Shown here: one piece after another, positions 1 to 64,000 of the stretch
Layout of the letters: every line of letters starts with the position of its first letter
Numbering within the stretch: position 1 is the stretch's first letter
NCBI GenBank assembly: GCA_963169855.1
Contig: CAUJCN010000001.1
Coordinates: 81,828-145,827, forward strand
DNA from: Patescibacteria group bacterium
GTDB lineage: Bacteria; Patescibacteriota; Dojkabacteria; J137
DNA length: 64,000 bases
Direction of reading: 5' to 3'
The notes under the pieces: model-generated
The model's input: only the letters and a program-made list of their open reading frames with translations
What the model was told of the DNA's origin: nothing
Database searches by the model: none
Translations under genes and position numbers: made by a program

Positions 1-3
1 TTT

Positions 4-312
4 ATGCAACAAGGAAAGGTAAAACACTATAATCTTGAAAAGGGTTATGGATTTATTAAAGCAGATGACGGAAAAGAAGTATTCTTCCACATCACTGGTT
101 TAGATAAAAGCTGGGGACAGACTGTACCTGATAAGGACATGACTGTTACTTTCGAAGTAGTAGACGGAGATAGAGGACCAAAAGCAATCAACGTTACTCT
201 AGCTGGAGCTACTGCTGATACAGAAGCTGTAGAAGGAGAAGAAGCAACTAATGTTGTTGATTTCCCTGTAACAGAGGATTCTGAAGACATGGATATGGAA
301 GAAGCTGCTTAA
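4..312 (+). CDS. csp: Cold-shock domain protein (CspA family) with acidic C-terminal tail
   Basis: N-terminal 'GKVKHYNLEKGYGFIKADDGKEVFFHITGL' matches the cold-shock domain RNP motifs. It is followed by a Glu/Asp-rich tail of about 35 aa. Confidence 0.85.
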   Translation: MQQGKVKHYNLEKGYGFIKADDGKEVFFHITGLDKSWGQTVPDKDMTVTFEVVDGDRGPKAINVTLAGATADTEAVEGEEATNVVDFPVTEDSEDMDMEEAA

Positions 313-334
313 TCGCAACTTTCAAATTGAAATT

Positions 335-362
335 AAAGAGGAGCGAAAGCTCCTCTTTTCTA
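335..362 (+). terminator. Rho-independent terminator after csp
   Basis: Inverted repeat aaagaggagc-gaaa-gctcctcttt followed by a T-rich tract, immediately after the csp stop. Confidence 0.5.
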
Positions 363-395
363 TGCTGATTAATTCGTGGTGAGCTGAGTCTAACC

Positions 396-1154
396 ATGAT
401 ATTATTAAGTATGATTCTATTTGTATTCGGAATAAGCATAGCAGTAAACATCTTTTTCTTCATTTTCGCAGCCAAATTTAAAACTGACAAAGTAACGGAC
501 TTATCTTACGGATTATCTTTTATAGCAGTAATCTTAGCGACACTTCTAGTTTCGGGGAATTTCACTTTAGTAAATATTGTAGTCAGTTCGATGATTTGCT
601 TATGGGCTATTAGACTTGCAGGTTTTTTGTTCATGAGAATAAATAAGATGAAGAGAGACAAGAGATTTGATGGTATCAGAGAAAATTTTTGGTCATTTTT
701 AAAATTTTGGGTTTTGCAGGCGTTAAGTGTAGGTATAATAATACTACCTGCAGTGTTGATAATTCCTAAAAACGAAAATAGTTTAACCGTGCTTTCCTTT
801 ATTGGACTTGGATTATGGATCTTTGGTTTAGTTTTAGAAGCCGTTGCTGATCAACAGAAATTCAATTTTAAAAACAAACCTGAAAACGAAGGTAGATTTA
901 TAACTACGGGTGTGTGGAAGTATTCACGTCATCCTAACTATCTAGGTGAAATAATGTGCTGGTGGGGAGTATTTATATTCTGCATTTCTTTTTTAAGTGG
1001 AGTAGAATTACTTTCAACAATAAGTCCTTTATACATAACCTTGCTTTTACTATTTGTAACTGGAATACCTACAATAGAAAATAAATATAGGGATAATGAT
1101 GAGTATAAAAGGTACGCTGAAAAAACGGGTGTCTTGTTACCAAAAATCTTATGA
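396..1154 (+). CDS. DUF1295/steroid-5α-reductase-like polytopic membrane protein (RHPxY motif; ICMT/PEMT-like fold)
   Basis: Multiple TM helices. C-terminal 'GVWKYSRHPNYLGEIMCWWG' matches the SRHPNY(L/F)GE signature of DUF1295 / membrane methyltransferase-like proteins. Confidence 0.5.
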   Translation: MILLSMILFVFGISIAVNIFFFIFAAKFKTDKVTDLSYGLSFIAVILATLLVSGNFTLVNIVVSSMICLWAIRLAGFLFMRINKMKRDKRFDGIRENFWSFLKFWVLQALSVGIIILPAVLIIPKNENSLTVLSFIGLGLWIFGLVLEAVADQQKFNFKNKPENEGRFITTGVWKYSRHPNYLGEIMCWWGVFIFCISFLSGVELLSTISPLYITLLLLFVTGIPTIENKYRDNDEYKRYAEKTGVLLPKIL

Positions 1155-2815
1155 TCAAGTGGATTATCATTTTAATCATTCTTTTTGCTTCAGTATTTAT
1201 CAATGGAACTCCATTTATATTTGGTGATGGTTATGGCTACTATCATACTGCTAAAACAATTTCTGATGAAGGGAGATTCGTAACGCAGACAAAACCCGAG
1301 TACTTTCCCTATACCGGCCACGCTGTAAACTTAGACGATAGAGGGAATTATTCAACTGACTACCCTTTTGGCAATACGATTTTTTGGCTCCCAGCTCTAA
1401 CAATTTCAAAAGTAATTAATACTCAAGATACATATTACACAGCTTTCAATGGGCATAGTTTGAATGATGGTCTAGCGATTTTAATAACTTCTACCATTGT
1501 TTTGTTCTTTACACTTGTTCTGACATTCAAAATTCTTAGAAAACTAGGATTCTCTAGTAGGAATTCATTTCTATCACTAACCCTTGTGTACATTTCGATG
1601 TATGCATTCTCTTATCTATATTATTATTCTAGTTACGCTCACATTAACGAATTGTTTTCATTCACTTTATTAATATACTTATTTCTAAAAACCGCCGAAG
1701 TTGGGTCTAGTCGGAATTTTATTCTTTTTGGATTCACTATAAGTTTACTAACTGTAACTCGACCTGTAGATATTGTTGCAGTCATCCCTTTTGCAATTTA
1801 CTTAATCTATAAACATAAATTCAAGGCTGTTCGGAATATTGTTATAGGTGGAATTCCTTTGGGAGTATTATTCCTTTACTACAATTACGTTTCTTTTGGA
1901 TCACCTTTCGCAATGGGTCATAATGCGGCTCAACTATCTTTAAGTAATTTCAATATTGTTCATTTTTTATTTTCTGATATTAGAGGTTTATTTATCTGGT
2001 CGCCACTTTTGATTCTTGGGATGATTAAACTTATTCACTTGGGATTCACAGACAAACAGTTAATTTACAGACTTGTATTAGTATCATTCTTACTATTACT
2101 TGGTATCTACAACTTCTGGCCAAATTGGTGGGGTGGAGACTCTTTAGGACAGCGTTTTGTAATAATTGCTGCACCAATATTTGCTTTGGTATTAGCTAAA
2201 TTATTCAGTGACTGGAGACCAAAAAAAATAGTTTTTTGGTTTACCATTACGATTTCCATATTGCTAACTAGTTTTTCTGCACTAGTTCAAATACTTTATA
2301 GAGTTACACCCGTTATGGAAATCAATTATGAAGGAGTCCAAGTTGGAGAATTCTTAATTCCTAAAGAAGAGCGATTTACTCCATTCGACATAATTCAGTA
2401 TCATTCTAGGGCTTTGAACGAAAACACTTCACTAACTGAATACGGGAAATTTTTAATGAATAGTTTTAATGGAGGAAGAAGCTTATTATTATTAACAATT
2501 GGACAAACGGATCCACTAGTTATTGCTATTGCCGAAGGTGATGATTTAAATATCAAACTTATTCCAAATACAAAAGGTAGTCTACCTTCTTTCATAACTA
2601 TTTGGTTTTCATACAAAGGAAGCACTTATTTACTAAATCAACATGAGTTTAGAACTCAGGAGATAAAAATTAACTGCGCTGAATCATGCAAGTCTGATCA
2701 AGCATCTATTCAAGAATTTGATAAAATGGAATTAGTTCCTGTCAACGAAGACTTCGGAATTGGAATACAAAGTACTTCAAGAGTAAATCTAATTAATCGA
2801 AAGTTGAAGATATGA
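1151..2815 (+). CDS. Polytopic membrane protein, candidate GT-C-fold glycosyltransferase (ArnT/PMT_2-like); paralogue of 3192..4526
   Basis: About 11 predicted TM helices followed by a soluble C-terminal domain of about 170 aa. Shares 'DG(Y/W)GYY' in the first loop and a 'W-W-G-x-x-x-G-x-R-(F/A)' motif with the 3192..4526 ORF. The start ATGA overlaps the upstream stop. Confidence 0.4.
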   Translation: MIKWIIILIILFASVFINGTPFIFGDGYGYYHTAKTISDEGRFVTQTKPEYFPYTGHAVNLDDRGNYSTDYPFGNTIFWLPALTISKVINTQDTYYTAFNGHSLNDGLAILITSTIVLFFTLVLTFKILRKLGFSSRNSFLSLTLVYISMYAFSYLYYYSSYAHINELFSFTLLIYLFLKTAEVGSSRNFILFGFTISLLTVTRPVDIVAVIPFAIYLIYKHKFKAVRNIVIGGIPLGVLFLYYNYVSFGSPFAMGHNAAQLSLSNFNIVHFLFSDIRGLFIWSPLLILGMIKLIHLGFTDKQLIYRLVLVSFLLLLGIYNFWPNWWGGDSLGQRFVIIAAPIFALVLAKLFSDWRPKKIVFWFTITISILLTSFSALVQILYRVTPVMEINYEGVQVGEFLIPKEERFTPFDIIQYHSRALNENTSLTEYGKFLMNSFNGGRSLLLLTIGQTDPLVIAIAEGDDLNIKLIPNTKGSLPSFITIWFSYKGSTYLLNQHEFRTQEIKINCAESCKSDQASIQEFDKMELVPVNEDFGIGIQSTSRVNLINRKLKI

Positions 2816-2822
2816 TAAATAA

Positions 2823-3185
2823 TTAAGTGATCGGAAAGATTTCTTTCTCAATCGATACTCGTTGTTCAACAATCATCTCCATTACCTCTATAACTCTTAC
2901 TCCTTTGGTTTCCGCATACTTTGAAATCTTTAGAAATAGAAGAGGGTAGTAATCTTTTAACATATCTAACTTGATCATTTCAGGATCTCTTCCCTTTGCT
3001 AAGTAAGCTATCCCAGAAAATTTTGTTATTAAGGTATAGTCCGCATTATCCAGTTCTTGCTGAGTACAATAAGGTCTCATAGCCGAATAGATATTCCCAT
3101 CATTCTCGAATTTTCTATTTGGATCGTTATCCACATGTGCTCCTCTCATCATGTGTTCGTGTGTAATTCCTGCTCTTGATTCCAT
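2823..3185 (-). CDS. Hypothetical protein (N-terminal 'HEHMMRGAHVD' vaguely resembling the metal-binding C-terminal motif of M15 peptidases)
   Basis: Intact 120-aa ORF within the minus-strand locus. The motif match is weak. Confidence 0.35.
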   Translation of the reverse strand: MESRAGITHEHMMRGAHVDNDPNRKFENDGNIYSAMRPYCTQQELDNADYTLITKFSGIAYLAKGRDPEMIKLDMLKDYYPLLFLKISKYAETKGVRVIEVMEMIVEQRVSIEKEIFPIT

Positions 3186-3191
3186 AATATT

Positions 3192-4526
3192 TTATCTAAC
3201 TGCTTCACAGCCTTGACCAGGAATTGCTCCTATACAAAGCTTCATAAATATTTTACCGTAGGCTTCTGCAGTCATTCCATCAGGGTTTAAAATTCCTCGC
3301 CAGTATTGTTGCATAGAATTCATGTTCAGTATGATTAAGAATGCAAACAATGCTCCGAAGAAATAAAGTACAAACTTCTTTTGATGCCTTAACCACTTGA
3401 TAAAGTATGCGAATGGCAGTGCAAAGAATATAATAAATTCTGTAAACGCTCTGTGACCAAAAGCAAATCCAAAAGACCAAGCCCACCAAGATGAAACTAT
3501 GTAAATTTGAAGAAGAATCATAGCAGGAATTAGGAATCGGAACTTATCTTTTTCCTTGAACATGAAGTAAATTCCTGGAACTGTTAATAAAAGCATTGGA
3601 GTCCATAGGAATAATCCTTTTCTAAAACTGAATAACACATTGAAGATTTCTGGATGGAAGAAGTCGAAGTATTCTCCTTGATAAGAAAATACTAACCAAT
3701 TTCCTGTTACTAGCTTCCAGTAGAGCATTTGAATAAAGAACACCAGAAATGCCGATAATCCCATTATTAAGAACTGTTTCCAGTATTCTTTGACTATTCT
3801 TCCCAAGCTAAAATTTTTGAATAGCTTATAGGCTATTATCAAGAATAAAAGTCCAACTATTATGTTTGTTTGCCTCACAGTTACAATCAAACCAAAAGTC
3901 AGTCCTAATCTTAAAAAGTAGAATAGACTTTTTTTGTCTAATGTAAAATCATCTATTAAATACAGCAGGTAAGCAAATGATGCGAAACTGAAAATATGGC
4001 TGAATGAAACATCGTAAGTAGAGTAGTGAATAATATTTGTTGTCAAGAAAATCAAACCTAGTGTTACGATAGTAACTTTTTCTGAAAACCTTTTACTCAA
4101 AAACTTCCAAAGAAAGTAGAATCCTACGAGACAAGCAACAATTCCACTTACGAGAACCATAAATTGGTACGGTCCTGCATATTGATCAAATCCACCACCA
4201 AAGAAAATACTGTTTGCTGCATTTGCAATCACATAGCCGGGAGTTTGTAACAATGCGACTCCAATCGGATATTTGTTCAAATAGTTTCCGTTTTCCTGAA
4301 GTAATAATCTACCGGCTGCTTCGTCTTCCCAAGGTTGTGGCAAATCTGCCATTTGGGATTCTCCAGAAATATCAGCATAATGAAAAATTGATGGGAGATA
4401 GGCATAGTAACCCCAGCCATCGGATGAAATTGCAGTCCAGTTAGAACCAAAAGCCTTTAGAAAAAAGGAACCTGAGATTAGAACTATTACGATAAAAATA
4501 AGTAGGTGTCTAAATCTAATTTTCAT
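3192..4526 (-). CDS. Polytopic membrane protein, candidate GT-C-fold glycosyltransferase (ArnT/PMT_2-like); paralogue of 1151..2815
   Basis: About 12 TM helices. Has 'SDGWGYYAY' in the first extracytoplasmic loop and 'WWAWSFGFAFGHRAF' near the C-terminus, both parallel to motifs in ORF 1151..2815. Confidence 0.4.
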   Translation of the reverse strand: MKIRFRHLLIFIVIVLISGSFFLKAFGSNWTAISSDGWGYYAYLPSIFHYADISGESQMADLPQPWEDEAAGRLLLQENGNYLNKYPIGVALLQTPGYVIANAANSIFFGGGFDQYAGPYQFMVLVSGIVACLVGFYFLWKFLSKRFSEKVTIVTLGLIFLTTNIIHYSTYDVSFSHIFSFASFAYLLYLIDDFTLDKKSLFYFLRLGLTFGLIVTVRQTNIIVGLLFLIIAYKLFKNFSLGRIVKEYWKQFLIMGLSAFLVFFIQMLYWKLVTGNWLVFSYQGEYFDFFHPEIFNVLFSFRKGLFLWTPMLLLTVPGIYFMFKEKDKFRFLIPAMILLQIYIVSSWWAWSFGFAFGHRAFTEFIIFFALPFAYFIKWLRHQKKFVLYFFGALFAFLIILNMNSMQQYWRGILNPDGMTAEAYGKIFMKLCIGAIPGQGCEAVR

Positions 4527-4558
4527 ACTAGGACAATAATTTTTTATTATAGCAGAAT

Positions 4559-5149
4559 TTAAACAAGTAAAACTCCCACCATGAATGCCAAACAGGCCGC
4601 GAGACCTCCTATTAAAACTGTTTCCAGAACTGATCTTAGTGGACTTGATTTTAGAATGAAAGATTTTAAGTAACCTAACATCGATAGTGCGAATACAACA
4701 AGAATTGCAGAAAAAATCGCTTTTACATCGTGTTGTAGAGCTGAAAGGAAGTATGGAAGTAGTGGAATAACCCCGAAAATTGTAAATGATGTAAACGTTG
4801 CAATACCAGAAAGCAAAGGAGTTTTCTTCCGTTGCTGGTTACCAACTGTTTTCAAAATCATTTCTACATCATCAGTCGAGAATTTCTTTGAAAGTTCTTT
4901 CTTAACGTCACTAACATCTTGCGTAGATAGTTCCAGTTCTGCTCTTTGAGAAAGGTAGTTTCCAATACCCATAGAAAATGCATCCGCCAACAGATTTGCC
5001 ATTCCAAATAGAAGCACAACTCCAATTCCAAGAGGGATTGCTTCTGGAGAAGAGTTAGCACCAACAAAGCCAGAAACTATCGCAAAGGTAGTTATAATGC
5101 CATCGTTGCCACCGTAAACAATTTCTGAAAGGAATGTTTTGAGTATCAT
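4559..5149 (-). CDS. VIT1/CCC1-family (Fe/Mn) membrane transporter
   Basis: '[21 protein letters not shown]' matches the GxNDG signature of the VIT family. Hydrophobic C-terminal TM segments are present. Confidence 0.65.
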
Positions 5150-5158
5150 TATTAGGTA

Positions 5159-8100
5159 TTATCGTCCAAGAGAAATCCAGTTAAACTCAACAGGAACTTC
5201 TAAAGCGGCATCTAGAATAATATCGAATGAAGTCTCTGTAATATTTCCAACATAGTAATCAACTCTTCGTCCAATCGGAGATGCTGTAACTACAGGTACA
5301 GTATTGAATGGAGTAGAGAATGTTACAGTCACAAATGTTAATCCGGTTTCAATTGTCGCTACACCTGCAGTATCTTCTGAAACATTTAATTTTCCAAGAA
5401 CTCTAACATTTCCAGAAGCAATCAAGTTTCCTACAGACAGATTACTCAAATCTATCGAAGCTGATCCACCCTGTAATAAAGAAACTGTTCCTTCAAGTGA
5501 AGCTAATCGTGTTTCAACATCAACTAATCGTGCCTCGTGAGTCTGGAATATTGTTAGTGAAGATTGAATGTTATTAATTGTTTGTTGTATTGAAACATTT
5601 GTATTTTGTAAATCTAGTATTGTCGATCTAATTCCTTGAAGATCTGTTGGAACAGCACTCAATGTATTTAAGCTTGCTTCAACAGCATCAACTCTACCTT
5701 CATTTTCGTTAACTTGAACTTCAACATTTTGTAATCGTCCTTCCTGAGTTTGAACAGCATCGGTCAAGATTGCAGACATTAATTCATAGTTAACTCCTTC
5801 AATTCTTCCATCTCTTGAGAATGCTAATCGTGGATCTACTACATTTACTTCTTCCGCAATAAATCCTAAGCTTCTTGAACCATCACTATTCTTTGTAAAT
5901 TGAACTGGTCTTAATCCCATTACTGTATCTAATCCATTGTTTAAATCAGAAATATTACTCTTATATCTTTCAGAAGAAACATTACAAACTCCCGCCTGAA
6001 CAACAATTACTCCTGAGGCATCTGTACAAACGTAACTTGTAGAAGCACCTCCGTTTGTAAGTTGACTTACATCCAATTCTCCATTTGCATTCAAAGACAT
6101 TCTAGCAACAAGGTTTGTAGTGAAATCGATACCGTTATTTACAGTTGTTCCAAGTGTGTAGTTACCACCTAAACCATCTGTCTGATTTCCATCTAACATC
6201 CAGAATGTAAATTCAGAGTCTGTCCAGTTTGCTGCTCCTCCAGCTCCTCCTGATAACAACACATCGCCGATGTTACCTGCGTTACCATTTGCTCTAAGCT
6301 CTCTTTCAAAGAACACATCTCCATTCCAAGTAACATAGAAAGCTGTGCTTCTGGTTAGATCATCTTCTCCGTTTCCAATAATAAATATTTGTTCATTGTC
6401 TGTAATCGCCTCAGTATAAGTTTGAGAAGCATTAGCACCATTTCTAATTGCGTAACTACCCATGATGGTCTGTACATACGTATCACTAACAAAACTACTT
6501 AAAGTTGTGTCCGTACCAGATCCGGTGATGTTACCAATACCGAATACTGTTGCTCCTGGTCCAGTACCTACATTCTGTAATCCCCAAACTGTGTTACCCA
6601 TGCCCGTCACTATATTTTGGCTACCCCACGCTGTAGAAAGAGTAGCAGATGGCGCAACTACATTTTCATCCCCGAATACAGTAGAATTTACACCAGAAGC
6701 GACATTTGACTCTCCCCATGTAGTTGAATTTTGTCCATCAGCAACATTTCCTAAACCAAATGCTGTTGCTTGTGAAGCGTTTGCCAAAGTGTTTGCTCCA
6801 AAAGCTGTTCCGTTTTCAAAAACAGCACCTGGATCAACATTTGTTTGATCTCCCCATGCCATACTATTCAGCCCTCTTGTTTGTGTTAGGTTACCAAATG
6901 CAGTATTATTTGAGCCAATTGCTTGAGCACCATTACCGAATGCTGTTGAATTTGTTCCTTGAGCCACTGTTTGGAAACCAAATGCAGTAGATTGTTCTGC
7001 CATAGATTGTGTTCCTCTTCCAAATGCTAATGAATTATCTCCACTTGCTGAAGTTTGATATCCGAAAGAAGTAGCTTGATCTGCTTCAGCTCTAGTGTCA
7101 AATCCAAATGCTGTTGCATTATCTACATTAGCTGTAAAGAATCCAGCAAGAGTACTTGTTCCCCATGCTGTTGATGCAAATGATTGAGAACCCACAGTAG
7201 TGAATCTACCAAATGCTGTAGAAGTATCTCCCAATGCCTCAGAAGTAAATCCAAATGCTGTTGAGTTTGTTCCTTGGGCCACTGAGTTTTCACCCCATGC
7301 TGTTGATTGGTCACCTTGCGATTGTGTTAGTAGACCAAATGCAGTAGAGTTTATTCCGTAAGCCTGTGATTGATTTCCAAATGCAGTTGCTTGATTTGCC
7401 TCCGCTTGAGTTTGATTTCCAAATGCCAAAGCGTTTGCAACATTCATAGTCATTACCCCAGCAGAAGTATCTGTACCAAAAGCCGTAGATGCTAATGAAT
7501 TTACTCCTACATTTGAAATTCTACCAAATGCTGTTGCATACTCTCCAAGAGCCTGTGTTGTAAATCCAAATGCTGTTGAGCCTATTCCTTGTGCCAGTGT
7601 ATCATCTCCAAATGCAGTCGAATTATCATTTAAAGCTTGGGTAGAAAATCCAAAGGCTGTTGAATTAAGTCCCTGTGCTGACGTTTGGTTTCCAAATGCT
7701 GTTGCCTGATCATCTTGTGCTTGAGTTTGGTTTCCAAATGCAAGTGCATTCTCTACACCCGGTGCCGAAGTTCCTGCTTCAGTAGCTGTACCAAATGCAG
7801 TTGAATTAGTTGAACCAAATCCAACTATCGAATTTTGTCCAAAAGCTGTTCCATTATCACCCAATGCTTGTGTCTGTGTTCCAAATGCTGTTGCTGAAAT
7901 TCCACTAGAAAGCGTGTCTTCTCCCCATGATGTTGATTGGTCTCCGTTAGCCACTGTTCCAAAACCGAATGCAATTGAATTTGTTGCTTGAGCCTGAGTT
8001 TGAGTTCCAAATGAAGTAGCTCCTGGACCTGAAGCAACGGTTGTATTTCCCCAAGCTGTGGCATTTATATCTTGAGCAAAGGAACCTGTACCCCAAGCAG

Positions 8101-11100
8101 TTGAATTCTGTCCTGTCGCTTCGTTTTGTTGACCCCAAGACATTGAACCGGTGCCAGAAGCAGTTGTATCTAGACCAAATGCCGTTGAATAATCTCCAAC
8201 ATTTGCATCACCCCACTGAAATCCGTTTGCAGTACCAGCTCTAAATGCGGATCTTCCAGGTGCCCAATACATTCTAGTTGTGGAACTGAATACTGCTGGG
8301 ACAGGATCTCCACTTAGATTACCTTCAAAAAGAACGTTTGTTGGATCTCCGTTAGAGATTATATGGAGTTTCTCTTGAGGATCTGCAACACCAATTCCAA
8401 AGTTTCCAATTCCTGACCAGCCAATGCTGTTTCCTGCAAGTGGAACTTCTGTATCAAATAGTAAACTTGCGTTTGTAGCTTCTGGGCTACCCACAGCTCC
8501 ACCTAATCTTATTCTGTCCGCAACTGGGTCTACTTGCAAACCATTGTCTGCTAATGCAGAGATTGTGCTGCCTGTTATGTCTATACCATCTCCACCTACT
8601 AGACTTCCTCCTCCAAAACAAGAGAACCACGCCCCGTTGTTTTCTGAACACTGAAATGTGTTTGAAAGAGTATCAAAATACATGGACCCTGCACCAAAAG
8701 GTGAAACTGCTGGTGCAAATCCACCGTACAAGGTCATCTTTGCGTCCCAGCCTACCGAGAATGCATTATTTCTTGCAAAGTCACTCGTTCCATTACCTAT
8801 TATAAATGCCTGATCGGATTGATCAAAGGCAAGTGAGTTACCTGAAACTGTATTAAAACGACCAATTGTGGTCTGAGCAAATCCTTGTGATTCAGTACTT
8901 TCTCCAAATGCAACGGCTCTCTCTCCCGATGCAGTAGCTCCATCACCCATTGCAATAGATACAGTTCCACCAGCAGTTACTTGCGAACCCATTGCGATAG
9001 AAGAGAAGCCATTTGCTGTAGCTCCGTTACCAAAGGCTGTTGCAAAGTTTGCATTTGCTTGCACAACATTACCATACGCAAATGAACTATCTCCCATTGC
9101 CTGTGAATTGTTACCTCCAACAAAAGAAGCAGTACCAGATGAAATATTTTGCAAACCGAATGCTACTGACATTGTTCCTGATGCTTGCGCATTTTGTCCA
9201 AATGCAAAAGCTTCTCTATCAGATGCTGTTGATGTAAATCCACCTGCAAATGAATTCTGACCAGATGCGATAGTTCCTTCACCTAAAGCTATAGCTCCAT
9301 CACCTTGTGCTGAAGTCCCTACTCCTAGAGAGGTTGCGTATGATCCAAATGCACTAGTTGTATTACCAAAAGAAGTAGATCCAATTCCTGTTGCATTATT
9401 ATTGTTTCCAAATGCAGTTGCATAGTCTGCAGATACATCGTTGGAGAAGCCCCAAACTCCAGCCGAGCTTGCATTAAAATTAATATTATTCATATTTCCA
9501 GCACCAAAGTTTGTAGAACCCTGAATGTTGTTTCCTGAACCTCCTACTAGCGAATAAAATGCTGGAACAGTATTACTAGATCCCGATACAAGGGAAGCCT
9601 GACCTGTAACTTGATTAGCTTGTCCAAAAACTGCAGAATCGTCTGCACCGAAAATTTGATGACTTTGTCCACCAGCTACTATTCTTGCTCCTGCTGCCAT
9701 TTGATTAAATCCAAAAATGGCGCCATCATTCACTCCAATATTATTGTTATTAGATCCACCTAGAATAGTATTTACCCCAAATGGCATTAAAGTATTAGAA
9801 GATCCAAATACAATTGAATTCTGTCCCCCATTAGTATTCGTATTTCCAGTTGTTATAGAATCTGTACCAGTAATTGAATTACCTTGACCAATTCCTAAAG
9901 ACCTGTTTGAGCCTGTCATTGTGTTACCTTGACCTGAAAGTATAGAGTTAACAGATGTTTGACTTTGGTTTAAATTACCACCGACTAAAGTGCTGTCGCT
10001 ACCCATATCAATATTGTTCGATGAACCGTAAACTATAGAAGAGATACTTCCTGTTATATTGTCTGTTCCTGCAGCCACAGAGAATGGTCCGTTGGCTTGT
10101 GTATTATTTCCAAAAGACGTTGCACCGAATGATGTTGCCTGCGTATTTTGACCAAATGCTAATGAGTTATTTCCAGAAGCAGTATTACCTTGTCCAAATG
10201 AGGTTGAGTATTCTCCTTGTGCAGTAGTATTTTGACCAAATGCAGTTGCTCCTGTACCTGAAGAAATATTATTGTTTCCGAAAGCAGTACCATAAGAATT
10301 AACAACCTCATTACTAAAGCCCCATGTCGCAGCGTTTTCAGATCCCATCATTATTTGGTTTTGTTGGCCGGCTGCAAAATGTTGCAATCCGCTCACCTGA
10401 TTCATCATTCCACCAACAAGACTAAAGTTGGAGAAGTTTTGATTGGCTTGACCACCTGTAATCGACCCTTGATTTTGGACTTGATTTCCTTGTCCAAAAA
10501 CTGCGACATCGTTCGAAAAGTTAACTTGATTAAATTGTCCTCCAACAACCACTCTTTGACCACTTACGGTTTGTGTAACTCCAAAAACTGCTGAGTTTTC
10601 TGCATCTACATTATTGTTTCCCTGGCCCCCAACTATAGAATTGTTGGTGGTTGGTACAGTTGTGTTGTTTTGACCAAAAACAATCCCCCTTTGGCCGGTA
10701 CTTGTATTAGCTTCTCCTATTGTAAATGAAGTGGCACCACTTACTGTGTTACCAACTCCTGCTACTATTGCTGCAGATGCTCCATTAAGGTTATTGCTTT
10801 GCCCAAACAGTGCTGAGTTAGAAGAGGCTCCTATTGCAACATTTGTATTACCTCCTGCAATTGTATTTTCACTAGACATGTCTACTGCACTACTTTGACC
10901 AAACGCTATTGAATTTGTTCCAAAAGCAAAAGTTCCATTTCCAGCAGCAATCGAATTCATACCATTTGCTTGTGTATTCTGGCCAAATGCAGTAGCACCT
11001 TGATTAGTTGCTTGAGTATTAAAGCCGAATGCCGCAGAGTTGATTCCACTAGCTGTCGTATTAACTCCAAAAGCTGAAGCACCCGCAGCAGTCGCTGAAG

Positions 11101-14100
11101 TGCTCTGGCCAAAAGCAGAAGAATTTGCTCCAGAAGCTGTAGTATCTAATCCAAAAGCTGCTGAGTTATCTCCAACATTGAAGTTGTCCCACTGACCCAT
11201 TGTAGCGGTTCCAGCTCTAAATGCTCCTCTACCAGGAGCCCAGTACATTCTAGTTGTAGAAGAGAATACTGTAGGAACAGCCATTCCATTTAAAGTACCT
11301 TCAAATAATACGTTACTAGGATCTCCCGCGCTCATCACATGTAATTTTTCTTGTGGTGCTGCAACTCCAATTCCAAAATTTCCCTGACCTGACCACCCGA
11401 TGCTGGATCCTGCCAAAGGTACTTCTGTATTAAATAGTAATGATGCATTTGTAGCCTCCGGAGATCCTACTGCGCCTCCTAGTCTAACTCTATCGGTGGC
11501 TGCATCTACTTGTAAACCATTATCAGCTAAAACATTTAATATTGGATTTGTAAGAGTACCTGTGTCACTGAGACCATCTCCAGCTGTTATCGAAATTATT
11601 CCTGCAGATCCTGTAGATCCAATTACATGCCAATTAGCACCATCAGAAATTAAAGTTACAGCATTCATATCATCCAAAGCATATGCTCCGGAAAGACCAT
11701 CTATTGTTTCTAAGCCCATAGGATTCACTCCCGAAGTAGATCCAGATTCATTTTTTATTGTATAGATTCGTCCTGCTAACCCGCCTGCTGATGGTAAATT
11801 CGCGCTTACTGCTGGACCTGTCAACACTACTGTTTGATTTAGCTCATCTAAGTTAATGCTTCCACCAGAAGAGTCTTCGTAGTTTACAGAGAAACTTCCA
11901 TTTGTACTCAAAGTTGAATGTGGAGTAGTGTTATTAAATCCTACACCCAATCTATTGTTAAGAGTATCTACAGATATTACTGTTGCAGTATCATCCTCTT
12001 TTCTAACTTGGAAAGCATCTGTTCGATTTACGCTATTTGAAACAAATATTGGTCTTGAATTTCCAACTGTTGTTACTCCAATCTGATAATCAGTAACCCC
12101 AATTCCTGGATCAGAGAACATTAATGCAATTGGATCGATTACTCCAGTTACTGTTAAATCTCCAGTTACTTGCAATCCCTTTGTACCAGTTAAACTTCCA
12201 CTATCAAAGGTTGGTAAGAACCCATTATTCGTAATTGTTGTATTGTGTAGTAGAGTACCACCCCATTCGATAAAGTCTCCAGAGAAACTCAAACCATTTT
12301 GAATCTGAGCATCTATTATTGGATCAACTCCAGTTCCAGAATTTACTAAACCTAACCCTGCTGTAACTGAATTAACTCCACCAGCTCCAAAACAATCAAA
12401 ATATGCTGCACCGTTTTCAGAACACTGGAAACCTCCTAATGCAGAGTTGAAGTACATTCTCCCTTCTCCTAGAACAGATAATGCTGGGTCTAACGTAACA
12501 CCCATCATAGAAAGACCTGAGTTACCAGTCAATCCAGTTGTACCTTGATCAATGCTAAGCAACGCTGTAGGGGCAGTAGAAAGTATTCCAACTCTTCCAT
12601 CTCCCATAACTGTCACCAACGGAGTTGGAATTCCAAATAAATCGTTCTCTATTTGGAAGACTTCGTCACTTGCACTAAGATTTTGCTTTGTTGCGAAATA
12701 AAATGCCTGTTCTACTCCTTGTCCAATGTTTCTATCAGAAAGAAATGCCATCCCACCAAAATTACCTGCAGTATTTGTTCCAAAGTTTGTTGTGTGTATA
12801 GTTGCTGAACCCGGCGATGCAAACCCTTGATTTAAAGAAGTATAATTTGCACCTGCTCCCAAAGTTCCTGTTGTTGATGTGATATTTAGACTTCCAGGGC
12901 CAAGTTCTAAGGAAGCCCATCTATTAGTTAGTGTTCCTAAATCAAATGTATTATCTACCTCAGGATCGAATCCTGTTGCAGTTATTCTTGCAATACTTAC
13001 AGCATTCCTAATAAATGTTTGATCAAAATTATCTAAAGTACCTAAAACACCGCTTGTACCAAATGAATTTCCATCCTGACAGAAAAAATCACCTGTAGGA
13101 TCACACGGAAGATTAGCTAAACTTGAGTTTACAGGATTACCACCTGCATCAAATCCAAGTAAGTTAGAAATCACCCCAACTGGAACTCCCACATTTGAAG
13201 AAACGCCGTTAACATTAGATGTAAATCCACCAGCAAGATTCAGGGAGAATACATTACTGTTTATTATAGTAGCAGTGTCCGATACACCATTAACTGTTGA
13301 AGTCATTGTGTTACCTAATGAGTCGAGAACATTTGTCGTTGCTCCAGATAGAAATGTACTCGCGTCCTTACTTAATAAGTTTCCTGCCGCATCAGTATAA
13401 AGAATATTAAGTACAGCCGGTGCATCATCTCTTGTATTTGGATAGCTACTCATTAAAATATTTCCATTGCCGAAAATTGTGAACCTATCAACACCACCAT
13501 TGTTTGCTGTAAAAATAGAAGTACCTATTGCAGTCTCGTTCCTTACTAACAATCCATTAGCACCTACGCCAGGTGTTCCGTTGTGGAATGTAGCAGTATA
13601 CCCTGGTGTGATTGGACCACCGATCTGCCAGAAAATTCCTACAGGATGTTGACCAACTCCACCTTGATCAGTAATACTACCTGATGCATTCGAAAGTAAA
13701 GTTGCGGGATTGTTGCTACCTATTCCAACATTTCCTCCAGCCATAACTCTCAATCTTTCTAGACCATTTGTTTCCAAAACCAAATCGTTGTTATCATTTG
13801 TTCCTAACGTACCCGTTGTACCAAAAAGGTTACCATCCTGACAGAAGAATGAACTAGTAGCAACGCAAGGAAGAGTAGAAAGATCAACAGTGTTGCTGGT
13901 TACACCATTAACAACACTCTCTAGATTTGAACCTACAAGATTTAAAACATTTGTATTTATTATGTCATCGAAACTTACAACACCATTCACTGTGCTTGTT
14001 GCAACATTCCCTGCTGTTGTGAATACATTAGTAGTATTTCCAGTTAAAATTGAAGCAATTGTTTCATTAACTGCTACTCCACCTGCATCAAAACCCAGAA

Positions 14101-15757
14101 CATTAACAATAGTTCCTCCTGCAATTGGTTGATTATCACTAACTCCGTTAACATCTGTCGTGAAGCCTGTTGCAAGATCCAAGTTAAAGTTAACTGAGTT
14201 AATAATATTTGCTGTATCTGAAATTCCGTTTACAGTTGAAGTCATTACATTACCTAGTGAGTCTAAAACATTAGTAGTTGCTCCACTTAGTACAGTAGCA
14301 ACTGACTGATTCGCTGGATTACCTCCTGCGTCATAACCTAGAAGATTAACAATTGTTCCTGCAGGAGTTGCTACAGTATCTGCCACGCCATTCACTGTTG
14401 AAGTGATTCCTCCAGCTTGAGTCCAAGTTAATGTATTAGTTGTATTTGCTGCCAAAATGCTACCAATTGTTTGATTTACACCATTTCCACCAGCATCGAA
14501 TCCAAACACATCAGTGATTGTTCCTGCTGGTATTGCCTGTGAAGATGCTATTCCATTTACTGTTGAAGTAAATCCTGTTGCTAAATCTACAGTTAAAACA
14601 TTTGAATTTATTATGTCGTCAAAACTTACAACACCATTTACTGTGCTTGTTGCAACATTTCCTGCTGTTGTAAAAACATTAGTAGTTGCTCCAGTTAAAA
14701 TTGAAGAAACTGTTTGATATGCTGGATTACCCAATGTATCGAAACCTAGTAGTTCAGTCAAAGTTCCTGCAGCTAAAGCTTCATTAGCAGCAACGCCATT
14801 TACTGTTGATGTAAATCCTGTAGTTCTATCAAGATTAAAAAGGTTTGTTAAGGGTAGAGCAGAGGTGTCAGTACAAGCCCAACTTACTCCGTTAAACATG
14901 TATACCTGATCTAAGGCACAGGCAGTTAGGCCATATGTGACTGTGTTTCCAGCTGTTGCAACTGAAATCGGACCAGTTGAAGCAAGGGTTATTGAAGGAC
15001 CAGTTTCACCATTAACATCTGTAATTCCTGCGCCTACAGCTGCTGGTAAACAAACAAATGCTGTTCCGTTCCAAGAAAGTCTTTCTGTTGGTAGACAGGT
15101 AGGAGCATTTACAGAAACTGTCCCTGTAGTTGTAATTGGGCCTCCAGTCAGACCGTTTCCAGTATTTATAAGTGTAACTCCTGTAGGTAAAGATACCGAG
15201 TTTCCGTTAGAAATCGATAGAATATTCCCAGCCAAACCTAATGTTTGGCTATCATTATCAACTCCACTCCCAGATCCTACTAAATCAGGTAAACAAACAA
15301 ATGCTGTTCCTGTCCATGATAACTTTTCATTGAAAGTACAGGCTGGAGAATCCACAGAAAATTGATTTGTTGTTAATTCTAGACCTTCACCTGATGTATA
15401 CGTATTGGATCCTCCTGTTCCTTCTGTGGAACATTCCCAAGTATTAGTAACTCCACTCCACCTTAATATTTCGTTAGTAGAACATACTTTGTTAAAACTA
15501 ACTGTATAACCGTTATTAACCTGATTAACTGTAATTAAATCTCCTCCTTGAACAGGTGATGAATTTCCGCCTGGATTTACTGTGGTATTACCAGTTGAAA
15601 ATGCTCCCCATCCTAAGAGAAGTATAAGGATAATAATTAAGACAAGGGTTACAACATACCAATTTCGTAGGAGTTTAAAGCGGTCGAGAGATACAAGTTC
15701 ATAAACACTGAACTTCTGCTTAGTAGGTTTTGTTACAGAATCATCTGAATGGTCCAT
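5159..15757 (-). CDS. Giant (3532 aa) type-II membrane-anchored surface fibre protein. It has Cys-pair modules, about 213-aa tandem modules, two roughly 1-kaa mega-repeats carrying YadA-head-like 14-residue 'NSTAFG' repeats, and a C-terminal phage tail-fibre intramolecular chaperone (peptidase S74-like) domain followed by a coiled coil and a terminal β domain.
   Basis: Single intact ORF. N-terminal 'WYVVTLVLIIILILLLGWGAF' TM anchor. Repeated 'xSTAFGxxTxAxGxx' 14-mers. C-terminal 'YKSNISDLNNGLDTVMGLRPVQF...LGFIAEEVNVVDPRLA...GVNYELMSAIL' matches the endosialidase chaperone (S74) signature, and a heptad-rich coiled coil follows. Confidence 0.85.
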   Translation of the reverse strand: MDHSDDSVTKPTKQKFSVYELVSLDRFKLLRNWYVVTLVLIIILILLLGWGAFSTGNTTVNPGGNSSPVQGGDLITVNQVNNGYTVSFNKVCSTNEILRWSGVTNTWECSTEGTGGSNTYTSGEGLELTTNQFSVDSPACTFNEKLSWTGTAFVCLPDLVGSGSGVDNDSQTLGLAGNILSISNGNSVSLPTGVTLINTGNGLTGGPITTTGTVSVNAPTCLPTERLSWNGTAFVCLPAAVGAGITDVNGETGPSITLASTGPISVATAGNTVTYGLTACALDQVYMFNGVSWACTDTSALPLTNLFNLDRTTGFTSTVNGVAANEALAAGTLTELLGFDTLGNPAYQTVSSILTGATTNVFTTAGNVATSTVNGVVSFDDIINSNVLTVDLATGFTSTVNGIASSQAIPAGTITDVFGFDAGGNGVNQTIGSILAANTTNTLTWTQAGGITSTVNGVADTVATPAGTIVNLLGYDAGGNPANQSVATVLSGATTNVLDSLGNVMTSTVNGISDTANIINSVNFNLDLATGFTTDVNGVSDNQPIAGGTIVNVLGFDAGGVAVNETIASILTGNTTNVFTTAGNVATSTVNGVVSFDDIINTNVLNLVGSNLESVVNGVTSNTVDLSTLPCVATSSFFCQDGNLFGTTGTLGTNDNNDLVLETNGLERLRVMAGGNVGIGSNNPATLLSNASGSITDQGGVGQHPVGIFWQIGGPITPGYTATFHNGTPGVGANGLLVRNETAIGTSIFTANNGGVDRFTIFGNGNILMSSYPNTRDDAPAVLNILYTDAAGNLLSKDASTFLSGATTNVLDSLGNTMTSTVNGVSDTATIINSNVFSLNLAGGFTSNVNGVSSNVGVPVGVISNLLGFDAGGNPVNSSLANLPCDPTGDFFCQDGNSFGTSGVLGTLDNFDQTFIRNAVSIARITATGFDPEVDNTFDLGTLTNRWASLELGPGSLNITSTTGTLGAGANYTSLNQGFASPGSATIHTTNFGTNTAGNFGGMAFLSDRNIGQGVEQAFYFATKQNLSASDEVFQIENDLFGIPTPLVTVMGDGRVGILSTAPTALLSIDQGTTGLTGNSGLSMMGVTLDPALSVLGEGRMYFNSALGGFQCSENGAAYFDCFGAGGVNSVTAGLGLVNSGTGVDPIIDAQIQNGLSFSGDFIEWGGTLLHNTTITNNGFLPTFDSGSLTGTKGLQVTGDLTVTGVIDPIALMFSDPGIGVTDYQIGVTTVGNSRPIFVSNSVNRTDAFQVRKEDDTATVISVDTLNNRLGVGFNNTTPHSTLSTNGSFSVNYEDSSGGSINLDELNQTVVLTGPAVSANLPSAGGLAGRIYTIKNESGSTSGVNPMGLETIDGLSGAYALDDMNAVTLISDGANWHVIGSTGSAGIISITAGDGLSDTGTLTNPILNVLADNGLQVDAATDRVRLGGAVGSPEATNASLLFNTEVPLAGSSIGWSGQGNFGIGVAAPQEKLHVMSAGDPSNVLFEGTLNGMAVPTVFSSTTRMYWAPGRGAFRAGTATMGQWDNFNVGDNSAAFGLDTTASGANSSAFGQSTSATAAGASAFGVNTTASGINSAAFGFNTQATNQGATAFGQNTQANGMNSIAAGNGTFAFGTNSIAFGQSSAVDMSSENTIAGGNTNVAIGASSNSALFGQSNNLNGASAAIVAGVGNTVSGATSFTIGEANTSTGQRGIVFGQNNTTVPTTNNSIVGGQGNNNVDAENSAVFGVTQTVSGQRVVVGGQFNQVNFSNDVAVFGQGNQVQNQGSITGGQANQNFSNFSLVGGMMNQVSGLQHFAAGQQNQIMMGSENAATWGFSNEVVNSYGTAFGNNNISSGTGATAFGQNTTAQGEYSTSFGQGNTASGNNSLAFGQNTQATSFGATSFGNNTQANGPFSVAAGTDNITGSISSIVYGSSNNIDMGSDSTLVGGNLNQSQTSVNSILSGQGNTMTGSNRSLGIGQGNSITGTDSITTGNTNTNGGQNSIVFGSSNTLMPFGVNTILGGSNNNNIGVNDGAIFGFNQMAAGARIVAGGQSHQIFGADDSAVFGQANQVTGQASLVSGSSNTVPAFYSLVGGSGNNIQGSTNFGAGNMNNINFNASSAGVWGFSNDVSADYATAFGNNNNATGIGSTSFGNTTSAFGSYATSLGVGTSAQGDGAIALGEGTIASGQNSFAGGFTSTASDREAFAFGQNAQASGTMSVAFGLQNISSGTASFVGGNNSQAMGDSSFAYGNVVQANANFATAFGNGATANGFSSIAMGSQVTAGGTVSIAMGDGATASGERAVAFGESTESQGFAQTTIGRFNTVSGNSLAFDQSDQAFIIGNGTSDFARNNAFSVGWDAKMTLYGGFAPAVSPFGAGSMYFDTLSNTFQCSENNGAWFSCFGGGSLVGGDGIDITGSTISALADNGLQVDPVADRIRLGGAVGSPEATNASLLFDTEVPLAGNSIGWSGIGNFGIGVADPQEKLHIISNGDPTNVLFEGNLSGDPVPAVFSSTTRMYWAPGRSAFRAGTANGFQWGDANVGDYSTAFGLDTTASGTGSMSWGQQNEATGQNSTAWGTGSFAQDINATAWGNTTVASGPGATSFGTQTQAQATNSIAFGFGTVANGDQSTSWGEDTLSSGISATAFGTQTQALGDNGTAFGQNSIVGFGSTNSTAFGTATEAGTSAPGVENALAFGNQTQAQDDQATAFGNQTSAQGLNSTAFGFSTQALNDNSTAFGDDTLAQGIGSTAFGFTTQALGEYATAFGRISNVGVNSLASTAFGTDTSAGVMTMNVANALAFGNQTQAEANQATAFGNQSQAYGINSTAFGLLTQSQGDQSTAWGENSVAQGTNSTAFGFTSEALGDTSTAFGRFTTVGSQSFASTAWGTSTLAGFFTANVDNATAFGFDTRAEADQATSFGYQTSASGDNSLAFGRGTQSMAEQSTAFGFQTVAQGTNSTAFGNGAQAIGSNNTAFGNLTQTRGLNSMAWGDQTNVDPGAVFENGTAFGANTLANASQATAFGLGNVADGQNSTTWGESNVASGVNSTVFGDENVVAPSATLSTAWGSQNIVTGMGNTVWGLQNVGTGPGATVFGIGNITGSGTDTTLSSFVSDTYVQTIMGSYAIRNGANASQTYTEAITDNEQIFIIGNGEDDLTRSTAFYVTWNGDVFFERELRANGNAGNIGDVLLSGGAGGAANWTDSEFTFWMLDGNQTDGLGGNYTLGTTVNNGIDFTTNLVARMSLNANGELDVSQLTNGGASTSYVCTDASGVIVVQAGVCNVSSERYKSNISDLNNGLDTVMGLRPVQFTKNSDGSRSLGFIAEEVNVVDPRLAFSRDGRIEGVNYELMSAILTDAVQTQEGRLQNVEVQVNENEGRVDAVEASLNTLSAVPTDLQGIRSTILDLQNTNVSIQQTINNIQSSLTIFQTHEARLVDVETRLASLEGTVSLLQGGSASIDLSNLSVGNLIASGNVRVLGKLNVSEDTAGVATIETGLTFVTVTFSTPFNTVPVVTASPIGRRVDYYVGNITETSFDIILDAALEVPVEFNWISLGR

Positions 15758-15911
15758 TCAACCAAAGTAAAACTAGCAATAGTGCAATTATTATATTTAG
15801 CAATATGATCGTAAATTTCCAGCCTTTTGATTCTTTCTTTTCAACATCAATTTGGACTTTGTCCGATGTTTTTTTGTCCGAATCCTTTTCTACAAGTGTA
15901 ATTTCCTGCAC
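15741..15911 (-). CDS. Small single-TM peptide (56 aa, GTG start), paralogue of the peptides upstream of the other two giant genes. It overlaps the giant-gene start.
   Basis: Translation '(M)QEITLVEKDSDKKTSDKVQIDVEKKESKGWKFTIILLNIIIALLLVLLWLNGPFR*' read from the minus strand. The C-terminal hydrophobic helix plus 'LNG' parallels P1/P2, which end in 'IING*'/'LING*'. The TGA stop lies 14 nt inside the 3532-aa ORF. No in-frame ATG is present, so the start is uncertain. Confidence 0.4.
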   Translation of the reverse strand: MQEITLVEKDSDKKTSDKVQIDVEKKESKGWKFTIILLNIIIALLLVLLWLNGPFR

Positions 15912-15966
15912 ATTTGAGCGTTAACTCTATACAGCATATACAAATTTTAAAACGAAATCAATAGTT

Positions 15967-16398
15967 TTATTCTGCGTCTCTGATTGCCGATAAAACCTTT
16001 GAGCTAGGGCTTAAATCTTCTATAAATAAGACTTTACTAAGATTTATGTCCATTCGATTTGAAGGTCCGTGAAGTTCGTCTCCCAACTTAATCAAATTGA
16101 TATCTGATGATGTAGATTCCGACTGATTAGAAAGATAGTAAACGTTTTTTAGAACTATGAAGTTTAAATCTGAAGAACCTTTATCTATTTTGCCGAAATA
16201 CACCTGCCCATTTTCTAGGAAAACTGCTTGGTATTCTGATTCGATTTTTAAATCTAAATTTTGGGAGCTATCTCTGTTTAAAAATAAAATTACTGAAAGT
16301 AAAATTGCTACAACACTAAGTCCTATTGCAATAACAGCTTTACTTTGGTCGACTCTCACTTCCTTTTTAATTTCAGTTTTTGAATTTAACGACAACAT
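15967..16398 (-). CDS. Hypothetical single-pass membrane protein (143 aa)
   Basis: An N-terminal charged segment is followed by the TM helix 'AVIAIGLSVVAILLSVILFL'. The ORF lies between giant genes. Confidence 0.5.
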   Translation of the reverse strand: MLSLNSKTEIKKEVRVDQSKAVIAIGLSVVAILLSVILFLNRDSSQNLDLKIESEYQAVFLENGQVYFGKIDKGSSDLNFIVLKNVYYLSNQSESTSSDINLIKLGDELHGPSNRMDINLSKVLFIEDLSPSSKVLSAIRDAE

Positions 16399-16442
16399 TT
16401 GGGTTTATTAACTAAGTTCAGTTTACCAACAAATTCCTTAGT

Positions 16443-17123
16443 TTAAAACATGGTAAATGGAGAATAGAGAGAGAACACTAAACTATCGTCTTCAGGATCT
16501 TGCGATACTTTAAATAACGGATTAGCTACTATAGAAGTCATTTGATTTGTGATGTTCCAAAACTTTTCCAACTCTTCTCGTTTCAAAACACCTACATTTA
16601 CTCTAACATGCTGTGATCTGGGTAAATCCACTGATGATGAATGTCTGTCCGCAGGGTTGCAAGAATTAAAGTATATATACAAAAGTTTTTTGAGAATTTC
16701 ACTTATTTGAATAGGTATATCTTCAAAAAGATATTGAGATTTATCAATTCCATAGAAGACAGATTTTTTTGTACCTCTTGGATTAAAAGGTTCTGGTAGT
16801 ACAAATAAAAAAGGTATGCATATCTCATCGATTTCAAATTCTATAACGCATACTCTAATTGACCTCATCTGACCCTCTATGCTTATCTGAACCGTAGGGA
16901 CGAAATAAGAAAGATAATCATATTCATAAAATAATTTTTGGATAAAATCAGAAGGAAGGCCATCTTCGCTAAAAACAGACTGATCCTTCAGTTGAATATA
17001 GATAGTAGCTTTTGTTCTGTCAATTTCTAGCTTCCCCAAAGAATTTTCATGCGTGAATCTTACTCCTTTTGGATCAGTACTCGGCAGAATAAATCGATTA
17101 TAAGTTGTTTCTTCAGTTCCCAT
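16443..17123 (-). CDS. Hypothetical protein (226 aa)
   Basis: Intact ORF on the same strand as the fibre locus. No recognisable motif. Confidence 0.5.
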   Translation of the reverse strand: MGTEETTYNRFILPSTDPKGVRFTHENSLGKLEIDRTKATIYIQLKDQSVFSEDGLPSDFIQKLFYEYDYLSYFVPTVQISIEGQMRSIRVCVIEFEIDEICIPFLFVLPEPFNPRGTKKSVFYGIDKSQYLFEDIPIQISEILKKLLYIYFNSCNPADRHSSSVDLPRSQHVRVNVGVLKREELEKFWNITNQMTSIVANPLFKVSQDPEDDSLVFSLYSPFTMF

Positions 17124-17165
17124 GTCGGTAGATTATATTACACCAATCCCCATTTACGCCATGAA

Positions 17166-17197
17166 AAACCCACCTGTGCCGAAGCTTTGGTGGGTTT
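17166..17197 (-). terminator. Rho-independent terminator (possibly bidirectional) after ORF 17217..17951
   Basis: A 9-bp stem aaacccacc/ggtgggttt with a 14-nt loop. On the minus-strand RNA it is followed by UUUUUCAU. Confidence 0.45.
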
Positions 17198-17216
17198 AAC
17201 ATTTTTATTCAACAAA

Positions 17217-17951
17217 TTAGTTGATACTAGTAGAATAACTTCCGCTAGATACAATTGCATTAGTTGATGGTCTGTAGATAATAATCAAAGACTTGCTTGC
17301 ATATGTACCAACAACATCTCCAGTTTGTAGATTTGCATAGAATGCTGCAGATCCGCTACTTTGTCTGAACAAATCAGCATCTGTTACCAATGAAACTTGA
17401 GGAACTTCGTCTTCATCTTGAGCAATTAATCCAGCTTCTTTTGACTTAGCAACAAACTGGTTTAAGATCGCCTGTTGAGATTTCTGAAGTAGAGTAGTTG
17501 GATTATCTCCATCATAAATAACTCTGTCTTCTCCTCCTCTATAAATTACCAATTTTGTTGAGTAAGCTAAAACATGGTCTCCATTCTGAGCATCTTTGTA
17601 AACTACTGCATTTGCTTCACTCTGTGATTTCAAATCTTCCACATTTGGTAAACTTCCATCTCCAATCACTGCCATTACAGGAATTTCTGTAGGTGGAACT
17701 TGCGTTAAACTTCCAACTCTATTTATTACTTTGACAGCATTAAACTGACTAAGTAAATTAATTGGGTTCACAATTACGAATAATGTTACAAGCTGTAATA
17801 CTACAATCGCAGCAAGTAAAAATTTCATATTGTATAAACTTTTTAAAATAGATAAACCCCCTCTTGATGAACCACCTGCAGAACTAGTAGTTGGCCTAGG
17901 TGCAGCGGGAGTAGACTTATCTAAGTTTAGTTTGACTGATCTTCCATTCAT
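17217..17951 (-). CDS. Hypothetical membrane-anchored/secreted protein (244 aa). An alternative start at M42 would give a signal peptide.
   Basis: An Ala/Pro/Ser-rich N-terminus is followed by 'MKFLLAAIVVLQLVTLFVIV' (TM or signal peptide). The ORF lies directly downstream of the 1760-aa giant gene. Confidence 0.5.
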   Translation of the reverse strand: MNGRSVKLNLDKSTPAAPRPTTSSAGGSSRGGLSILKSLYNMKFLLAAIVVLQLVTLFVIVNPINLLSQFNAVKVINRVGSLTQVPPTEIPVMAVIGDGSLPNVEDLKSQSEANAVVYKDAQNGDHVLAYSTKLVIYRGGEDRVIYDGDNPTTLLQKSQQAILNQFVAKSKEAGLIAQDEDEVPQVSLVTDADLFRQSSGSAAFYANLQTGDVVGTYASKSLIIIYRPSTNAIVSSGSYSTSIN

Positions 17952-17992
17952 ACGATTAAATTAATATTCATAGTTTCCTATGAGTTGGATTA

Positions 17993-20900
17993 CTATAAAG
18001 CTATCCAGTTAAATAAAATATCCGATGTTGATACTGGTTGTATTACAATATCAAAACCATTTTGATTTACATTTTCTATTCCATAGTATACAGCATTTAT
18101 TCCAACAGGTGTAATAGTTACTGATGGAATTTTTGTTAATGGAGTAGAGAAGTTTACACGAATTGAATTGTTGCCTCCCGCAATAGTAGCATTTCCACTT
18201 AGTGCCACCGGAATAGATTGAATCAGGTTTTCTAAATCGGAAATCCTTTGGTTTATTGCGGTTATATCAAATGAATTTGTTGCGAGTGAATCAATATCAT
18301 TTTTTATATTTGTTAGTGATGTATTCAAATCAGATGCCATAGTTTGTAACTCAGAAACATCAGTTCCGTCTAATTGTGTTTTTAGTTGATCGATCTCAGC
18401 TTGAATTCTAATATTATCTTCATTTAATTCTTGAATTGCTTTAACCAAGTAAGGGGTAAATCCGTTTACTTTAATTTGAAGATATCCGTCAGCTCCTACT
18501 TTAACTAAATCAGGTACAACCGATTGAACTTCTTGAGCAATAAATCCTAACTTCAATTCGTTCGAAGGATCGTTGTTCATATAGTAATTTCGCACCTGCA
18601 ATTGCGATATTGTGTCTAAAGCCGAAGTAGAGTAGTCAGAAATAGTATTTTTCAATCTCGAGTCCGAAGTACATCCAAATGAACCAAAAGCACCATCTGG
18701 TGCCACGGTACAAGTACCCGAACTATTTTCAAAAGTAGCTACTGTGGATAAAGCAGGGTCTAGGAAATCTCCAACATGTAATTGACTTGTAGGCGACACA
18801 TTATGTATACCAACGTTCCCATTTATTCCGTTAACAAACACATGTACAGTATTATTTGTACCCAAAGTTAATGGATATGTAGCCATGGTGTTTACATTAA
18901 ACGACTCAGTTCCTCCAAGCGATCCGTTTAAAGTAGAGTTTGCTTGAATAAAACCAATTCCTGCATTGTTATTTGAGAACATCATCGATGAGGCCGCGTT
19001 TAGTCCTGAATTGTTGTTTCTAAATTCTACAAACCCTTGCGCATCTACATCTTGCTCAACTACAAACATATAGTTTGGTCCTGAAGTTCCTATTCCTACA
19101 TTTCCATTATTTGCTATTCGCATTCTTTCTTGTCCATTTGTGAAGAATACTGTAGAAAACGCAGCAGAACCAAGTGTTAAGCTGCCTGCAGAATCGATAG
19201 TTATGTCGTTATTAGTAGTGATCAGCGATGCGTAATCTCGTGCGTTTAAAAACAAGTTTCCTGAAAGTGTGTTTACTGAAAGATCTCCGTTAGAATTAAG
19301 TTCGTTATTTATTGTGCCCGTAAAGTCTAACATGCTACGGCCAACGTCTGTCCACAAATCAAAGCCAGCCGATGTGGCATTGTCGTGAATATTTAGAGCG
19401 ACTACAGGTCCACCAGTTACAGTTTGAATTCTCACGGCTCCTGAATCTGCTAAAATTGTTCTTCCAACACCTGGTCCTCCAAAATCGTATGAATCATCCA
19501 AAGTTCCACCGCCAATTCCTAACCATCCATTCGTTGAAAAATCCTGTGTCTTCACATACAAATGTTCTCTATTTGTTACACCATCAATTCTAAAAAACAA
19601 ACTTCCGCTATTTGCCAAATGAACACCCTCTGGGTCTCCAATTCCAACTAGCTGATCTATGGTATTGGCACCTGTTCCAGATAACCTGAGTGTTCCTGGT
19701 CCAGATGTATTTGTAACATTCATTATTGAAGAACCTGCACTAGATCCTATTACAAATGTATTGACACCTTGTTGTCTGAATATCGTACCAGTATCGTTAG
19801 AAAGCAATATCTCATCGGTTACTCCTTGGTATGTAAGGTTAGCAAAGTTTGTATTAGGCATATCTAGAAATCTTATTCCACCACCGTTTGGTGAAGTAAT
19901 TAATTCAAAACCCGAGCCATTAGTATTGTACCCTTGAATAATGTTTTGATTACTCACAATATTTTGAGTTGACACAAGTAGAGCTTCATTTACACCATTA
20001 ATTTCTACAGCTCCAGAATCAACAGTTATTATTCTACCTGCACCAGGTCCACCAAAATCGTATGCATCATCTAAAGTTCCTCCTGCTCCAGCACCGAGAG
20101 CCACCCACCCATTAACACTTGCATCTGTTGTTTTTACGTATAGTTGTTGACTGCCTCCAACTCCATCCATTCGAAAGAATACACTTCCGCTATTCGCAAG
20201 GATGCCTCCTTCTGGATCTCCCGTACCAATTAACTGATCTACAAAAGCAGCACCTCCTGTAGTTCCTAATCTTAAAATCGTAGGATAAAATGGCCCATTA
20301 CTATTAATTGTTAGAACAGGATCGTTCGCCAAGCCAGCCGTTGACTGTATTATTGTACTATTGCCAGTCATTCTAAAAACGTTATTAGCCTGATTTGTTA
20401 TAGAGAAGTTATCAAAAGAACCATCGTATACGGTTCGAGCGACGTTAGCTCCAAAACTATCAGAGAACCATAGACCTCCGCCGTTTACGTAGGTTTGCAA
20501 AGCAAATCCGGATCCATTTGGGTTTGAAGCTGTAAAAATGTCTTGATTACTAGCATTGTTTTGCGTTGTTGCGTGTATAGCATTTGATGTTGCATTAAGC
20601 TCAACAACTCCCGAATCTACATCAATAATTCTCCCTGCCCCTGCGCCTCCAAAATCGTATGCATCATCCAGAGTTCCTCCAGATCCTCCTGAACCCAACG
20701 CTACCCAACCGGTATTGAAGCCATTATTTGTAGTTTTTACATACAGTTGTTCGTTCGCCCCACCATCAGTTCGCATGTAAATACTTCCTTGGTAACCAAA
20801 TAGAACATTTTCTGGTGTACCAGCACCAGAATAGATCTCAGTTGTACCACCATTATTATTGAAGTTCATAAAGGAATTTTGAGTTTGACCAGCATTTGTA

Positions 20901-23275
20901 ATCTGTAGTATTCCGTCATGTTGTAAAGAGTTGCTTAAATACTGAAGGTTGTTTCCTTGATTAAACATTGTCCAACCAGCACCAGTTATACCGTTCCTTA
21001 ACGAGAAATTATCCACGATTCCTTGGAAATACATATCGTAATAATTTGCTGCACCGTTGAACAATTCAGAGGCAAATGTCAATCTGACTCCATCAGAATC
21101 ATCTCTTATTAAGAACGAATTATTTGTACCTCCTGTTTGTGTATAGAAGAGAGTATCTGAAAATGCTCCTGCAGCGTTTAAGAATCCCGGGCCAGAAGAA
21201 GTAAGTCTCAAACCTTGCACATCTACTTGTAAGTCGTTTCCAGCAGCTGGGCCACCGAAGTTATATGCATCTTGCAGAGTGCCACCACCACCTCCTCCAC
21301 CTCCTAGCTGTACCCAACCAGTGTTAGTTCCTGCTCCAGTTTCTTTAACCCACATCGGCATAGCACCAGATCCAGAAACATCGTAGTAAACACTACCCAT
21401 AAATCCGTCCACAATTCCATTCGGATCTCCATTGCCGACATTGTGAGTCATTGATCCAAAACTATTTCCCATCGAAACAACTCCATAAGGATTGGTTACA
21501 TCATTGTTTTGAATGAATACGGAACCAGTTGTAGATGTTGTAGCAGATGCGCTAATGCCAGTCTGAGCTGTTGAGTAAAAGTTAAGTGACGATGTTGGTC
21601 CTGAAGCAGTAAGACTAACACTAAACGGATCAAAAGATAATGTTCCGAAATCTGAACCTCCTCCGTCTGAAAGTCCTATATTAAAGAATTCGTTTCCTGG
21701 AGAGTCTGCAAAGATTTGATATCCGAATGTTGTAGAAGTGAAATTATTCACATCTACTGAATAAATCATTCCAGTTCCTGTAAATGGACCAAAATCCAGT
21801 CTACCCATAGATACGCCAGCCCCTGCTGTGTTAATTCCAACCCCATCTCCAACAACACTGAATGCTGGGTCATATCCAAAAGGAACAGCGCCTATTGAAT
21901 CTATTAATTCTACGGAACCTGAATCTGTAAATATTGTTCGTCCAGCACCTGGGCCTCCAAAATCGTATGCATCATCAAGAGTTCCACCAGATCCACCTCC
22001 TGCTCCAAGAGCTACCCAACCAGTGTTACTACCATCAGTTGTTTTAACGTACAATTGCTGAGAACCACCGACTCCATCAGTTCTAAAGAAAACGCTTCCA
22101 CTATCTGCATTCTCTACACCTTCCGGATCACCAGTACCAACCAATTGTGTAATTCCACTTCCAGTAGCTGGGTCTAATGATAATACTCTTGATGGATTAG
22201 CCATATTTTGATTTTGTATCAAAACAGCACCTGCGTTTGACTGAGCCTGACCTCTAATTCTTACAGTATCGTTTACAGAAGTTATGAATAAATCCTGATC
22301 TGATTGAATATCCATACCACTTCCGTTTTCAGATTGTATCTGCATTAATCCATTCATCATGAGAATGTTTCCATATCTTGTAGCCCCATCAGAAAATCCT
22401 AATTGGTAAAATTCAGCACCTGGGAATGCAGAGAAAGAATTAAATCCGTAATATCCGTTTGTGAAATTGTTTACATCATCGGCAAACAGTAAGATACTTC
22501 CATCATCACCACCTTGAACATCCATTTTTGCCATCGCAATACCGTTCAGGCTTGAATTGTTTACTGTACCATCTCCGACAATTACAAAAGAAGGATCGTA
22601 TCCTGCAAATCCTCCTGTCTTAACATCGGTAAACTGCACAGCTCCTGCATCTGTAGTAACAATTCTACCTGCTCCTGGACCACCAAAGTCATATGCATCA
22701 TCCAATGTTCCACCTCCGGCAACAGAAACACATGATAATACTGTACCATTCCACGAAAGAGTTTCTCCTAATGCACAGGTAGGAGCATTCAAAGAAATTA
22801 CTCCAGTAGTTGTAATCGTTCCGCCATTCAATCCGTTACCAGCCGTAATACTTGTAATTCCAGAAGAGCCTCCAACTGGTAGGTTTACAGTATTACCGTT
22901 TGTAATTCCTAAAGTATTACCTAATATGTAAAGAGTTTGCTGATCGTCATCATTCGTCGGGTTAGTTGGTGTAGTGGTTCCAGTTACTTCGTCTACACAA
23001 ACAAAGTTCGAACCATCCCATTGAAGTTTATCTGTCGCTTGGTTACAAACGGGAGCACTTAGGGATATAGTTCCTGTAGTTGTAATCGTACCTCCACTTA
23101 ACCCAGCACCTGTTTGAATTCTAATATTTGTACCTCCACTGTTTGATAGATCACCGATTTGATTTGTTAAGTTAGAACGAAGAGAACCTAATACTAATAC
23201 AATTATTAGCGTGATTATTCCAAAACCTAAAATGAACCATTTATTAATACCTATTTGGTTTTCGACATTATCCAT
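17993..23275 (-). CDS. Giant (1760 aa) type-II membrane-anchored surface fibre protein with six 'GGTLDDAYDFGGPGAGR'-initiated modules and a C-terminal peptidase S74-like intramolecular chaperone domain
   Basis: N-terminal 'WFILGFGIITLIIVLVLGSL' TM helix. Two Cys-pair modules ('SAPVCNQATDKLQWDGSNFVCVD'). Six repeats each end in '...GS(V/L)FFR(T/M)DG..QLYVKT.D...GWV.LG'. C-terminal 'TSDSRLKNTISDY...LKLGFIAQEVQSVVPDLV' chaperone signature followed by a coiled coil and a β domain. Confidence 0.85.
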   Translation of the reverse strand: MDNVENQIGINKWFILGFGIITLIIVLVLGSLRSNLTNQIGDLSNSGGTNIRIQTGAGLSGGTITTTGTISLSAPVCNQATDKLQWDGSNFVCVDEVTGTTTPTNPTNDDDQQTLYILGNTLGITNGNTVNLPVGGSSGITSITAGNGLNGGTITTTGVISLNAPTCALGETLSWNGTVLSCVSVAGGGTLDDAYDFGGPGAGRIVTTDAGAVQFTDVKTGGFAGYDPSFVIVGDGTVNNSSLNGIAMAKMDVQGGDDGSILLFADDVNNFTNGYYGFNSFSAFPGAEFYQLGFSDGATRYGNILMMNGLMQIQSENGSGMDIQSDQDLFITSVNDTVRIRGQAQSNAGAVLIQNQNMANPSRVLSLDPATGSGITQLVGTGDPEGVENADSGSVFFRTDGVGGSQQLYVKTTDGSNTGWVALGAGGGSGGTLDDAYDFGGPGAGRTIFTDSGSVELIDSIGAVPFGYDPAFSVVGDGVGINTAGAGVSMGRLDFGPFTGTGMIYSVDVNNFTSTTFGYQIFADSPGNEFFNIGLSDGGGSDFGTLSFDPFSVSLTASGPTSSLNFYSTAQTGISASATTSTTGSVFIQNNDVTNPYGVVSMGNSFGSMTHNVGNGDPNGIVDGFMGSVYYDVSGSGAMPMWVKETGAGTNTGWVQLGGGGGGGGTLQDAYNFGGPAAGNDLQVDVQGLRLTSSGPGFLNAAGAFSDTLFYTQTGGTNNSFLIRDDSDGVRLTFASELFNGAANYYDMYFQGIVDNFSLRNGITGAGWTMFNQGNNLQYLSNSLQHDGILQITNAGQTQNSFMNFNNNGGTTEIYSGAGTPENVLFGYQGSIYMRTDGGANEQLYVKTTNNGFNTGWVALGSGGSGGTLDDAYDFGGAGAGRIIDVDSGVVELNATSNAIHATTQNNASNQDIFTASNPNGSGFALQTYVNGGGLWFSDSFGANVARTVYDGSFDNFSITNQANNVFRMTGNSTIIQSTAGLANDPVLTINSNGPFYPTILRLGTTGGAAFVDQLIGTGDPEGGILANSGSVFFRMDGVGGSQQLYVKTTDASVNGWVALGAGAGGTLDDAYDFGGPGAGRIITVDSGAVEINGVNEALLVSTQNIVSNQNIIQGYNTNGSGFELITSPNGGGIRFLDMPNTNFANLTYQGVTDEILLSNDTGTIFRQQGVNTFVIGSSAGSSIMNVTNTSGPGTLRLSGTGANTIDQLVGIGDPEGVHLANSGSLFFRIDGVTNREHLYVKTQDFSTNGWLGIGGGTLDDSYDFGGPGVGRTILADSGAVRIQTVTGGPVVALNIHDNATSAGFDLWTDVGRSMLDFTGTINNELNSNGDLSVNTLSGNLFLNARDYASLITTNNDITIDSAGSLTLGSAAFSTVFFTNGQERMRIANNGNVGIGTSGPNYMFVVEQDVDAQGFVEFRNNNSGLNAASSMMFSNNNAGIGFIQANSTLNGSLGGTESFNVNTMATYPLTLGTNNTVHVFVNGINGNVGIHNVSPTSQLHVGDFLDPALSTVATFENSSGTCTVAPDGAFGSFGCTSDSRLKNTISDYSTSALDTISQLQVRNYYMNNDPSNELKLGFIAQEVQSVVPDLVKVGADGYLQIKVNGFTPYLVKAIQELNEDNIRIQAEIDQLKTQLDGTDVSELQTMASDLNTSLTNIKNDIDSLATNSFDITAINQRISDLENLIQSIPVALSGNATIAGGNNSIRVNFSTPLTKIPSVTITPVGINAVYYGIENVNQNGFDIVIQPVSTSDILFNWIAL

Positions 23276-23396
23276 TAATTAGAAACAGTAATAAGGCCAA
23301 AGCAGAAATGATAAGAATCAATGTAATTCCAACATTTACAATTGAGTAGTTCTTAGACTCTACATCGTATTGCTCATCTTGTTTTTTTGAGGCCAT
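23268..23396 (-). CDS. Small single-TM peptide P2 (42 aa), translationally coupled to the 1760-aa giant gene
   Basis: Minus-strand reading 'MASKKQDEQYDVESKNYSIVNVGITLILIISALALLLFLING*'. The stop codon TAA sits inside AATGGATAATG, overlapping the giant-gene ATG out of frame. It is below the ORF-track length cut-off. Confidence 0.5.
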   Translation of the reverse strand: MASKKQDEQYDVESKNYSIVNVGITLILIISALALLLFLING

Positions 23397-23472
23397 GATA
23401 AATAAAAATAAGTTAGTGCTATTACAATATAGAGAAAATAAAGGGACATTTCAAGAGATATTTGGGAGAATT

Positions 23473-26400
23473 TTAGAGTGTAGCAAAAGCCATCCAGTTA
23501 AAGTCTATGTCAGTTACAGCAGCAGAAAATAGTTTGATCTTAAAACCGAAAGCCGTAACCTCATCAATAAAGTATTCTCCAACTGAAGTATTTGAAGCCA
23601 AAGTTGCAGTAACTATTGGAGCAGAAGTGAGTGGTTTACTAAAAGTTACAGCAATTTCAGATGTTCCACCTAGTATCTTTACTTTTCCGATATTGTTTGC
23701 TGAGAATGTAACTTGGTCTTTAAAATTTACAACTCCAGCAAAAGAAGCACTTAAAAATTCAGAAGTTTCTGCAATCTCTGTTTCTATATTTTCGCTTTCT
23801 AATTCAATTTCCTCTAACCCAGGATACTCTATATTACTTAAAATTTGAGATTTAAATTCTTCATAACTTAATTTGAAATCGTTTAGTTGAGATGTTAAAT
23901 CCGCAAGATTCTGATTAATCCCAGATACATTAACTTCGTTATCATTTTCTGGGAGTGAACCTAACTCTTCCAATTTAGTCTCGATATCTGAAATTACTTT
24001 TTGTTGTTCTTGGATGGAATTTGTTAGTAGAGCAGAGATCAACTCATAGTTAACTCCTTCGATTTCTCCGTTTCGTGAGAATGCCAATCTTGAATCAACT
24101 ACTGCAACTTCCTCCGCAATGAATCCTAGACTTGGAGTTCCCGTAGGATCGAATATAAAACTAACAGGTCTCAAATTCATAAGTTCTTCTAATCCAATTT
24201 CCAAATCCTGAACATCTGATTTATATTTACCAGAAGAAACATTACATACACCGGCTTGAGCTATCATTCTTCCACTCGCATCTAAACATAAATACTGCGT
24301 AGAAGGATTTACAGAACTTACCATACCAGTTAGGTCTATATTCCTTGATTGATGAATTCTAATAACATTTGTACCTGCAATTTGGAAGAACACATCTCCA
24401 TCAACAATACTACCGTCTCCTGATGTTATAACCACGGCTCCTCCAATGCTAGCTGCTGAGCCTCCTGCCGCTATGCTAATATTACCTCCCTGACTTGCTG
24501 ATCCAGCACCTGCTTGTAGCGTAATACCTCCTCCAATTCCTGTACCGCTAGCACTACCCCCCTGCACAAAGAATTCACCTGCAGTACCATTTACAGAAGC
24601 ACCTAGATTAAAGAATGCACCTCCTCCAGTTCCTGTCACATCTGCAGAACCTCCATTGTATGTAAATCGACCAGCAGAATCACTTGAACCTACGGAACCT
24701 CCTCCTGTATTTAATGTTATGTCCCCTCCAGCACCTGCACCTGCTATACCCCCATTTCCAGTATTAATATTTATTCCACCAGCATTTCCTACAGAGTTAG
24801 CTGTTCCAGTAGCAATTGTAATTGTTCCAGAACCAGTATTACCGTTCCCTGTATACATGTTAATATTTCCGGATCCATTAGCTACAGCCGCTGATCCTGT
24901 AGCCATGTTTAAGTCACCTGGAGTTCCAGAGAATGATGAACCTGTTGAGATATTAACGCTTCCCGCTAAACCAACTGTTGCACTACCCCCGTTTATATTT
25001 ACATTTCCTCCTCCCCCCGGTGTGAAAGTGTTATTGTTTCCTCCATTGATATTGACTGTCGCAGCCTGAGAAACCGAAGTATCTGTTCCACCTAATTGAA
25101 TTGATGCACTACTTAGTCCTCCTGCCGAGAAAGATGAGTTAATACTTACATCGCCTCCAGAATTTTGTGTTGAACCAAACAATTGAATACTCGCTGACCC
25201 AATGGTCGAAGATGTATTAATACCTGCCGAAAGCCAAACATTACCGTTTGTTGCAAACGGGTTACTCGATTGACCTCCATTAATATTTATATTTCCTCCA
25301 CTGTATGAAGCACCTGCCGTTAGATTAACATTTCCAGCTGTACCTAAGGCATTTCCAGCGTTGGAAGAATAAATATTTACGCTACCACTGAGCATATCCG
25401 CAAAGCCTGTACTTATATTTACTGTGCCACTAGAACCTGTTCCAGCAGATGAACCTGTTGAGATCGATATCTGACCTGAGTTTCCATTACTAAGTCCATT
25501 CGCAGAACCTGTAGACATAAATATATCCCCAGTCTGGTTTCCGGAAACTCCATTTGCACCGGTATAGATACTTACACTACCACCATCCCCTGAACCATCT
25601 CCGTTACCAGAACCTAAAGCTGCGCTCCTACCACTCCCATTAGAACCAACTAATGCCTCACCCCCATTGACTACAATTCCAGATGCCGATACGAATAAAG
25701 TACCGTAAATATCAGTAGTTGATGAGCCTGCTCCAACAACCATTATATTATTTCCTCCACCTGCATCAGCATACTGAAGGAAACCGTATCCAGGTGTTGT
25801 TGTAAAGTTATCTATATCATTAGAGAATAGAAATGCTGTTGCCTCCGCCCCAGGGAAAGCAGGGTTTATATTTCTAACTATCCCAACTCCAGCTGTCTGT
25901 GAGAAACCTGGTGCCGAACCATCTCCAACAACTTTAAATGCAATTCTTTCATTAAGTGGCACGTTTGCCGAAGGAGATGTTCTTAATTCAACAGCACCTT
26001 GATCCAGATTAATTATTCGGCCAGCTCCTGGACCACCAAAATCATAAGCGTCATCCAAAGTTCCGCCGCCTCCTCCAACGTCCCCAATCGGAACCCATTG
26101 ATTATTATTTACCCCTGCAGTTCCAATATTTGCCCATAATACATTAGCACCTGTTACACCTGTCTGAGAAGCAACATATAAAGATCCCGCATAACCATCG
26201 ACAAATCCATTAGGATCGAGTTCACCTCCTGCAGTAAATTTAATACATCCATAAACTGGAACAGATGGTGCACACAAGTCTAAAATATCATACCCAGATG
26301 TAGATGCACCTATAAGTCTTATTGGCGAGTTACCTGGATCTGTATTCGTACTTCCACCGTAAATGTAAACTTGTTCAATAGCCTGCAAACTAAAATTATT

Positions 26401-27387
26401 ATTTGTCGATAACCCTAATGGTCCACCCGAAGATAAGTTGGTTTCCCCTGAATCAGAAAATTCTAATGCAGATACATTATTAAATGGGGAATCAGCTATT
26501 CCTATTACAAATACATCGTTTAGAGGGTTGATTGGATCATGTTGATATATAAGTGAACCTTGTGACCCAGAAGTATATGTTGATGCATCGGGTCCAAATA
26601 CCTGAATGTAAGCTTCTCCCCCTGGGAAAGTTAAGTTCGTGAAGCCTATACCAGATCCTGCTGTCGTTGTAGTTCCATCTCCTAAAATTTCAAAATCATT
26701 AGCCACTGTTGGGAATATTGTTCCTTGTGTAATAATAGATACAGCTCCAGCGTCAGCAAAAATAGTTCTTCCTACCCCTGGTCCACCAAAATCATACGCA
26801 TCATCCAGAGTTCCACCTCCTGCTGTAGAAATACATGATAGAACTGATCCATTCCATGTTAGTGTTTCGCCAAATGCACAAGCTGGTGCGTTTAGAGCAA
26901 TAGTACCAGTTGTTGTTATCACACCTCCCGATAGTCCAGCCCCTGCTGTAATACTTGTAATACCTGAGGTTCCACCTATTGGAATTGTGACTGTGTTTCC
27001 ATTTGAAATTGTTAAATTTCCTCCTGAATAGAATAGAGTCTGATTGTCAGTCCCTGTAGTAGTAGTAGTTGATGTACTACCAGTGATTTCATCAACACAA
27101 ATAAATGAAGTTCCGTTCCATTGAAGTTTATCGTTTGTTTGATTACAAATTGGTGCGTTTAAAGAAATTGTTCCAGTGTTTGTGATCGTTCCTCCCGACA
27201 AACCAACTCCTGTTTGAATTTGAACATCATTTGATTGGGGAGGAATTGAAATATTATTTAAGTCAGTAGCTATCTTTCCTCTAAAAGAAGACAGCGACAA
27301 AATAACAACAACTACAATTATTCCAGTTATCAAGATGAACCATTTGTTTAATCCAATCTGATTTTGTTGTTCCTCAAGTTTATCCAT
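23473..27387 (-). CDS. Giant (1304 aa) type-II membrane-anchored surface fibre protein with a Gly-rich 'GxxNIxTG' repeat region and a C-terminal peptidase S74-like intramolecular chaperone domain
   Basis: N-terminal 'WFILITGIIVVVVILSLSSF' TM helix. Cys-pair modules and two to three 'GGTLDDAYDFGGPGxGR' modules. A Gly/Ser/Asn-rich repeat region of about 280 aa. C-terminal 'YKSDVQDLEIGLEELMNLRPVSF...LGFIAEEVAVVDSRLA...GVNYELISALL' followed by a coiled coil and a terminal β domain. Confidence 0.85.
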   Translation of the reverse strand: MDKLEEQQNQIGLNKWFILITGIIVVVVILSLSSFRGKIATDLNNISIPPQSNDVQIQTGVGLSGGTITNTGTISLNAPICNQTNDKLQWNGTSFICVDEITGSTSTTTTTGTDNQTLFYSGGNLTISNGNTVTIPIGGTSGITSITAGAGLSGGVITTTGTIALNAPACAFGETLTWNGSVLSCISTAGGGTLDDAYDFGGPGVGRTIFADAGAVSIITQGTIFPTVANDFEILGDGTTTTAGSGIGFTNLTFPGGEAYIQVFGPDASTYTSGSQGSLIYQHDPINPLNDVFVIGIADSPFNNVSALEFSDSGETNLSSGGPLGLSTNNNFSLQAIEQVYIYGGSTNTDPGNSPIRLIGASTSGYDILDLCAPSVPVYGCIKFTAGGELDPNGFVDGYAGSLYVASQTGVTGANVLWANIGTAGVNNNQWVPIGDVGGGGGTLDDAYDFGGPGAGRIINLDQGAVELRTSPSANVPLNERIAFKVVGDGSAPGFSQTAGVGIVRNINPAFPGAEATAFLFSNDIDNFTTTPGYGFLQYADAGGGNNIMVVGAGSSTTDIYGTLFVSASGIVVNGGEALVGSNGSGRSAALGSGNGDGSGDGGSVSIYTGANGVSGNQTGDIFMSTGSANGLSNGNSGQISISTGSSAGTGSSGTVNISTGFADMLSGSVNIYSSNAGNALGTAGNVNLTAGASYSGGNININGGQSSNPFATNGNVWLSAGINTSSTIGSASIQLFGSTQNSGGDVSINSSFSAGGLSSASIQLGGTDTSVSQAATVNINGGNNNTFTPGGGGNVNINGGSATVGLAGSVNISTGSSFSGTPGDLNMATGSAAVANGSGNINMYTGNGNTGSGTITIATGTANSVGNAGGININTGNGGIAGAGAGGDITLNTGGGSVGSSDSAGRFTYNGGSADVTGTGGGAFFNLGASVNGTAGEFFVQGGSASGTGIGGGITLQAGAGSASQGGNISIAAGGSAASIGGAVVITSGDGSIVDGDVFFQIAGTNVIRIHQSRNIDLTGMVSSVNPSTQYLCLDASGRMIAQAGVCNVSSGKYKSDVQDLEIGLEELMNLRPVSFIFDPTGTPSLGFIAEEVAVVDSRLAFSRNGEIEGVNYELISALLTNSIQEQQKVISDIETKLEELGSLPENDNEVNVSGINQNLADLTSQLNDFKLSYEEFKSQILSNIEYPGLEEIELESENIETEIAETSEFLSASFAGVVNFKDQVTFSANNIGKVKILGGTSEIAVTFSKPLTSAPIVTATLASNTSVGEYFIDEVTAFGFKIKLFSAAVTDIDFNWMAFATL

Positions 27388-27517
27388 TAATTATAAACAA
27401 TATTAGTAGTATTGCCGAAATGACTAAAACCAGAATTACAGCAGTATTTATTACTGAGAAATTTGAAGACTCATCATAGATTGGAGTAGCTTCTTTTGCA
27501 GTTTTTTGTAGTGCCAT
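27380..27517 (-). CDS. Small single-TM peptide P1 (45 aa), translationally coupled to the 1304-aa giant gene
   Basis: Minus-strand reading 'MALQKTAKEATPIYDESSNFSVINTAVILVLVISAILLILFIING*'. TAA overlaps the ATGGATAA start of the giant gene. It is a paralogue of P2. Confidence 0.5.
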   Translation of the reverse strand: MALQKTAKEATPIYDESSNFSVINTAVILVLVISAILLILFIING

Positions 27518-27539
27518 AGTTAAGTAGTAGTGCATATAT

Positions 27540-27568
27540 ACTATAGTAATTTTTTATCCATCTTGCAA
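27540..27568 (-). promoter_or_regulatory. σ70-like promoter candidate for the P1/giant-fibre transcription unit
   Basis: On the minus strand: TTGCAA, a 17-nt spacer, then TATAGT, about 25 nt upstream of the P1 ATG. Confidence 0.35.
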
Positions 27569-27620
27569 GTGTGTAAAAAATATTCTGTGATAATATCGAC
27601 TGTATAGTTAATAAAACTCT

Positions 27621-28142
27621 ATGCAACGTCCTGATTGGGAAACCCCTGTAGATACTGTCGAAGAATTTGCTGATTACTTTTGTCTAACTGACTTTGAAGT
27701 TGGGTTTGACCGAATTTCCAAAGATAGGATATTAGCTGGGTTTGTTTTTCAACCGAATCATATACAAGAGTCGGTAATTTTACATGTAGATTTGAATCTT
27801 TCGACCTATGTTTTGGTTACTGACTTCTTTTATCAGAGGAGTCGTAATTGTGTGGATATGCTTGCCTTCCTAACAGCAATTGGAGCTAGGTTTAATACTA
27901 CAGTTTGCCAACAGATCATTCCTCAACAGTTAGAGTTCCCAACTGCCAATGGGTGTTTGTACATGAGTAGGGTGGGTGAGAGTTTCCAATTGAAACTCTT
28001 TACCAATGCGAATAAGAAATCTCGTGATTTTATACTAGACCAGACTCAATTCCTTAAACTTGTCGCAGGTTTCCCTGAGTGGATTACTTCTGAGATCATA
28101 GTAGATGTCATCAATAAAGTAGTATCGCAGGAAGAAGAATAG
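27621..28142 (+). CDS. Hypothetical protein (173 aa)
   Basis: Intact ORF divergent from the fibre locus. No recognisable motif. Confidence 0.45.
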   Translation: MQRPDWETPVDTVEEFADYFCLTDFEVGFDRISKDRILAGFVFQPNHIQESVILHVDLNLSTYVLVTDFFYQRSRNCVDMLAFLTAIGARFNTTVCQQIIPQQLEFPTANGCLYMSRVGESFQLKLFTNANKKSRDFILDQTQFLKLVAGFPEWITSEIIVDVINKVVSQEEE

Positions 28143-28297
28143 CTAAGTGTCCGTATTCCTATGCCTAGTAATTCGAATACATTATTTATACGTAATTATC
28201 CACAGTAATTTGTTGCTAGAGACATGGTGCGAAATTACTCAGAAGAAATTTAGTTAATATAATCCAACACAAAGTGTGCGAATGCAGGACAGTCTTA

Positions 28298-29431
28298 TTA
28301 GATAAGAGAATCCACTACTTGGTTCTGTAAATCCAATCCTTTTTCTGTAAGTTTGATAGTAGTTTCAGAGATCTCTAGAAGACCATTTTTTTGTGAGATT
28401 TTCAGCTTTTCTTCAAAGAATTTGTATAGATCAATCCCGTGTTTTTTATTCATCAAAGTAACATCAATCCCCTTCAAATCTCTCAGCCCAACTAAGAGCA
28501 ATTCAAAAGCCAAGTCAGCACTAGAAAGTTTAATTTCGTTGTACCACTCAGCACTGTCCGAAATTGTCCTAATGTATTTTTCTAGACTCCTTACATTTTC
28601 TTTTCTAACCGAATTTAGTCTTCCTACCGCCGATGCTCCGATGCCAATATAATCGTTTCCTTCCCAAAAATCTAAATTGTGCTGTGATTGAAATCCTGGT
28701 TTAGAGAAATTGGAAATCTCGTATTGTACGTATCCTGAACTACCAAGCATTTCTCTAGCTTTTGCATACATTTGCCTGTTTCCCTCATCTTCGATTTCTG
28801 AATACTTTCCCTTTGCCTTCATTAGACCAAATGTCGAATCGTCTCCAACTTCAAGAGAGTAGGTTGAAATATGGTTCGGATTCATTGCAATCACCTTTTC
28901 TAAAGATTCAATCCATTCCTCAATGTTATGACCTTGAAACCCAAAAATTAGATCTATGTTGAAATTTATGATTCCTAGATCCTTCACAATTTTAATTTTT
29001 TCTACAAATTCTTCATTAGTATATTGCCTTCCAATATCTTTGAGAATCGAATTCTGCCACGCTTGAAGTCCAATACTCAACCTGGTCATGCCTTTTTTAA
29101 GCAGGCGGCTTAATTTATCTTTAGTAATATCCTCTGGGTTAGTTTCTACAGCAAGCTCTTTTAGTTGTGATAGACCAAAATTATCATGTATAAAATCTAT
29201 TAAATCTTCCACTTCTTTAACCTCGACAAAAGATGGAGTACCACCTCCTAAGTAAATCGTTGTAAATCCAGATATTTCATGGCTATCTTTGAACCACAGG
29301 AGTTCTTTTTTCATTGCTGAGAAATAGTCTGCAACTCTTTCTGGAGTCCCCGGACGAATGTAAAAGGAGCAGTATTTACACCTGACCTTGCAGTATGGAA
29401 TATGAATGTATAGGTTTACGTAATTTGACAT
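28298..29431 (-). CDS. hemW: Radical SAM protein, HemW/HemN-like (oxygen-independent coproporphyrinogen-III oxidase-like haem chaperone)
   Basis: 'LYIHIPYCKVRCKYCSFY' is the CxxxCxxC radical-SAM cluster motif in a HemW-like context. The start is placed at an internal Met ('MSNYVNLYIHIP'). The ORF track extends to 29509. Confidence 0.75.
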   Translation of the reverse strand: MSNYVNLYIHIPYCKVRCKYCSFYIRPGTPERVADYFSAMKKELLWFKDSHEISGFTTIYLGGGTPSFVEVKEVEDLIDFIHDNFGLSQLKELAVETNPEDITKDKLSRLLKKGMTRLSIGLQAWQNSILKDIGRQYTNEEFVEKIKIVKDLGIINFNIDLIFGFQGHNIEEWIESLEKVIAMNPNHISTYSLEVGDDSTFGLMKAKGKYSEIEDEGNRQMYAKAREMLGSSGYVQYEISNFSKPGFQSQHNLDFWEGNDYIGIGASAVGRLNSVRKENVRSLEKYIRTISDSAEWYNEIKLSSADLAFELLLVGLRDLKGIDVTLMNKKHGIDLYKFFEEKLKISQKNGLLEISETTIKLTEKGLDLQNQVVDSLI

Positions 29432-29536
29432 TGACTGATTATACCAATAGATAGCCTTAATCAGTAATTTACTATAGGGCTGGAAACTGACGGTTAAATT
29501 TGCCATCATTTTAGTATTACTTATTACTCAAAGTTT

Positions 29537-30361
29537 ATGAATCACTTCGATAACTTACAACATAGTTTCGTAGACGCTTCTAAAGAAAACATTCAATTTG
29601 AATGGGGACAGATCACTATGGATGTTTCTAAGGGATGGTTAAGATTACAACTAGGGCAAGGTTACGAAGGAACAATTCAATTTGAAATTTCAGAGCAACA
29701 AGCTCAGGATGTGATATATGCAAAAGATGATTTTGCAGACTTTGGAAGGATGATAAGTTACCTAAAAGATATCGTTGCAACAAGAGCTCAGAAGGTGGAA
29801 TTTTTTTATGAAAGTGACCAGGTTTACGCTTTTACAATGATTCACTCTGCAGCGATACGAGAGTTTTTATCGGTACTAACGCCTGAAACTACCTTCGATG
29901 AACTAGAAGAATATCTGACTATTGCTTGTGATCTGCCAGGATGGGATATAGAGAAGGATGGGTTTTTATATGACATTGATTTTGTTTGGGGAGGAAATCT
30001 TTCCTTTTACGAGAATAAAGAGCCAGATTCTGACGGAATAGACGAAACAGTATCTTTGGACATAGTTTTAGGAAACGATACAACAGTTGGATTATCTTTA
30101 ACAATCAGAGATGAAGAATATAGATATTTAGTAGCGAGAGTTTCGCCCAACACTACATTCGAGGATATGTTTAGAGAAATTGTAATATTGAAACATGGGA
30201 AAGTGGGTTTTACAATTTATGATTCAGAAGAATACAGAGAGATGCCAGTTTCCCTTTCAGAAGAAGATTTCGATGCATTTACTACAATGCTGAATCCAAC
30301 CATTTCATACGAGGAAGCTACTTTAGCTCTTCCAGTAAGTGAAGGTAAAGACTTAACTTGA
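29537..30361 (+). CDS. Hypothetical protein (274 aa)
   Basis: Intact ORF. Its 3' end overlaps the msrA 3' tail by 145 nt, convergently. Confidence 0.45.
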   Translation: MNHFDNLQHSFVDASKENIQFEWGQITMDVSKGWLRLQLGQGYEGTIQFEISEQQAQDVIYAKDDFADFGRMISYLKDIVATRAQKVEFFYESDQVYAFTMIHSAAIREFLSVLTPETTFDELEEYLTIACDLPGWDIEKDGFLYDIDFVWGGNLSFYENKEPDSDGIDETVSLDIVLGNDTTVGLSLTIRDEEYRYLVARVSPNTTFEDMFREIVILKHGKVGFTIYDSEEYREMPVSLSEEDFDAFTTMLNPTISYEEATLALPVSEGKDLT

Positions 30362-30879
30362 TCTTTGAATTGATCCAAGAATTTTCTAATTTTTGGATCA
30401 ATTACTATTCTGCAGTAAGGCTGATTTCTATTTTGATTGTAATAATCTTCGTGATATTCCTCTGCAGGGTAGAACTTCTCGAATTTATCTACTGTCGTTA
30501 CAATAGGATCTGGATAAATTTTTTCTCCGTCAACTCTTTCTATTACCTTTGTTGCCAACGACATTTCTTCTGCATCGTTAGTAAAAATTACAGATCTGTA
30601 TTGTGTTCCGAGGTCGTTTCCTTGTCTATTGAGAGTTGTGGGATCGTGAGTTTTCAGGAAGATTTCAAATATTGTTTCTAAATTGATAACAGAATCATCG
30701 TATTCTACCTTTACTGATTCAACATAATCCGTTAATCCTGAAGCTACTTGTTCATAAGTTGGATTGTCTTCCACTCCGCCACAGTATCCACTTTGTACAG
30801 AAGTAACGCCTTTAACTCTCTGGAAAACAGCTTCTGTACACCAAAAGCATCCTCCACCCAAAACTATTGATTTCGTCAT
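30217..30879 (-). CDS. msrA: Peptide methionine sulfoxide reductase MsrA (with an unusual C-terminal tail of about 45 aa)
   Basis: 'IVLGGGCFWCTEAVFQ' is the GCFWC catalytic motif at the N-terminus. The start is placed at 'MTKSIV'. Confidence 0.8.
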   Translation of the reverse strand: MTKSIVLGGGCFWCTEAVFQRVKGVTSVQSGYCGGVEDNPTYEQVASGLTDYVESVKVEYDDSVINLETIFEIFLKTHDPTTLNRQGNDLGTQYRSVIFTNDAEEMSLATKVIERVDGEKIYPDPIVTTVDKFEKFYPAEEYHEDYYNQNRNQPYCRIVIDPKIRKFLDQFKDQVKSLPSLTGRAKVASSYEMVGFSIVVNASKSSSERETGISLYSSES

Positions 30880-30914
30880 GATGTGAGATATAATCACCAT
30901 ATTGTAAATCTTTT

Positions 30915-32051
30915 ATGGAGACTAGTACAGTTGATAAAACAGAAATCGGAAAACCTCCTTTGGGTTATTCAGCATTTTTTCCTATCTATCGATTCGTAAA
31001 CCAGTTAATTCAAAATGATATCTATAACTCGGGAATAGAAGATCCCAACGAACTTACCGAATACTTAATAGATCATATTAAGGCAAGGTTAGAGGAAGAT
31101 TATAGAGAAAGCCCTGATTCTTTTTACGATATGTTACTTCCAGAATCTGGAAAGCATTACTTAGTTTTTCAATTAAGTGGAATTACATACGCAGTGAATG
31201 TTCTTCATGCTGTTAATCTCGATATTGATGAAACAACAAACGAACTCGTAACAAACAATGGACCTGAAATTATAATAATGGCTGAACAACCTCTAAGACT
31301 AGAAATTAGCAACAGGCGTTTTGTGATGCACGAGTATGAGAAAGGAACTTCCTTGAATTACATTGCTACACATTACGAGGATCAAACCATTTCCAGGACA
31401 ATATTCTTTGATTTATCTGAAAGTGTAATAGGAATTCAGGATTACACTTACTCTTTTCAGGAGGGTCAAATGGTAAAAGATACCCATACTTCAAGGATTG
31501 GACATTCAGATATTCATGCTTTAGAGTGGACAGAAACTTACATGAATCCGGATAAAAGCTGGTTTGATATACCAAATTCTTTAATCGGAGAGCCTGTTGG
31601 CAAACTATGGCTATACAGACAGACAAGAGGTGAACGGTTAGGAAAATTAACCGAAACAAGTTACACCTTATATGTAGCTGAAGAACCGTTATCATACAAG
31701 GAATTCCGTAGAAGACAGAAAGAAGGGGATTATTCAAGTATCTATTCAAAACACGAAAGACTTCCTGAAGGTGATTGTATAATGTCACACGTTTCCCACG
31801 AAGGAATTGAATATATTATACAAATCGATTCAATAAACGATAAAGTCGTTTGTAGTGTTAATAATGTAATTGTAGGAGAATTTAAGGCTGGTGACAGATC
31901 TTATACTTATCAACCACCTTATCATATGGAGTCTGGAGTTTCGGTAGTGTTAGACAGAAATGGGTACTCTTTTTATCTAGAGAATTGCTTAGTTACAATT
32001 CAGATTCAAGATGGCCACATTCCATACGCAAAACTCTTGCCAGCAGCATAA
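30915..32051 (+). CDS. Hypothetical protein (378 aa)
   Basis: Intact ORF with no recognisable motif. Confidence 0.45.
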   Translation: METSTVDKTEIGKPPLGYSAFFPIYRFVNQLIQNDIYNSGIEDPNELTEYLIDHIKARLEEDYRESPDSFYDMLLPESGKHYLVFQLSGITYAVNVLHAVNLDIDETTNELVTNNGPEIIIMAEQPLRLEISNRRFVMHEYEKGTSLNYIATHYEDQTISRTIFFDLSESVIGIQDYTYSFQEGQMVKDTHTSRIGHSDIHALEWTETYMNPDKSWFDIPNSLIGEPVGKLWLYRQTRGERLGKLTETSYTLYVAEEPLSYKEFRRRQKEGDYSSIYSKHERLPEGDCIMSHVSHEGIEYIIQIDSINDKVVCSVNNVIVGEFKAGDRSYTYQPPYHMESGVSVVLDRNGYSFYLENCLVTIQIQDGHIPYAKLLPAA

Positions 32052-32090
32052 ATCTATCTTCTATTGTGTTAAAATTATAGAGCAAGTCAT

Positions 32091-32164
32091 GCACCATTAG
32101 CTCAACTGGATAGAGCATCTGTCTTCGGAACAGAAGGTTGGGGGTTCGAATCCCTCATGGTGTA
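32091..32164 (+). tRNA. tRNA-Arg (anticodon UCG)
   Basis: Cloverleaf folded by hand. Acceptor GCACCAT/ATGGTGT. D-arm GCTC-AACTGGATA-GAGC. Anticodon stem TCTGT/ACAGA with loop CTTCGGA. T-arm GGGGG-TTCGAAT-CCCTC. Discriminator A. CCA is not encoded. Confidence 0.8.
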
Positions 32165-32237
32165 TTCTTCAAAGTTTTGATATTTTCAGTTTTCTGCTAT
32201 CCTTAAGTAAATCGCATTAATTTTTACTATTTTTACA

Positions 32238-32834
32238 ATGTCAAACTTTAGTCTCGAACCAAATCCCATGACAAATCCTACTACCGAAACACCTATGTCA
32301 CAGCCTCAATCTCTTTTAGAAACAACTACAGCACCTCTTATAGATAATCCAACAGTTGAAGCACCCACTGCCCAACTTGTGGAAACTGTAACTCAAACAG
32401 CAGAAACACCTGCTCTAAAAGAAAGACCTTCAGAACCTGTCGCTGAATTACAAACTAAACTAAGAATTAAGTTTGTATCAATTGAAGAAGAGACATTACA
32501 AAAACTTGAAGCAGTACGTAAAGAAAAAGGTCTTAGAGGGGTCGATTACGCTGCACAAAACCTATTAAGATCACAAGGTGATATCCACAACATGAATGCC
32601 ATTAGGATAGCAGAGATATTAAATAGCTCCATGGATTTTAATAAGATGAACTTGTCAGGGAGAGATGCCGAATTCAGAGCAAATTTTTTTGATACACTTT
32701 TAGATAGGGCTGAAAGACTTAGAACTGCTTGCATAGATTTCACTTCATTAGAGGGCGGGACATCAGATTTATATTCAAAGTTAAGTGATTTGATCGCTTT
32801 CTTAACTCCTATCGTTCAAGGAGCTCAGGTTTAG
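32238..32834 (+). CDS. Hypothetical protein with a Pro/Thr/Glu-rich N-terminal region (198 aa)
   Basis: Intact ORF. The N-terminal third is low-complexity. Confidence 0.45.
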   Translation: MSNFSLEPNPMTNPTTETPMSQPQSLLETTTAPLIDNPTVEAPTAQLVETVTQTAETPALKERPSEPVAELQTKLRIKFVSIEEETLQKLEAVRKEKGLRGVDYAAQNLLRSQGDIHNMNAIRIAEILNSSMDFNKMNLSGRDAEFRANFFDTLLDRAERLRTACIDFTSLEGGTSDLYSKLSDLIAFLTPIVQGAQV

Positions 32835-32835
32835 T

Positions 32836-33408
32836 TTAAGGTTCTAATTGGGCGTATTCCATCTCGGGATGTGGATATTGCCCATTAAATCTTTCAGTAA
32901 ACTTTCTCCATTTTTGAGGAATTGTAACTGACATCTTTTTTAGTTCATTTTTTGATCCATTCAATAATGTTTCCCAGTCATTTTCTTTCAATTTAAGAAC
33001 CGAACCTTCCATTGAATAGAATACATCGCTACAAGTTTCAGTTACTTCAAGCAAATCTCCAATAGGTGCTTTTAAAGCATACTGAACAATATCAATGCCT
33101 GAATTGGAAAAATAATCTTGAAAATTTTTCATTTTATTTTCGAACATTTTTCCTAAAATTTGCTGCCTAGTTGGAGGATATCTTGTTGTTCCATTTTTCT
33201 TTTCGATAATAGCGTAAAGCTCTGAGACAATAACAGGAAAAGGAATATGAAAATGATGAGATTGATATTGGGTTAACAGCCAAAGAATTCTGAATGATTT
33301 TTCGTTTAAAGTAGCAAACAATTTCAATCTTTCCCATACAGGGCCATAAATTTTCCTTCTTAAAACTCGAGGAGATTCTTCCGAAGAGTGTTCGCGTACT
33401 TTATCCAT
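32836..33408 (-). CDS. Hypothetical protein (190 aa)
   Basis: Intact ORF. Confidence 0.45.
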   Translation of the reverse strand: MDKVREHSSEESPRVLRRKIYGPVWERLKLFATLNEKSFRILWLLTQYQSHHFHIPFPVIVSELYAIIEKKNGTTRYPPTRQQILGKMFENKMKNFQDYFSNSGIDIVQYALKAPIGDLLEVTETCSDVFYSMEGSVLKLKENDWETLLNGSKNELKKMSVTIPQKWRKFTERFNGQYPHPEMEYAQLEP

Positions 33409-33467
33409 CTTTAAGATTTTATATCTCGAGATTAGGTTCTGTAAACGAACTATAGTAAAATATTTAT

Positions 33468-33668
33468 ATGTTCATGGAATTTCTAACATCATTGTGGCAC
33501 TTCATTAAATGGTTCCTTCGAGGACTTGGAAGTCTACTTTTATGGGTAGTCGACAAAATAATGATTCTTGTTTGGGGAATTCTCGATATGATTACAGATA
33601 TTCTTGTTGCAATCGATTTTACAGGAATACTTGCAGATCTTTTTGATAAGAAGGATAAAGTAGAGTAG
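33468..33668 (+). CDS. Small hypothetical hydrophobic protein (66 aa)
   Basis: ORF with one or two predicted TM segments. It could be spurious. Confidence 0.25.
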   Translation: MFMEFLTSLWHFIKWFLRGLGSLLLWVVDKIMILVWGILDMITDILVAIDFTGILADLFDKKDKVE

Positions 33669-34130
33669 TTATTGTTCTACTTCAACAACCTTCTTTCTGT
33701 TTTTCATAATTCCTACAATAGAAATTACAATAATTGCTATAAATGATGCCAACGACATCATTGGGATTGTAAGGAATCCAAACAACTCCAAAACAATTTC
33801 ATTGCAAGATTGACCTTGTGAACATGCTCCTAGAGCGCTTGGAACGCCTGTTTGTTCAATATAAACATGATAGGCTGCAACTGCTCCCCCAACTATTGAT
33901 AAAATCAAATAGAAAGGATATAACTTCTTTTTAAATACAACAGCCGCTGCTGCAATAAATGCAATTGGATACATAAAGTATCTTTGAACAATACAAAGCG
34001 CGCAAGGAGGTAAATTATATACGTATTGAAAAGTTAAACTTCCCATCATAGAAGCAAAAGCAATCAGAAAAATTGTAGTTTCTGAAAATACAAAATTGTA
34101 AATTGATTGAAAAAGTTTATTTGTTTTCAT
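33669..34130 (-). CDS. dsbB: DsbB-like disulfide bond formation protein (membrane thiol oxidase)
   Basis: Four TM helices. 'PPCALCIVQRYFMY' parallels the E. coli DsbB first-loop 'PCVLCIYERVALF' CxxC motif. The second Cys pair is 'CSQGQSC'. Confidence 0.6.
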   Translation of the reverse strand: MKTNKLFQSIYNFVFSETTIFLIAFASMMGSLTFQYVYNLPPCALCIVQRYFMYPIAFIAAAAVVFKKKLYPFYLILSIVGGAVAAYHVYIEQTGVPSALGACSQGQSCNEIVLELFGFLTIPMMSLASFIAIIVISIVGIMKNRKKVVEVEQ

Positions 34131-35571
34131 CTAGTTTAGGAAATAAAATAATAACTTCTCGATTTTTTAAAGCTTCGATTGCTTTAGCTGTAGCCTCTGG
34201 AAGTATAGGTGAGTAGAGCGTATTTACAACACTTAACAGGTAACTTAAGTTGTTAAGAACATTTTCTACTTTAGCATTATCAGTCTCTAACCAAGGTTTG
34301 TTTTCATCGATATACTTATTTCCAAAAGTCGATAATTCGTTGATTGTGTCGGCCGCCAGTTTGATTTCGTATGCATCAAAATAACCTTCAACCTTGGTTC
34401 TAAATTCGTCAACTTGAGCTTTAAATTCTGAATCCACTTTTGCGTGATTATTAATCTCAACTTGTTTTTTATTCGAAAGATGAATTACTCTGTTTAGCAA
34501 GTTTCCGTAGTTGTTCCCTAGAACTCCATTGTATAAAGCTTCTAGTCTTTCGACGCTAAAATCCCCGTCATTTCCTAATTGGAATTCTGTTAGTAATGAA
34601 TATCTAATTGCATCCACTGGATATTTCTTTTTTAATTCGAGAGGATCGATTGCATTCCCATTACTTTTTCCTAGTTTAACTCCACCAACTGTAAAATGCC
34701 CGTGAACCAGAACTTGAGCAGGTAAAGGTAATCCAGCTGACTTCAACATTGCTGGCCATAAAATTGCATGAAATTTCAGAATATCTTTTCCTACAAAGTG
34801 TCTTGCCTCTGGCCAAAACTCATCTGTAAATCCTTTAGCTTTTACCTCGTCAAAATTAAATACTGATAAGTAGTTTGGTAATGCGTCGTACCATACATAA
34901 ATTGTCTGAGAAGGATCGAAAGGAACTGGAATTCCCCATTTTACTGATTCTCTGGAAATCGAAACGTCGTTTAAACCTTCCTTTACTAGCCCAACAACAT
35001 AGTCATACCATTTTGAAGGAAATACAAATTCTTTGTTCTGTTCTAGATATTCTAATAACCAGTCTTGGTATTTTGATAGTCTAAAGAAGTAATTCTTTTC
35101 TGAAAGTTGAACCAAAGTTTTAGTAGGGTGGTCTGGACATTTTCCATCAACAATCTCGGAGTCAGTTTTGAAAGATTCGCAACCTTCACAATACAAACCT
35201 TCGTAGCTTTTTTCGTAGATGTCTCCGTTATCAAATGATTTCTGTAGTAAATCTTGTGCAAACTTTTCGTGAACTGGATTAGTAGTTCTTATAAAAAAGT
35301 CATGGCTGATTCCTAAGTCTTTCCAAGTTTGGTCGTATAAAGCTGAAAGTTCATCCACAAATTCAATTGGTGTTTTACCAGCTGCTTCTGCAGACTTAGC
35401 TAACTTAGTTCCGTGTTCATCTGTACCTGTGAGGAAAAACACATTCTGATCCCCTAATTTGGCTCTAAAATACCTAGCCAATGTATCTGCAACGAATACG
35501 TTGTAGGCTGTTCCAATGTGAGGTGCACTAGTTGGGTAGAAAATTGGCGTTGTTATGTAAAACTTATTCAT
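34117..35571 (-). CDS. metG: Methionyl-tRNA synthetase (short form, zinc-knuckle CP insertion)
   Basis: 'YITTPIFYPTSAPHIGTAY' is a HIGH-region variant (HIGT). 'VKLGKSNGN' is a KMSKS variant. 'CEGCESF...CPDHP' is a zinc knuckle. The start is placed at 'MNKFYITTP'. Confidence 0.9.
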   Translation of the reverse strand: MNKFYITTPIFYPTSAPHIGTAYNVFVADTLARYFRAKLGDQNVFFLTGTDEHGTKLAKSAEAAGKTPIEFVDELSALYDQTWKDLGISHDFFIRTTNPVHEKFAQDLLQKSFDNGDIYEKSYEGLYCEGCESFKTDSEIVDGKCPDHPTKTLVQLSEKNYFFRLSKYQDWLLEYLEQNKEFVFPSKWYDYVVGLVKEGLNDVSISRESVKWGIPVPFDPSQTIYVWYDALPNYLSVFNFDEVKAKGFTDEFWPEARHFVGKDILKFHAILWPAMLKSAGLPLPAQVLVHGHFTVGGVKLGKSNGNAIDPLELKKKYPVDAIRYSLLTEFQLGNDGDFSVERLEALYNGVLGNNYGNLLNRVIHLSNKKQVEINNHAKVDSEFKAQVDEFRTKVEGYFDAYEIKLAADTINELSTFGNKYIDENKPWLETDNAKVENVLNNLSYLLSVVNTLYSPILPEATAKAIEALKNREVIILFPKLDENK

Positions 35572-35643
35572 GGCTTTAATACCTTGTTTAAATATCAAAT
35601 ATTACAGTAATTGTAACATTTTCAGTCAAGTACCACAGCAGGA

Positions 35644-36261
35644 TCAGGAGATTCTATCGATAACCGCTCGTTGGTCTTCTGGAACAAGATACCTGTAGAT
35701 TTCTACTAAATCTCTTAATTTTTGTTGATCTCCAATTTCAGCACATTTTGCAGGATAAATTCCTATTAACTCTTTTGTATCGAATAGTCCTTGTGCAGAA
35801 TCTACGTTGTAAAGTCCGGGTAGTAAATATTCGTTTTTGTTCCAATTAACGGGCAATGTTATTAGGTTATTCTCTACATTGTAAGATTGAAGAATTTCTG
35901 GTGAACCCTCATTTAAGTAGTAATCAGTTATTCTAGAAGTGAAAAAACAATACTTGTCGTTAGATACTATCTTAATTGAAATATTGGATTCTTCTGGTTT
36001 GTTTTCAACACTAAATGTTTCCGAACCAACTTTAACCTCTTGCTTCTCAGTTCCTTCTACAATTAAAGAATCATACAGTTCTAGAGAATTTCCATTTACA
36101 TCAATTGGAGCATTTTCTAAGTTGAAGACCACAAAAGTATCGAAGTAGCTAATTCTGAAAATGGTTATTGAGTAGGAATACAAAACAACAAGTCCTGTAA
36201 TTAAGAATAATGGTAACCACCAGAAAAGAATTCTATATTTTGGACTTCTGAGCTTTATCAT
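35644..36261 (-). CDS. Hypothetical protein with an N-terminal TM anchor (205 aa)
   Basis: 'ILFWWLPLFLITGLVVLY' TM helix. Confidence 0.45.
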   Translation of the reverse strand: MIKLRSPKYRILFWWLPLFLITGLVVLYSYSITIFRISYFDTFVVFNLENAPIDVNGNSLELYDSLIVEGTEKQEVKVGSETFSVENKPEESNISIKIVSNDKYCFFTSRITDYYLNEGSPEILQSYNVENNLITLPVNWNKNEYLLPGLYNVDSAQGLFDTKELIGIYPAKCAEIGDQQKLRDLVEIYRYLVPEDQRAVIDRIS

Positions 36262-36285
36262 CTTTTTGTCTTTTGATCTTTTTTA

Positions 36286-36603
36286 TTATTCTTCTTTACT
36301 AACAATTTTACTTGTTTTTACGAATTTACCTTTCTTTCTTCCTTCAGTTGCATTCTGTAAAGCTTTTTCGGTATCTAAAGATGGTCTTACAATATCTTCC
36401 TGTAGAATGTTTCCTACAAAATCTTTCAAATGATGTTCTTCCTCGATTCCAGAAATATCCACGTTTTGAATAGACGAAACATATTCAAGAATGCTGTTAA
36501 ACTCGTTTGAATATTTATCTAATTCCGCTTCTGTTAGATTCAGTTTTGCTAATTTAGCAATGTGTTTTACTTCGTCTCTAGTAAGTTTAGCCATATTATT
36601 CAA
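36286..36603 (-). CDS. gatC: Asp/Glu-tRNA(Asn/Gln) amidotransferase subunit C
   Basis: 'LTRDEVKHIAKLAKLNLTEAELDKYSNEFNSILEYV' is a typical GatC N-terminus. An alternative start three codons downstream is possible. Confidence 0.7.
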   Translation of the reverse strand: MNNMAKLTRDEVKHIAKLAKLNLTEAELDKYSNEFNSILEYVSSIQNVDISGIEEEHHLKDFVGNILQEDIVRPSLDTEKALQNATEGRKKGKFVKTSKIVSKEE

Positions 36604-37963
36604 GAACTAATTCTTCCTGTATAGTAGGAATTTCTGTATTTGTAACTCCAACTTCTGCTAATTCCTTCTGATAGGCTAAAGCTCTATCTGGTTCTGCATG
36701 GATAAGGAATACTTTCTTAAGTTTATCTGATCTAAGTCTATTAATCCAATCAATGTAGTCTCCGGAATCTCCATGAGCTGAGAAGCCTTTAAGATGATGG
36801 ATTTTTGCTCTTACTTTTAATGTCTTTGAACCAATTGTTACTTCCTTTTCACCTTCTGTAAGTTGTCTTCCCAAAGTTCCTTCTGCTTGGAATCCAACGA
36901 AAACTACTGAATGCTTAGGATTCTCTAATGCGAATGATAAGTGCTCCATAATTCTTCCTCCATCAGCCATTCCGCTTCCAGCCATAATTACTTGACCTCC
37001 TTTTCTAGAAATTTTCTGAGACTCTTTGTATTTTTTAATGTAATGAAGTCCTGGGAAATCAAATAAGTTACTTGCAGTACTGTCTAAAGCAGAAAAATAA
37101 ATTCGTGTAACTCTTTGTGCTAATGGACTATCCAACCAGACATCTAGTTCTTCTGCCAAAGTTCCTTTCTCTTTTGCTCTTTTAAAGTCGTTCAAAAGTT
37201 CTTGAGTTCTCTGAACAGCAAAACAAGGAATATACACTGATCCGTTTCTTTCAACTGTTTCGTTAATAATTCTGACCATTTCTTCAACAGAATCTTCCCT
37301 TTCTGGATGTCTTTCTCCTCCGTATAAAGACTCAGTAAGAACATAGTCAGGAGTTGCTTTAAAGTCTAAATCAAATGAAGGAATGATGTGCGATTCTTTT
37401 CTTCCGATATCCCCAGAGAAGAAAATACTCTTTTCAACGCCGTTATCCATAATTTTTACTTCGATACTAGCAGCTCCAAGAATGTGTCCAGCTATATGGT
37501 ATTTGATCTTTACACCATTAGCAGGTGAGAATTCTTCTTCAAAATCTACAGGCTTGAACAACATTATTGTGTTTTCTGCATCCTTAGTATTGTAGACAAT
37601 AGCTTTTAACTGAGTGTATTTTCCGTAGAAAACTCCAGTTTTAAAGTTCAATTCTTGAATCTTTGCTGAGTCTAAAAGCAATTCTGTAGAGATTCTGATT
37701 GAGTTGTTTGTAGCAAAAATTGGACCCCTAAATCCGTTTACGTAAAGCTTAGGCAACATTCCTGAGTGGTCTATATGGGCGTGGGTAAGAAGTACAAAAT
37801 CAACTTTAGAAGCGTCGTAAGAAAGAGGTTCTAAATTCAAATGTTCAACATCCGGACCTTGAAACATTCCGCAATCTACAACAAAAGAGCAAGTATCTGT
37901 AGTGACCAAATAGTTTGATCCAGTAACAGTTCCGGCTGCACCGCAAAATTTAATTTTAACCAT
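36596..37963 (-). CDS. Metallo-β-lactamase-fold β-CASP family RNA-metabolising hydrolase (RNase J/CPSF-like)
   Basis: 'LLTHAHIDHSGMLP' is the HxHxDH motif. The C-terminal 'FSAHGDSGD' is RMMBL-like. Confidence 0.7.
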   Translation of the reverse strand: MVKIKFCGAAGTVTGSNYLVTTDTCSFVVDCGMFQGPDVEHLNLEPLSYDASKVDFVLLTHAHIDHSGMLPKLYVNGFRGPIFATNNSIRISTELLLDSAKIQELNFKTGVFYGKYTQLKAIVYNTKDAENTIMLFKPVDFEEEFSPANGVKIKYHIAGHILGAASIEVKIMDNGVEKSIFFSGDIGRKESHIIPSFDLDFKATPDYVLTESLYGGERHPEREDSVEEMVRIINETVERNGSVYIPCFAVQRTQELLNDFKRAKEKGTLAEELDVWLDSPLAQRVTRIYFSALDSTASNLFDFPGLHYIKKYKESQKISRKGGQVIMAGSGMADGGRIMEHLSFALENPKHSVVFVGFQAEGTLGRQLTEGEKEVTIGSKTLKVRAKIHHLKGFSAHGDSGDYIDWINRLRSDKLKKVFLIHAEPDRALAYQKELAEVGVTNTEIPTIQEELVLE

Positions 37964-38117
37964 ATCAATAAAAGATCAAAAATAATAAAGACGCAAAGGC
38001 TAAAGATCGAAACTGACAGACATTTGAAGCCACACTTTATTTTTCGTCTTTTATCTTCTATTTTTAGCGTCTTTCCTTATGAATAATACCAGAAAAATGT
38101 TAAAATTTCTCGATTAG

Positions 38118-38456
38118 ATGGGGATTATCGTGCTTAAAAAGAAGTTCAGATTAAAAACAGAAGATATAAAACTAGTAGCTTTCAAAGGAAAGAAGTTTTC
38201 TAGCGAATTGTTCGATATTAGAGTTTGGAATAGCACAGAGCTAAAAACACCGGTTATGGCTGTCTCAATATCTACAAAGATTTCTAAAAGATCCACAGTC
38301 AGAAATAGAATCAAAAGATTATTCAGAGAAGCTTTTAGAGTTTTGATCTCTGAAGGGAAATTGAAGCCAGCAAAATATTTAGTTATTGTTAGATCAGCTC
38401 AGCTTGAAGAAATGAAGAGTGGAGAAATAAAAAATTTAATTCTAAATACAATTTAG
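38118..38456 (+). CDS. rnpA: Ribonuclease P protein component
   Basis: 'KRSTVRNRIKRLFREAFR' matches the RnpA RNR motif region, and the size (112 aa) fits. No rpmH is found upstream. Confidence 0.7.
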   Translation: MGIIVLKKKFRLKTEDIKLVAFKGKKFSSELFDIRVWNSTELKTPVMAVSISTKISKRSTVRNRIKRLFREAFRVLISEGKLKPAKYLVIVRSAQLEEMKSGEIKNLILNTI

Positions 38457-38473
38457 ATAATCTGATTACTTCG

Positions 38474-39502
38474 ATGAAAAATGAATATTTTCAAAATACA
38501 AAAGAAAAATACACAAATAGGAGAATAATTCTCGCACTTGCCGGATTACTTGGATTAATTAACCAGTTACAAAGTAAAAATACTGTACTGGCTGCTTCTA
38601 AAGAAGACGATATGTGCGTTATTACGGATACAGGCGTAAATATTAGATCAGGCAGTTCCACCAGTCATAACATAAGAGGACAATTAGATCGTAATTCTGT
38701 AGGGACGCTTGTTAATGAAGCTAGTGGGGATAACTGGCACGAAATCGAAAACAACGGTATTACTGGATTTGTTTCTCCAGATTTCACAGAAGTTGGGTTA
38801 TGTGGAGATTTTATTGTAAAAAAAATGAACGAAAACCCAGATTTAGTTTACTTGGAAAGTAGAACCGTTGGCAATTTTAAGATTTTTGGAACCACAGATT
38901 ATCTTACTGACCAACAGATTATTAGACTTTCTGAACTAATAAAGTACTATACAATAAATTTACCTAAAAAGATTTTTCTAGAGGAAAGACCAATTATTTT
39001 TGTTTTTGCAAACAAGAATGATATTGGACCTATAAGTGCATATAGGAGTGGGGATATTGCAGGTCTTGCATCCTATCTAACTTTTAATGGTACATTTCTA
39101 AGTTCAAGCAAGTTTGGATATGGTGGCGATAGGTATTTGGCAGCCATAGTTTTTAATAAAATTACTACACATGGAAATGGAGAAGTGGAGTACAATCCTA
39201 TAGGCACCTTAGCTCACGAAATGGCGCATGTTTATCATCAACCCCACGTAGATGAAGGCAATCCAGATTTTTCCGCAGACGAATTTGGGCTTTATACAAG
39301 AGTAGCGTTAAATGGCAGGTACGATGATTTCGTCGAAGCATGTGTTTATGGATTTGAGAACTCTTATAATTATCCGCCTACACAAGATTACCATAAAGAT
39401 TTTTGCTTCGATGTTGCCATGGTTATGACAACTCCAGAAACTCCTGTACTAGATATAGTAAATCGTCATGGTGAGTCGGGGTATGTGTACGATGAACATT
39501 AA
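38474..39502 (+). CDS. Secreted/anchored SH3b-domain protein with an HExxH zinc-metallopeptidase-like domain
   Basis: N-terminal signal anchor. 'GVNIRSGSSTSHNIRGQL...GDNWHEIENNGITGFV' is SH3b-like. 'LAHEMAHVYHQ' is an HExxH motif. Confidence 0.5.
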   Translation: MKNEYFQNTKEKYTNRRIILALAGLLGLINQLQSKNTVLAASKEDDMCVITDTGVNIRSGSSTSHNIRGQLDRNSVGTLVNEASGDNWHEIENNGITGFVSPDFTEVGLCGDFIVKKMNENPDLVYLESRTVGNFKIFGTTDYLTDQQIIRLSELIKYYTINLPKKIFLEERPIIFVFANKNDIGPISAYRSGDIAGLASYLTFNGTFLSSSKFGYGGDRYLAAIVFNKITTHGNGEVEYNPIGTLAHEMAHVYHQPHVDEGNPDFSADEFGLYTRVALNGRYDDFVEACVYGFENSYNYPPTQDYHKDFCFDVAMVMTTPETPVLDIVNRHGESGYVYDEH

Positions 39503-39505
39503 AAT

Positions 39506-42049
39506 TTATAAACTTTCTTCCTTCAATTTCTCAACTTCTTCCGCTAAGATTTCCATGTACAAGGCGTATCCAATTGAAGCAATATGACCACTTTGTTGTT
39601 CTCCAAGAATATTTCCTGCTCCTCGGATTTCTAGGTCTCTACTTGCGATTCTAAATCCCGCTCCTAAATCTTGATTCTCTATTAATGATTCTAGTCTTGC
39701 CACGTACGATTTCTTTTTTTTCTTATCCCGCACTTGATGCGGGATCTTTTCCATTTTATTCATATCTTGATCGTCTAGAGCGTCTCCCCACAATTCCTGA
39801 TCATCTTTGTTTAAATCCTTACCTTTGTAAATCAAGTAACAGTAACCTTGCTTTGTAGATCTTCCAACTCTTCCTCTCAACTGATAAAGTTGAGCTAATC
39901 CAAAGTTCTGGGCTTGGTTCACAACAATCGTATTCACATTTGGTAAATCTAAACCATTCTCAATAATTGTTGTTGCTATCAAAACGTCGTACTTCTTTTC
40001 GTAGAATTCAGTCATAATTCGATCAAGTTCTGCAGGAGCCATTTGTCCGTGAGCAAATGCAAATCTCACTCCAGGAAGTAGGTTTGAAAATTTCTGGTAT
40101 AGAGATTGAATTGTCTGAACAACGTTATGAATAAGAAAAACTTGTCCACCTCGTTCGATTTCTTTCATGATTGCCTGAGTTACCTTACTTACGCTTTCAT
40201 CTTTAACAAGTTCTGTAATCACAGACTTTCTTTGGTAAGGTGGAGTTGTGATAATCGAAATATCTTGAATAGAAGAGAGTGCCATTCCCAAAGTTCTTGG
40301 AATTGGTGTAGCACTTACGGATAACACATGAACTCCATAATTTAGTTGTTTAATCTTTTCTTTTTGCTTAACTCCAAATTTTTGTTCTTCGTCTACAACC
40401 ACTAATTGAAGATTTTTGAATTTAACATCCGAACTTAAAATTCTATGAGTACCTACAACAATATCAAGTTTCCCATCATTCAATTCATCGATGGTTTTAT
40501 TATTTTGAGTTGGACTATTAAATCTGGATAAGAATCCAATTTTGATTGGAAAGTTTTTAAATCTTTCTTTGAACACTTCGAAATGCTGAGCAGTTAAAAC
40601 CGTCGTTGGCGCCAGAACCGCTACCTGTCCACCATTTTCAACGATTTTGAAGCATGCTCTCATCATGACTTCTGTTTTTCCAAAACCAACATCTCCAACC
40701 AATAAACGATTCATTGGGACATCTTTTTCTAAATCTGCAATAATTTCGTTTGCAGATCTAGTCTGGTCTTCTGTATCCGTGAACTTGAAGTCGGCAACAA
40801 ATTTTCTGTACAAATCAGATTCGTCTGAAGAAATTGGTTTTGCCTTGGAAAGTTCTCTTTTTGCATAGTGTTCAACTAATTCCCTTGCCAAAAGTCCTGT
40901 AGATTTTTTAACTTTCTCTTTAACCTCTGCCCAACTTCGCTTTCCCATTCTACTAAGCTTTGGGGGATTTCCTTCCTGGCCAATGAACTTTGTAATTTTC
41001 TCGATCTGACTGATTGGAACTAGTAACTCATCTCCAGCATCGTATTGAAGAAACAAATACTCCATTTCCAGATCGCCAACTTTTTCTTGCTTTAAGCCAT
41101 TGTACAAAGCAATTCCGTAATCTTCGTGAACAACATAATCTCCAATTTCGATATTTCCTTCAAACTGTCTTAATAATTTCTGAATATTTCCATTAAACTT
41201 TTTTGTTCTTTCCGGTCTAGTTAAGAAAATCGTTCCGTAGATTTCTCTGTCAGTGAAGTAAGAAAACTTGAACCACTTTGATTCAAAACCTGCCGCTGGA
41301 AGTTTTTCAGTAATATTTTTGAAGAAACTTTCAATCCAGTAGTTTTTAGTCTCTGGAATCTCGACCTTAGGTTTCTTATAGCCTTCAGAATTAATTACAA
41401 CCTGATATCCGTTTCCTTTGAGTCTTTCGATTTCTTTATCGAACAAATCATTATTCGAATAAAATAGCTGAGGTAAAACAAAGTCAGTATTTAAGAATTC
41501 AACATTGGATAGTCCTGAAATTGCGGAAACTGTATAGATCACTTTTTTAAGCTCTGAGCCCTGAGTTGCGAGTAGAGAGTTCTCTATTTTCGGTTTCTGA
41601 TATTCGAATTTCGTGCTTCGATCTTGTATAGCTATATTTTCTACATCACTCTTATCTGCAAGCGGTGCGTATCCTAGAACTACTGAATTTACATCAACTA
41701 TTTTCTTTTTAAAAATGAAGTCTACTAGATATGCTTTTTCGACATCATCGCCAAAGAATTCTAATCTTACAGGATTTTTATACCCAACAGGCCAAAACGT
41801 AAAAACGTCTCCTTTTAATGAATACTCCAATCTTTCTGTAACTTCCTCAACTCTTTTAAATTTATAATCCGCAATATACTGAAGAACTTTCGAATATTTG
41901 ATATTTGATATCTGAATTTCTTCGGTCGAGGAAATGTAGTTAAAAACTTCTTGCGAGAAGTATGGTGATGAAATTATAAGATCTGCAGAATCACCGAAAA
42001 ATTCGGCAAGGTGGGGTAATGTTTTTATAATCGTGACTTTCGAGCCCAT
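39506..42049 (-). CDS. mfd: Transcription-repair coupling factor Mfd (short, 847 aa)
   Basis: 'GDYVVHEDYGIALYNGL' is the TRCF/CarD-like motif. 'RLLVGDVGFGKTEVMMRACF' is Walker A. 'DEEQKFGV' is motif II. The C-terminal helicase domain is followed by the TRG region. Confidence 0.8.
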   Translation of the reverse strand: MGSKVTIIKTLPHLAEFFGDSADLIISSPYFSQEVFNYISSTEEIQISNIKYSKVLQYIADYKFKRVEEVTERLEYSLKGDVFTFWPVGYKNPVRLEFFGDDVEKAYLVDFIFKKKIVDVNSVVLGYAPLADKSDVENIAIQDRSTKFEYQKPKIENSLLATQGSELKKVIYTVSAISGLSNVEFLNTDFVLPQLFYSNNDLFDKEIERLKGNGYQVVINSEGYKKPKVEIPETKNYWIESFFKNITEKLPAAGFESKWFKFSYFTDREIYGTIFLTRPERTKKFNGNIQKLLRQFEGNIEIGDYVVHEDYGIALYNGLKQEKVGDLEMEYLFLQYDAGDELLVPISQIEKITKFIGQEGNPPKLSRMGKRSWAEVKEKVKKSTGLLARELVEHYAKRELSKAKPISSDESDLYRKFVADFKFTDTEDQTRSANEIIADLEKDVPMNRLLVGDVGFGKTEVMMRACFKIVENGGQVAVLAPTTVLTAQHFEVFKERFKNFPIKIGFLSRFNSPTQNNKTIDELNDGKLDIVVGTHRILSSDVKFKNLQLVVVDEEQKFGVKQKEKIKQLNYGVHVLSVSATPIPRTLGMALSSIQDISIITTPPYQRKSVITELVKDESVSKVTQAIMKEIERGGQVFLIHNVVQTIQSLYQKFSNLLPGVRFAFAHGQMAPAELDRIMTEFYEKKYDVLIATTIIENGLDLPNVNTIVVNQAQNFGLAQLYQLRGRVGRSTKQGYCYLIYKGKDLNKDDQELWGDALDDQDMNKMEKIPHQVRDKKKKKSYVARLESLIENQDLGAGFRIASRDLEIRGAGNILGEQQSGHIASIGYALYMEILAEEVEKLKEESL

Positions 42050-42100
42050 GATTGAGCTTATATTTTAACACTTTTGGCTATATTATGAAACTATAGGATA

Positions 42101-42778
42101 TCAAGATTCTTCGTCTGTAGGGTTTTCAAGCTCGTGAATTCTTAAGTTTACCTGATCGAGGTGATTTTGAAGCGATTGAGGATTAAGAACAATATTTGAG
42201 TTTAGAATTCGATTGATTACTTTTCTAATTCTTTTTAAGTATTGAAGGATAGTTTTTACATCCGTCATACCTTCAATGTAAATGGTTCTTTCTTTCAATC
42301 TGTTTAAAAGCTTTCCTTTCTCAAAAAGATTAGAATTCACAGATGCGTATAAGTCATTAATAATTTGAATCATTTCTTGACTGACATCTGGATTTTCAAT
42401 ATGTTTACCTTGTCGTGTCTTATTAAGTTCATCTGGAATAACATACGATAGTCTGAGCCTTATTCTATCTAAATCTTCCAGAAAAGAAGATACAGTATCC
42501 TCGCAGGGATTAAGCAATCCATTTGCGGAGGATATCAGCCTTGTCAAATTTCTAATTCCCTGACTGAGTAGGGCAGGCTTAGCAATAAGAATATCATCCG
42601 CAATATTCGTAAGAGATTCCAGAAACTCTGGCATCTTCGGATTCGGATTAGATCTAAGGCATTGCACTAAGTGCATTACCCGTTGATCTAGTTGTCCGCG
42701 AAGTTGGATAATGTTTACTCCTGAAAGTTCATCATTAGCCAGCATTTCGTAATTTGTAGCTTCTGGAAGTTCTGACAT
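42101..42778 (-). CDS. Hypothetical protein (225 aa)
   Basis: Intact ORF. Its start ATGA overlaps the upstream stop, indicating an operon. Confidence 0.45.
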   Translation of the reverse strand: MSELPEATNYEMLANDELSGVNIIQLRGQLDQRVMHLVQCLRSNPNPKMPEFLESLTNIADDILIAKPALLSQGIRNLTRLISSANGLLNPCEDTVSSFLEDLDRIRLRLSYVIPDELNKTRQGKHIENPDVSQEMIQIINDLYASVNSNLFEKGKLLNRLKERTIYIEGMTDVKTILQYLKRIRKVINRILNSNIVLNPQSLQNHLDQVNLRIHELENPTDEES

Positions 42779-43209
42779 TACGCTTCTTCCGTAGATGGAG
42801 CTGTCTCAGCACCGAAAACTCCTTCAGCGTAAGACATTTCAAAAGAAGAAGTAAACCCAGCTTCTATAAGTCTATCTATAAATGTTTCTAATACTAGAGC
42901 AAAATCTTCAGAGAATCCTTTGATTATTCCAAACCCTTCTTCATCGGTAAAGAATCCTATTTTGCCCGGTAAAGCTTCTTTCAAAGCAGTTGCTAAATCA
43001 ATAGGATTATTTGTTGATGATAGGATGGTTTCGAATTCTCTTTTAACACTTTCTGCATAGTTCGCTGCTGTATTGAGTTCTTTTCCTGCCTGCAGTTCTG
43101 CATTTGCAAGCGTCTCTTCTACACTTGTCCAAAAATCGTTGAAAGCTACTACAATGTCCTCGTATGTCGGTAATTGTTGCTCGAATTCTGTATCTAATTG
43201 ATCTGTCAT
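42778..43209 (-). CDS. Hypothetical acidic protein (143 aa)
   Basis: Intact ORF with no motif. Confidence 0.45.
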   Translation of the reverse strand: MTDQLDTEFEQQLPTYEDIVVAFNDFWTSVEETLANAELQAGKELNTAANYAESVKREFETILSSTNNPIDLATALKEALPGKIGFFTDEEGFGIIKGFSEDFALVLETFIDRLIEAGFTSSFEMSYAEGVFGAETAPSTEEA

Positions 43210-43240
43210 AAATTAAAAATAATTAAATAAAATTTTTGTA

Positions 43241-44152
43241 TTACGATTCTACTACTTCGACACCCAAAACTTGAAGTGTTAATTCCAAATCTTTTGTATA
43301 CAAATCCAGCAGAGGGAGCAGATTAACTTTGTATACAGGGTTTGCTTCATTTCCTAATTTAGCAAACCCTCTTCTAATCTTCCTTTGGCTGCGCTGTAAG
43401 TTACTATGATCTTTCGCTTTATCCATAAGATTGTATAAGTCTCTGAGTATACTTTTATCGGAATGCGAGTTTAGTACATCAGGTATTACTCGAACTAGAG
43501 CGTCTATCTTTCTCTTCCAAAGAGAAACCATTTGTATAGTAGAATCTTTTGCATTTATTATTTCTATTTTATCTGACAAATCATTTACGTACTGTACTAA
43601 CCGTATCACTGAAGCTGAAACCGACCCCCTTCCATTTGCAGTTTTATCATATTGATACTTTCTTAGATTCCTTATTAAAATCTTTAGAGTATCTTCCAAC
43701 TTTCTGGTATCTTCTACACTTTCTAAAGTTATTAATCTTAGTTCTAATGATGATTTTAAAGAATACTCTTCATCTCCTTCGCTATCCTTAATAGAAAGAA
43801 TTGTGCTTCTAATTCCAAGATCCAAAACTTTTTTAGTTGTTTCTAAATCGAAAACTTGTTGTTCAGAAACTTCTGTCCTTTGAGACTTGAGTGTAACATC
43901 CAAATTAAATTGTTTTTTTCCACCCAAATCCTTATATCGTTTTTCTATATGAATTATTGCTCTTCTGCAGTATTCTGCTAGTTCCACATCTCCACATTCG
44001 GCACCAAATTCTCTAATGCCTATAATAAGATCTTCAACTGAATTTAATACATCGTCATGAACATAGCTTGAAGTAGTGCGAAGATCTATTAGAAGTGGGT
44101 CAACTAGCATGTCAAACTTTTCTTTAAGATCAACAGGGATCTTTAATTTCAA
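43241..44152 (-). CDS. Hypothetical protein (303 aa; the ORF-track start is a TTG, and the true start may be the internal 'MLVDPLL')
   Basis: Intact ORF with no motif. Confidence 0.45.
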   Translation of the reverse strand: MKLKIPVDLKEKFDMLVDPLLIDLRTTSSYVHDDVLNSVEDLIIGIREFGAECGDVELAEYCRRAIIHIEKRYKDLGGKKQFNLDVTLKSQRTEVSEQQVFDLETTKKVLDLGIRSTILSIKDSEGDEEYSLKSSLELRLITLESVEDTRKLEDTLKILIRNLRKYQYDKTANGRGSVSASVIRLVQYVNDLSDKIEIINAKDSTIQMVSLWKRKIDALVRVIPDVLNSHSDKSILRDLYNLMDKAKDHSNLQRSQRKIRRGFAKLGNEANPVYKVNLLPLLDLYTKDLELTLQVLGVEVVES

Positions 44153-44319
44153 CTCCTGAATTTTTCTAAAGCTTCTCTTACTCTTAGTTGCTTTGAATTA
44201 TCTGCTGCTCGTAAATCCGCATTTTGAAATAAAAGATACAAGATAACTGTTGCGATTCCAGATGCTGCACTAAGTAAAGTGAACGATCTTCGATCAAGTA
44301 GTAAATCTTTGTCCGGCAT
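44149..44319 (-). CDS. Small hypothetical membrane peptide (56 aa) with an RR-x-F motif preceding a TM helix
   Basis: Minus-strand reading 'MPDKDLLLDRRSFTLLSAASGIATVILYLLFQNADLRAADNSKQLRVREALEKFRS*'. The stop overlaps the TTG start of the downstream ORF. Confidence 0.3.
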   Translation of the reverse strand: MPDKDLLLDRRSFTLLSAASGIATVILYLLFQNADLRAADNSKQLRVREALEKFRS

Positions 44320-44337
44320 AGAAATTTATTAATATAA

Positions 44338-44799
44338 TTATTGTTCAGTTTGATTATTTAAATGCTCGAATTCTCCAGTAAAAGTTTTTCCTCGAAACCC
44401 ATTGCTTGCAAGAAATTTTGCTACAGTGTTATAGAATCCTGTCGAATAGTCTGAGACGTCTTCTCCACCGTCTTCGCTCAACACACCATTAAATCTAGCT
44501 CTACTTATGAAGCTTGATGCTAAGTGGTATAGTTTAACCGCAATTAGTAACTGTGCATCTTTTTCTGTAACTTTTTTAATCTCGTTCACATGTTCATCTG
44601 CTTCTCTTAATATCACCATCAGTTCTTCATACGCTGGATGACTCGAAAATTCATTTATGAATTCTAATGCCAGACCATTAAAATTTTCTGTTAGCTTCTC
44701 TAAATTTAATTCACTGATATCTGCAATAGTTTCTGCTCTTCCAAGTTTTCTTGCGAGCTTAGTTAAGGGATGAATAATTGCATTAGAAAGTCTTTGCAT
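44338..44799 (-). CDS. Hypothetical protein (154 aa from ATG 'MQRLSNAII')
   Basis: The ORF track extends to a TTG at 44874 inside the upstream 43-bp repeat. The ATG at 44799 is preferred. Confidence 0.45.
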   Translation of the reverse strand: MQRLSNAIIHPLTKLARKLGRAETIADISELNLEKLTENFNGLALEFINEFSSHPAYEELMVILREADEHVNEIKKVTEKDAQLLIAVKLYHLASSFISRARFNGVLSEDGGEDVSDYSTGFYNTVAKFLASNGFRGKTFTGEFEHLNNQTEQ

Positions 44800-44830
44800 T
44801 TTACAAAAGTAAAAGTTATTGAGGGAGTTA

Positions 44831-44873
44831 TAACATGTACTTTGATCGTTTTTCAATTGGCATGTTGAAAGCA
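44831..44873. repeat. 43-bp direct repeat, copy 1 (duplicated promoter-like element)
   Basis: taacatgtactttgatcgtttttcaattggcatgttgaaagca, identical to 44916..44958. It contains the palindromes ACATGT and CAATTG, and on the minus strand TTGAAA-N17-TTATAA. Confidence 0.8.
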
Positions 44874-44915
44874 AGTTCTATGCTTGTTTCCAGAGACTAT
44901 TTCAAGCTTTGCTTT

Positions 44916-44958
44916 TAACATGTACTTTGATCGTTTTTCAATTGGCATGTTGAAAGCA
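44916..44958. repeat. 43-bp direct repeat, copy 2
   Basis: Identical 43-mer 85 bp downstream of copy 1. The flanks diverge immediately. Confidence 0.8.
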
Positions 44959-44961
44959 TTG

Positions 44962-44990
44962 CTCCAAAAAGAATCCCGGCTTTCGCCGGG
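44962..44990 (-). terminator. Rho-independent terminator of typA
   Basis: GC-rich hairpin cccggc-tttc-gccggg. On the minus-strand RNA it is followed by AUUCUUUUUGG. Confidence 0.6.
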
Positions 44991-45025
44991 ACTAAAATCA
45001 ATTTTATCGAATTACTTATATACGA

Positions 45026-46927
45026 TTAACCAGCCCCCATTTGCTTCTTAGCAAAGTCAGTTAAGTTATCTCGTTTGCTCCAGTTTCTTTCATTCTTAGT
45101 TAAGTAAGCTTTTCTAAGTCTTAAGTTCTGTGGAGTAACTTCTAGAATCTCGTCTCCTCCGATAAATACTAAAGCGAATTCTAAAGTTAATGTCTTGATT
45201 GATTTCAAAGACGTCTGGGTAATTTCATCGTGCTTCATTCTAACTCCAGATTTTGCTCTTTCTTTAACTGGATTAACGTCCAAATCATCATCGTATTTGT
45301 TGATTCCTAAAATCATTCCTTCGTAAACGGCCGATCCAGGTTCAATAATCAATTCTCCTCTTTCTTGAATAGTATTTAAAGAATAACCCATTGCAGTTCC
45401 TGCATCAGTAGAAATCAAAACTCCCTTTCTGTACATTTCTGGTTGAACAGTATAAGGAACGTAACCCAACATAAAGCTGTTCATTACTAAGTTTCCTTTT
45501 GTAAGGTTAATTAGTACGTTTCTTAAACCTAATAAGTTTCTTGTTAAGATTTTGTATGTAAATCTAGTGTTCCCATTTTCGATTTCCATGTTCAAAAGTT
45601 CTCCTCTTCTTTCGGATAGAGTAGAAGTAACAGCTCCGTTGTAAGCTTCTGGAACATCAACAGTAAGTTCTTCCAAAGGTTCCATTTTCTTTCCATCTTC
45701 TTCGATCATTAGAACTTCTGGTCTTCTGATCTGGAATTCAAATCCTTCTCTTCTTAAAGTTTCAATCAGAATTGTTAACTGTAATTCTCCTCTTCCAGCA
45801 ACGTAATAAGCTCCTCCGTCTCCTTTTGTAATTTTTAGAGAAATGTTTGTTTCCGCTTCTTTATCCAGACGTTGTTGAAGTTGTTTAGCAGTAACAAATT
45901 TTCCTTCCTTTCCAACAAGTGGAGAAGTATTTGCTTCGAATTTAATCTGAACAGTTGGTTCTGAAATTTTGATCTTAGGTAAAGCTTCTGGTTTAGAAGA
46001 AATACATAGAGTTCCTCCGATAGCAGTTGAATCGATTCCAACAACAATTGCAATATCACCAGCTATGATTTCGTTTACAGGTACTAATGTTAAACCTTCT
46101 CTAGTATAAAGATTCTTAACTCTTCCAGATTCTTGTTTATCTCCATTTAACACAACTACAGAATCTCCAACTTTTACAGTTCCTCGTTTTACTTTTCCAA
46201 CTAACATTCTTCCCTGATAAGTATCGTATTCTAAAGATGAAATCAACATCTGTAGTGGTTCGGTTTTATTTCCAACTGGGTGTGGAACGTGAGCCACAAT
46301 TGCATCAAGCAAAGGTTGAATTGTTGCTTCTGGAGCTACAAAGTCATCGCTCATTCCTCGATCAAGCTCATCTTGAACTTCCTTTGGCATTTCCGCCCAA
46401 ACTTTTCCTTCTCTTGCAATTGCATAGAAAACTGGGAAATCAAGCTGAGATTCATCTGTAGCTAAGTTTAGGAATAAATCAGTTACTAAGTTTAATACTT
46501 TCTTAGGATTTGAGAATTTCTTATCAATCTTGTTAATAACAACAATTGGTTTTAATCCTAATTCAAAAGCCTTCTTTAAAACGAATTTTGTTTGAGGCAT
46601 TGGTCCTTCCTGAGCGTCTACTAATAGTAAACATCCATCTGCCATGTTTAAAGTTCTTTCAACTTCTCCTCCAAAATCTGCGTGGCCAGGTGTATCAACG
46701 ATGTTAATCTTATATTCTCCGTAATTAATAGAGATGTTTTTTGCTTTGATTGTGATACCTTTTTCTCTTTCTAAGTCTCCTGAGTCCAGAATCATTTGTT
46801 GATTCATTTCATCCTGATTGTCTCTAAAAATGTGACTCTGTTTTAAGAATCCATCAACAAGGGTAGTTTTACCGTGGTCTACGTGAGCGATAATTGCGAT
46901 ATTTCTTATTTTTGTCTGATCCTGCAT
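45026..46927 (-). CDS. typA: Translational GTPase TypA/BipA
   Basis: 'IRNIAIIAHVDHGKTTLVDGFL' G1 motif and 'DTPGHADFGGEVER' G3. The 633-aa length and overall architecture match BipA. Confidence 0.9.
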   Translation of the reverse strand: MQDQTKIRNIAIIAHVDHGKTTLVDGFLKQSHIFRDNQDEMNQQMILDSGDLEREKGITIKAKNISINYGEYKINIVDTPGHADFGGEVERTLNMADGCLLLVDAQEGPMPQTKFVLKKAFELGLKPIVVINKIDKKFSNPKKVLNLVTDLFLNLATDESQLDFPVFYAIAREGKVWAEMPKEVQDELDRGMSDDFVAPEATIQPLLDAIVAHVPHPVGNKTEPLQMLISSLEYDTYQGRMLVGKVKRGTVKVGDSVVVLNGDKQESGRVKNLYTREGLTLVPVNEIIAGDIAIVVGIDSTAIGGTLCISSKPEALPKIKISEPTVQIKFEANTSPLVGKEGKFVTAKQLQQRLDKEAETNISLKITKGDGGAYYVAGRGELQLTILIETLRREGFEFQIRRPEVLMIEEDGKKMEPLEELTVDVPEAYNGAVTSTLSERRGELLNMEIENGNTRFTYKILTRNLLGLRNVLINLTKGNLVMNSFMLGYVPYTVQPEMYRKGVLISTDAGTAMGYSLNTIQERGELIIEPGSAVYEGMILGINKYDDDLDVNPVKERAKSGVRMKHDEITQTSLKSIKTLTLEFALVFIGGDEILEVTPQNLRLRKAYLTKNERNWSKRDNLTDFAKKQMGAG

Positions 46928-47124
46928 AATAGTAATTCTAATTTCTAAGATTTGTGCTTAGCCAATATCACAAGCGTTTCCATGGATGAAGGCTGAGAAT
47001 TATATCAATAAATGATACCTTTTACTATCCTATAGTGAATATTTAAGCCAATTTCAGAGATTAGAAACAAAAGTGTTGCCGAGAGGCGGTGTCAGCTATG
47101 TAATAGAGTAGTTATCACATAATA

Positions 47125-47586
47125 ATGACAGAACAAGTCAAAGAACTCTCTCCAAATCAAGCTTTCCTATCGAGAATCGATGCTCAAATAACTTCAGAAA
47201 TGCTTAAAGTCCGACAAATTATGAGCATTACTGCTGAAGAAGATTTTAAGGATAGAATAGCCTTCAGATTGGCAAATCTAAAAAATCTAGAATCTCTTAA
47301 GAACTTTGCTCTAGCTTGTCCTGATGAATTCGATTCTAGCCTAACTAGAGTAAAATCAATCGTAAACGAAGCTATCGACGTTTCTGCAGATCTAACCTTC
47401 GAAGACCATAGACCAGAGGATGTTATTGAAGAGTACAGAGGTAAGATTGAAAAACTAATAGCTGAAGTGGACGTATCCATATCGAAGCAAATCGTAACAC
47501 TACTAAATATTTGTTTAAAAGAACGCGGAATTATGGGTACACAGGAAAGGGTAATTAGAAGATTTTTGAAGAATTACGATTTGTAG
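47125..47586 (+). CDS. Hypothetical protein (153 aa)
   Basis: Intact ORF, the first of five co-directional hypotheticals. Confidence 0.45.
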   Translation: MTEQVKELSPNQAFLSRIDAQITSEMLKVRQIMSITAEEDFKDRIAFRLANLKNLESLKNFALACPDEFDSSLTRVKSIVNEAIDVSADLTFEDHRPEDVIEEYRGKIEKLIAEVDVSISKQIVTLLNICLKERGIMGTQERVIRRFLKNYDL

Positions 47587-47642
47587 TTAAGCATTGCTCA
47601 TATTACATAACCACGATATAATTAGATAGTTACAAAAACACT

Positions 47643-48134
47643 ATGAACACTCTTCCGAAAGCTCCAACAGACAACTCTTTATTCGAAAACCGCTCAAGAC
47701 ACGAAATTCCTTCAGATCCTGAATATAAAGAAAAAACTGCAAGATTTGGAAAATTTGCTCACTTTATAGATTTAAGCGAAGTAAAGGCACAGGTTGCACC
47801 AGAACACTTAGCTTGTTTAGAGGAAATAGAATCAAAAATGAAAGACATTCTTTGCCATAGCCAAACTATCGAAAGATTCACAAGATCAACTCAGAATAGA
47901 GGAATCTTTGCAGTTTCGGATGCCGTTGATCTTTTACTAAGAAATTTTAAAATGACATTAATAGACGCTCCAATCAGCGATGCAGTTCTAGTGAAAGTCT
48001 ACAACACTCTTTTACAGCAATCAGCTGAAGTTTTTAGAGCAGCTGGTTTTCACATAGCACTTGGATCTTCAGTAGGATCTTCCAGAAAGTTCGACATGAT
48101 TTTACATGCGAGAAGAAAGGCTGCAGAGCAATAA
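47643..48134 (+). CDS. Hypothetical protein (163 aa)
   Basis: Intact ORF. Confidence 0.45.
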   Translation: MNTLPKAPTDNSLFENRSRHEIPSDPEYKEKTARFGKFAHFIDLSEVKAQVAPEHLACLEEIESKMKDILCHSQTIERFTRSTQNRGIFAVSDAVDLLLRNFKMTLIDAPISDAVLVKVYNTLLQQSAEVFRAAGFHIALGSSVGSSRKFDMILHARRKAAEQ

Positions 48135-48194
48135 GTATAATTGTTGCCAGAAGAGGATACCAGAGCTATAATCGGGCATAATTAACAATAAAAT

Positions 48195-49748
48195 ATGAAT
48201 TCCGAAGAAGCTCTAAACATTGCAAATGTACCTTTAATTAGAAAGCCTTCCAAAACTATCCCTGATCTATTGAGAAGTCCTATTCACCAACCGGTTGGAA
48301 CAAAGGAACTATCTCCAATTGTTCGAAAGGTAGAATTTCCTGGATATCTAAACAACTTATCAAAGACAGAACAACTTATTGCTGAACTAGAAATTCCCCA
48401 CGAATCCGAAGAAGCAAAAAGATTTGTTCTATCATATATCAGTTTAATAGGAGAAAGTTTTGAGGAATCTGATATTGAGACAAAGTTTCTTAAAGCAGTT
48501 AAGATCATTGCTGATGTCGACAACCTAATCCAGTCAGGAAAAGTAGATTTACTAACTGAGTTAATAGTTTCTCTTTATTCTCAGAATCCTGAAATTCACG
48601 GCTACAAAAGATCACTTTTTGGAAAAGCCCTAATTAAATTAGTTGAGGCCAGATATACAGATTTAGAAACAGATAAGCCTGTCGAGGGTTCAATGCTAAC
48701 TGTAAAAATGAATGTTTTAGCTAATATCAAGGCTCAATTATTAGAGAAGAATATCGCTACAGTAATTCAAACTGCAGCATCACTTTTCGATAAATTAGCA
48801 AAAACTGACAAGCTTGCTTCTGTAATAAGAGAAATGTTGAAACGGGAAAACACTACAGGCATCGAGACCACTTTTGCAGAGATTCAAAATTTAAGCCACA
48901 ACAGACTACACGGAGTAGCTGCGATTATTATCTGGCAATTTAAAAAGAAACTAGAGAACTACAAAGTAGAACCCAATTCAACAGAGTCCTTAACAGAATT
49001 ACTAAACAAAATGTCTCAAGAAATCATTGATGGATGGTCAATTGAAGACATTGGTAATCCTGCTTTAAAAATTATGATTACAACTGTTTTACACCTAATT
49101 GGGTATGGGGATGATCCTAAAGGAGAAATTGTATCTGCGAAAACTATACTATTAGAAACTTACAACATGCCTGCGTTGCAGAAAGAAAAGAAAGCTTTAG
49201 AAGTTGAAACCAAAAATGAGAAAGTTGAGGAAGCTCCTGAAGCAGAAGTAATTCCTGTTGAAGAAGTTGTTGCTGAAGTTACTCAACCAGAAGAAAGAAA
49301 GGAAGACACTCAAGAAGCTCCTAAAGCAGAAGTAACTGTGGAAGCTCCTGAAGTTCTTACAGAAATCCCAGAATTAACAAGAGAAAATTACAAAGAAGTT
49401 TTGAAAGCAGCTGGAATACCAGAAGACCAGATTAAAGAAATAATGACTTATGCAGAAAGCAAATACAACGAACACTTTTTAGAAATGATTAACTTCGTTG
49501 TCAAAACAATCAAAAACGAAGGAGAAAAGTCTCCAGAAGAACTTGCAGAAGTAATTTTTGAACAACATTTTAATCTTGGATTAACTTACAACTCTCAAGA
49601 TTGGTACGCAATTTTGCGAAGATGTTCATTTGTCCTAAGGCAGAAAGTAGCCCTTGATACCCTATGGAGATTAATCAGTATTCTTTCAGTTAAGAATAAT
49701 TACAAGCAACCAACACTAAAAGTTTGGGCCAATACTCAACCAGTTTAA
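48195..49748 (+). CDS. Hypothetical protein (517 aa) with an internal Glu/Pro/Ala/Val-rich linker of about 80 aa
   Basis: Intact ORF. 'EEAPEAEVIPVEEVVAEVTQPEERKEDTQEAPKAEVTVEAPEV' is a low-complexity acidic linker between two globular regions. Confidence 0.45.
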   Translation: MNSEEALNIANVPLIRKPSKTIPDLLRSPIHQPVGTKELSPIVRKVEFPGYLNNLSKTEQLIAELEIPHESEEAKRFVLSYISLIGESFEESDIETKFLKAVKIIADVDNLIQSGKVDLLTELIVSLYSQNPEIHGYKRSLFGKALIKLVEARYTDLETDKPVEGSMLTVKMNVLANIKAQLLEKNIATVIQTAASLFDKLAKTDKLASVIREMLKRENTTGIETTFAEIQNLSHNRLHGVAAIIIWQFKKKLENYKVEPNSTESLTELLNKMSQEIIDGWSIEDIGNPALKIMITTVLHLIGYGDDPKGEIVSAKTILLETYNMPALQKEKKALEVETKNEKVEEAPEAEVIPVEEVVAEVTQPEERKEDTQEAPKAEVTVEAPEVLTEIPELTRENYKEVLKAAGIPEDQIKEIMTYAESKYNEHFLEMINFVVKTIKNEGEKSPEELAEVIFEQHFNLGLTYNSQDWYAILRRCSFVLRQKVALDTLWRLISILSVKNNYKQPTLKVWANTQPV

Positions 49749-49771
49749 GAACTAGGTGTTAAAATAATGTA

Positions 49772-50101
49772 ATGGAGAATCCTAATGCTCAACCGCTACC
49801 TGCTAATGTACTTTTAGATATTCTAGACGGAATTAGAATCACTACTACTTACGATAAAACCTTATCACCCGAGGAAATTCTGCAAACAGAGAATGCGATA
49901 AAACACCTAAGTATGCTTGGAGTAAAGGAAGTTGCTAGTTTTTTGAATGCTCTTCTAGAAACAATTGAAAAGGGTCAAAAGATTTTAGGCAGCGCTCAAC
50001 TTGCTCGAGAAGATTGTCTTCACCCTCTTACAACAAGACAAAAACAGCTTATTCTTCATCAAGTCGAAAGATACAAGTGGTATTCAGCTTCAGAACAGTA
50101 G
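49772..50101 (+). CDS. Hypothetical protein (109 aa)
   Basis: Intact ORF. Confidence 0.4.
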   Translation: MENPNAQPLPANVLLDILDGIRITTTYDKTLSPEEILQTENAIKHLSMLGVKEVASFLNALLETIEKGQKILGSAQLAREDCLHPLTTRQKQLILHQVERYKWYSASEQ

Positions 50102-50159
50102 ATCCTGCTAGACTTCCAATGTACACCAGAATTTACTAAGATAGTATAAATTAATTTAT

Positions 50160-51428
50160 TTGTCATATTTTATGAGATTCAATGTTACTCAAAGAACAAA
50201 ATTGTTCTTAATAGCAGGATCAGTCCTGTTGCTTTCATCGATTATTGCTGGAATTATTCTATTAGCTTCTAAGCAACCTTCTCAAGTTAACGATGAAGAC
50301 GAAAATCCAATTGTCGAAGTACCTATCTCTTATGCTCCACCAATTATCGACGAGGAAGAAGACAACGTTCCTATAGAAGAGTCTCCTGAAGATATTGACT
50401 ACAGAGCTCAGCACAATGCTTTAGTGGAACAATATAAAAACAAACCTAACGATGCATTATTAGGTGGAATGTTCTTCTATCAAGCTGCTTATATAAAAGT
50501 TTTAGCTGATCCTTCTACTTACACACTTACTCAAAAAAATCAAAATGGAATTGAGTTAAAAATCCATGGAGCTACTTTACTAGTAACTATCCCTTACGAA
50601 AGCTTTCCTGGAAAGTATGCTACTGCTGTAAAACTAGATCCAAACAGATTTGTAGAATTTAATAATTTATACAGAACAACTTATGCTAGTGCAGAAGGAT
50701 TTAATTACATTAGTCACGTAAGAAGTACTCAACAATGTCCTGCATTCGAAACTTCTTTCGAACCTCCTTGCTCAAGTAATACTTTAGCATTCTTATCTGA
50801 AAGTACGAATTTACAAGATTATGTAGCAATGATTCATTGTACGGGAACAGCAGAAGCTTGCGATAAAGCAGTTACATCTTTTGCTTTAGAACCTCAATAC
50901 AACACAGAAAGTATAGCTGCAACTGGAGTAGCTCATTACATGAACACAAAAGTAATAGCTAGACCAGGAAGCTACACAATGAGAGAATTAAACTTTGGAC
51001 ACCCAAGTAGCTACCCTGTACCAAACACAGCTGTTGGTCTTCAATATGAATTCTACGATCTAAATACCTTAATTAATGTTTATGAACTATCTGGAGGTAC
51101 TAGTCCATACGGAGGGTTAGATACACCTAAGAAAGTTGAAAGTGCGATTATCTCTAAAGGTTTTGAAAATGTAAGTGCCTTCGCAACAGGTACACATCAA
51201 ACAACACCTACTTATCAGTTTATTAGCAATGTAAAGAACACACCTTGTGTTGCAGGTAGTGGAGCACAAATTCCAGCTCCTTGCGCAGATATTGATGGTG
51301 TAAAACTTACAGAAATGACAAGTTCGAAGAACCCTACATACATTCAATTAACCTGTAAAGGTGTTTTCGAAGATTGTGTAAAATCTTTAGAGAGAGTTAT
51401 TTTATTTGTTGCAGCTAAGAATTACTAA
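50160..51428 (+). CDS. Hypothetical membrane-anchored protein with an acidic linker and a Cys-containing extracytoplasmic domain (422 aa)
   Basis: 'LFLIAGSVLLLSSIIAGIILL' TM helix, then a 'DEDENPIVEVP...DEEEDNVPIEESPED' linker, then a domain with 8 Cys. Confidence 0.45.
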   Translation: MSYFMRFNVTQRTKLFLIAGSVLLLSSIIAGIILLASKQPSQVNDEDENPIVEVPISYAPPIIDEEEDNVPIEESPEDIDYRAQHNALVEQYKNKPNDALLGGMFFYQAAYIKVLADPSTYTLTQKNQNGIELKIHGATLLVTIPYESFPGKYATAVKLDPNRFVEFNNLYRTTYASAEGFNYISHVRSTQQCPAFETSFEPPCSSNTLAFLSESTNLQDYVAMIHCTGTAEACDKAVTSFALEPQYNTESIAATGVAHYMNTKVIARPGSYTMRELNFGHPSSYPVPNTAVGLQYEFYDLNTLINVYELSGGTSPYGGLDTPKKVESAIISKGFENVSAFATGTHQTTPTYQFISNVKNTPCVAGSGAQIPAPCADIDGVKLTEMTSSKNPTYIQLTCKGVFEDCVKSLERVILFVAAKNY

Positions 51429-51450
51429 GTTAGAGCGTTTTAAGTGACTA

Positions 51451-51488
51451 GAACCCGTTAACCATATATGGAACGGGTTCTTTTTTAT
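51451..51488 (+). terminator. Rho-independent terminator
   Basis: gaacccgtt-aaccatatatgg-aacgggttc followed by ttttttat. Confidence 0.6.
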
Positions 51489-51503
51489 CTGTTAGAATAA
51501 TGT

Positions 51504-52313
51504 ATGAAATTCGGTAGAGATGGAATCACAGATTCTGAAATAATTAATCCTAAGATAAAATTTTTCAAAGAGAAAAGTGCAGGACAGTTCAGGCTTTTTG
51601 TTGGCGGCACCAAGATTTCCGATAAAGAAGTAGCTGATGCTTTGTACCCAAAAGGAACAAAAGCAAAAGATTATTTAAAAACATATTCGACTTTATTCAA
51701 TACAATTGAACTGAACTCAACTCACTACAGAGTTCCTTCGCAGGATAATTTACAAAAGTACATGGAGGAAACTCCAGATGATTTTCGTTTTTCTCCAAAA
51801 GTAATTCAGAATTTTTCACACTTTTCTAACCTATCTCTTCAGTTTAGTAAGTTTGTAGATTTCAAAAAAGATTTACTACCATTATCTTCTAAAATTGGTC
51901 TTACATTTCTTCAACTCCATGAAAAATTTGGTAAAGCAAGACAAGGTGAATTAATCTCATTCCTTAAAAAATTTCGCAAAGAATTTTCTGACGACTTAGC
52001 TTTAGAAATCCGCAATGGAGATTTAATAATTTCTGAACAAGTAGTCGACACTTTAGCAGAACTCGGCATTATTCTTATTATCACAGATACTCTAGGAAGA
52101 AGAGATGTTGTTCATGGAAACTTAACTACCGATAAAATGTATCTTCGATTTGTAGGAGATGAACTTAAAGATACAGATACTAAAAGACTTGATTTCTGGA
52201 TTGATACAATCAACAAAAATAAGGATAAATTGAGTGATGTTTATATCTATCTGCATATAAGTAATTTAAATAAAATGATGGAGTTCAAACAGTATATTTA
52301 CGATAGGATCTAA
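51504..52313 (+). CDS. DUF72 family protein
   Basis: 'ALYPKGTKAKDYLKTYSTLFNTIELNSTHYRVP' matches the DUF72 N-terminal signature (fYP.g....wL.yYa..FntvEiNstfY). Confidence 0.65.
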   Translation: MKFGRDGITDSEIINPKIKFFKEKSAGQFRLFVGGTKISDKEVADALYPKGTKAKDYLKTYSTLFNTIELNSTHYRVPSQDNLQKYMEETPDDFRFSPKVIQNFSHFSNLSLQFSKFVDFKKDLLPLSSKIGLTFLQLHEKFGKARQGELISFLKKFRKEFSDDLALEIRNGDLIISEQVVDTLAELGIILIITDTLGRRDVVHGNLTTDKMYLRFVGDELKDTDTKRLDFWIDTINKNKDKLSDVYIYLHISNLNKMMEFKQYIYDRI

Positions 52314-52448
52314 GCTTATTGGCAATCCTACCTTCTATCGTATATAATCGACTTAATATGAAGAAAGACGCTACAAAACAAGTTCTTCTTTGCCCTTACT
52401 GTTGTTGAGGTTCAAACTCAGATCTTATTTATTTGAACTCAACGTATC

Positions 52449-53255
52449 ATGATCACAGCCCTAATTATAATCTTTGCAATAGTCTTTGCTTACGGCCTTT
52501 TACTAGCACTCACCCAGGATTTTAAAGCTCAAGGAGTTGGAAATTCCATATTCCGAAATTCTACAAAAATTACGAATATATTGTTTGTTTATCCACATCC
52601 AGATGACGAAACCATGGCTTCTGGTGGTCTAATGAATAAACTTTCCAGAAGTCCAGATTTTAATGTTCACGCTATTACACTAACTAAAGGAGAAAAAGGT
52701 AAGGAGCTACTGAATATTGAAGATAACTTACTTGCTCAACAAAGATCTTCTGAATACTCTGAAGCAGTTGGTATTTTAGGAGTTTCTCAATACGAACTTT
52801 GGAGTTATCCCGATGGTGGAGTTTTGGAAAACAATGACTTAATGAAAAAACAAATTGAAGAATATATTTCTAAAAACAATATTCAGACAGTTATTACTTA
52901 CGAAAGAACAGGAATCTATGGACACAAAGATCATGTTGCTTTATCTAAAGCTATCAACGAGATTCAAAAAGAAAATTCAGATTTGAAAGTTTTTTACTCA
53001 ACTATGCCAGTCAGATATGAAAAGCTACTGAATTTTCCTTCACACATTAAAGATTTAGAACTAACAAAAACAACATATTGCGAAACTCCTGAATACAGGA
53101 TCAATATTTGGAGTTCTGTTTGGAATAAGTACAAAGCAGCTAGAAGTCATAAATCTCAGAAGCTGAGTCATGGATATCCTCTTTGGCTTCCACTTTTCTT
53201 ATTACCTTTTGAATACTATACTACAGTGTATGAAGATCCAATATCCAAATTCTAA
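52449..53255 (+). CDS. PIG-L/LmbE family N-acetylglucosaminyl deacetylase with an N-terminal TM helix
   Basis: 'ILFVYPHPDDETMASGG' is the HPDDE signature. Confidence 0.7.
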   Translation: MITALIIIFAIVFAYGLLLALTQDFKAQGVGNSIFRNSTKITNILFVYPHPDDETMASGGLMNKLSRSPDFNVHAITLTKGEKGKELLNIEDNLLAQQRSSEYSEAVGILGVSQYELWSYPDGGVLENNDLMKKQIEEYISKNNIQTVITYERTGIYGHKDHVALSKAINEIQKENSDLKVFYSTMPVRYEKLLNFPSHIKDLELTKTTYCETPEYRINIWSSVWNKYKAARSHKSQKLSHGYPLWLPLFLLPFEYYTTVYEDPISKF

Positions 53256-53308
53256 CATCAAAGAATTTAGAAATTTGTAATTGGGTATTAGATATTAAAA
53301 TTATTATT

Positions 53309-54700
53309 ATGAAATTATACGATTCACTAACTCGAGATATTAGAGATTTTAAACCAATAGAAGAAGGTAAGGTACGAATGTATACTTGTGGACCTACAGT
53401 TTACAGCTTTGTAACAATAGGCAACTGGCGAACTTATACACTCGGTGATCTAATAAACAGAACGCTTGTGTACCTCGGATACGATATCAACTACGTAATG
53501 AATATTACCGATGTCGGGCATTTGACTGGTGATAACTTAGGGGATGCCGATACTGGCGAAGATAGATTAGAAAAAGCAGCAAAGAAAGAAAGGAAGACTG
53601 CATGGGATATTGCTGAATTCTACACAGAAGATTTCCTAACTGGATTTAACAAAATGAATCTTATTAAACCAAAAGTTTTTTCTAAAGCAACTGAACATAT
53701 AGATGAACAAATTAATCTTGTAAAAGAAATAGAAGAAAAAGGCTTTGCTTACAAAATTGCAGATGGAATTTATTTTGATACTCAAGCTTACGAAGTAGCA
53801 GGAAACAAATACGGCGAACTTTCTAACTTGGATCAAATCAAAGAGGGAGCTAGAGTTGAAATTAACGAAGAGAAAAAAGATCCTAGAGATTTCGCTTTGT
53901 GGAAATTCTCACCAATTGATGAACAACGGGACATGGAGTGGGAAAGTCCATGGGGCAAAGGATTCCCAGGATGGCATATTGAATGTTCCGCAATGAGTAT
54001 GAAGTACCTGGGGGATCAGTTAGACATTCATGTGGGAGGCGAAGATTTGAGATCAACGCATCATCCTAATGAAATTGCACAGAGCGAAGCAGCAACAGGA
54101 GCGAAACCATTTACAAACTACTGGATGCACGGAGCATTTCTTACTGTTAATGGCGGGCGAATGGGGAAAAGTTTAGGTAATGCCTACACAGTCACAGATA
54201 TAGAAAATGAAGGTTATAATTTGATGGCTTTAAGATACTTTTATCTTGGTGGTCATTACAGAAAACAATTGAACTTTACATGGGAAGCTTTAGAGGCTGC
54301 TCAGAATGCATATAAGAAAATCGTTTCCAGTTTACGAGGTTGGGTGAAAGAGTTAAATTCTAATGAATTGTTTAGAATCAATACTGATTATAAAATTAAA
54401 TTCACAGAAGCATTAAACGATGACTTGAATATGCCTCAAGCTTTAGCCGTTTTGTGGGAAGTGGCAAAAGACCAAAGCTTAGATGCAGAAACAAAAGTCT
54501 CAACTATCTTAGATTTTGATAGAGTTTTAGGATTAAAACTTGAAGAATCAATTTCACAACCTGAAGAGTATTCCCTAGAAGTTCAGAGTTTAATAGAAGA
54601 AAGAAATCAGGCAAGAGCAGATAAGAATTGGAGCAGAGCAGACGAGATCAGAGATATTCTCAAAAATGATTTCGATGTCGAATTGAAAGATAAAGCTTAA
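53309..54700 (+). CDS. cysS: Cysteinyl-tRNA synthetase
   Basis: 'YTCGPTVYSFVTIGNWRTY' is the HIGH region as TIGN. 'GWHIECSAMSMKYLG' is present. 'RMGKSLGN' is the KMSKS variant. The whole length is collinear with bacterial CysRS. Confidence 0.9.
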   Translation: MKLYDSLTRDIRDFKPIEEGKVRMYTCGPTVYSFVTIGNWRTYTLGDLINRTLVYLGYDINYVMNITDVGHLTGDNLGDADTGEDRLEKAAKKERKTAWDIAEFYTEDFLTGFNKMNLIKPKVFSKATEHIDEQINLVKEIEEKGFAYKIADGIYFDTQAYEVAGNKYGELSNLDQIKEGARVEINEEKKDPRDFALWKFSPIDEQRDMEWESPWGKGFPGWHIECSAMSMKYLGDQLDIHVGGEDLRSTHHPNEIAQSEAATGAKPFTNYWMHGAFLTVNGGRMGKSLGNAYTVTDIENEGYNLMALRYFYLGGHYRKQLNFTWEALEAAQNAYKKIVSSLRGWVKELNSNELFRINTDYKIKFTEALNDDLNMPQALAVLWEVAKDQSLDAETKVSTILDFDRVLGLKLEESISQPEEYSLEVQSLIEERNQARADKNWSRADEIRDILKNDFDVELKDKA

Positions 54701-55206
54701 CTCTCTGAAACTTGATGAGCTAAGCCTGCATTCTTCATAGATCTGATGAAATTTGGTATTGAATTACTATTACTACTTTCTAGAGTTTTTATTCTATCGT
54801 CTATAATTGCTAACTGCTGACCAATACTGATGCCCAATTTTGTTTTTTGAAAACCCTGAGCATCCTCACCCAATTGATTAACAAATACTTGAGTACTATC
54901 CACTATCTGTCTCATCCTCAATCCATAATACCTTCGGTGAATTGCTTCGCCAATTGCATGAAGACTTAATCCAATCATGTTTTTTTCGTTGAGTTGACCA
55001 CTAAGCAAATAGTTTAAAATTCCTTGAGCAAAATTGATTCTTGAAACCACCCTAGAACGTTCAAATTTTTCTGACACAGATCTTTTCTGCTGATTCAATT
55101 TTGCGATGTGATCCCTAAGAGATTGCTCAAAACTTTCATGATCTGTAAAAATAACATTTCTTTCGAAGACACCAGTTCTAGAATATCCGACTAATGCTCT
55201 GTCCAC
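54697..55206 (-). CDS. Hypothetical protein (169 aa)
   Basis: Intact ORF. Confidence 0.4.
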   Translation of the reverse strand: MDRALVGYSRTGVFERNVIFTDHESFEQSLRDHIAKLNQQKRSVSEKFERSRVVSRINFAQGILNYLLSGQLNEKNMIGLSLHAIGEAIHRRYYGLRMRQIVDSTQVFVNQLGEDAQGFQKTKLGISIGQQLAIIDDRIKTLESSNSNSIPNFIRSMKNAGLAHQVSES

Positions 55207-55576
55207 CTAGGAAGGTAACGTAATCTTCGTCTGTGAATCTTTCAAATAATACTGAGAGTCTAATGTTATAAGCCCTAAGCATTTTTACTATAGCCGACAT
55301 GTCCGACCCTTTACTTCTAAGATCCCTAACTACTACCAATAAGCCTCCTAGGATTTTCGTCTTACTTCTAATACCTTGAGATAACATTTCGCTGAGAGTT
55401 CTAAGATTTCTTGTTGGAGTATCTACTGGGTCTATTGCTAGCTCTTTTGATTCTGGGATTAAGGATAACGGATCGAAAGACACCAATGAGCTTTCAGGGT
55501 TTGAATTTTCAGCCATATAATTTAGTGTAATTGTCAGAATTATAGCACATTTATTGACGTTGTAACTTGGCGACAA
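55178..55576 (-). CDS. Hypothetical protein (132 aa; an alternative start at 'MAENSNPE' is possible)
   Basis: Intact ORF overlapping the downstream gene by 29 nt. Confidence 0.4.
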   Translation of the reverse strand: MSPSYNVNKCAIILTITLNYMAENSNPESSLVSFDPLSLIPESKELAIDPVDTPTRNLRTLSEMLSQGIRSKTKILGGLLVVVRDLRSKGSDMSAIVKMLRAYNIRLSVLFERFTDEDYVTFLGGQSISRIF

Positions 55577-55635
55577 GGACCAGCTAATTTGATTAAAGTT
55601 ATTGATAAAACTTCCTTATCTGATAAACTATATTT

Positions 55636-56835
55636 ATGAACATGAACGAATTAAACAGAGCATTAATAGACAACTACGACTTACTACTAAAGGGTGTAGA
55701 AGCTTCTGGCGAGGATAGAGATGAGGTCACAGCTTTATACTCCACAGCTGTTTCCCTGTACAATTTGAAAAATTCTAAGGTCGGAAATGGAGCGCTAGCT
55801 TCGACTGACTTTGATTTCTACTCAGAAGCATCCGGGAGCATGGTACGGCAACTTCAGGCTTCAAAAAGTATACGAGAGATGATTCATCCAGTGGTTTTAA
55901 AAATGTTTTTGAAAGAATTCGGAACCATTCCTAAACACTCATTTATATCGAGAATGCTGTTTGCAGACCCCGATTTAACAGATGAAACAAAGACTGGTAT
56001 TACCGAAGGTTCAACTAGAGAAGATCGGAGAGTATTTTCAAATAATTTGTTTAGTTTCTCAAATAAAATTGCAAGGTACTTGAAACCACTAGTTGACCAA
56101 GGGATCGATATAGATCTCTTTGCCAATATCATTCAGCAGCCAATGTCTATCTGGATCTCTTTCTTGGGTGAAAGTACTCAATCCGAAAGCATACAACCTG
56201 TAGATCAACGAGTTTTAGATAATGTAAAAGAAATTGAATCAATAACCATAGAAAACGTAATTAGCACTACTGGAACTGAACTGTTCGATCAGACCACAAT
56301 CGACAATCCTAATAATGATGAACAGAAAGATATTAAATTAATTTTTGATATTTCTAAGTTACTTGTTTATTTAAGAATGAAAGCAAATGAAAAAGGAATA
56401 GGAGCTATGAATAGTCAAACATTTGATACTTTTGTTGATTTTTCGCCAGGGAATCCATTCACAGAAGAACTATATAAATCAAAAACTTTCCTAACATATT
56501 TGATGGAAGCATGTAATAATCGTTTTCCTCTCCCAGCGGAATACAAGGAAACCGCTATTCAGACCCTACTGTCTTTAGCTCTAACCGAAGATAGTGAAGT
56601 CAGGACGAGACTAGTAAGTGGATTAGATGCAAAACTAATAGAAGTCCTGAAAAGCTTTACAAAAAGTATCTTCGATTTCCTAAAGAATCCAGATAATGTT
56701 TCGCTACTAAAGCCTATCAACGATGCAACTAGGACACAGGACTTAGCGATTCTTGGACTAAATTTAATTTTAGGTTTCAGAAGAACTTTGTCAAATACAG
56801 AAACAAAACTCTCTAGAATTGTAAGGCCTAAATAG
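55636..56835 (+). CDS. Hypothetical protein (399 aa)
   Basis: Intact ORF. Confidence 0.45.
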   Translation: MNMNELNRALIDNYDLLLKGVEASGEDRDEVTALYSTAVSLYNLKNSKVGNGALASTDFDFYSEASGSMVRQLQASKSIREMIHPVVLKMFLKEFGTIPKHSFISRMLFADPDLTDETKTGITEGSTREDRRVFSNNLFSFSNKIARYLKPLVDQGIDIDLFANIIQQPMSIWISFLGESTQSESIQPVDQRVLDNVKEIESITIENVISTTGTELFDQTTIDNPNNDEQKDIKLIFDISKLLVYLRMKANEKGIGAMNSQTFDTFVDFSPGNPFTEELYKSKTFLTYLMEACNNRFPLPAEYKETAIQTLLSLALTEDSEVRTRLVSGLDAKLIEVLKSFTKSIFDFLKNPDNVSLLKPINDATRTQDLAILGLNLILGFRRTLSNTETKLSRIVRPK

Positions 56836-56885
56836 TCCTGTACATTAAAGATTTCATAACACTCCGTGCATGCTATACTTCGTAC

Positions 56886-57557
56886 ATGCAAAAGAATTTG
56901 ATTAGAAATGTATTTTTAGCCGCAACGGGATTAATTTCAGGGGCAACGATTATAGGTAATCTTATACGAGAAGATGGGCTTGATTGTGCAAATGGAAGAT
57001 TGGATAGAACTGCTTTAGGGCTAATTAACAATTTTAGTAATATAGAAAACATTAATGTAGACGTAGATAATACTTTGCTAATATCTGGCAAACGCATCAC
57101 ATACGTCGACGAACTATCACTTGGGATGGGGTTCCTTACTGAAACTCCTCATTACTATGAAATTGTAGATACCCTGAACTTCATCTTAAACAATATCCAA
57201 GGATTCATGATGAAGGGAGCAACAGGAAAAGAGAATTTACAATTTTCTGTAGTTTGGAATTCAATATATCCACTTTGCCAGACTCCTAAAATTGGAGTGC
57301 ATAGATATGGCTACGGATTTCAATTTGTTTCCGAAGATAAAGTTCTCAAAGCAAAGTTAAAAATTCAGGATGATCCTGATCATCAACTGCCTTCAATTTA
57401 CGTTAGCGTGACAGCAGTAGAAGGACAGGCAGAATGGATATTTTTGGATCAAATTAGAGATATTGCAAACAACGATCTTGAAATTGTTGAGGATATTCAA
57501 AACTTAAAAAATTATGCGAGAGAGCTCTTAAAAGAGGATCAACCCAGAGAACAGTAG
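56886..57557 (+). CDS. Hypothetical protein with an N-terminal signal/TM segment (223 aa)
   Basis: 'VFLAATGLISGATIIGNLI' hydrophobic N-terminus. Confidence 0.45.
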   Translation: MQKNLIRNVFLAATGLISGATIIGNLIREDGLDCANGRLDRTALGLINNFSNIENINVDVDNTLLISGKRITYVDELSLGMGFLTETPHYYEIVDTLNFILNNIQGFMMKGATGKENLQFSVVWNSIYPLCQTPKIGVHRYGYGFQFVSEDKVLKAKLKIQDDPDHQLPSIYVSVTAVEGQAEWIFLDQIRDIANNDLEIVEDIQNLKNYARELLKEDQPREQ

Positions 57558-60500
57558 TCGCATTCTTTGCACAGAGGATAATCTTCACTTCCATTAAACT
57601 CTAAATTCAAGATTCTTGAGTAAACATCAGTAATTTTTTCTTTCAAGGTTGATACATCTTCTGAAAGAATTGGTAAGGAAACTTTTACGTATTTCCCATC
57701 CTTCTTCTTCAAGAAATCGACGCAAGCTTCCTGAATAATGTATTTTCTTCCTGTTTGAGATCCAAACGATTGATCCAAGTCACCCATTAATTTATAGAAA
57801 ACAAGCTGATTGAAGATTCCTCCTTCTGAATTTTTTGTGTTCCCTCGGATTTCATTTTCAGTTTTAGGGGATGATGTTTTGTAATCGATAACTCGTACAA
57901 AGTAGCTTCCATCGGAGTTTTGAGCGATTTCTTCAATCTTATCAATCTTTCCTGTTAGTGGAATTGAAAGATTACCTTCTGTCATCACAACATTTTTGAT
58001 TCCAAAGTTGTACTCGACTTCCAGTGGAGAAACAAATTCTAATTCATAGTTTTTATAATATTCTTCCAGAATCAGTTTTCCTTCTTCTAAAATCTCTTTA
58101 TAAACTTCTTTATAAACTAATTGCGCTTTCAGACTTCGTTCAAGTTCATAAATCAAAAAATCCAACTGTCGTTTTTCTCCGGATTTAAGAATTCTGAAGA
58201 AACTTTCCAACGCACTGTGAACTGCAGTTCCCAAAACCAAACTTTTCTCAAATGGTTCTGGAATCTGAAGTATTCTTCTGTATAAAAATTTCTTTGGGCA
58301 TTCGATGTATTCATTCAAAGCTGAAGCTGATAATTTGAACTTCTCGATTTCTTTGCTAATAAATGCTTTTGATTTGTCAGATTCCAAAGTGATTTTCTCG
58401 TTATTCTTTTGTTTTAAAAGTGTTTCTTTCGTAATTTCGATAAGACCTTCCGTTCCAACTTTGCTCAGATATTTATTATCAATCTCAAAAATAAATTGAG
58501 ATGGATTCTTTTCTTTAGCATCGTTATCTGTTTGGTAAACTTTAGAATATGAAATGTAAACTCTTTGTTTTGCTCTCGTAAGCGCAACATAAAATAACCG
58601 TCTTTCGTCCTCTGATGATGAATCTGTCTCGACTAAATTTGTTTCGGTTACTTTGTCTGATCGGAAGAAGATTTCTTTTGGCAATTTAATAAGCTTTCGA
58701 TCAATTTGGTTTCCCCATTTCTTATCTACGCAATTTATTATAAATACGTGTTCAAATTCCAACCCCTTGGAAGAGTGTGCTGTTCTTAAAACTACAGCTT
58801 CTTTTTTTGTGTCCAACTGTGGTTCAGCGATTGAAATATGATTTTCCTTCATCAGTTCTAGGTCTTGAATAAGCTCTTCCACTGTCATTTCTGGGACAAC
58901 TCGATTCAAAGAACGAACATATTTAAGTAGTGCAGAGAAAGAGTTCACATCCTCCAAAGAGAATTCGTCTTCTTTTAAAAGATACTTAGCAAATCCGATA
59001 TCGTGCGAAAATTGATGTAAAATATTGTATAGAGTATCGTTTCTAATCTGTTTGCTGTAAGCATAAACTTGGTTCAAGAATACTTCAATCTTTTCAAACG
59101 AATTGAATTTAGCTTTATCCTCATCAGACATCACTTTAACAAGTTCCATGAAAGACTTTCTTAGTTCTTTTCTTAGTTTGTTGAACATGAATAAATCAAA
59201 TTCGTCTACCTCTAGGAAATTAAAATTCAGAGCATTGAATAGTGCATTATCGTAATCAGCTGTTGAATCTACATTTAAAAGTTTGATTAGAGTTATGAAT
59301 TGCCTTACAATTTTCTCATCTAGTGCATTTCCGCCTCTTTGTAAATCAAAAGGAATCTTAGCTTCTTCAAGCAATTCAACTACTTCTTCTGAATCTTTAT
59401 TGTTTCTAAAGATGATAGAAATATCAGATGGTTTTGCTCCACGTCTGAGAATATCCTTGATTTTGTTAACTATCCAAAGATTCTCAAAGTCGTTATTTGC
59501 AAATTCATACACTTCGATTGGAAGGTTTTCTTCCGTACTAGCTGCTACAAGTTTCTTATCAATTTCCGGAATCAGTTTTGAAAGTCGATTATTATTATGA
59601 TCAATTAAAGACGAAGACGCGTCTAAAACTAATTGAGTTGAACGATAGTTCTTTGTGATAGCGATTGGCTTTACACCTTCGAACATTGTAGTAAAGTCCA
59701 AAAGATTCTGAACATTTGCTCCTTGAAAACGGTAGATAGCTTGATCATCATCTCCCACTGCAAAAATGTTTGGCGATTTATCAAACGAACCTAAAAGTTG
59801 AATGATTTTATTCTGAGATCCATTTGTATCCTGATATTCATCTACTAAAATATATTGAAACTTTTCTTGATAGTTTGCTAGCAGAGTATCGTCTTCCTCA
59901 AAAGCCTTAATAACAAAAAGGATCATGTCTTCGTAATCGTAAAGTCCTTCTTGTTCCAAAGTTTCTACATAAAGTTTGTAGATTAGTGCAACTTCTGTAT
60001 TTTTCTGAGCAGCTTCAAATTCCTTATTCCAATCAGCTGTTGGCTTGCCAGTCTTTTTGTTGAGTCTTGGATTGTTTTTTACAATCTCATAAATTTCTTG
60101 AGTTAATTTTATAAAGTCATCAGCAAAAACGCCTTCCATTTTTAAGGTTTTGAAAGAGTCGAGTAGAGCACCTTGATATTTGTATTTTTCGTAAAACGGT
60201 CTTATTTTGTAGCCACCTTCTTTTTCTGGAAGCTCATCTAGTATTTGTTTTATGATTTTCACTCTAGTTAAATCATCAAGTCTACTAAGTTCTTTAACTT
60301 TGATAAACTTTTCTGGGAAAGTTCCAATTACTTCGTTACAAAAACTATGATAAGTATGAAGTCGTACATTGTAAGCGTCTGCTCCAATGAATGTTGTTAG
60401 TCTTTGTCGCATTGCTGCAACTCCAGCTTCTGAATAAGTTAAACATAAAATATTTTGAGGCGAAGCATCTGTTGTTTGTAGAATATTTGCAATTCTTAAT

Positions 60501-60649
60501 GCAAGCATCTGAGTTTTTCCTGTTCCTGGACCTGCAATAACTAACACTGGACCTTGTAATGTGTTTACTGCAAGCTTTTGTTGTTCGTTTAATTTGGAGA
60601 TTGCTGTTTCTAAATCTGTCATACTAGAAAAAAGGATTCCACTTTCCAC
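57539..60649 (-). CDS. UvrD/PcrA-family SF1 helicase fused to a C-terminal RecB/Cas4-like PD-(D/E)xK nuclease domain with a Cys cluster (AddA/AddB-like single-chain helicase–nuclease)
   Basis: 'LNEQQKLAVNTLQGPVLVIAGPGTGKTQM' is Walker A. 'VDEYQDTN' is motif II. The C-terminal domain has 'EYIECPKKFLY...' and ends in 'DYPLCKECDYCSLG', a Cys4 Fe-S-type cluster. Confidence 0.75.
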   Translation of the reverse strand: MESGILFSSMTDLETAISKLNEQQKLAVNTLQGPVLVIAGPGTGKTQMLALRIANILQTTDASPQNILCLTYSEAGVAAMRQRLTTFIGADAYNVRLHTYHSFCNEVIGTFPEKFIKVKELSRLDDLTRVKIIKQILDELPEKEGGYKIRPFYEKYKYQGALLDSFKTLKMEGVFADDFIKLTQEIYEIVKNNPRLNKKTGKPTADWNKEFEAAQKNTEVALIYKLYVETLEQEGLYDYEDMILFVIKAFEEDDTLLANYQEKFQYILVDEYQDTNGSQNKIIQLLGSFDKSPNIFAVGDDDQAIYRFQGANVQNLLDFTTMFEGVKPIAITKNYRSTQLVLDASSSLIDHNNNRLSKLIPEIDKKLVAASTEENLPIEVYEFANNDFENLWIVNKIKDILRRGAKPSDISIIFRNNKDSEEVVELLEEAKIPFDLQRGGNALDEKIVRQFITLIKLLNVDSTADYDNALFNALNFNFLEVDEFDLFMFNKLRKELRKSFMELVKVMSDEDKAKFNSFEKIEVFLNQVYAYSKQIRNDTLYNILHQFSHDIGFAKYLLKEDEFSLEDVNSFSALLKYVRSLNRVVPEMTVEELIQDLELMKENHISIAEPQLDTKKEAVVLRTAHSSKGLEFEHVFIINCVDKKWGNQIDRKLIKLPKEIFFRSDKVTETNLVETDSSSEDERRLFYVALTRAKQRVYISYSKVYQTDNDAKEKNPSQFIFEIDNKYLSKVGTEGLIEITKETLLKQKNNEKITLESDKSKAFISKEIEKFKLSASALNEYIECPKKFLYRRILQIPEPFEKSLVLGTAVHSALESFFRILKSGEKRQLDFLIYELERSLKAQLVYKEVYKEILEEGKLILEEYYKNYELEFVSPLEVEYNFGIKNVVMTEGNLSIPLTGKIDKIEEIAQNSDGSYFVRVIDYKTSSPKTENEIRGNTKNSEGGIFNQLVFYKLMGDLDQSFGSQTGRKYIIQEACVDFLKKKDGKYVKVSLPILSEDVSTLKEKITDVYSRILNLEFNGSEDYPLCKECDYCSLG

Positions 60650-61067
60650 CTCTAAAAACCCTCTCTAGTTCTTCAGATGTCGCTTGATTAGGGTAAAGAT
60701 CGGCAACTATAACATTTCCTTGGGTGAAATTTAGTTGACCTGCAGTTCCATCAAACGCAAATCGTTCACCAGTTGGAAGCTCTACGACACCAACAACATG
60801 CTCCATATTCAACTCCGAATTACGAATATTTGAGTATGGTGCTGCAATCCAAAGACTAGCCCTGGCATCTGTATGCTCGTTAATCCACAAAGCTATTTCT
60901 CCATTTATTTTTCTACAAAGTTTGGAATCTCCGTTTCTTAAGTTAAAATAATTTCTACCACGAATAAATTCAGCAACTTGTTTCAATTCTTCCGCTGTAG
61001 TTACATCTCTTATGCTAGGTTCTACCAAATTGGATTGTACCGCTCTGTTTTGTAGGAAAATACTCAT
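60624..61067 (-). CDS. Hypothetical protein (147 aa) overlapping the helicase–nuclease start
   Basis: Intact ORF with a 26-nt overlap with the downstream helicase gene. Confidence 0.4.
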   Translation of the reverse strand: MSIFLQNRAVQSNLVEPSIRDVTTAEELKQVAEFIRGRNYFNLRNGDSKLCRKINGEIALWINEHTDARASLWIAAPYSNIRNSELNMEHVVGVVELPTGERFAFDGTAGQLNFTQGNVIVADLYPNQATSEELERVFRGGKWNPFF

Positions 61068-61110
61068 AGAAGTATTATAACCCTAAAGACAAGAATGCTG
61101 AATATAGAAA

Positions 61111-61156
61111 AGATCCCGCATTATGGTTCGACATGCTAACCATGACAGCGGGATCT
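61111..61156 (-). terminator. Rho-independent terminator of fusA (nested hairpin)
   Basis: Outer stem agatcccgc/gcgggatct enclosing an inner stem atggtt/aaccat. On the minus-strand RNA it is followed by UUUUCUAUAUU. Confidence 0.5.
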
Positions 61157-61177
61157 TCAATGCAAATTCTAATTCTA

Positions 61178-63331
61178 TTATTTAGCAGCTGTTCCTAATA
61201 CTTTTTCCATAATATTTCTTGGAACTTCAGCGTAGTGACTTGGTTCCATGTTTCCTGCAGCTGTTCCGGATGTTAGGTTTCTTAAGTCAGAAATATATCC
61301 AAACAATTCTCCTAATGGTGCCTCTGCAATGATTTCCTTTGTTTTTCCTCTTTGTAGAAGATTTTTGATAATTCCTCTTCTAGAAGATAAGTATCCTGTA
61401 ACAGCTCCAACGTGTTCTTCAGGAGCATTAATTATAACCTTCATGATAGGTTCTAATAATACTGGGCTACAAACTTTCATAGCGTTCTTAATTCCGTAGT
61501 AAGCACAAGATTTAAATGTATCTGTGTTTGAGTCAACGTCGTGGTAAGTACCGTCAGTAATCTCAGCCTCGATATCAACAACTGGGAATCCTCCTAAAGG
61601 TCCAGCAGTAATAGAATCTTGGAATCCTTTGTCGATAGCAGGAATATATTCTCTTGGAATAGCTCCTCCTCTAATTGAGTCAACAAATTTGTATCCTTGT
61701 CCTCTTTCTCTTGGTCTTAGAGTAATGTCAATATCTGCATATTGTCCAGCTCCTCCAGATTGCTTCTTTAATAATTCTCTATGTCTTCCTTCTGCTGTGA
61801 TTGTTTCTCTGTAAGCTACTTGAGGTGCTCCAACAGTTACTTCGATTCCGTACTCTCTCTTTAGAATGTCAATCTTGATGTCCAAGTGAAGTTCTCCAAC
61901 TCCAGCTATGATAACTTGACCAGTTTCCTTATCAGTTTCAAATTTGAATGTTGGGTCTTCTGAAGATAGTTTTGCTAAAGCTTCAGATAGTTTTTCTTGG
62001 TCAGATTTTGTCTTAGGTTCAATAGCGAATCTTACAACTGGCTCTGGGAAGTCAATTCCTTCTAAAACCATTGGAGATTTTTCATCAGAGATTGTTTCTC
62101 CAGTTCTTGTATCTTTAAATCCTACGATCGCTGCAATATCTCCAGCTTTCACTTCTTTAACTTCCTCTCTGTGGTTAGCGTGCATCAAAATGATTCTACC
62201 AACTCTTTCCTTGATGTCTTTTGTACTGTTGTAAACATAACTTCCAGCCTGTAATTTTCCTGAGTAAACTCTAAAGAATGCCAAGTTTCCTACATGTGGG
62301 TCTACAGCAAGTTTGAATACCAATCCTGTGAATGGTTCAGCATCGCTCAAACCTCTTTCCATGAATTCTCCAGTTTCTGGGTTCATACCTGGAACTTTTC
62401 CTTTAACTGAATGTTCTTCAGAAGTTTGTGGATCTTCGTAAGTATTGTACTTATCATGAGGTGAAGGCAAGTATCTACAAACGTTATCCAACATAGCCTG
62501 AACTCCCTTATTCTTAAGAGATGATCCTGCCATAACTGGGAACAATTTAGATTCTAGAACTGCAGTTCTTACTCCAGCTTCAAGTTCTTCATTTGTAATT
62601 TCTTGTCCTTCTAGGTATTTATTTGCAATATTGTCGTCTGCATCTGCAACAACTTCGATAAGCTTGTTTCTCCATTCTGTCGCTTTCTCTTTGTAAGCAT
62701 CTGTAACTGGATGAACATCGATATTCTTTCCTTCGTCGTCTAAGTGAATTCTTTCTTCCATTCTTACCAAGTCAACAATTCCCTTGAATTCATTTTCTAC
62801 ACCAACAGGAATTGAAATTGGAACTGCTTTGTCAGATAGGTGGTCAACAATTGAAGCGTATGATTTATAGAAGTCTGCTCCAATATTATCCAATTTATTG
62901 ATGTAACACATTCTTGGAACCTTGTACTTTTCTGCTTGGAACCAAACTTTTCCAGACTGAGGTTCAACTCCCATCTTTCCGTCGAATACAACGATAGCTC
63001 CGTCAAGAACTCTAAGAGATCTTTCTACTTCCGCTGTAAAGTCAACGTGACCTGGTGTATCGATAATGTTGATTCTATATGGTTGATTATTATATTCCCA
63101 GAAAGCTGTTGTAGCTGCAGATTGAATAGTAATTCCTCTTTCTCTTTCCTGATCCATGAAGTCCATTTCTGCTGCTCCTTCGTGAACCTCTCCTAATTTG
63201 TGTTTTCTTCCTGTGAAGAAAAGAATTCTCTCTGTAGTTGTAGTTTTACCAGCATCTACGTGAGCGATGATACCTATATTTCTATAGAACTTGGTGTCTT
63301 TCACCTTGGTGTAGTCAATTACGCCTGCCAT
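61178..63331 (-). CDS. fusA: Elongation factor G
   Basis: 'YRNIGIIAHVDAGKTTTTERILFFTG' and 'DTPGHVDFTAEVERSLRVLDGA' G-domain motifs. 717 aa with the five-domain EF-G architecture. Confidence 0.9.
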   Translation of the reverse strand: MAGVIDYTKVKDTKFYRNIGIIAHVDAGKTTTTERILFFTGRKHKLGEVHEGAAEMDFMDQERERGITIQSAATTAFWEYNNQPYRINIIDTPGHVDFTAEVERSLRVLDGAIVVFDGKMGVEPQSGKVWFQAEKYKVPRMCYINKLDNIGADFYKSYASIVDHLSDKAVPISIPVGVENEFKGIVDLVRMEERIHLDDEGKNIDVHPVTDAYKEKATEWRNKLIEVVADADDNIANKYLEGQEITNEELEAGVRTAVLESKLFPVMAGSSLKNKGVQAMLDNVCRYLPSPHDKYNTYEDPQTSEEHSVKGKVPGMNPETGEFMERGLSDAEPFTGLVFKLAVDPHVGNLAFFRVYSGKLQAGSYVYNSTKDIKERVGRIILMHANHREEVKEVKAGDIAAIVGFKDTRTGETISDEKSPMVLEGIDFPEPVVRFAIEPKTKSDQEKLSEALAKLSSEDPTFKFETDKETGQVIIAGVGELHLDIKIDILKREYGIEVTVGAPQVAYRETITAEGRHRELLKKQSGGAGQYADIDITLRPRERGQGYKFVDSIRGGAIPREYIPAIDKGFQDSITAGPLGGFPVVDIEAEITDGTYHDVDSNTDTFKSCAYYGIKNAMKVCSPVLLEPIMKVIINAPEEHVGAVTGYLSSRRGIIKNLLQRGKTKEIIAEAPLGELFGYISDLRNLTSGTAAGNMEPSHYAEVPRNIMEKVLGTAAK

Positions 63332-63446
63332 AAATTATTTATAAAATCTTTAAATATTGAAATTAATAGTCTTTGAAACGTGTCTTATTATATTGAAAAA
63401 CAAGGGATTTAGCAAGAGAGGAAGGGTTTTGAATGATCAAAAAAAG

Positions 63447-63821
63447 CTAAACAAACCTTATCTCGAATCCAAACATTCCCATACTACAAGAAGCACTTAC
63501 AGTGGCTCCCTTTTCTTGCGGCAGTAATTGAACTTCGGTTTCGCCAGTTACTGGCAAATACTTTTGGTATTTAATTGAAGGAATGAATAGAGCTGCGGAG
63601 CAATCTAAAGTATTATTGGTCTTGATTTTCAAAATAGTTGGAACTCCAGCCTTTGCTTCTGTGATTGCTGGGGAATAGCCATTTTTAGCAAATACCTCGA
63701 CAACTTGGAAGTTACCCTGAGTCTTAGCATAAGCATATGCTGATTCCGAGTTTTTTGACACAATAAGGAAACCTGCAATCAATGCTAACGTTACTGGTAC
63801 AAGATAAATGAGATTCTTCAT
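63447..63821 (-). CDS. Hypothetical small secreted protein (124 aa)
   Basis: 'MKNLIYLVPVTLALIAGFLIVS' is a signal-peptide-like N-terminus. Confidence 0.45.
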   Translation of the reverse strand: MKNLIYLVPVTLALIAGFLIVSKNSESAYAYAKTQGNFQVVEVFAKNGYSPAITEAKAGVPTILKIKTNNTLDCSAALFIPSIKYQKYLPVTGETEVQLLPQEKGATVSASCSMGMFGFEIRFV

Positions 63822-64000
63822 GACTATATTACTCTAAGTAAATCCTTTTATTACTATAATATCACCTAAAGAACGTTTGTCATAACTGGATATTTGAACA
63901 ATAAGAAATCATACTGTAAAGTGTATAAAAAAAGTTCATCTAATTTTGATTTTTGAGATTTGATTTTTTGAATTTTAAATTATTATGTACTATACGAAAG

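Follow-up and report, generated by a model that had tools for sequence, protein, structure and literature searches.

Small single-helix proteins beside large membrane partners

KdpF (of kdpFABC) and CydX (of cydABX) are very small subunits with one helix that are co-transcribed with, and often overlap, the gene for a larger membrane partner, and KdpF is the first cistron of its operon. In Salmonella, a diderm bacterium, the inner-membrane lipoprotein SadB (about 200 amino acids, with a periplasmic domain) is encoded 5′ of SadA and promotes display of this trimeric YadA-type adhesin, an autotransporter anchored at its C-terminus. The E. coli proteins ElaB and YqjD are about 100 amino acids long, are anchored by their C-terminal tails and have no linked partner gene.

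The small gene analyzed here (P3) recalls each of these and matches none. It resembles KdpF and CydX as a tiny hydrophobic one-helix protein encoded beside a much larger partner gene, and KdpF also as a first cistron, but its sequence is unrelated to theirs and its putative partner, a giant surface fibre with a single anchor helix, is neither a transporter nor an oxidase. Like SadB, it is small and its gene directly precedes that of a very long fibre that contains YadA-head repeats; unlike SadB, it has essentially no extracytoplasmic part, and its fibre is anchored by an N-terminal transmembrane (TM) helix and carries Peptidase_S74. Its predicted topology is that of ElaB and YqjD, with the N-terminal region in the cytoplasm and one TM helix at the very end of the chain, but P3 is shorter, is tied to a partner gene and is unrelated to them in sequence. 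A C-terminal helix of this kind is still in the ribosome at termination, and post-translational insertion would therefore be required.

The window (the whole stretch of 64,000 nucleotides that was analyzed) is part of the chromosome of an uncultured CPR bacterium, probably one related to Dojkabacteria, and not a phage; it carries genes for MetRS, CysRS, EF-G, BipA, Mfd, AddA and RNase J as well as a tRNA. The word "fibre", which the initial annotation used for the giant gene, has a phage-like sound and misleads in this cellular context. The features at the P3 locus are as follows.

5159..15757, minus strand: G3, giant surface protein of 3532 amino acids with an N-terminal cytoplasmic tail of about 34 amino acids and one TM anchor
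15741..15757, minus strand: stop/start overlap of P3 and G3, 17 nt (AAUGGACCAUUCAGAUGA), within a 31-nt block identical in two species (alignment A4, columns 206-236 invariant)
15741..15911, minus strand: P3, small membrane-peptide gene of 56 amino acids, GTG start 15911-15909, TGA stop 15743-15741 (basis: ORF list, ortholog, selection, hydropathy and structural model)

Beyond its anchor, G3 consists of YadA-head repeats, Peptidase_S74, a coiled coil and a C-terminal domain. Such giant Peptidase_S74/YadA-like fibres are likely the host-attachment organelles of these episymbionts.

The P3 reading frame

The P3 translation is MQEITLVEKDSDKKTSDKVQIDVEKKESKGWKFTIILLNIIIALLLVLLWLNGPFR (ORF listing of the window). 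Coordinates and translation agree with the initial description of a 56-amino-acid frame that starts at GTG, has no in-frame ATG and has its TGA 14 nt inside the giant ORF; the only Met of the translation is the start residue, and 14 bases of the 3532-amino-acid ORF (ATG at 15757) precede the TGA, which gives an overlap of 17 nt when the stop is included. The in-frame TAA described as immediately upstream of the GTG is present (15923-15921), but it lies three codons 5′ of the start (TAA CGC TCA AAT GTG) and is not adjacent to it. By itself such an ORF is weak evidence for a gene, because at this GC content 56 codons stay open by chance with a probability of about 0.018 per frame.

P3 is laid out as a hydrophilic N-terminal tail (residues 1-32), a TM helix (residues 33-51) and a C-terminal NGPFR. 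The hydrophobic helix seen at first reading is borne out by a best 19-residue Kyte-Doolittle mean of 2.98, and the AlphaFold2 model of P3 is a single helix from residue 5 to 52 with a pLDDT of about 90 across the TM part.

The orthologous locus and selection on P3

A P3 ortholog of 56 amino acids (P0003, 79% amino acid identity) is present in a related species, in which the gene order (1750-amino-acid giant, 246, 234, 143 and 56 amino acids, 3696-amino-acid giant; locus L018-L023) is the same as that around P3 in the window. The frame is thus conserved, which takes it beyond chance. Its ATG stands at exactly the codon that aligns with the P3 GTG, an in-frame stop lies three codons 5′ of the start in both species, and there are no indels in the 171 nt. 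Alignment with orthologous loci and a look at start-codon usage were among the checks proposed in the initial annotation, which had named absence of the frame in orthologs and a frameshift sequencing error as the observations that would speak against the peptide. The frame proved to be intact in the ortholog, and the P3 sequence is the same in five independent assemblies, so sequencing or frameshift error is ruled out.

The two copies differ by 38 substitutions, distributed 10/5/23 over the three codon positions, with a pN of 0.15 against a pS of 0.66 and a dN/dS of 0.11-0.13. The synonymous excess has a binomial p of 1.2e-5, in a test that cannot separate P3 from the frame antisense to it, as the wobble positions are common to both. 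The pN of P3 is close to that of the giant gene (0.16), and the constraint is stronger than that on the neighboring genes of 143 and 226 amino acids (0.24 and 0.48, respectively); nucleotide identity between the species is 77% in P3 versus 64-67% in its flanks. P3 is under purifying selection at the amino acid level, and so is P2, the second peptide described below.

The initial annotation had left two options, initiation at GTG to give 56 amino acids or a decaying copy, and the ortholog comparison favors the first. On the second, P3 would be a nonfunctional remnant of a P1- or P2-like gene that has lost its ATG and its original stop and of which the giant's 5′ leader retains only the open frame. 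The copy in the window does lack an ATG, and starts at GTG are in the minority in this genome; the TAA at the AATGGATAA junction of its relatives is missing, its similarity to P1 and P2 is weak, and gene callers did not call it in the window's own assemblies. However, an ATG at the start codon of an ortholog of equal length, mostly synonymous changes with a pN equal to that of the giants, and calls of the ATG ortholog by gene callers in NCBI, JGI, ENA and Logan data all oppose decay, as does the conservation of features peculiar to P3: the ortholog has the same C-terminal PFR extension and the same 17-nt overlap. The decaying-copy reading is already largely refuted and is now very improbable, and it is highly probable that P3 is a real gene starting at GTG. 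P3 is thus a non-ATG ORF of under 60 codons that gene callers missed in this genome, yet it is a gene under selection. The result is mainly a correction of annotation, together with the modest evolutionary observation that the gene still works after losing its stop codon and changing its start from ATG to GTG.

Might the conserved element instead lie on the opposite strand, with P3 as its shadow?

15730..15924, plus strand: antisense ORF of 64 amino acids with a TTG start

This frame is open in both species, with a dN/dS (0.145) similarly low to that of the sense frame, but third-codon positions are shared with P3, so the two statistics are not independent. The antisense frame is rejected on context only: it opposes a 25-kb run of minus-strand genes and starts inside the giant gene, it has no hydrophobic segment (Kyte-Doolittle maximum 1.19), the matching antisense frame of P2 is interrupted by a stop in the window, neither P1 nor P2 is spanned by an antisense ORF of 20 amino acids or more, and it is only in the sense frame that the start codon is conserved and closely preceded by a stop. 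The antisense reading is very improbable.

Three paralogous peptide-giant units

Two further giants with peptides lie upstream of P3.

17993..23275, minus strand: G2, paralogous giant of 1760 amino acids with an N-terminal TM anchor and Peptidase_S74
23268..23396, minus strand: P2, paralogous peptide of 42 amino acids with an 8-nt overlap with G2 at AATGGATAA
23473..27387, minus strand: G1, paralogous giant of 1304 amino acids with an N-terminal TM anchor and a C-terminal module like those of G2 and G3
27380..27517, minus strand: P1, paralogous peptide of 45 amino acids with an 8-nt overlap with G1 at AATGGATAA; the mechanical ORF extends to 27535 (51 amino acids)

The three giants are paralogs whose N-termini can be aligned. 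The 45-amino-acid form of P1 starts at a Met that aligns with the P2 start, and gene callers have called both the 45- and the 51-amino-acid forms; P2 is conserved, with a 42-amino-acid ortholog at 1765..1893 of L018.

P3 had been described as a third, divergent member of this peptide family. Position, architecture and junction uphold this, whereas the sequence statistics are marginal. P1, P2 and P3 each lie directly 5′ of, and overlap, one of the three giants (by 8, 8 and 17 nt, respectively). In all five peptides compared, a hydrophilic tail is followed by a C-terminal TM helix, with Kyte-Doolittle maxima of 2.9-3.3 in the C-terminal 19 residues; in P2 and P1 the best 19-residue means are 3.04 and 3.34, and, as in P3, they fall at the extreme C-terminus. 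The junction T(T/G)AATGGA, in which the Asn-Gly of the peptide overlaps the Met-Asp of the giant (alignment A2), is common to all three, but the terminal Asn-Gly is dictated by the overlapping start of the giant and is no independent evidence of homology. When a P3 profile was run against 6233 small frames, P2 was the best non-self match (E = 0.012) and P1 had E = 0.087; in the reverse search, a P1/P2 profile scored P3 at E = 0.93. Segment-preserving shuffles gave p = 0.002-0.03 for the similarity of P3 to P1/P2. That P3 belongs to the same family as P1 and P2 can be said with good confidence, and this membership rests mainly on position and architecture, sequence similarity alone being marginal.

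P3 is like P1 and P2 in having its own promoter-like site, a paralogous giant directly 3′, a hydrophilic N-terminal tail ahead of a TM helix at the C-terminus, and the AATGGA junction. It differs from them in its length (56 amino acids versus 42 and 45), its GTG start, its lost TAA, its three extra residues (PFR) and its overlap of 17 rather than 8 nt. Before the two species diverged, the P3 lineage lost the stop codon with which P1 and P2 end at AAUGGAUAA, and the residues PFR were thereby added and the overlap extended from 8 to 17 nt.

Database searches of the peptides gave only matches below cut-off, so that no database family matches P3, P1 or P2. For P3, Pfam DUF2116 (PF09889) scored 18.8 bits over the hydrophobic stretch (gathering cut-off 26.8); the PHROG search gave no matches to the peptides. 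A holin was considered and rejected: the C-terminus after the helix is only 2-5 residues long and has no charged tail, PHROG matches are absent, and the context is chromosomal. More broadly, P3 could be an independent membrane-active protein (holin-, type I toxin- or pilin-like) that adjoins a fibre gene by accident. A single TM helix in a protein of about 50 amino acids would suit this, as would a sub-threshold match of P2 to NF045849, the Mbov_0395 pilin-like conjugal transfer protein (20.5 bits, E = 2.8e-4, cut-off 40), a model that matched neither P1 nor P3. Against it, there are three copies, each tied through its overlap to one of the paralogous giants, the surroundings showed no lysin, phage or conjugation genes, the charged C-terminal tail of holins is absent, and every match is under its cut-off. 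Accidental adjacency is thus an improbable reading.

Promoters and translation signals

Each of the three peptide genes is preceded by a promoter-like site.

15933..15961, minus strand: candidate sigma-70-type promoter of the P3-giant operon, TTGATT (15961-15956), 17-nt spacer, TATGCT (15938-15933)
23426..23454, minus strand: promoter-like site before P2, TTGAAA-17-TATATT, 10/12 matches in the scan, conserved in the ortholog
27540..27568, minus strand: promoter-like site before P1, TTGCAA-17-TATAGT, 9/12 matches in the scan

The candidate before P3 has 8/12 consensus matches, which is below the scan threshold, and it is kept in the ortholog (alignment A4, conserved block, columns 15-50).

P3 resembles leader peptides and upstream ORFs in being short, in lying at the 5′ end of its transcript and in overlapping the beginning of the main gene. 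It might accordingly matter only as an act of translation, a leader that feeds or regulates the start of the giant through a peptide that itself does nothing. The stop/start overlap, which is present in all three modules and is conserved between the species at the P3 and P2 junctions, agrees with such a role; so do the short leaders, the absence of Shine-Dalgarno sites and the fact that the junction is the most conserved stretch. Yet the amino acids of P3 and P2 are under purifying selection, all five peptides keep the tail and the strongly hydrophobic helix, which a pure launcher would not need, and other genes of the genome start without such ORFs. RNA folds at five junctions showed no start-occluding or alternative structure (z from -0.5 to +1.95), and the P3 sequence contains no regulatory codon runs; an attenuator or leader peptide was rejected on these two grounds, and P3 is unlike leader peptides in both respects and in the selection on its peptide sequence. 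A role in translation only is therefore unlikely, if less so than accidental adjacency. Gene overlaps are common in this genome and Shine-Dalgarno sites almost absent, so the overlap of P3 and G3 does not stand out and does not demonstrate a need for coupling.

Possible role of the P3 peptide

The unit of promoter, micropeptide and giant fibre gene occurs three times in this chromosome, and the explanation favored overall, with moderate confidence, takes P3 as a functional gene for a single-pass micropeptide of the tail-anchored type that forms the first cistron of such a unit. Its most likely role appears to be that of a translationally coupled membrane partner of the N-terminal anchor of the giant. 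A ribosome that stops at the micropeptide stop, 5-14 nt past the AUG of the giant, would re-initiate there, and the giant would then be translated in step with the micropeptide. The N-terminus of the peptide would remain in the cytoplasm with its helix across the membrane, packed against the well-conserved signal-anchor helix at the N-terminus of its own, presumably trimeric, giant; this packing might help to insert or stabilize the anchor. The membrane-partner mechanism is put forward tentatively, at somewhat less than an even chance.

A broader version is more doubtful. Every N-terminally anchored giant of the lineage might belong to a fixed module of promoter, micropeptide and giant that duplicates as a unit, with the micropeptide as an obligatory, paralog-specific membrane "socket", made by termination and reinitiation, that packs with the signal-anchor helices to insert or hold a trimeric fibre of several thousand residues in the membrane of a wall-poor episymbiont. 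No members of the peptide family were found outside this clade, and the giants of more distant Dojkabacteria are without such a peptide, so it is not generally needed for fibres of this kind.

In this uncultured CPR bacterium, the three paralogs form a lineage-restricted micropeptide family in which each member is paired with one giant surface fibre of the Peptidase_S74/YadA-like kind. If the peptide is needed for anchoring or expression of the fibre, it would offer a handle on how minimal cells insert proteins several thousand residues long and keep them in place, and if the socket module is real, micropeptides dedicated to assisting giant surface proteins would be a new class of helper.

Conserved overlaps and selection on the peptide sequence beyond an open frame were counted toward coupling and a partner role. 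Two features of the N-termini were counted toward the partner role as well. The G3 anchor (LRNWYVVTL.L.IILILLLGWG) is nearly invariant between the two species, and the cytoplasmic tails lengthen in parallel, those of P3 and G3 (32 and 34 amino acids) being longer than those of P1 and P2 (24 and 21) and of G1 and G2 (16 and 13).

The P3 reading frame and its overlap with G3

The 56-aa micropeptide P3, its downstream giant surface-fiber gene G3, and the two related small transmembrane (TM) peptides P1 and P2 are encoded as follows.

15741..15911, minus strand: P3 ORF, 56 codons, GTG start, translation MQEITLVEKDSDKKTSDKVQIDVEKKESKGWKFTIILLNIIIALLLVLLWLNGPFR
5159..15757, minus strand: G3 ORF, 3532 aa, ATG at 15757
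23268..23396: P2 ORF, 42 aa
27380..27535: P1 ORF, 51 aa as a mechanical call, 45 aa if counted from the Met opposite the P2 start in the alignment

The P3 TGA (15743-15741) begins 14 nt into the G3 ORF (a 17 nt overlap with the stop counted). P1 and P2, previously proposed as small TM peptides, are real ORFs, and each overlaps the ATG of its own giant by 8 nt, at AATGGATAA. All three peptides carry a very hydrophobic 19-mer at the extreme C-terminus (Kyte-Doolittle mean about 3.0), which is preceded by a hydrophilic tail of 21-32 residues; AlphaFold2 predicts P3 to be one long helix, with confidence limited to the hydrophobic part. The coordinates and hydropathy thus bear out the initial annotation, which described a 56-codon, GTG-start frame with a hydrophobic helix and a TGA 14 nt inside G3, and inspection of the sequence agrees that the frame contains no in-frame ATG. 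That annotation also placed an in-frame TAA immediately 5′ of the GTG; the TAA is present, but it lies three codons away.

Conservation of P3 in a related species

A three-peptide profile searched against 5.8 billion proteins matched, besides P1, a single new protein, P0003, the P3 ortholog of a related species. Also 56 aa long, it aligns with P3 end to end at 79% identity and is called as a gene in NCBI, JGI, ENA, and Logan data. The contigs that carry it (L018-L023) and the window have a common gene order: 1750-aa giant, 246 aa, 234 aa, 143 aa, 56-aa gene, 3696-aa giant (L018-L023 lengths). DNA alignment of the two loci shows that the frame has been kept open, with the same length and the same start position: the ortholog has an ATG exactly where P3 has its GTG, an in-frame stop lies three codons 5′ of the start in both species, and the 171 nt align without indels. 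Both species have the PFR extension and the 17-nt overlap, and a 31-nt block spanning the P3/G3 junction is invariant.

The 38 nucleotide differences between P3 and its ortholog fall 10, 5, and 23 at codon positions 1, 2, and 3 (Nei-Gojobori pN = 0.15, pS = 0.66, dN/dS about 0.11), and 47% of the changes are nonsynonymous where 80% would be expected under neutrality (p = 1.2e-5). The pN of P3 is similar to that of the giant gene G2 (0.16) and lower than those of the 143-aa gene (0.24) and a 226-aa gene (0.48); at the nucleotide level it is 77% identical between the species, against 67% for the flanking intergenic DNA and 64% for the 143-aa gene. It had been left open whether P3 is a functional peptide started at the GTG or a decaying copy. 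The ortholog, with its ATG at the same codon, and the synonymous excess support the former, and the equal length, lack of indels, and low dN/dS essentially refute the latter. An assembly or sequencing frameshift, which had been put forward as a way in which the frame might prove spurious, is excluded, since the P3 sequence is identical across five independent assemblies from two run series. Judged by this comparison of two species, P3 is shown to be a real gene whose start position and overlap with G3 are conserved. It is uncalled in the window's own assemblies, where gene callers evidently missed it because of its GTG start, and it is also missing from the protein collection; it illustrates cleanly how a micropeptide gene with a non-ATG start can be overlooked.

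An antisense ORF of 64 aa (15730..15924, plus strand), open in both species, lies exactly over P3. Its dN/dS is similar to that of P3 because the two frames have their wobble positions in common. It was rejected as a real gene: it has no hydrophobic segment, no conserved start, and no counterpart at P1 or P2, and it runs against a 25-kb series of minus-strand genes. It is probably a shadow ORF of P3.

Relationship of P3 to P1 and P2

Homology between P1 and P2 is clear (0 of 5000 shuffles reach their score). For P3 against P1 and P2, shuffles that keep tail and helix separate give p = 0.002-0.03. Among 6233 small frames, the top non-self match of a P3 profile is P2 (E = 0.012) and the next is P1 (E = 0.087); in the reverse direction, P3 reaches only E = 0.93 with a P1/P2 profile. 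The sequence evidence for kinship is marginal, and the positional argument is stronger. The three peptides have the same place and architecture, each directly before one of three paralogous giants, and the Asn-Gly of each sits on an AATGGA that also encodes the Met-Asp of the giant. Promoter-like hexamers precede all three genes.

P2: TTGAAA-17-TATATT, found by scan
P1: TTGCAA-17-TATAGT, found by scan
P3: TTGATT-17-TATGCT, below the scan threshold, conserved in the ortholog

The proposal that P3 is a third member of the family therefore holds on position, architecture, and the AATGGA junction, with marginal sequence similarity, and we regard membership as quite likely. In the simplest history, the whole module (promoter-like site, peptide, and giant) would have been duplicated, the P3 lineage would have lost its TAA (GGATAA to GGACCA...TGA) before the two species split, and the ATG would later have changed to GTG in the window's species. 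P1-P3 are a clean example of module duplication with giant fiber genes.

The giant genes and their chromosomal setting

G1, G2, and G3 (1304, 1760, and 3532 aa) are paralogs with alignable N-termini, in which Met-Asp is followed by a short cytoplasmic tail, one TM helix, and then GGxITTTGxISLNAPxC repeats. G3 contains 13 YadA-head stretches, and a Peptidase_S74 domain is located close to the C-terminus of both G2 and G3. In phage tailspikes S74 lies at the very C-terminus, whereas in these giants it does not; their C-terminal module runs from Peptidase_S74 through a coiled coil to a ∼100-aa domain ending in FNW.

5159..5900, minus strand: C-terminal module
17993..18800, minus strand: C-terminal module
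23473..24300, minus strand: C-terminal module

A phage origin of the window is ruled out by its cellular genes, which include those for MetRS, CysRS, EF-G, BipA, Mfd, an AddA-type helicase-nuclease, RNase J, HemN-like and VIT1 proteins, and a tRNA-Arg. A neighboring 244-aa protein (17217..17951) has 48 homologs, those named by NCBI all being from "Candidatus Dojkabacteria bacterium" MAGs; the MetRS and its counterpart in one such MAG are 46% identical, and the sole GTDB match to the giants' repeat is one Saccharibacteria MAG. From these affinities the host is a CPR/Patescibacteria bacterium, probably akin to Dojkabacteria.

Shine-Dalgarno motifs are almost absent from this genome and short gene overlaps are common. 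In the window, many start codons follow a TATAAT-like box by only 10-25 nt, a spacing that implies mRNAs without leaders or with very short ones. The mechanically called TTG start of MetRS (34117..35598, minus strand) is probably wrong, as alignment with a Dojkabacteria MetRS starts only from Met10 (MNKFY...); the raw ORF list should thus overstate the number of genuine non-ATG starts here.

Possible coupling of P3 to G3

A stop codon shortly past a downstream AUG is the classical termination-reinitiation geometry. The P1 and P2 stops lie 5 nt, and the P3 stop 14 nt, past the AUG of the giant, and a ribosome ending on the micropeptide could re-initiate there. Folding of the five junction RNAs gave nothing above shuffles and no structure occluding the giant's start. 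Translational coupling of P3 and G3 is plausible; it is not demonstrably required, because overlaps are common, Shine-Dalgarno motifs are generally absent, and no start-occluding structure was found. The peptide might on this account be a mere launching ORF with no role of its own, but the selection on the P3 amino-acid sequence opposes this. A programmed frameshift fusing peptide to giant is ruled out by stops in the giant's frame, directly before the ATG at P3 (TGA ATG) and two codons before it at P1 and P2, and also by the absence of a slippery site and by the giant's own anchor.

The lysines on the N side of the helix and the mere 2-5 residues beyond it indicate proteins of the tail-anchored type, and the topology of P1-P3 should be N-in. 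The helix of such a peptide would still be within the ribosome tunnel at termination, and for this reason co-translational targeting of the mRNA to the membrane by the peptide is not favored. Between the species there is hardly any change in the G3 anchor helix or in the motif that directly precedes it, a degree of conservation unusual for a generic anchor helix. Cytoplasmic N-tails are long in both P3 and G3 (32 and 34 aa) compared with P1/P2 (24/21) and G1/G2 (16/13), and that of G3 carries the conserved motif YELVSLDR.K.LRNW.

15655..15757, minus strand: lengthened N-tail of G3
15816..15911, minus strand: lengthened N-tail of P3

The near-invariant anchor and the joint lengthening of the tails favor, tentatively and at somewhat less than even odds, P3 as a paralog-specific helix-helix partner of the G3 anchor, made in step with G3.

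Distribution and similarity to known systems

An exhaustive HMMER run of a four-peptide profile against 1.84 billion cluster representatives yielded, apart from the family's own members, a single repeat protein, and viral contigs queried with the giant N-terminus and with the peptides gave no match. The giants' N-terminal alignment found no ortholog among genomes and metagenomes, its matches there (L006-L017) being distant proteins linked to the giants by the GGxITTTG...NAPxC repeat and uninformative on the upstream region; in the 5.8-billion protein set its five matches were all irrelevant. More distant Dojkabacteria (L030-L037) were reached with the conserved 244-aa neighbor as synteny anchor. 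In these the neighbor is no longer syntenic with anchored giants, and no small TM ORF precedes the two giants seen (1437 aa in locus L030 and 3381 aa in L033). The L030 giant (4553..8866) resembles G2 (28% identity) in its C-terminal S74, coiled-coil, and FNW module alone, and its N-terminus is signal-peptide-like. As far as seen, the 5′ module of micropeptide and Met-Asp...TM appears confined to a narrow clade of two species-level lineages.

No Pfam, PHROGs, or NCBIfam model matched the peptides at cut-off, sub-threshold matches being driven by hydrophobic composition, and literature searches on Dojkabacteria giant proteins and micropeptide-adhesin coupling turned up no account of such a module. 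The P1-P3 family is undescribed and lineage-restricted. P3 shows none of the defining features checked for leader peptides, holins, and pilin-like proteins; it is by prediction a small membrane protein encoded together with a large partner whose gene overlaps its own. Functionally the closest kinds include the small operon-encoded one-helix subunits KdpF and CydX, SadB, an operon-encoded helper of YadA-type adhesins, and the bacterial C-tail-anchored proteins ElaB and YqjD, but none of these is related to P3 in sequence or has the same partner.

Other variation in the fiber cluster

The P2 ortholog has 42 aa, an ATG start, the 8-nt overlap, and an excess of synonymous changes. The P2 5′ leader (window 23397..23425, minus strand; L018 about 1735..1764), TAGCAC.AACTTATTTTTATTTA, has changed less between the species than the P2 coding sequence, which suggests that the AU-rich initiation region is under constraint. 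The 226-aa gene (16443..17123, minus strand; L018 8026..8730), which has no family match in Pfam, PHROGs, or NCBIfam, evolves very fast (27% amino-acid identity, pN 0.48), whereas its neighbors are 68-88% identical between the two species. Contig L022 has a 228-aa gene in place of the L018 246-aa gene and retains an identical P3 ortholog, and the called length of the giant downstream of that ortholog differs among contigs (L022, L023); these differences may reflect assembly breaks, or rearrangement between strains, in the fiber cluster of the related species.

Follow-up and report, generated by a model that had tools for sequence, protein, structure and literature searches.

Small accessory subunits with a single TM helix are encoded in the operons of several membrane complexes, as exemplified by KdpF, CydX and AcrZ (PMC12648545; for CydX, PMC4325964), and accessory proteins are co-encoded with trimeric fibrous adhesins in the SadB-SadA and TpgA-AtaA pairs (PMC3953254, PMC12523085). 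We analysed a window of 64,000 nucleotides (the whole stretch of DNA considered here) from a Patescibacteria group bacterium, in which three giant fibre genes, G1, G2 and G3, are each overlapped at the start by the end of a short upstream gene, P1, P2 and P3, respectively (Table 1). P1, P2 and P3 are genuine, conserved genes that evolve under purifying selection, are specific to the giants and were duplicated together with them. They form a small-protein family that is new to the curated libraries Pfam and NCBIfam and stands one-to-one with giant surface fibres. A search of the literature found nothing on such peptides together with S74 or giant proteins.

Table 1 Peptide genes, giant fibre genes and promoter-like sites of the three modules in the window
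Feature	Position	Strand	Description
P1	27380..27517	minus	45 aa, MALQKTAKEATPIYDESSNFSVINTAVILVLVISAILLILFIING; polar N-terminus, one C-terminal TM helix, ING before the stop
P2	23268..23396	minus	42 aa, MASKKQDEQYDVESKNYSIVNVGITLILIISALALLLFLING; paralogue of P1
P3	15741..15911	minus	56 aa; begins with GTG (ATG in orthologues); ends in LNGPFR
G1	23473..27387	minus	1304 aa; N-terminal TM anchor (~residues 16-35); C-terminal Peptidase_S74
G2	17993..23275	minus	1760 aa; N-terminal TM anchor; C-terminal Peptidase_S74, coiled coil, H-lectin-like end
G3	5159..15757	minus	3532 aa; N-terminal TM anchor (~residues 35-52); YadA_head repeats; C-terminal Peptidase_S74
P1-G1 sigma-70-like promoter	27540..27568	minus	TTGCAA-17-TATAGT; 5' UTR ~16-22 nt, no SD motif
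P2-G2 sigma-70-like promoter	23426..23454	minus	TTGAAA-17-TATATT
P3-G3 weaker promoter-like site	15933..15961	minus	TTGATT-17-TATGCT; kept in L003 and L044

The giant genes sit on the chromosome, surrounded by housekeeping genes. All three encode a Peptidase_S74 domain (PF13884) near the C-terminus, with scores of 24.7 bits in G1, 51.9 in G2 and 39.3 in G3 against a gathering cut-off of 22 bits, and the giants match the tail-fibre chains 8jov and 6f45 in the PDB. The domain and these matches imply that the giants would trimerise with autocleavage. A Pfam scan of G3, in which S74 scored 35 bits, also revealed YadA_head at 247 bits, with the N-terminal TM helix in place of a YadA_anchor beta-barrel, which was absent; the C-terminal YadA_anchor of trimeric autotransporter adhesins is not a feature of the giants. 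The fibre is presumably trimeric, judging from the S74 intramolecular-chaperone domain and, in G3, from the YadA-head repeats. It is likely that such giant surface fibres mediate attachment in this uncultured bacterial lineage.

The original prediction placed P1 and P2 on the minus strand, each with a TAA stop overlapping the ATG of a giant gene, and we recovered both genes at the same positions, as well as a third copy, P3, upstream of the 3532-aa gene. In P1 and P2 the terminal TAA lies inside AATGGATAA, which also carries the ATG of the giant, and each overlap with the giant gene measures 8 nt; the P3/G3 overlap is 17 nt long and covers the ATG of G3. The ATG within AATGGATAA is the first and sole usable start of the G1 and G2 open reading frames, and the giants have no other in-frame start ahead of their TM helix. 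The giant frame is +1 relative to the peptide frame. With overlaps of 8 or 17 nt and no independent SD upstream of the giants, the stop/start geometry is indeed that of translationally coupled genes, as had been proposed. P1 and P2 are identical at 20 of 41 residues; the helices of the three peptides reach a maximum hydropathy of 3.0-3.3 and end 2 residues before the stop in P1 and P2 and 5 residues before it in P3. The charges flanking the helix in P1 and P2 indicate no clear topology. A longer reading of P1, to 27535 (51 aa), is possible from an in-frame upstream ATG in the ORF listing; the 45-aa reading is better because that ATG is just 4 nt past the predicted -10 box and is missing in the orthologue. 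The peptides had been described as unannotated, which holds for P2, since no record of it exists; P1 has been called in a Logan assembly, and P3 orthologues have been called in NCBI, JGI, ENA and Logan. At the place of P2 in relatives, a spurious antisense ORF has been called instead. Small membrane proteins are routinely overlooked in annotation, and here P2, one of the three, is missing from all gene calls.

Orthologous loci in at least two other species retain every peptide with its length, start and overlap unchanged, and peptide length and overlap are equal in species B, C and D; these comparisons cover three or four closely related species. The P1 orthologue in L040 reads MAERKTTQQELELKDFRPLNMAIGVVIVVSVILLVLFLVNG, with its TGA in AATGGTTGA, and differs from P1 with a pN of 0.35 versus a pS of 0.79. 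P2 has orthologues in L003 (1765..1893) and L044, and the P2 orthologue comparison gave 25 identical residues of 42, a pN of 0.26 and a pS of 0.74. The P3 orthologues, P0002 in species B and P0129 in species D, are both 56 aa long, with pN/pS of 0.14-0.24. Across the peptides, pN/pS spans 0.14-0.44, with pS values of 0.53-0.79 and synonymous sites close to saturation. The first 45 residues of the giants, which contain their own membrane anchors, fall in the same pN/pS range (0.18-0.43). Third-position changes are in excess, as revealed by differences at the three codon positions of 15/9/23 for P2 and of 11/5/23 in a further comparison. The conserved parts of the peptides are the TM helix, the acidic motif that precedes it and NG at the C-terminus. 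These results bear out the view that the peptides are paralogous genes and not chance frames, given their conservation in homologous loci and a pN/pS far from a dN/dS near 1. The 19 nt AATGGACCATTCAGATGAT of the P3/G3 overlap are unchanged in three species between saturated flanks, an invariance that is expected from dual coding. The giant ATG is kept in all eight modules, and the overlap and stop vary among 8 nt with TAA, 8 nt with TGA and 17 nt with TGA. Peptides and giants have diverged together: P1 and P2 are paired with giants that begin MD..NQIG[LI]NKWFIL, and P3 with one that begins MDHSDD..RNWYVV. In a search with the neighbouring HemW, identity was 72% for species B and C and 48% or less for all others, with synteny lost in the relative at 48%.

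Within the window, an overlapping upstream ORF of less than 60 aa with a strong hydrophobic helix precedes three of three giants versus no clear case among the 43 other genes (46 genes in all), and a local peptide HMM matched at precisely the positions of P1, P2 and P3. The module of peptide and giant S74 gene is therefore repeated as a unit for every giant in the window, as predicted. In the curated families of Pfam-A and NCBIfam (YniD, YoaK and others) the peptides remained unmatched, with best scores of 10-20 bits against cut-offs of 23-100, and the sub-cut-off matches reflect TM composition. Searched exhaustively with the profile, 1.84 billion proteins yielded the peptide family in one narrow lineage only. 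A metagenome scan yielded 27 distant fibre loci, none of which showed a small TM ORF ahead of the fibre or a match to the peptide HMM, and about a dozen distant homologous fibres with complete N-termini and anchors have no such upstream peptide. The partner is therefore a feature of this lineage and does not extend to the fibre class in general. The proposal of an obligatory partner thus fails for the fibre class at large, although the peptides are real genes of a repeated module. No relatives were found in a scan of viral contigs. Scanning genome contigs with an alignment of the giants' N-termini returned one locus, in a Saccharibacteria MAG (L002), which comes from the interior of a fibre and does not include an N-terminus; the protein search with the corresponding profile was swamped by repeat words, returning six short unrelated fragments and not the queries themselves.

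The promoter of P1-G1 is kept in L040 and L041 (TTGCAA-17-TATTAT and TAATAT), and that of P2-G2 in L003 (TTGAAG-17-TATATT) and L044 (TTGATC-17-TATATT); the P3-G3 site scores 8 of 12, which is under the threshold of the promoter scan. SD-like tetramers stand ahead of only 3 of 47 larger genes and of none of the three peptide genes, and no SD motif was found upstream of the giants. In a genome nearly without Shine-Dalgarno motifs, stop/start coupling is plausible. Stop/start overlaps are frequent elsewhere in this genome, and the junction by itself is therefore not special. Folding of the mRNA around the giant starts gave -7.7 and -8.8 for the G2 and G3 pair and -2.6 for G1, compared with a mean of -5.0 (sd 2.5) for other starts; this structure is just marginally above that of other starts, so that folding does not demonstrate a need for coupling. 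Rfam detected no RNA family in the leaders, its single match in the window being one tRNA. We rejected an alternative code with TGA as a sense codon, as 6 of 46 ORFs stop at TGA and the reading frames of the giants are long and uninterrupted. A role for P2 as an immunity-type gene serving the upstream G1 was also rejected, since no giant lies upstream of P1, a separate promoter precedes P2, which overlaps G2, and the C-termini of the giants are S74 and lectin-like, not toxins.

Taken together, these features suggest that the most likely role of the peptide is that of a membrane partner for the fibre anchor, synthesised together with the fibre. We lean, by a modest degree, towards a two-gene unit with linked synthesis and post-translational insertion, in which the peptide serves as a dedicated partner of the TM anchor of the fibre; coupling, topology and physical association are what we infer within this model. 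Each module would be a two-gene transcription unit, read from the promoter through the peptide as the first cistron into the giant. Because the sole start of the giant lies inside the last peptide codons and there is almost no SD, ribosomes ending the peptide would most likely re-initiate on the giant gene, and re-initiation would link the rates at which both products are made from a single mRNA. The peptide is predicted to be a small membrane protein of 41-56 aa whose short N-terminus is polar and whose single TM helix reaches nearly to the C-terminus (...[LIV]NG). Once released, it would be too short for co-translational targeting and would therefore be inserted post-translationally, in a tail-anchored-like manner. 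The giant fibre would be membrane-anchored via its N-terminal TM helix, against which the inserted peptide may pack as a dedicated co-anchor or as an insertion or stability partner. A more specific and more doubtful reading is an obligate two-chain anchor, a split helical hairpin in which three peptides and three fibre helices would build a six-helix bundle per trimer and the peptide would be required for insertion, orientation or mechanical retention of fibres of 1300-3500 residues in the membrane of this lineage without SD sites.

Several other explanations deserve to be weighed against a membrane partner. That the peptides are chance ORFs in an AT-rich, U-rich leader might be argued from P2 going uncalled by gene finders and from our own estimate that a 42-codon open frame is about 4% likely at this base composition. 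Length, start, stop and overlap are, however, kept across species at saturated synonymous divergence with a coding pattern of substitutions by codon position, and all three giants have such a frame and other genes have none; the orthologue conservation and selection analyses have already refuted this reading, to which we assign practically no weight. The constraint on the amino acids also speaks to the idea of a cis-acting uORF, translated just to load ribosomes on the giant start or to open the mRNA, with a functionless product. The near absence of SD motifs, the giant ATG embedded in the peptide ORF and the slightly more structured start regions of G2 and G3 are all consistent with it. For the loading of ribosomes, however, a TM helix is unnecessary and the length need not be fixed, whereas at pN/pS of 0.14-0.44 the helix, the acidic motif and the NG are kept at saturated synonymous sites, and the majority of the other genes in the window have no such ORF at their start. 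We thus consider it improbable, if the best placed of these alternatives, that the peptide acts only in cis.

A single protein, produced by a programmed +1 frameshift at the peptide stop or left by a recently split gene, would give the fibre a two-helix N-terminal hairpin anchor. The +1 relation of the frames fits this idea, and related arrangements occur within one polypeptide, with two N-terminal TM helices in L028 and L037 and three in L014 and L026, where the loops resemble the distance from the peptide end to the giant TM helix. However, all eight modules keep the ATG but differ in overlap length and in stop codon, the junction offers no slippery codon and none that could re-pair after the shift (from GGA to GAU), and the peptide HMM scores at most 6.5 bits against the giant N-termini, which is no similarity. 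In a fusion, moreover, the fibre would end up on the same side as the charged N-tail, with an acidic loop facing the cytoplasm, and a single-protein origin is accordingly hard to credit. Even less probable to us is a monitoring substrate of the MifM, SecM or VemP type, which would stall the ribosome until inserted and thereby tune translation of the giant to insertion capacity. A small membrane-protein ORF immediately before the gene of an inserted, exported product, and conserved at its extreme C-terminus, would suit such a role. In MifM, SecM and VemP the TM helix or signal is N-terminal and the arrest motif C-terminal, and the ribosomal tunnel holds ~30-40 residues. The peptides lack the spacing of at least 30-40 residues between a TM helix or signal and a C-terminal arrest site that would expose this element during a stall; their helix, ending 2 (P1, P2) or 5 (P3) residues before the stop, would still be in the tunnel at termination and could not be sensed. 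In addition, the absence of an SD leaves no SD-sequestering hairpin to open, and the conservation of NG is partly imposed by the overlapping ATG-G.

Should a membrane partner be needed for anchoring or synthesis of the fibre, the peptide would offer a compact handle on the membrane insertion and retention of very long proteins with a single-helix anchor, and the modules would also illustrate operon translation in bacteria without Shine-Dalgarno sites. If the split hairpin were true, the peptide would be a small protein dedicated to co-anchoring giant surface fibres, of a kind not previously described. The finding overturns no current view.

Among described systems, the peptides resemble KdpF, CydX and AcrZ in being shorter than 60 aa, in having one TM helix, in residing in the operon of the partner and in being often missed by gene callers, as well as in a plastic sequence around a conserved helix. 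They differ in that the presumed partner is the single-helix anchor of a giant fibre and not an enzyme or transporter, and in having no sequence similarity and a helix at the extreme C-terminus. MifM, SecM and VemP likewise have an upstream small secretory or membrane ORF, which there controls translation of the next gene, whereas the peptides here have a C-terminal TM helix and no SD hairpin. With phage tail fibres and endosialidases (PDB 8jov, 6f45) the giants share the C-terminal Peptidase_S74 intramolecular chaperone, above the Pfam cut-off; unlike them, the giants are chromosomal, anchored by an N-terminal TM helix and devoid of relatives among viral contigs. Phage fibres have assembly chaperones encoded downstream, not upstream TM peptides. 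The SadB-SadA and TpgA-AtaA pairs come close in architecture, with a small accessory gene directly upstream in the same operon and a giant trimeric fibre with YadA-type head repeats, and their accessory is membrane-attached and assists fibre display, a putative function for the peptides here. SadB, however, is a far larger protein, a trimeric lipoprotein of the periplasm that belongs to Gram-negative type Vc secretion, and the giants of this locus, which show no homology, have no YadA_anchor and combine an N-terminal TM helix with a C-terminal S74 chaperone.

We indeed found that P1 and P2, the small single-TM peptide genes preceding the giant fibre genes G1 and G2, have the translations and the stop/start overlap originally predicted, exactly and on the minus strand, and that a third copy, P3, precedes the giant G3. 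The overlap ATG must be the start of G1 and G2, since no other in-frame ATG, GTG or TTG precedes their N-terminal hydrophobic helix. In all three modules, the giant's ATG G is read in the peptide frame as AAT GGN (Asn-Gly). Of 46 window genes, only the three giants are overlapped by an upstream ORF that is <60 aa long and encodes a strong TM helix. A seven-peptide profile HMM, applied to every stop-to-stop segment of the window and of 46 fetched loci, matched only the P1-P3 positions and their orthologues. The peptides start with MA or MQ and carry [LIV]NG at the C-terminus; in between, an acidic motif ([DE]-x-E-[SKL]-[KS]-x) precedes a ~20-residue helix whose middle is marked by a small residue, Ser or Ala. 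They belong to no Pfam or NCBIfam family, every match lying far below cut-off, nor do they resemble the anchors of the giants (≤6.5 bits). Elsewhere in the window, a 56-aa moderately hydrophobic ORF overlaps by 4 nt the listed TTG start of the gene at 43241..44152 (minus); this start is probably mis-set, or the ORF may be another small gene.

Features of the fibre locus (window coordinates unless a locus is named)
Feature	Coordinates	Strand	Remarks
P1	27380..27517	minus	ends ING; TAA within AATGGATAA
P2	23268..23396	minus	ends ING; TAA within AATGGATAA
P3	15741..15911	minus	56 aa; GTG start; ends LNGPFR
G1	23473..27387	minus	1304 aa; first start codon is the ATG inside AATGGATAA
G2	17993..23275	minus	1760 aa; first start codon is the ATG inside AATGGATAA
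G3	5159..15757	minus	3532 aa; ATG overlapped 17 nt by P3
P1 promoter	27568..27540	minus	TTGCAA-17-TATAGT
P2 promoter	23454..23426	minus	TTGAAA-17-TATATT
P3 promoter	15961..15933	minus	TTGATT-17-TATGCT; weaker
G1 C-terminus	23473..24522
G2 C-terminus	17993..19042
G3 C-terminus	5159..6208
G2-P3 interval gene	15967..16398	minus	143 aa
G2-P3 interval gene	16443..17123	minus	226 aa
G2-P3 interval gene	17217..17951	minus	244 aa
Antisense ORF, P2 region	23395..23532	plus
Antisense ORF, species B	L003 1728..1871	minus
Antisense ORF, species D	L044 1701..1844	minus

The window is bacterial chromosome (~35% G+C) with housekeeping genes for EF-G, TypA, Mfd, CysRS, MetRS and HemW; its stop usage (TAA 29, TAG 11, TGA 6) makes TGA a stop codon. 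HemW relatives reach 72% identity and then none exceeds 48%, the named matches being Clostridia (36-41%), and sampling of the lineage is sparse. Among called proteins, a profile search recovered P1 itself and a 56-aa P3 orthologue (P0002), whose species B contigs (L003-L012) keep the gene order of the window. On L003, an uncalled P2 orthologue (1765..1893) has 42 aa, the MA start and the AATGGATAA overlap, all as in the window. In species C (L040), reached via a HemW neighbour search, a P1 orthologue ends in AATGGTTGA with a TGA stop, and the giant downstream begins MVDQ. A third P3 orthologue (P0129), from species D, came out of an exhaustive profile search over 1.84 billion representative proteins; the NCBI MAG contig on which it lies (L044) carries P2 too.

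Across the only three or four related species to compare, pS of the peptides was 0.53-0.79 (near saturation), pN 0.08-0.35 and pN/pS 0.14-0.44, against 0.60-0.77, 0.13-0.29 and 0.18-0.43 for residues 1-45 of the giants, these ranges leaving out the within-window P1/P2 paralogue pair (0.54) and P2 between species B and D (too few changes). Differences by codon position are third-biased (15/9/23 in P2, 11/5/23 in P3), and 19 nt of the P3/G3 overlap are invariant in three species with freely varying flanks, as selection on both reading frames predicts. Lack of conservation or a dN/dS near 1, either of which would have refuted the original prediction, was thus looked for and not seen. Divergence between L003 and L044 is a mosaic: the P2 region (L003 1765..1893) is nearly identical (pS 0.07, identical protein) and P3 with the G3 start (L003 9260 onward) strongly diverged (pS 0.53-0.75), which suggests that the G3 module may undergo recombination or rapid turnover. 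For the P2 region, gene callers report not P2 but an antisense ORF of 45-51 aa, which is most likely artefactual, because its position shifts from upstream of P2 in the window to overlapping P2 in species B and D.

Each peptide start is preceded, at a distance of 16-25 nt, by a sigma-70-like promoter that is conserved at orthologous loci in all three cases, which makes the peptide gene the opening cistron of a unit formed with its giant. None of the three peptide genes has an SD-like tetramer (AGGA or GAGG) ahead of it, and of 47 larger genes only 3 do. Since the giants likewise have no SD motif ahead of them and their ATG lies within the peptide ORF, termination-reinitiation coupling would be the simplest reading. 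Many other gene junctions in this genome overlap too, and the mRNA around the giants' start codons folds only a little more strongly than average. Many window genes start 10-25 nt past a TATAAT-like box (e.g. 61178..63331, 45026..46927), which, with the rarity of SD-like tetramers, suggests that short-leader, SD-independent initiation may operate genome-wide.

Each giant opens with a short polar segment followed by one TM helix and carries Peptidase_S74, above the Pfam cut-off, near its C-terminus; solved chains of phage tail fibres match the S74 region. By these features, the giants are fibres anchored in the membrane by their N-terminus. The S74 domain and the many YadA_head repeats of G3, in which no YadA_anchor was found, point to trimers. 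Past S74 follow, in each of the three giants, a coiled coil and a sub-threshold H-type-lectin-like terminus (FNWI[AS]L), a part that S74 autocleavage would release. Between G2 and P3 lie three conserved genes without a family match; two of them, those for 143 and 244 aa, encode a product with one TM helix at the N-terminus. All three may be part of the fibre locus, as species B and D have them in the same order.

P1 and P2 pair with the giant N-terminus MD..NQIG[LI]NKWFIL and P3 with MDHSDD...RNWYVV; given this parallel divergence, the module duplicates and evolves as a unit. Taken together, we consider it very probable that the peptides are genuine genes expressed along with the giants. On the best-supported mechanism, the peptide would be co-transcribed and translationally coupled with the giant, and its product would be a small membrane protein acting with the fibre's single-helix anchor, as co-anchor or as insertion and stability partner. 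We lean towards this mechanism as a whole; partnership with the anchor, taken by itself, is a tentative proposal.

That the ORF serves purely as a cis-acting uORF is unlikely, given the constraint at the amino-acid level, and a +1 frameshift fusion or split gene is very unlikely, as the ATG is conserved while the overlap and stop codon vary. The peptide helix ends 2-5 residues ahead of the stop, and the ribosomal exit tunnel is long enough to hold it still at termination. This position implies that insertion would be post-translational and tail-anchor-like, and leaves a MifM- or SecM-type monitoring substrate even less probable. Chance ORFs, with next to no likelihood, are refuted by orthologues of conserved length and overlap, by the pN/pS values and by the third-position bias.

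The peptide had also been proposed as an obligatory partner of the giants. As a general requirement of the fibre class, this did not hold: none of about a dozen distant metagenome homologues with complete N-termini and TM anchors has an upstream small TM ORF, so the peptide is lineage-specific and not something that fibres of this class generally need. Four of the loci (L028, L037, L014, L026) encode two or three N-terminal helices within one polypeptide, compatible with peptide and giant forming a two-chain version of a multi-helix anchor, though sequence comparison lends homology no support. In another homologue (L018 1372..1678), the N-terminal TM helix is out of frame with the rest, the shift lying within simple Thr/Asn/Asp repeats, whereas the protein of its relative L017 (2108 onward) is uninterrupted. 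The shift reflects an assembly error or else a repeat prone to slippage.

In literature searches, no account was found of a small TM peptide that goes with an S74 or giant fibre. The closest known kind is the operon-encoded single-TM accessory subunits KdpF, CydX and AcrZ (PMC12648545, PMC4325964), and by context SadB-SadA, in which an accessory protein is encoded upstream of a trimeric adhesin (PMC3953254); where family membership could be judged, it failed, and the likeness to either is one of analogy only.
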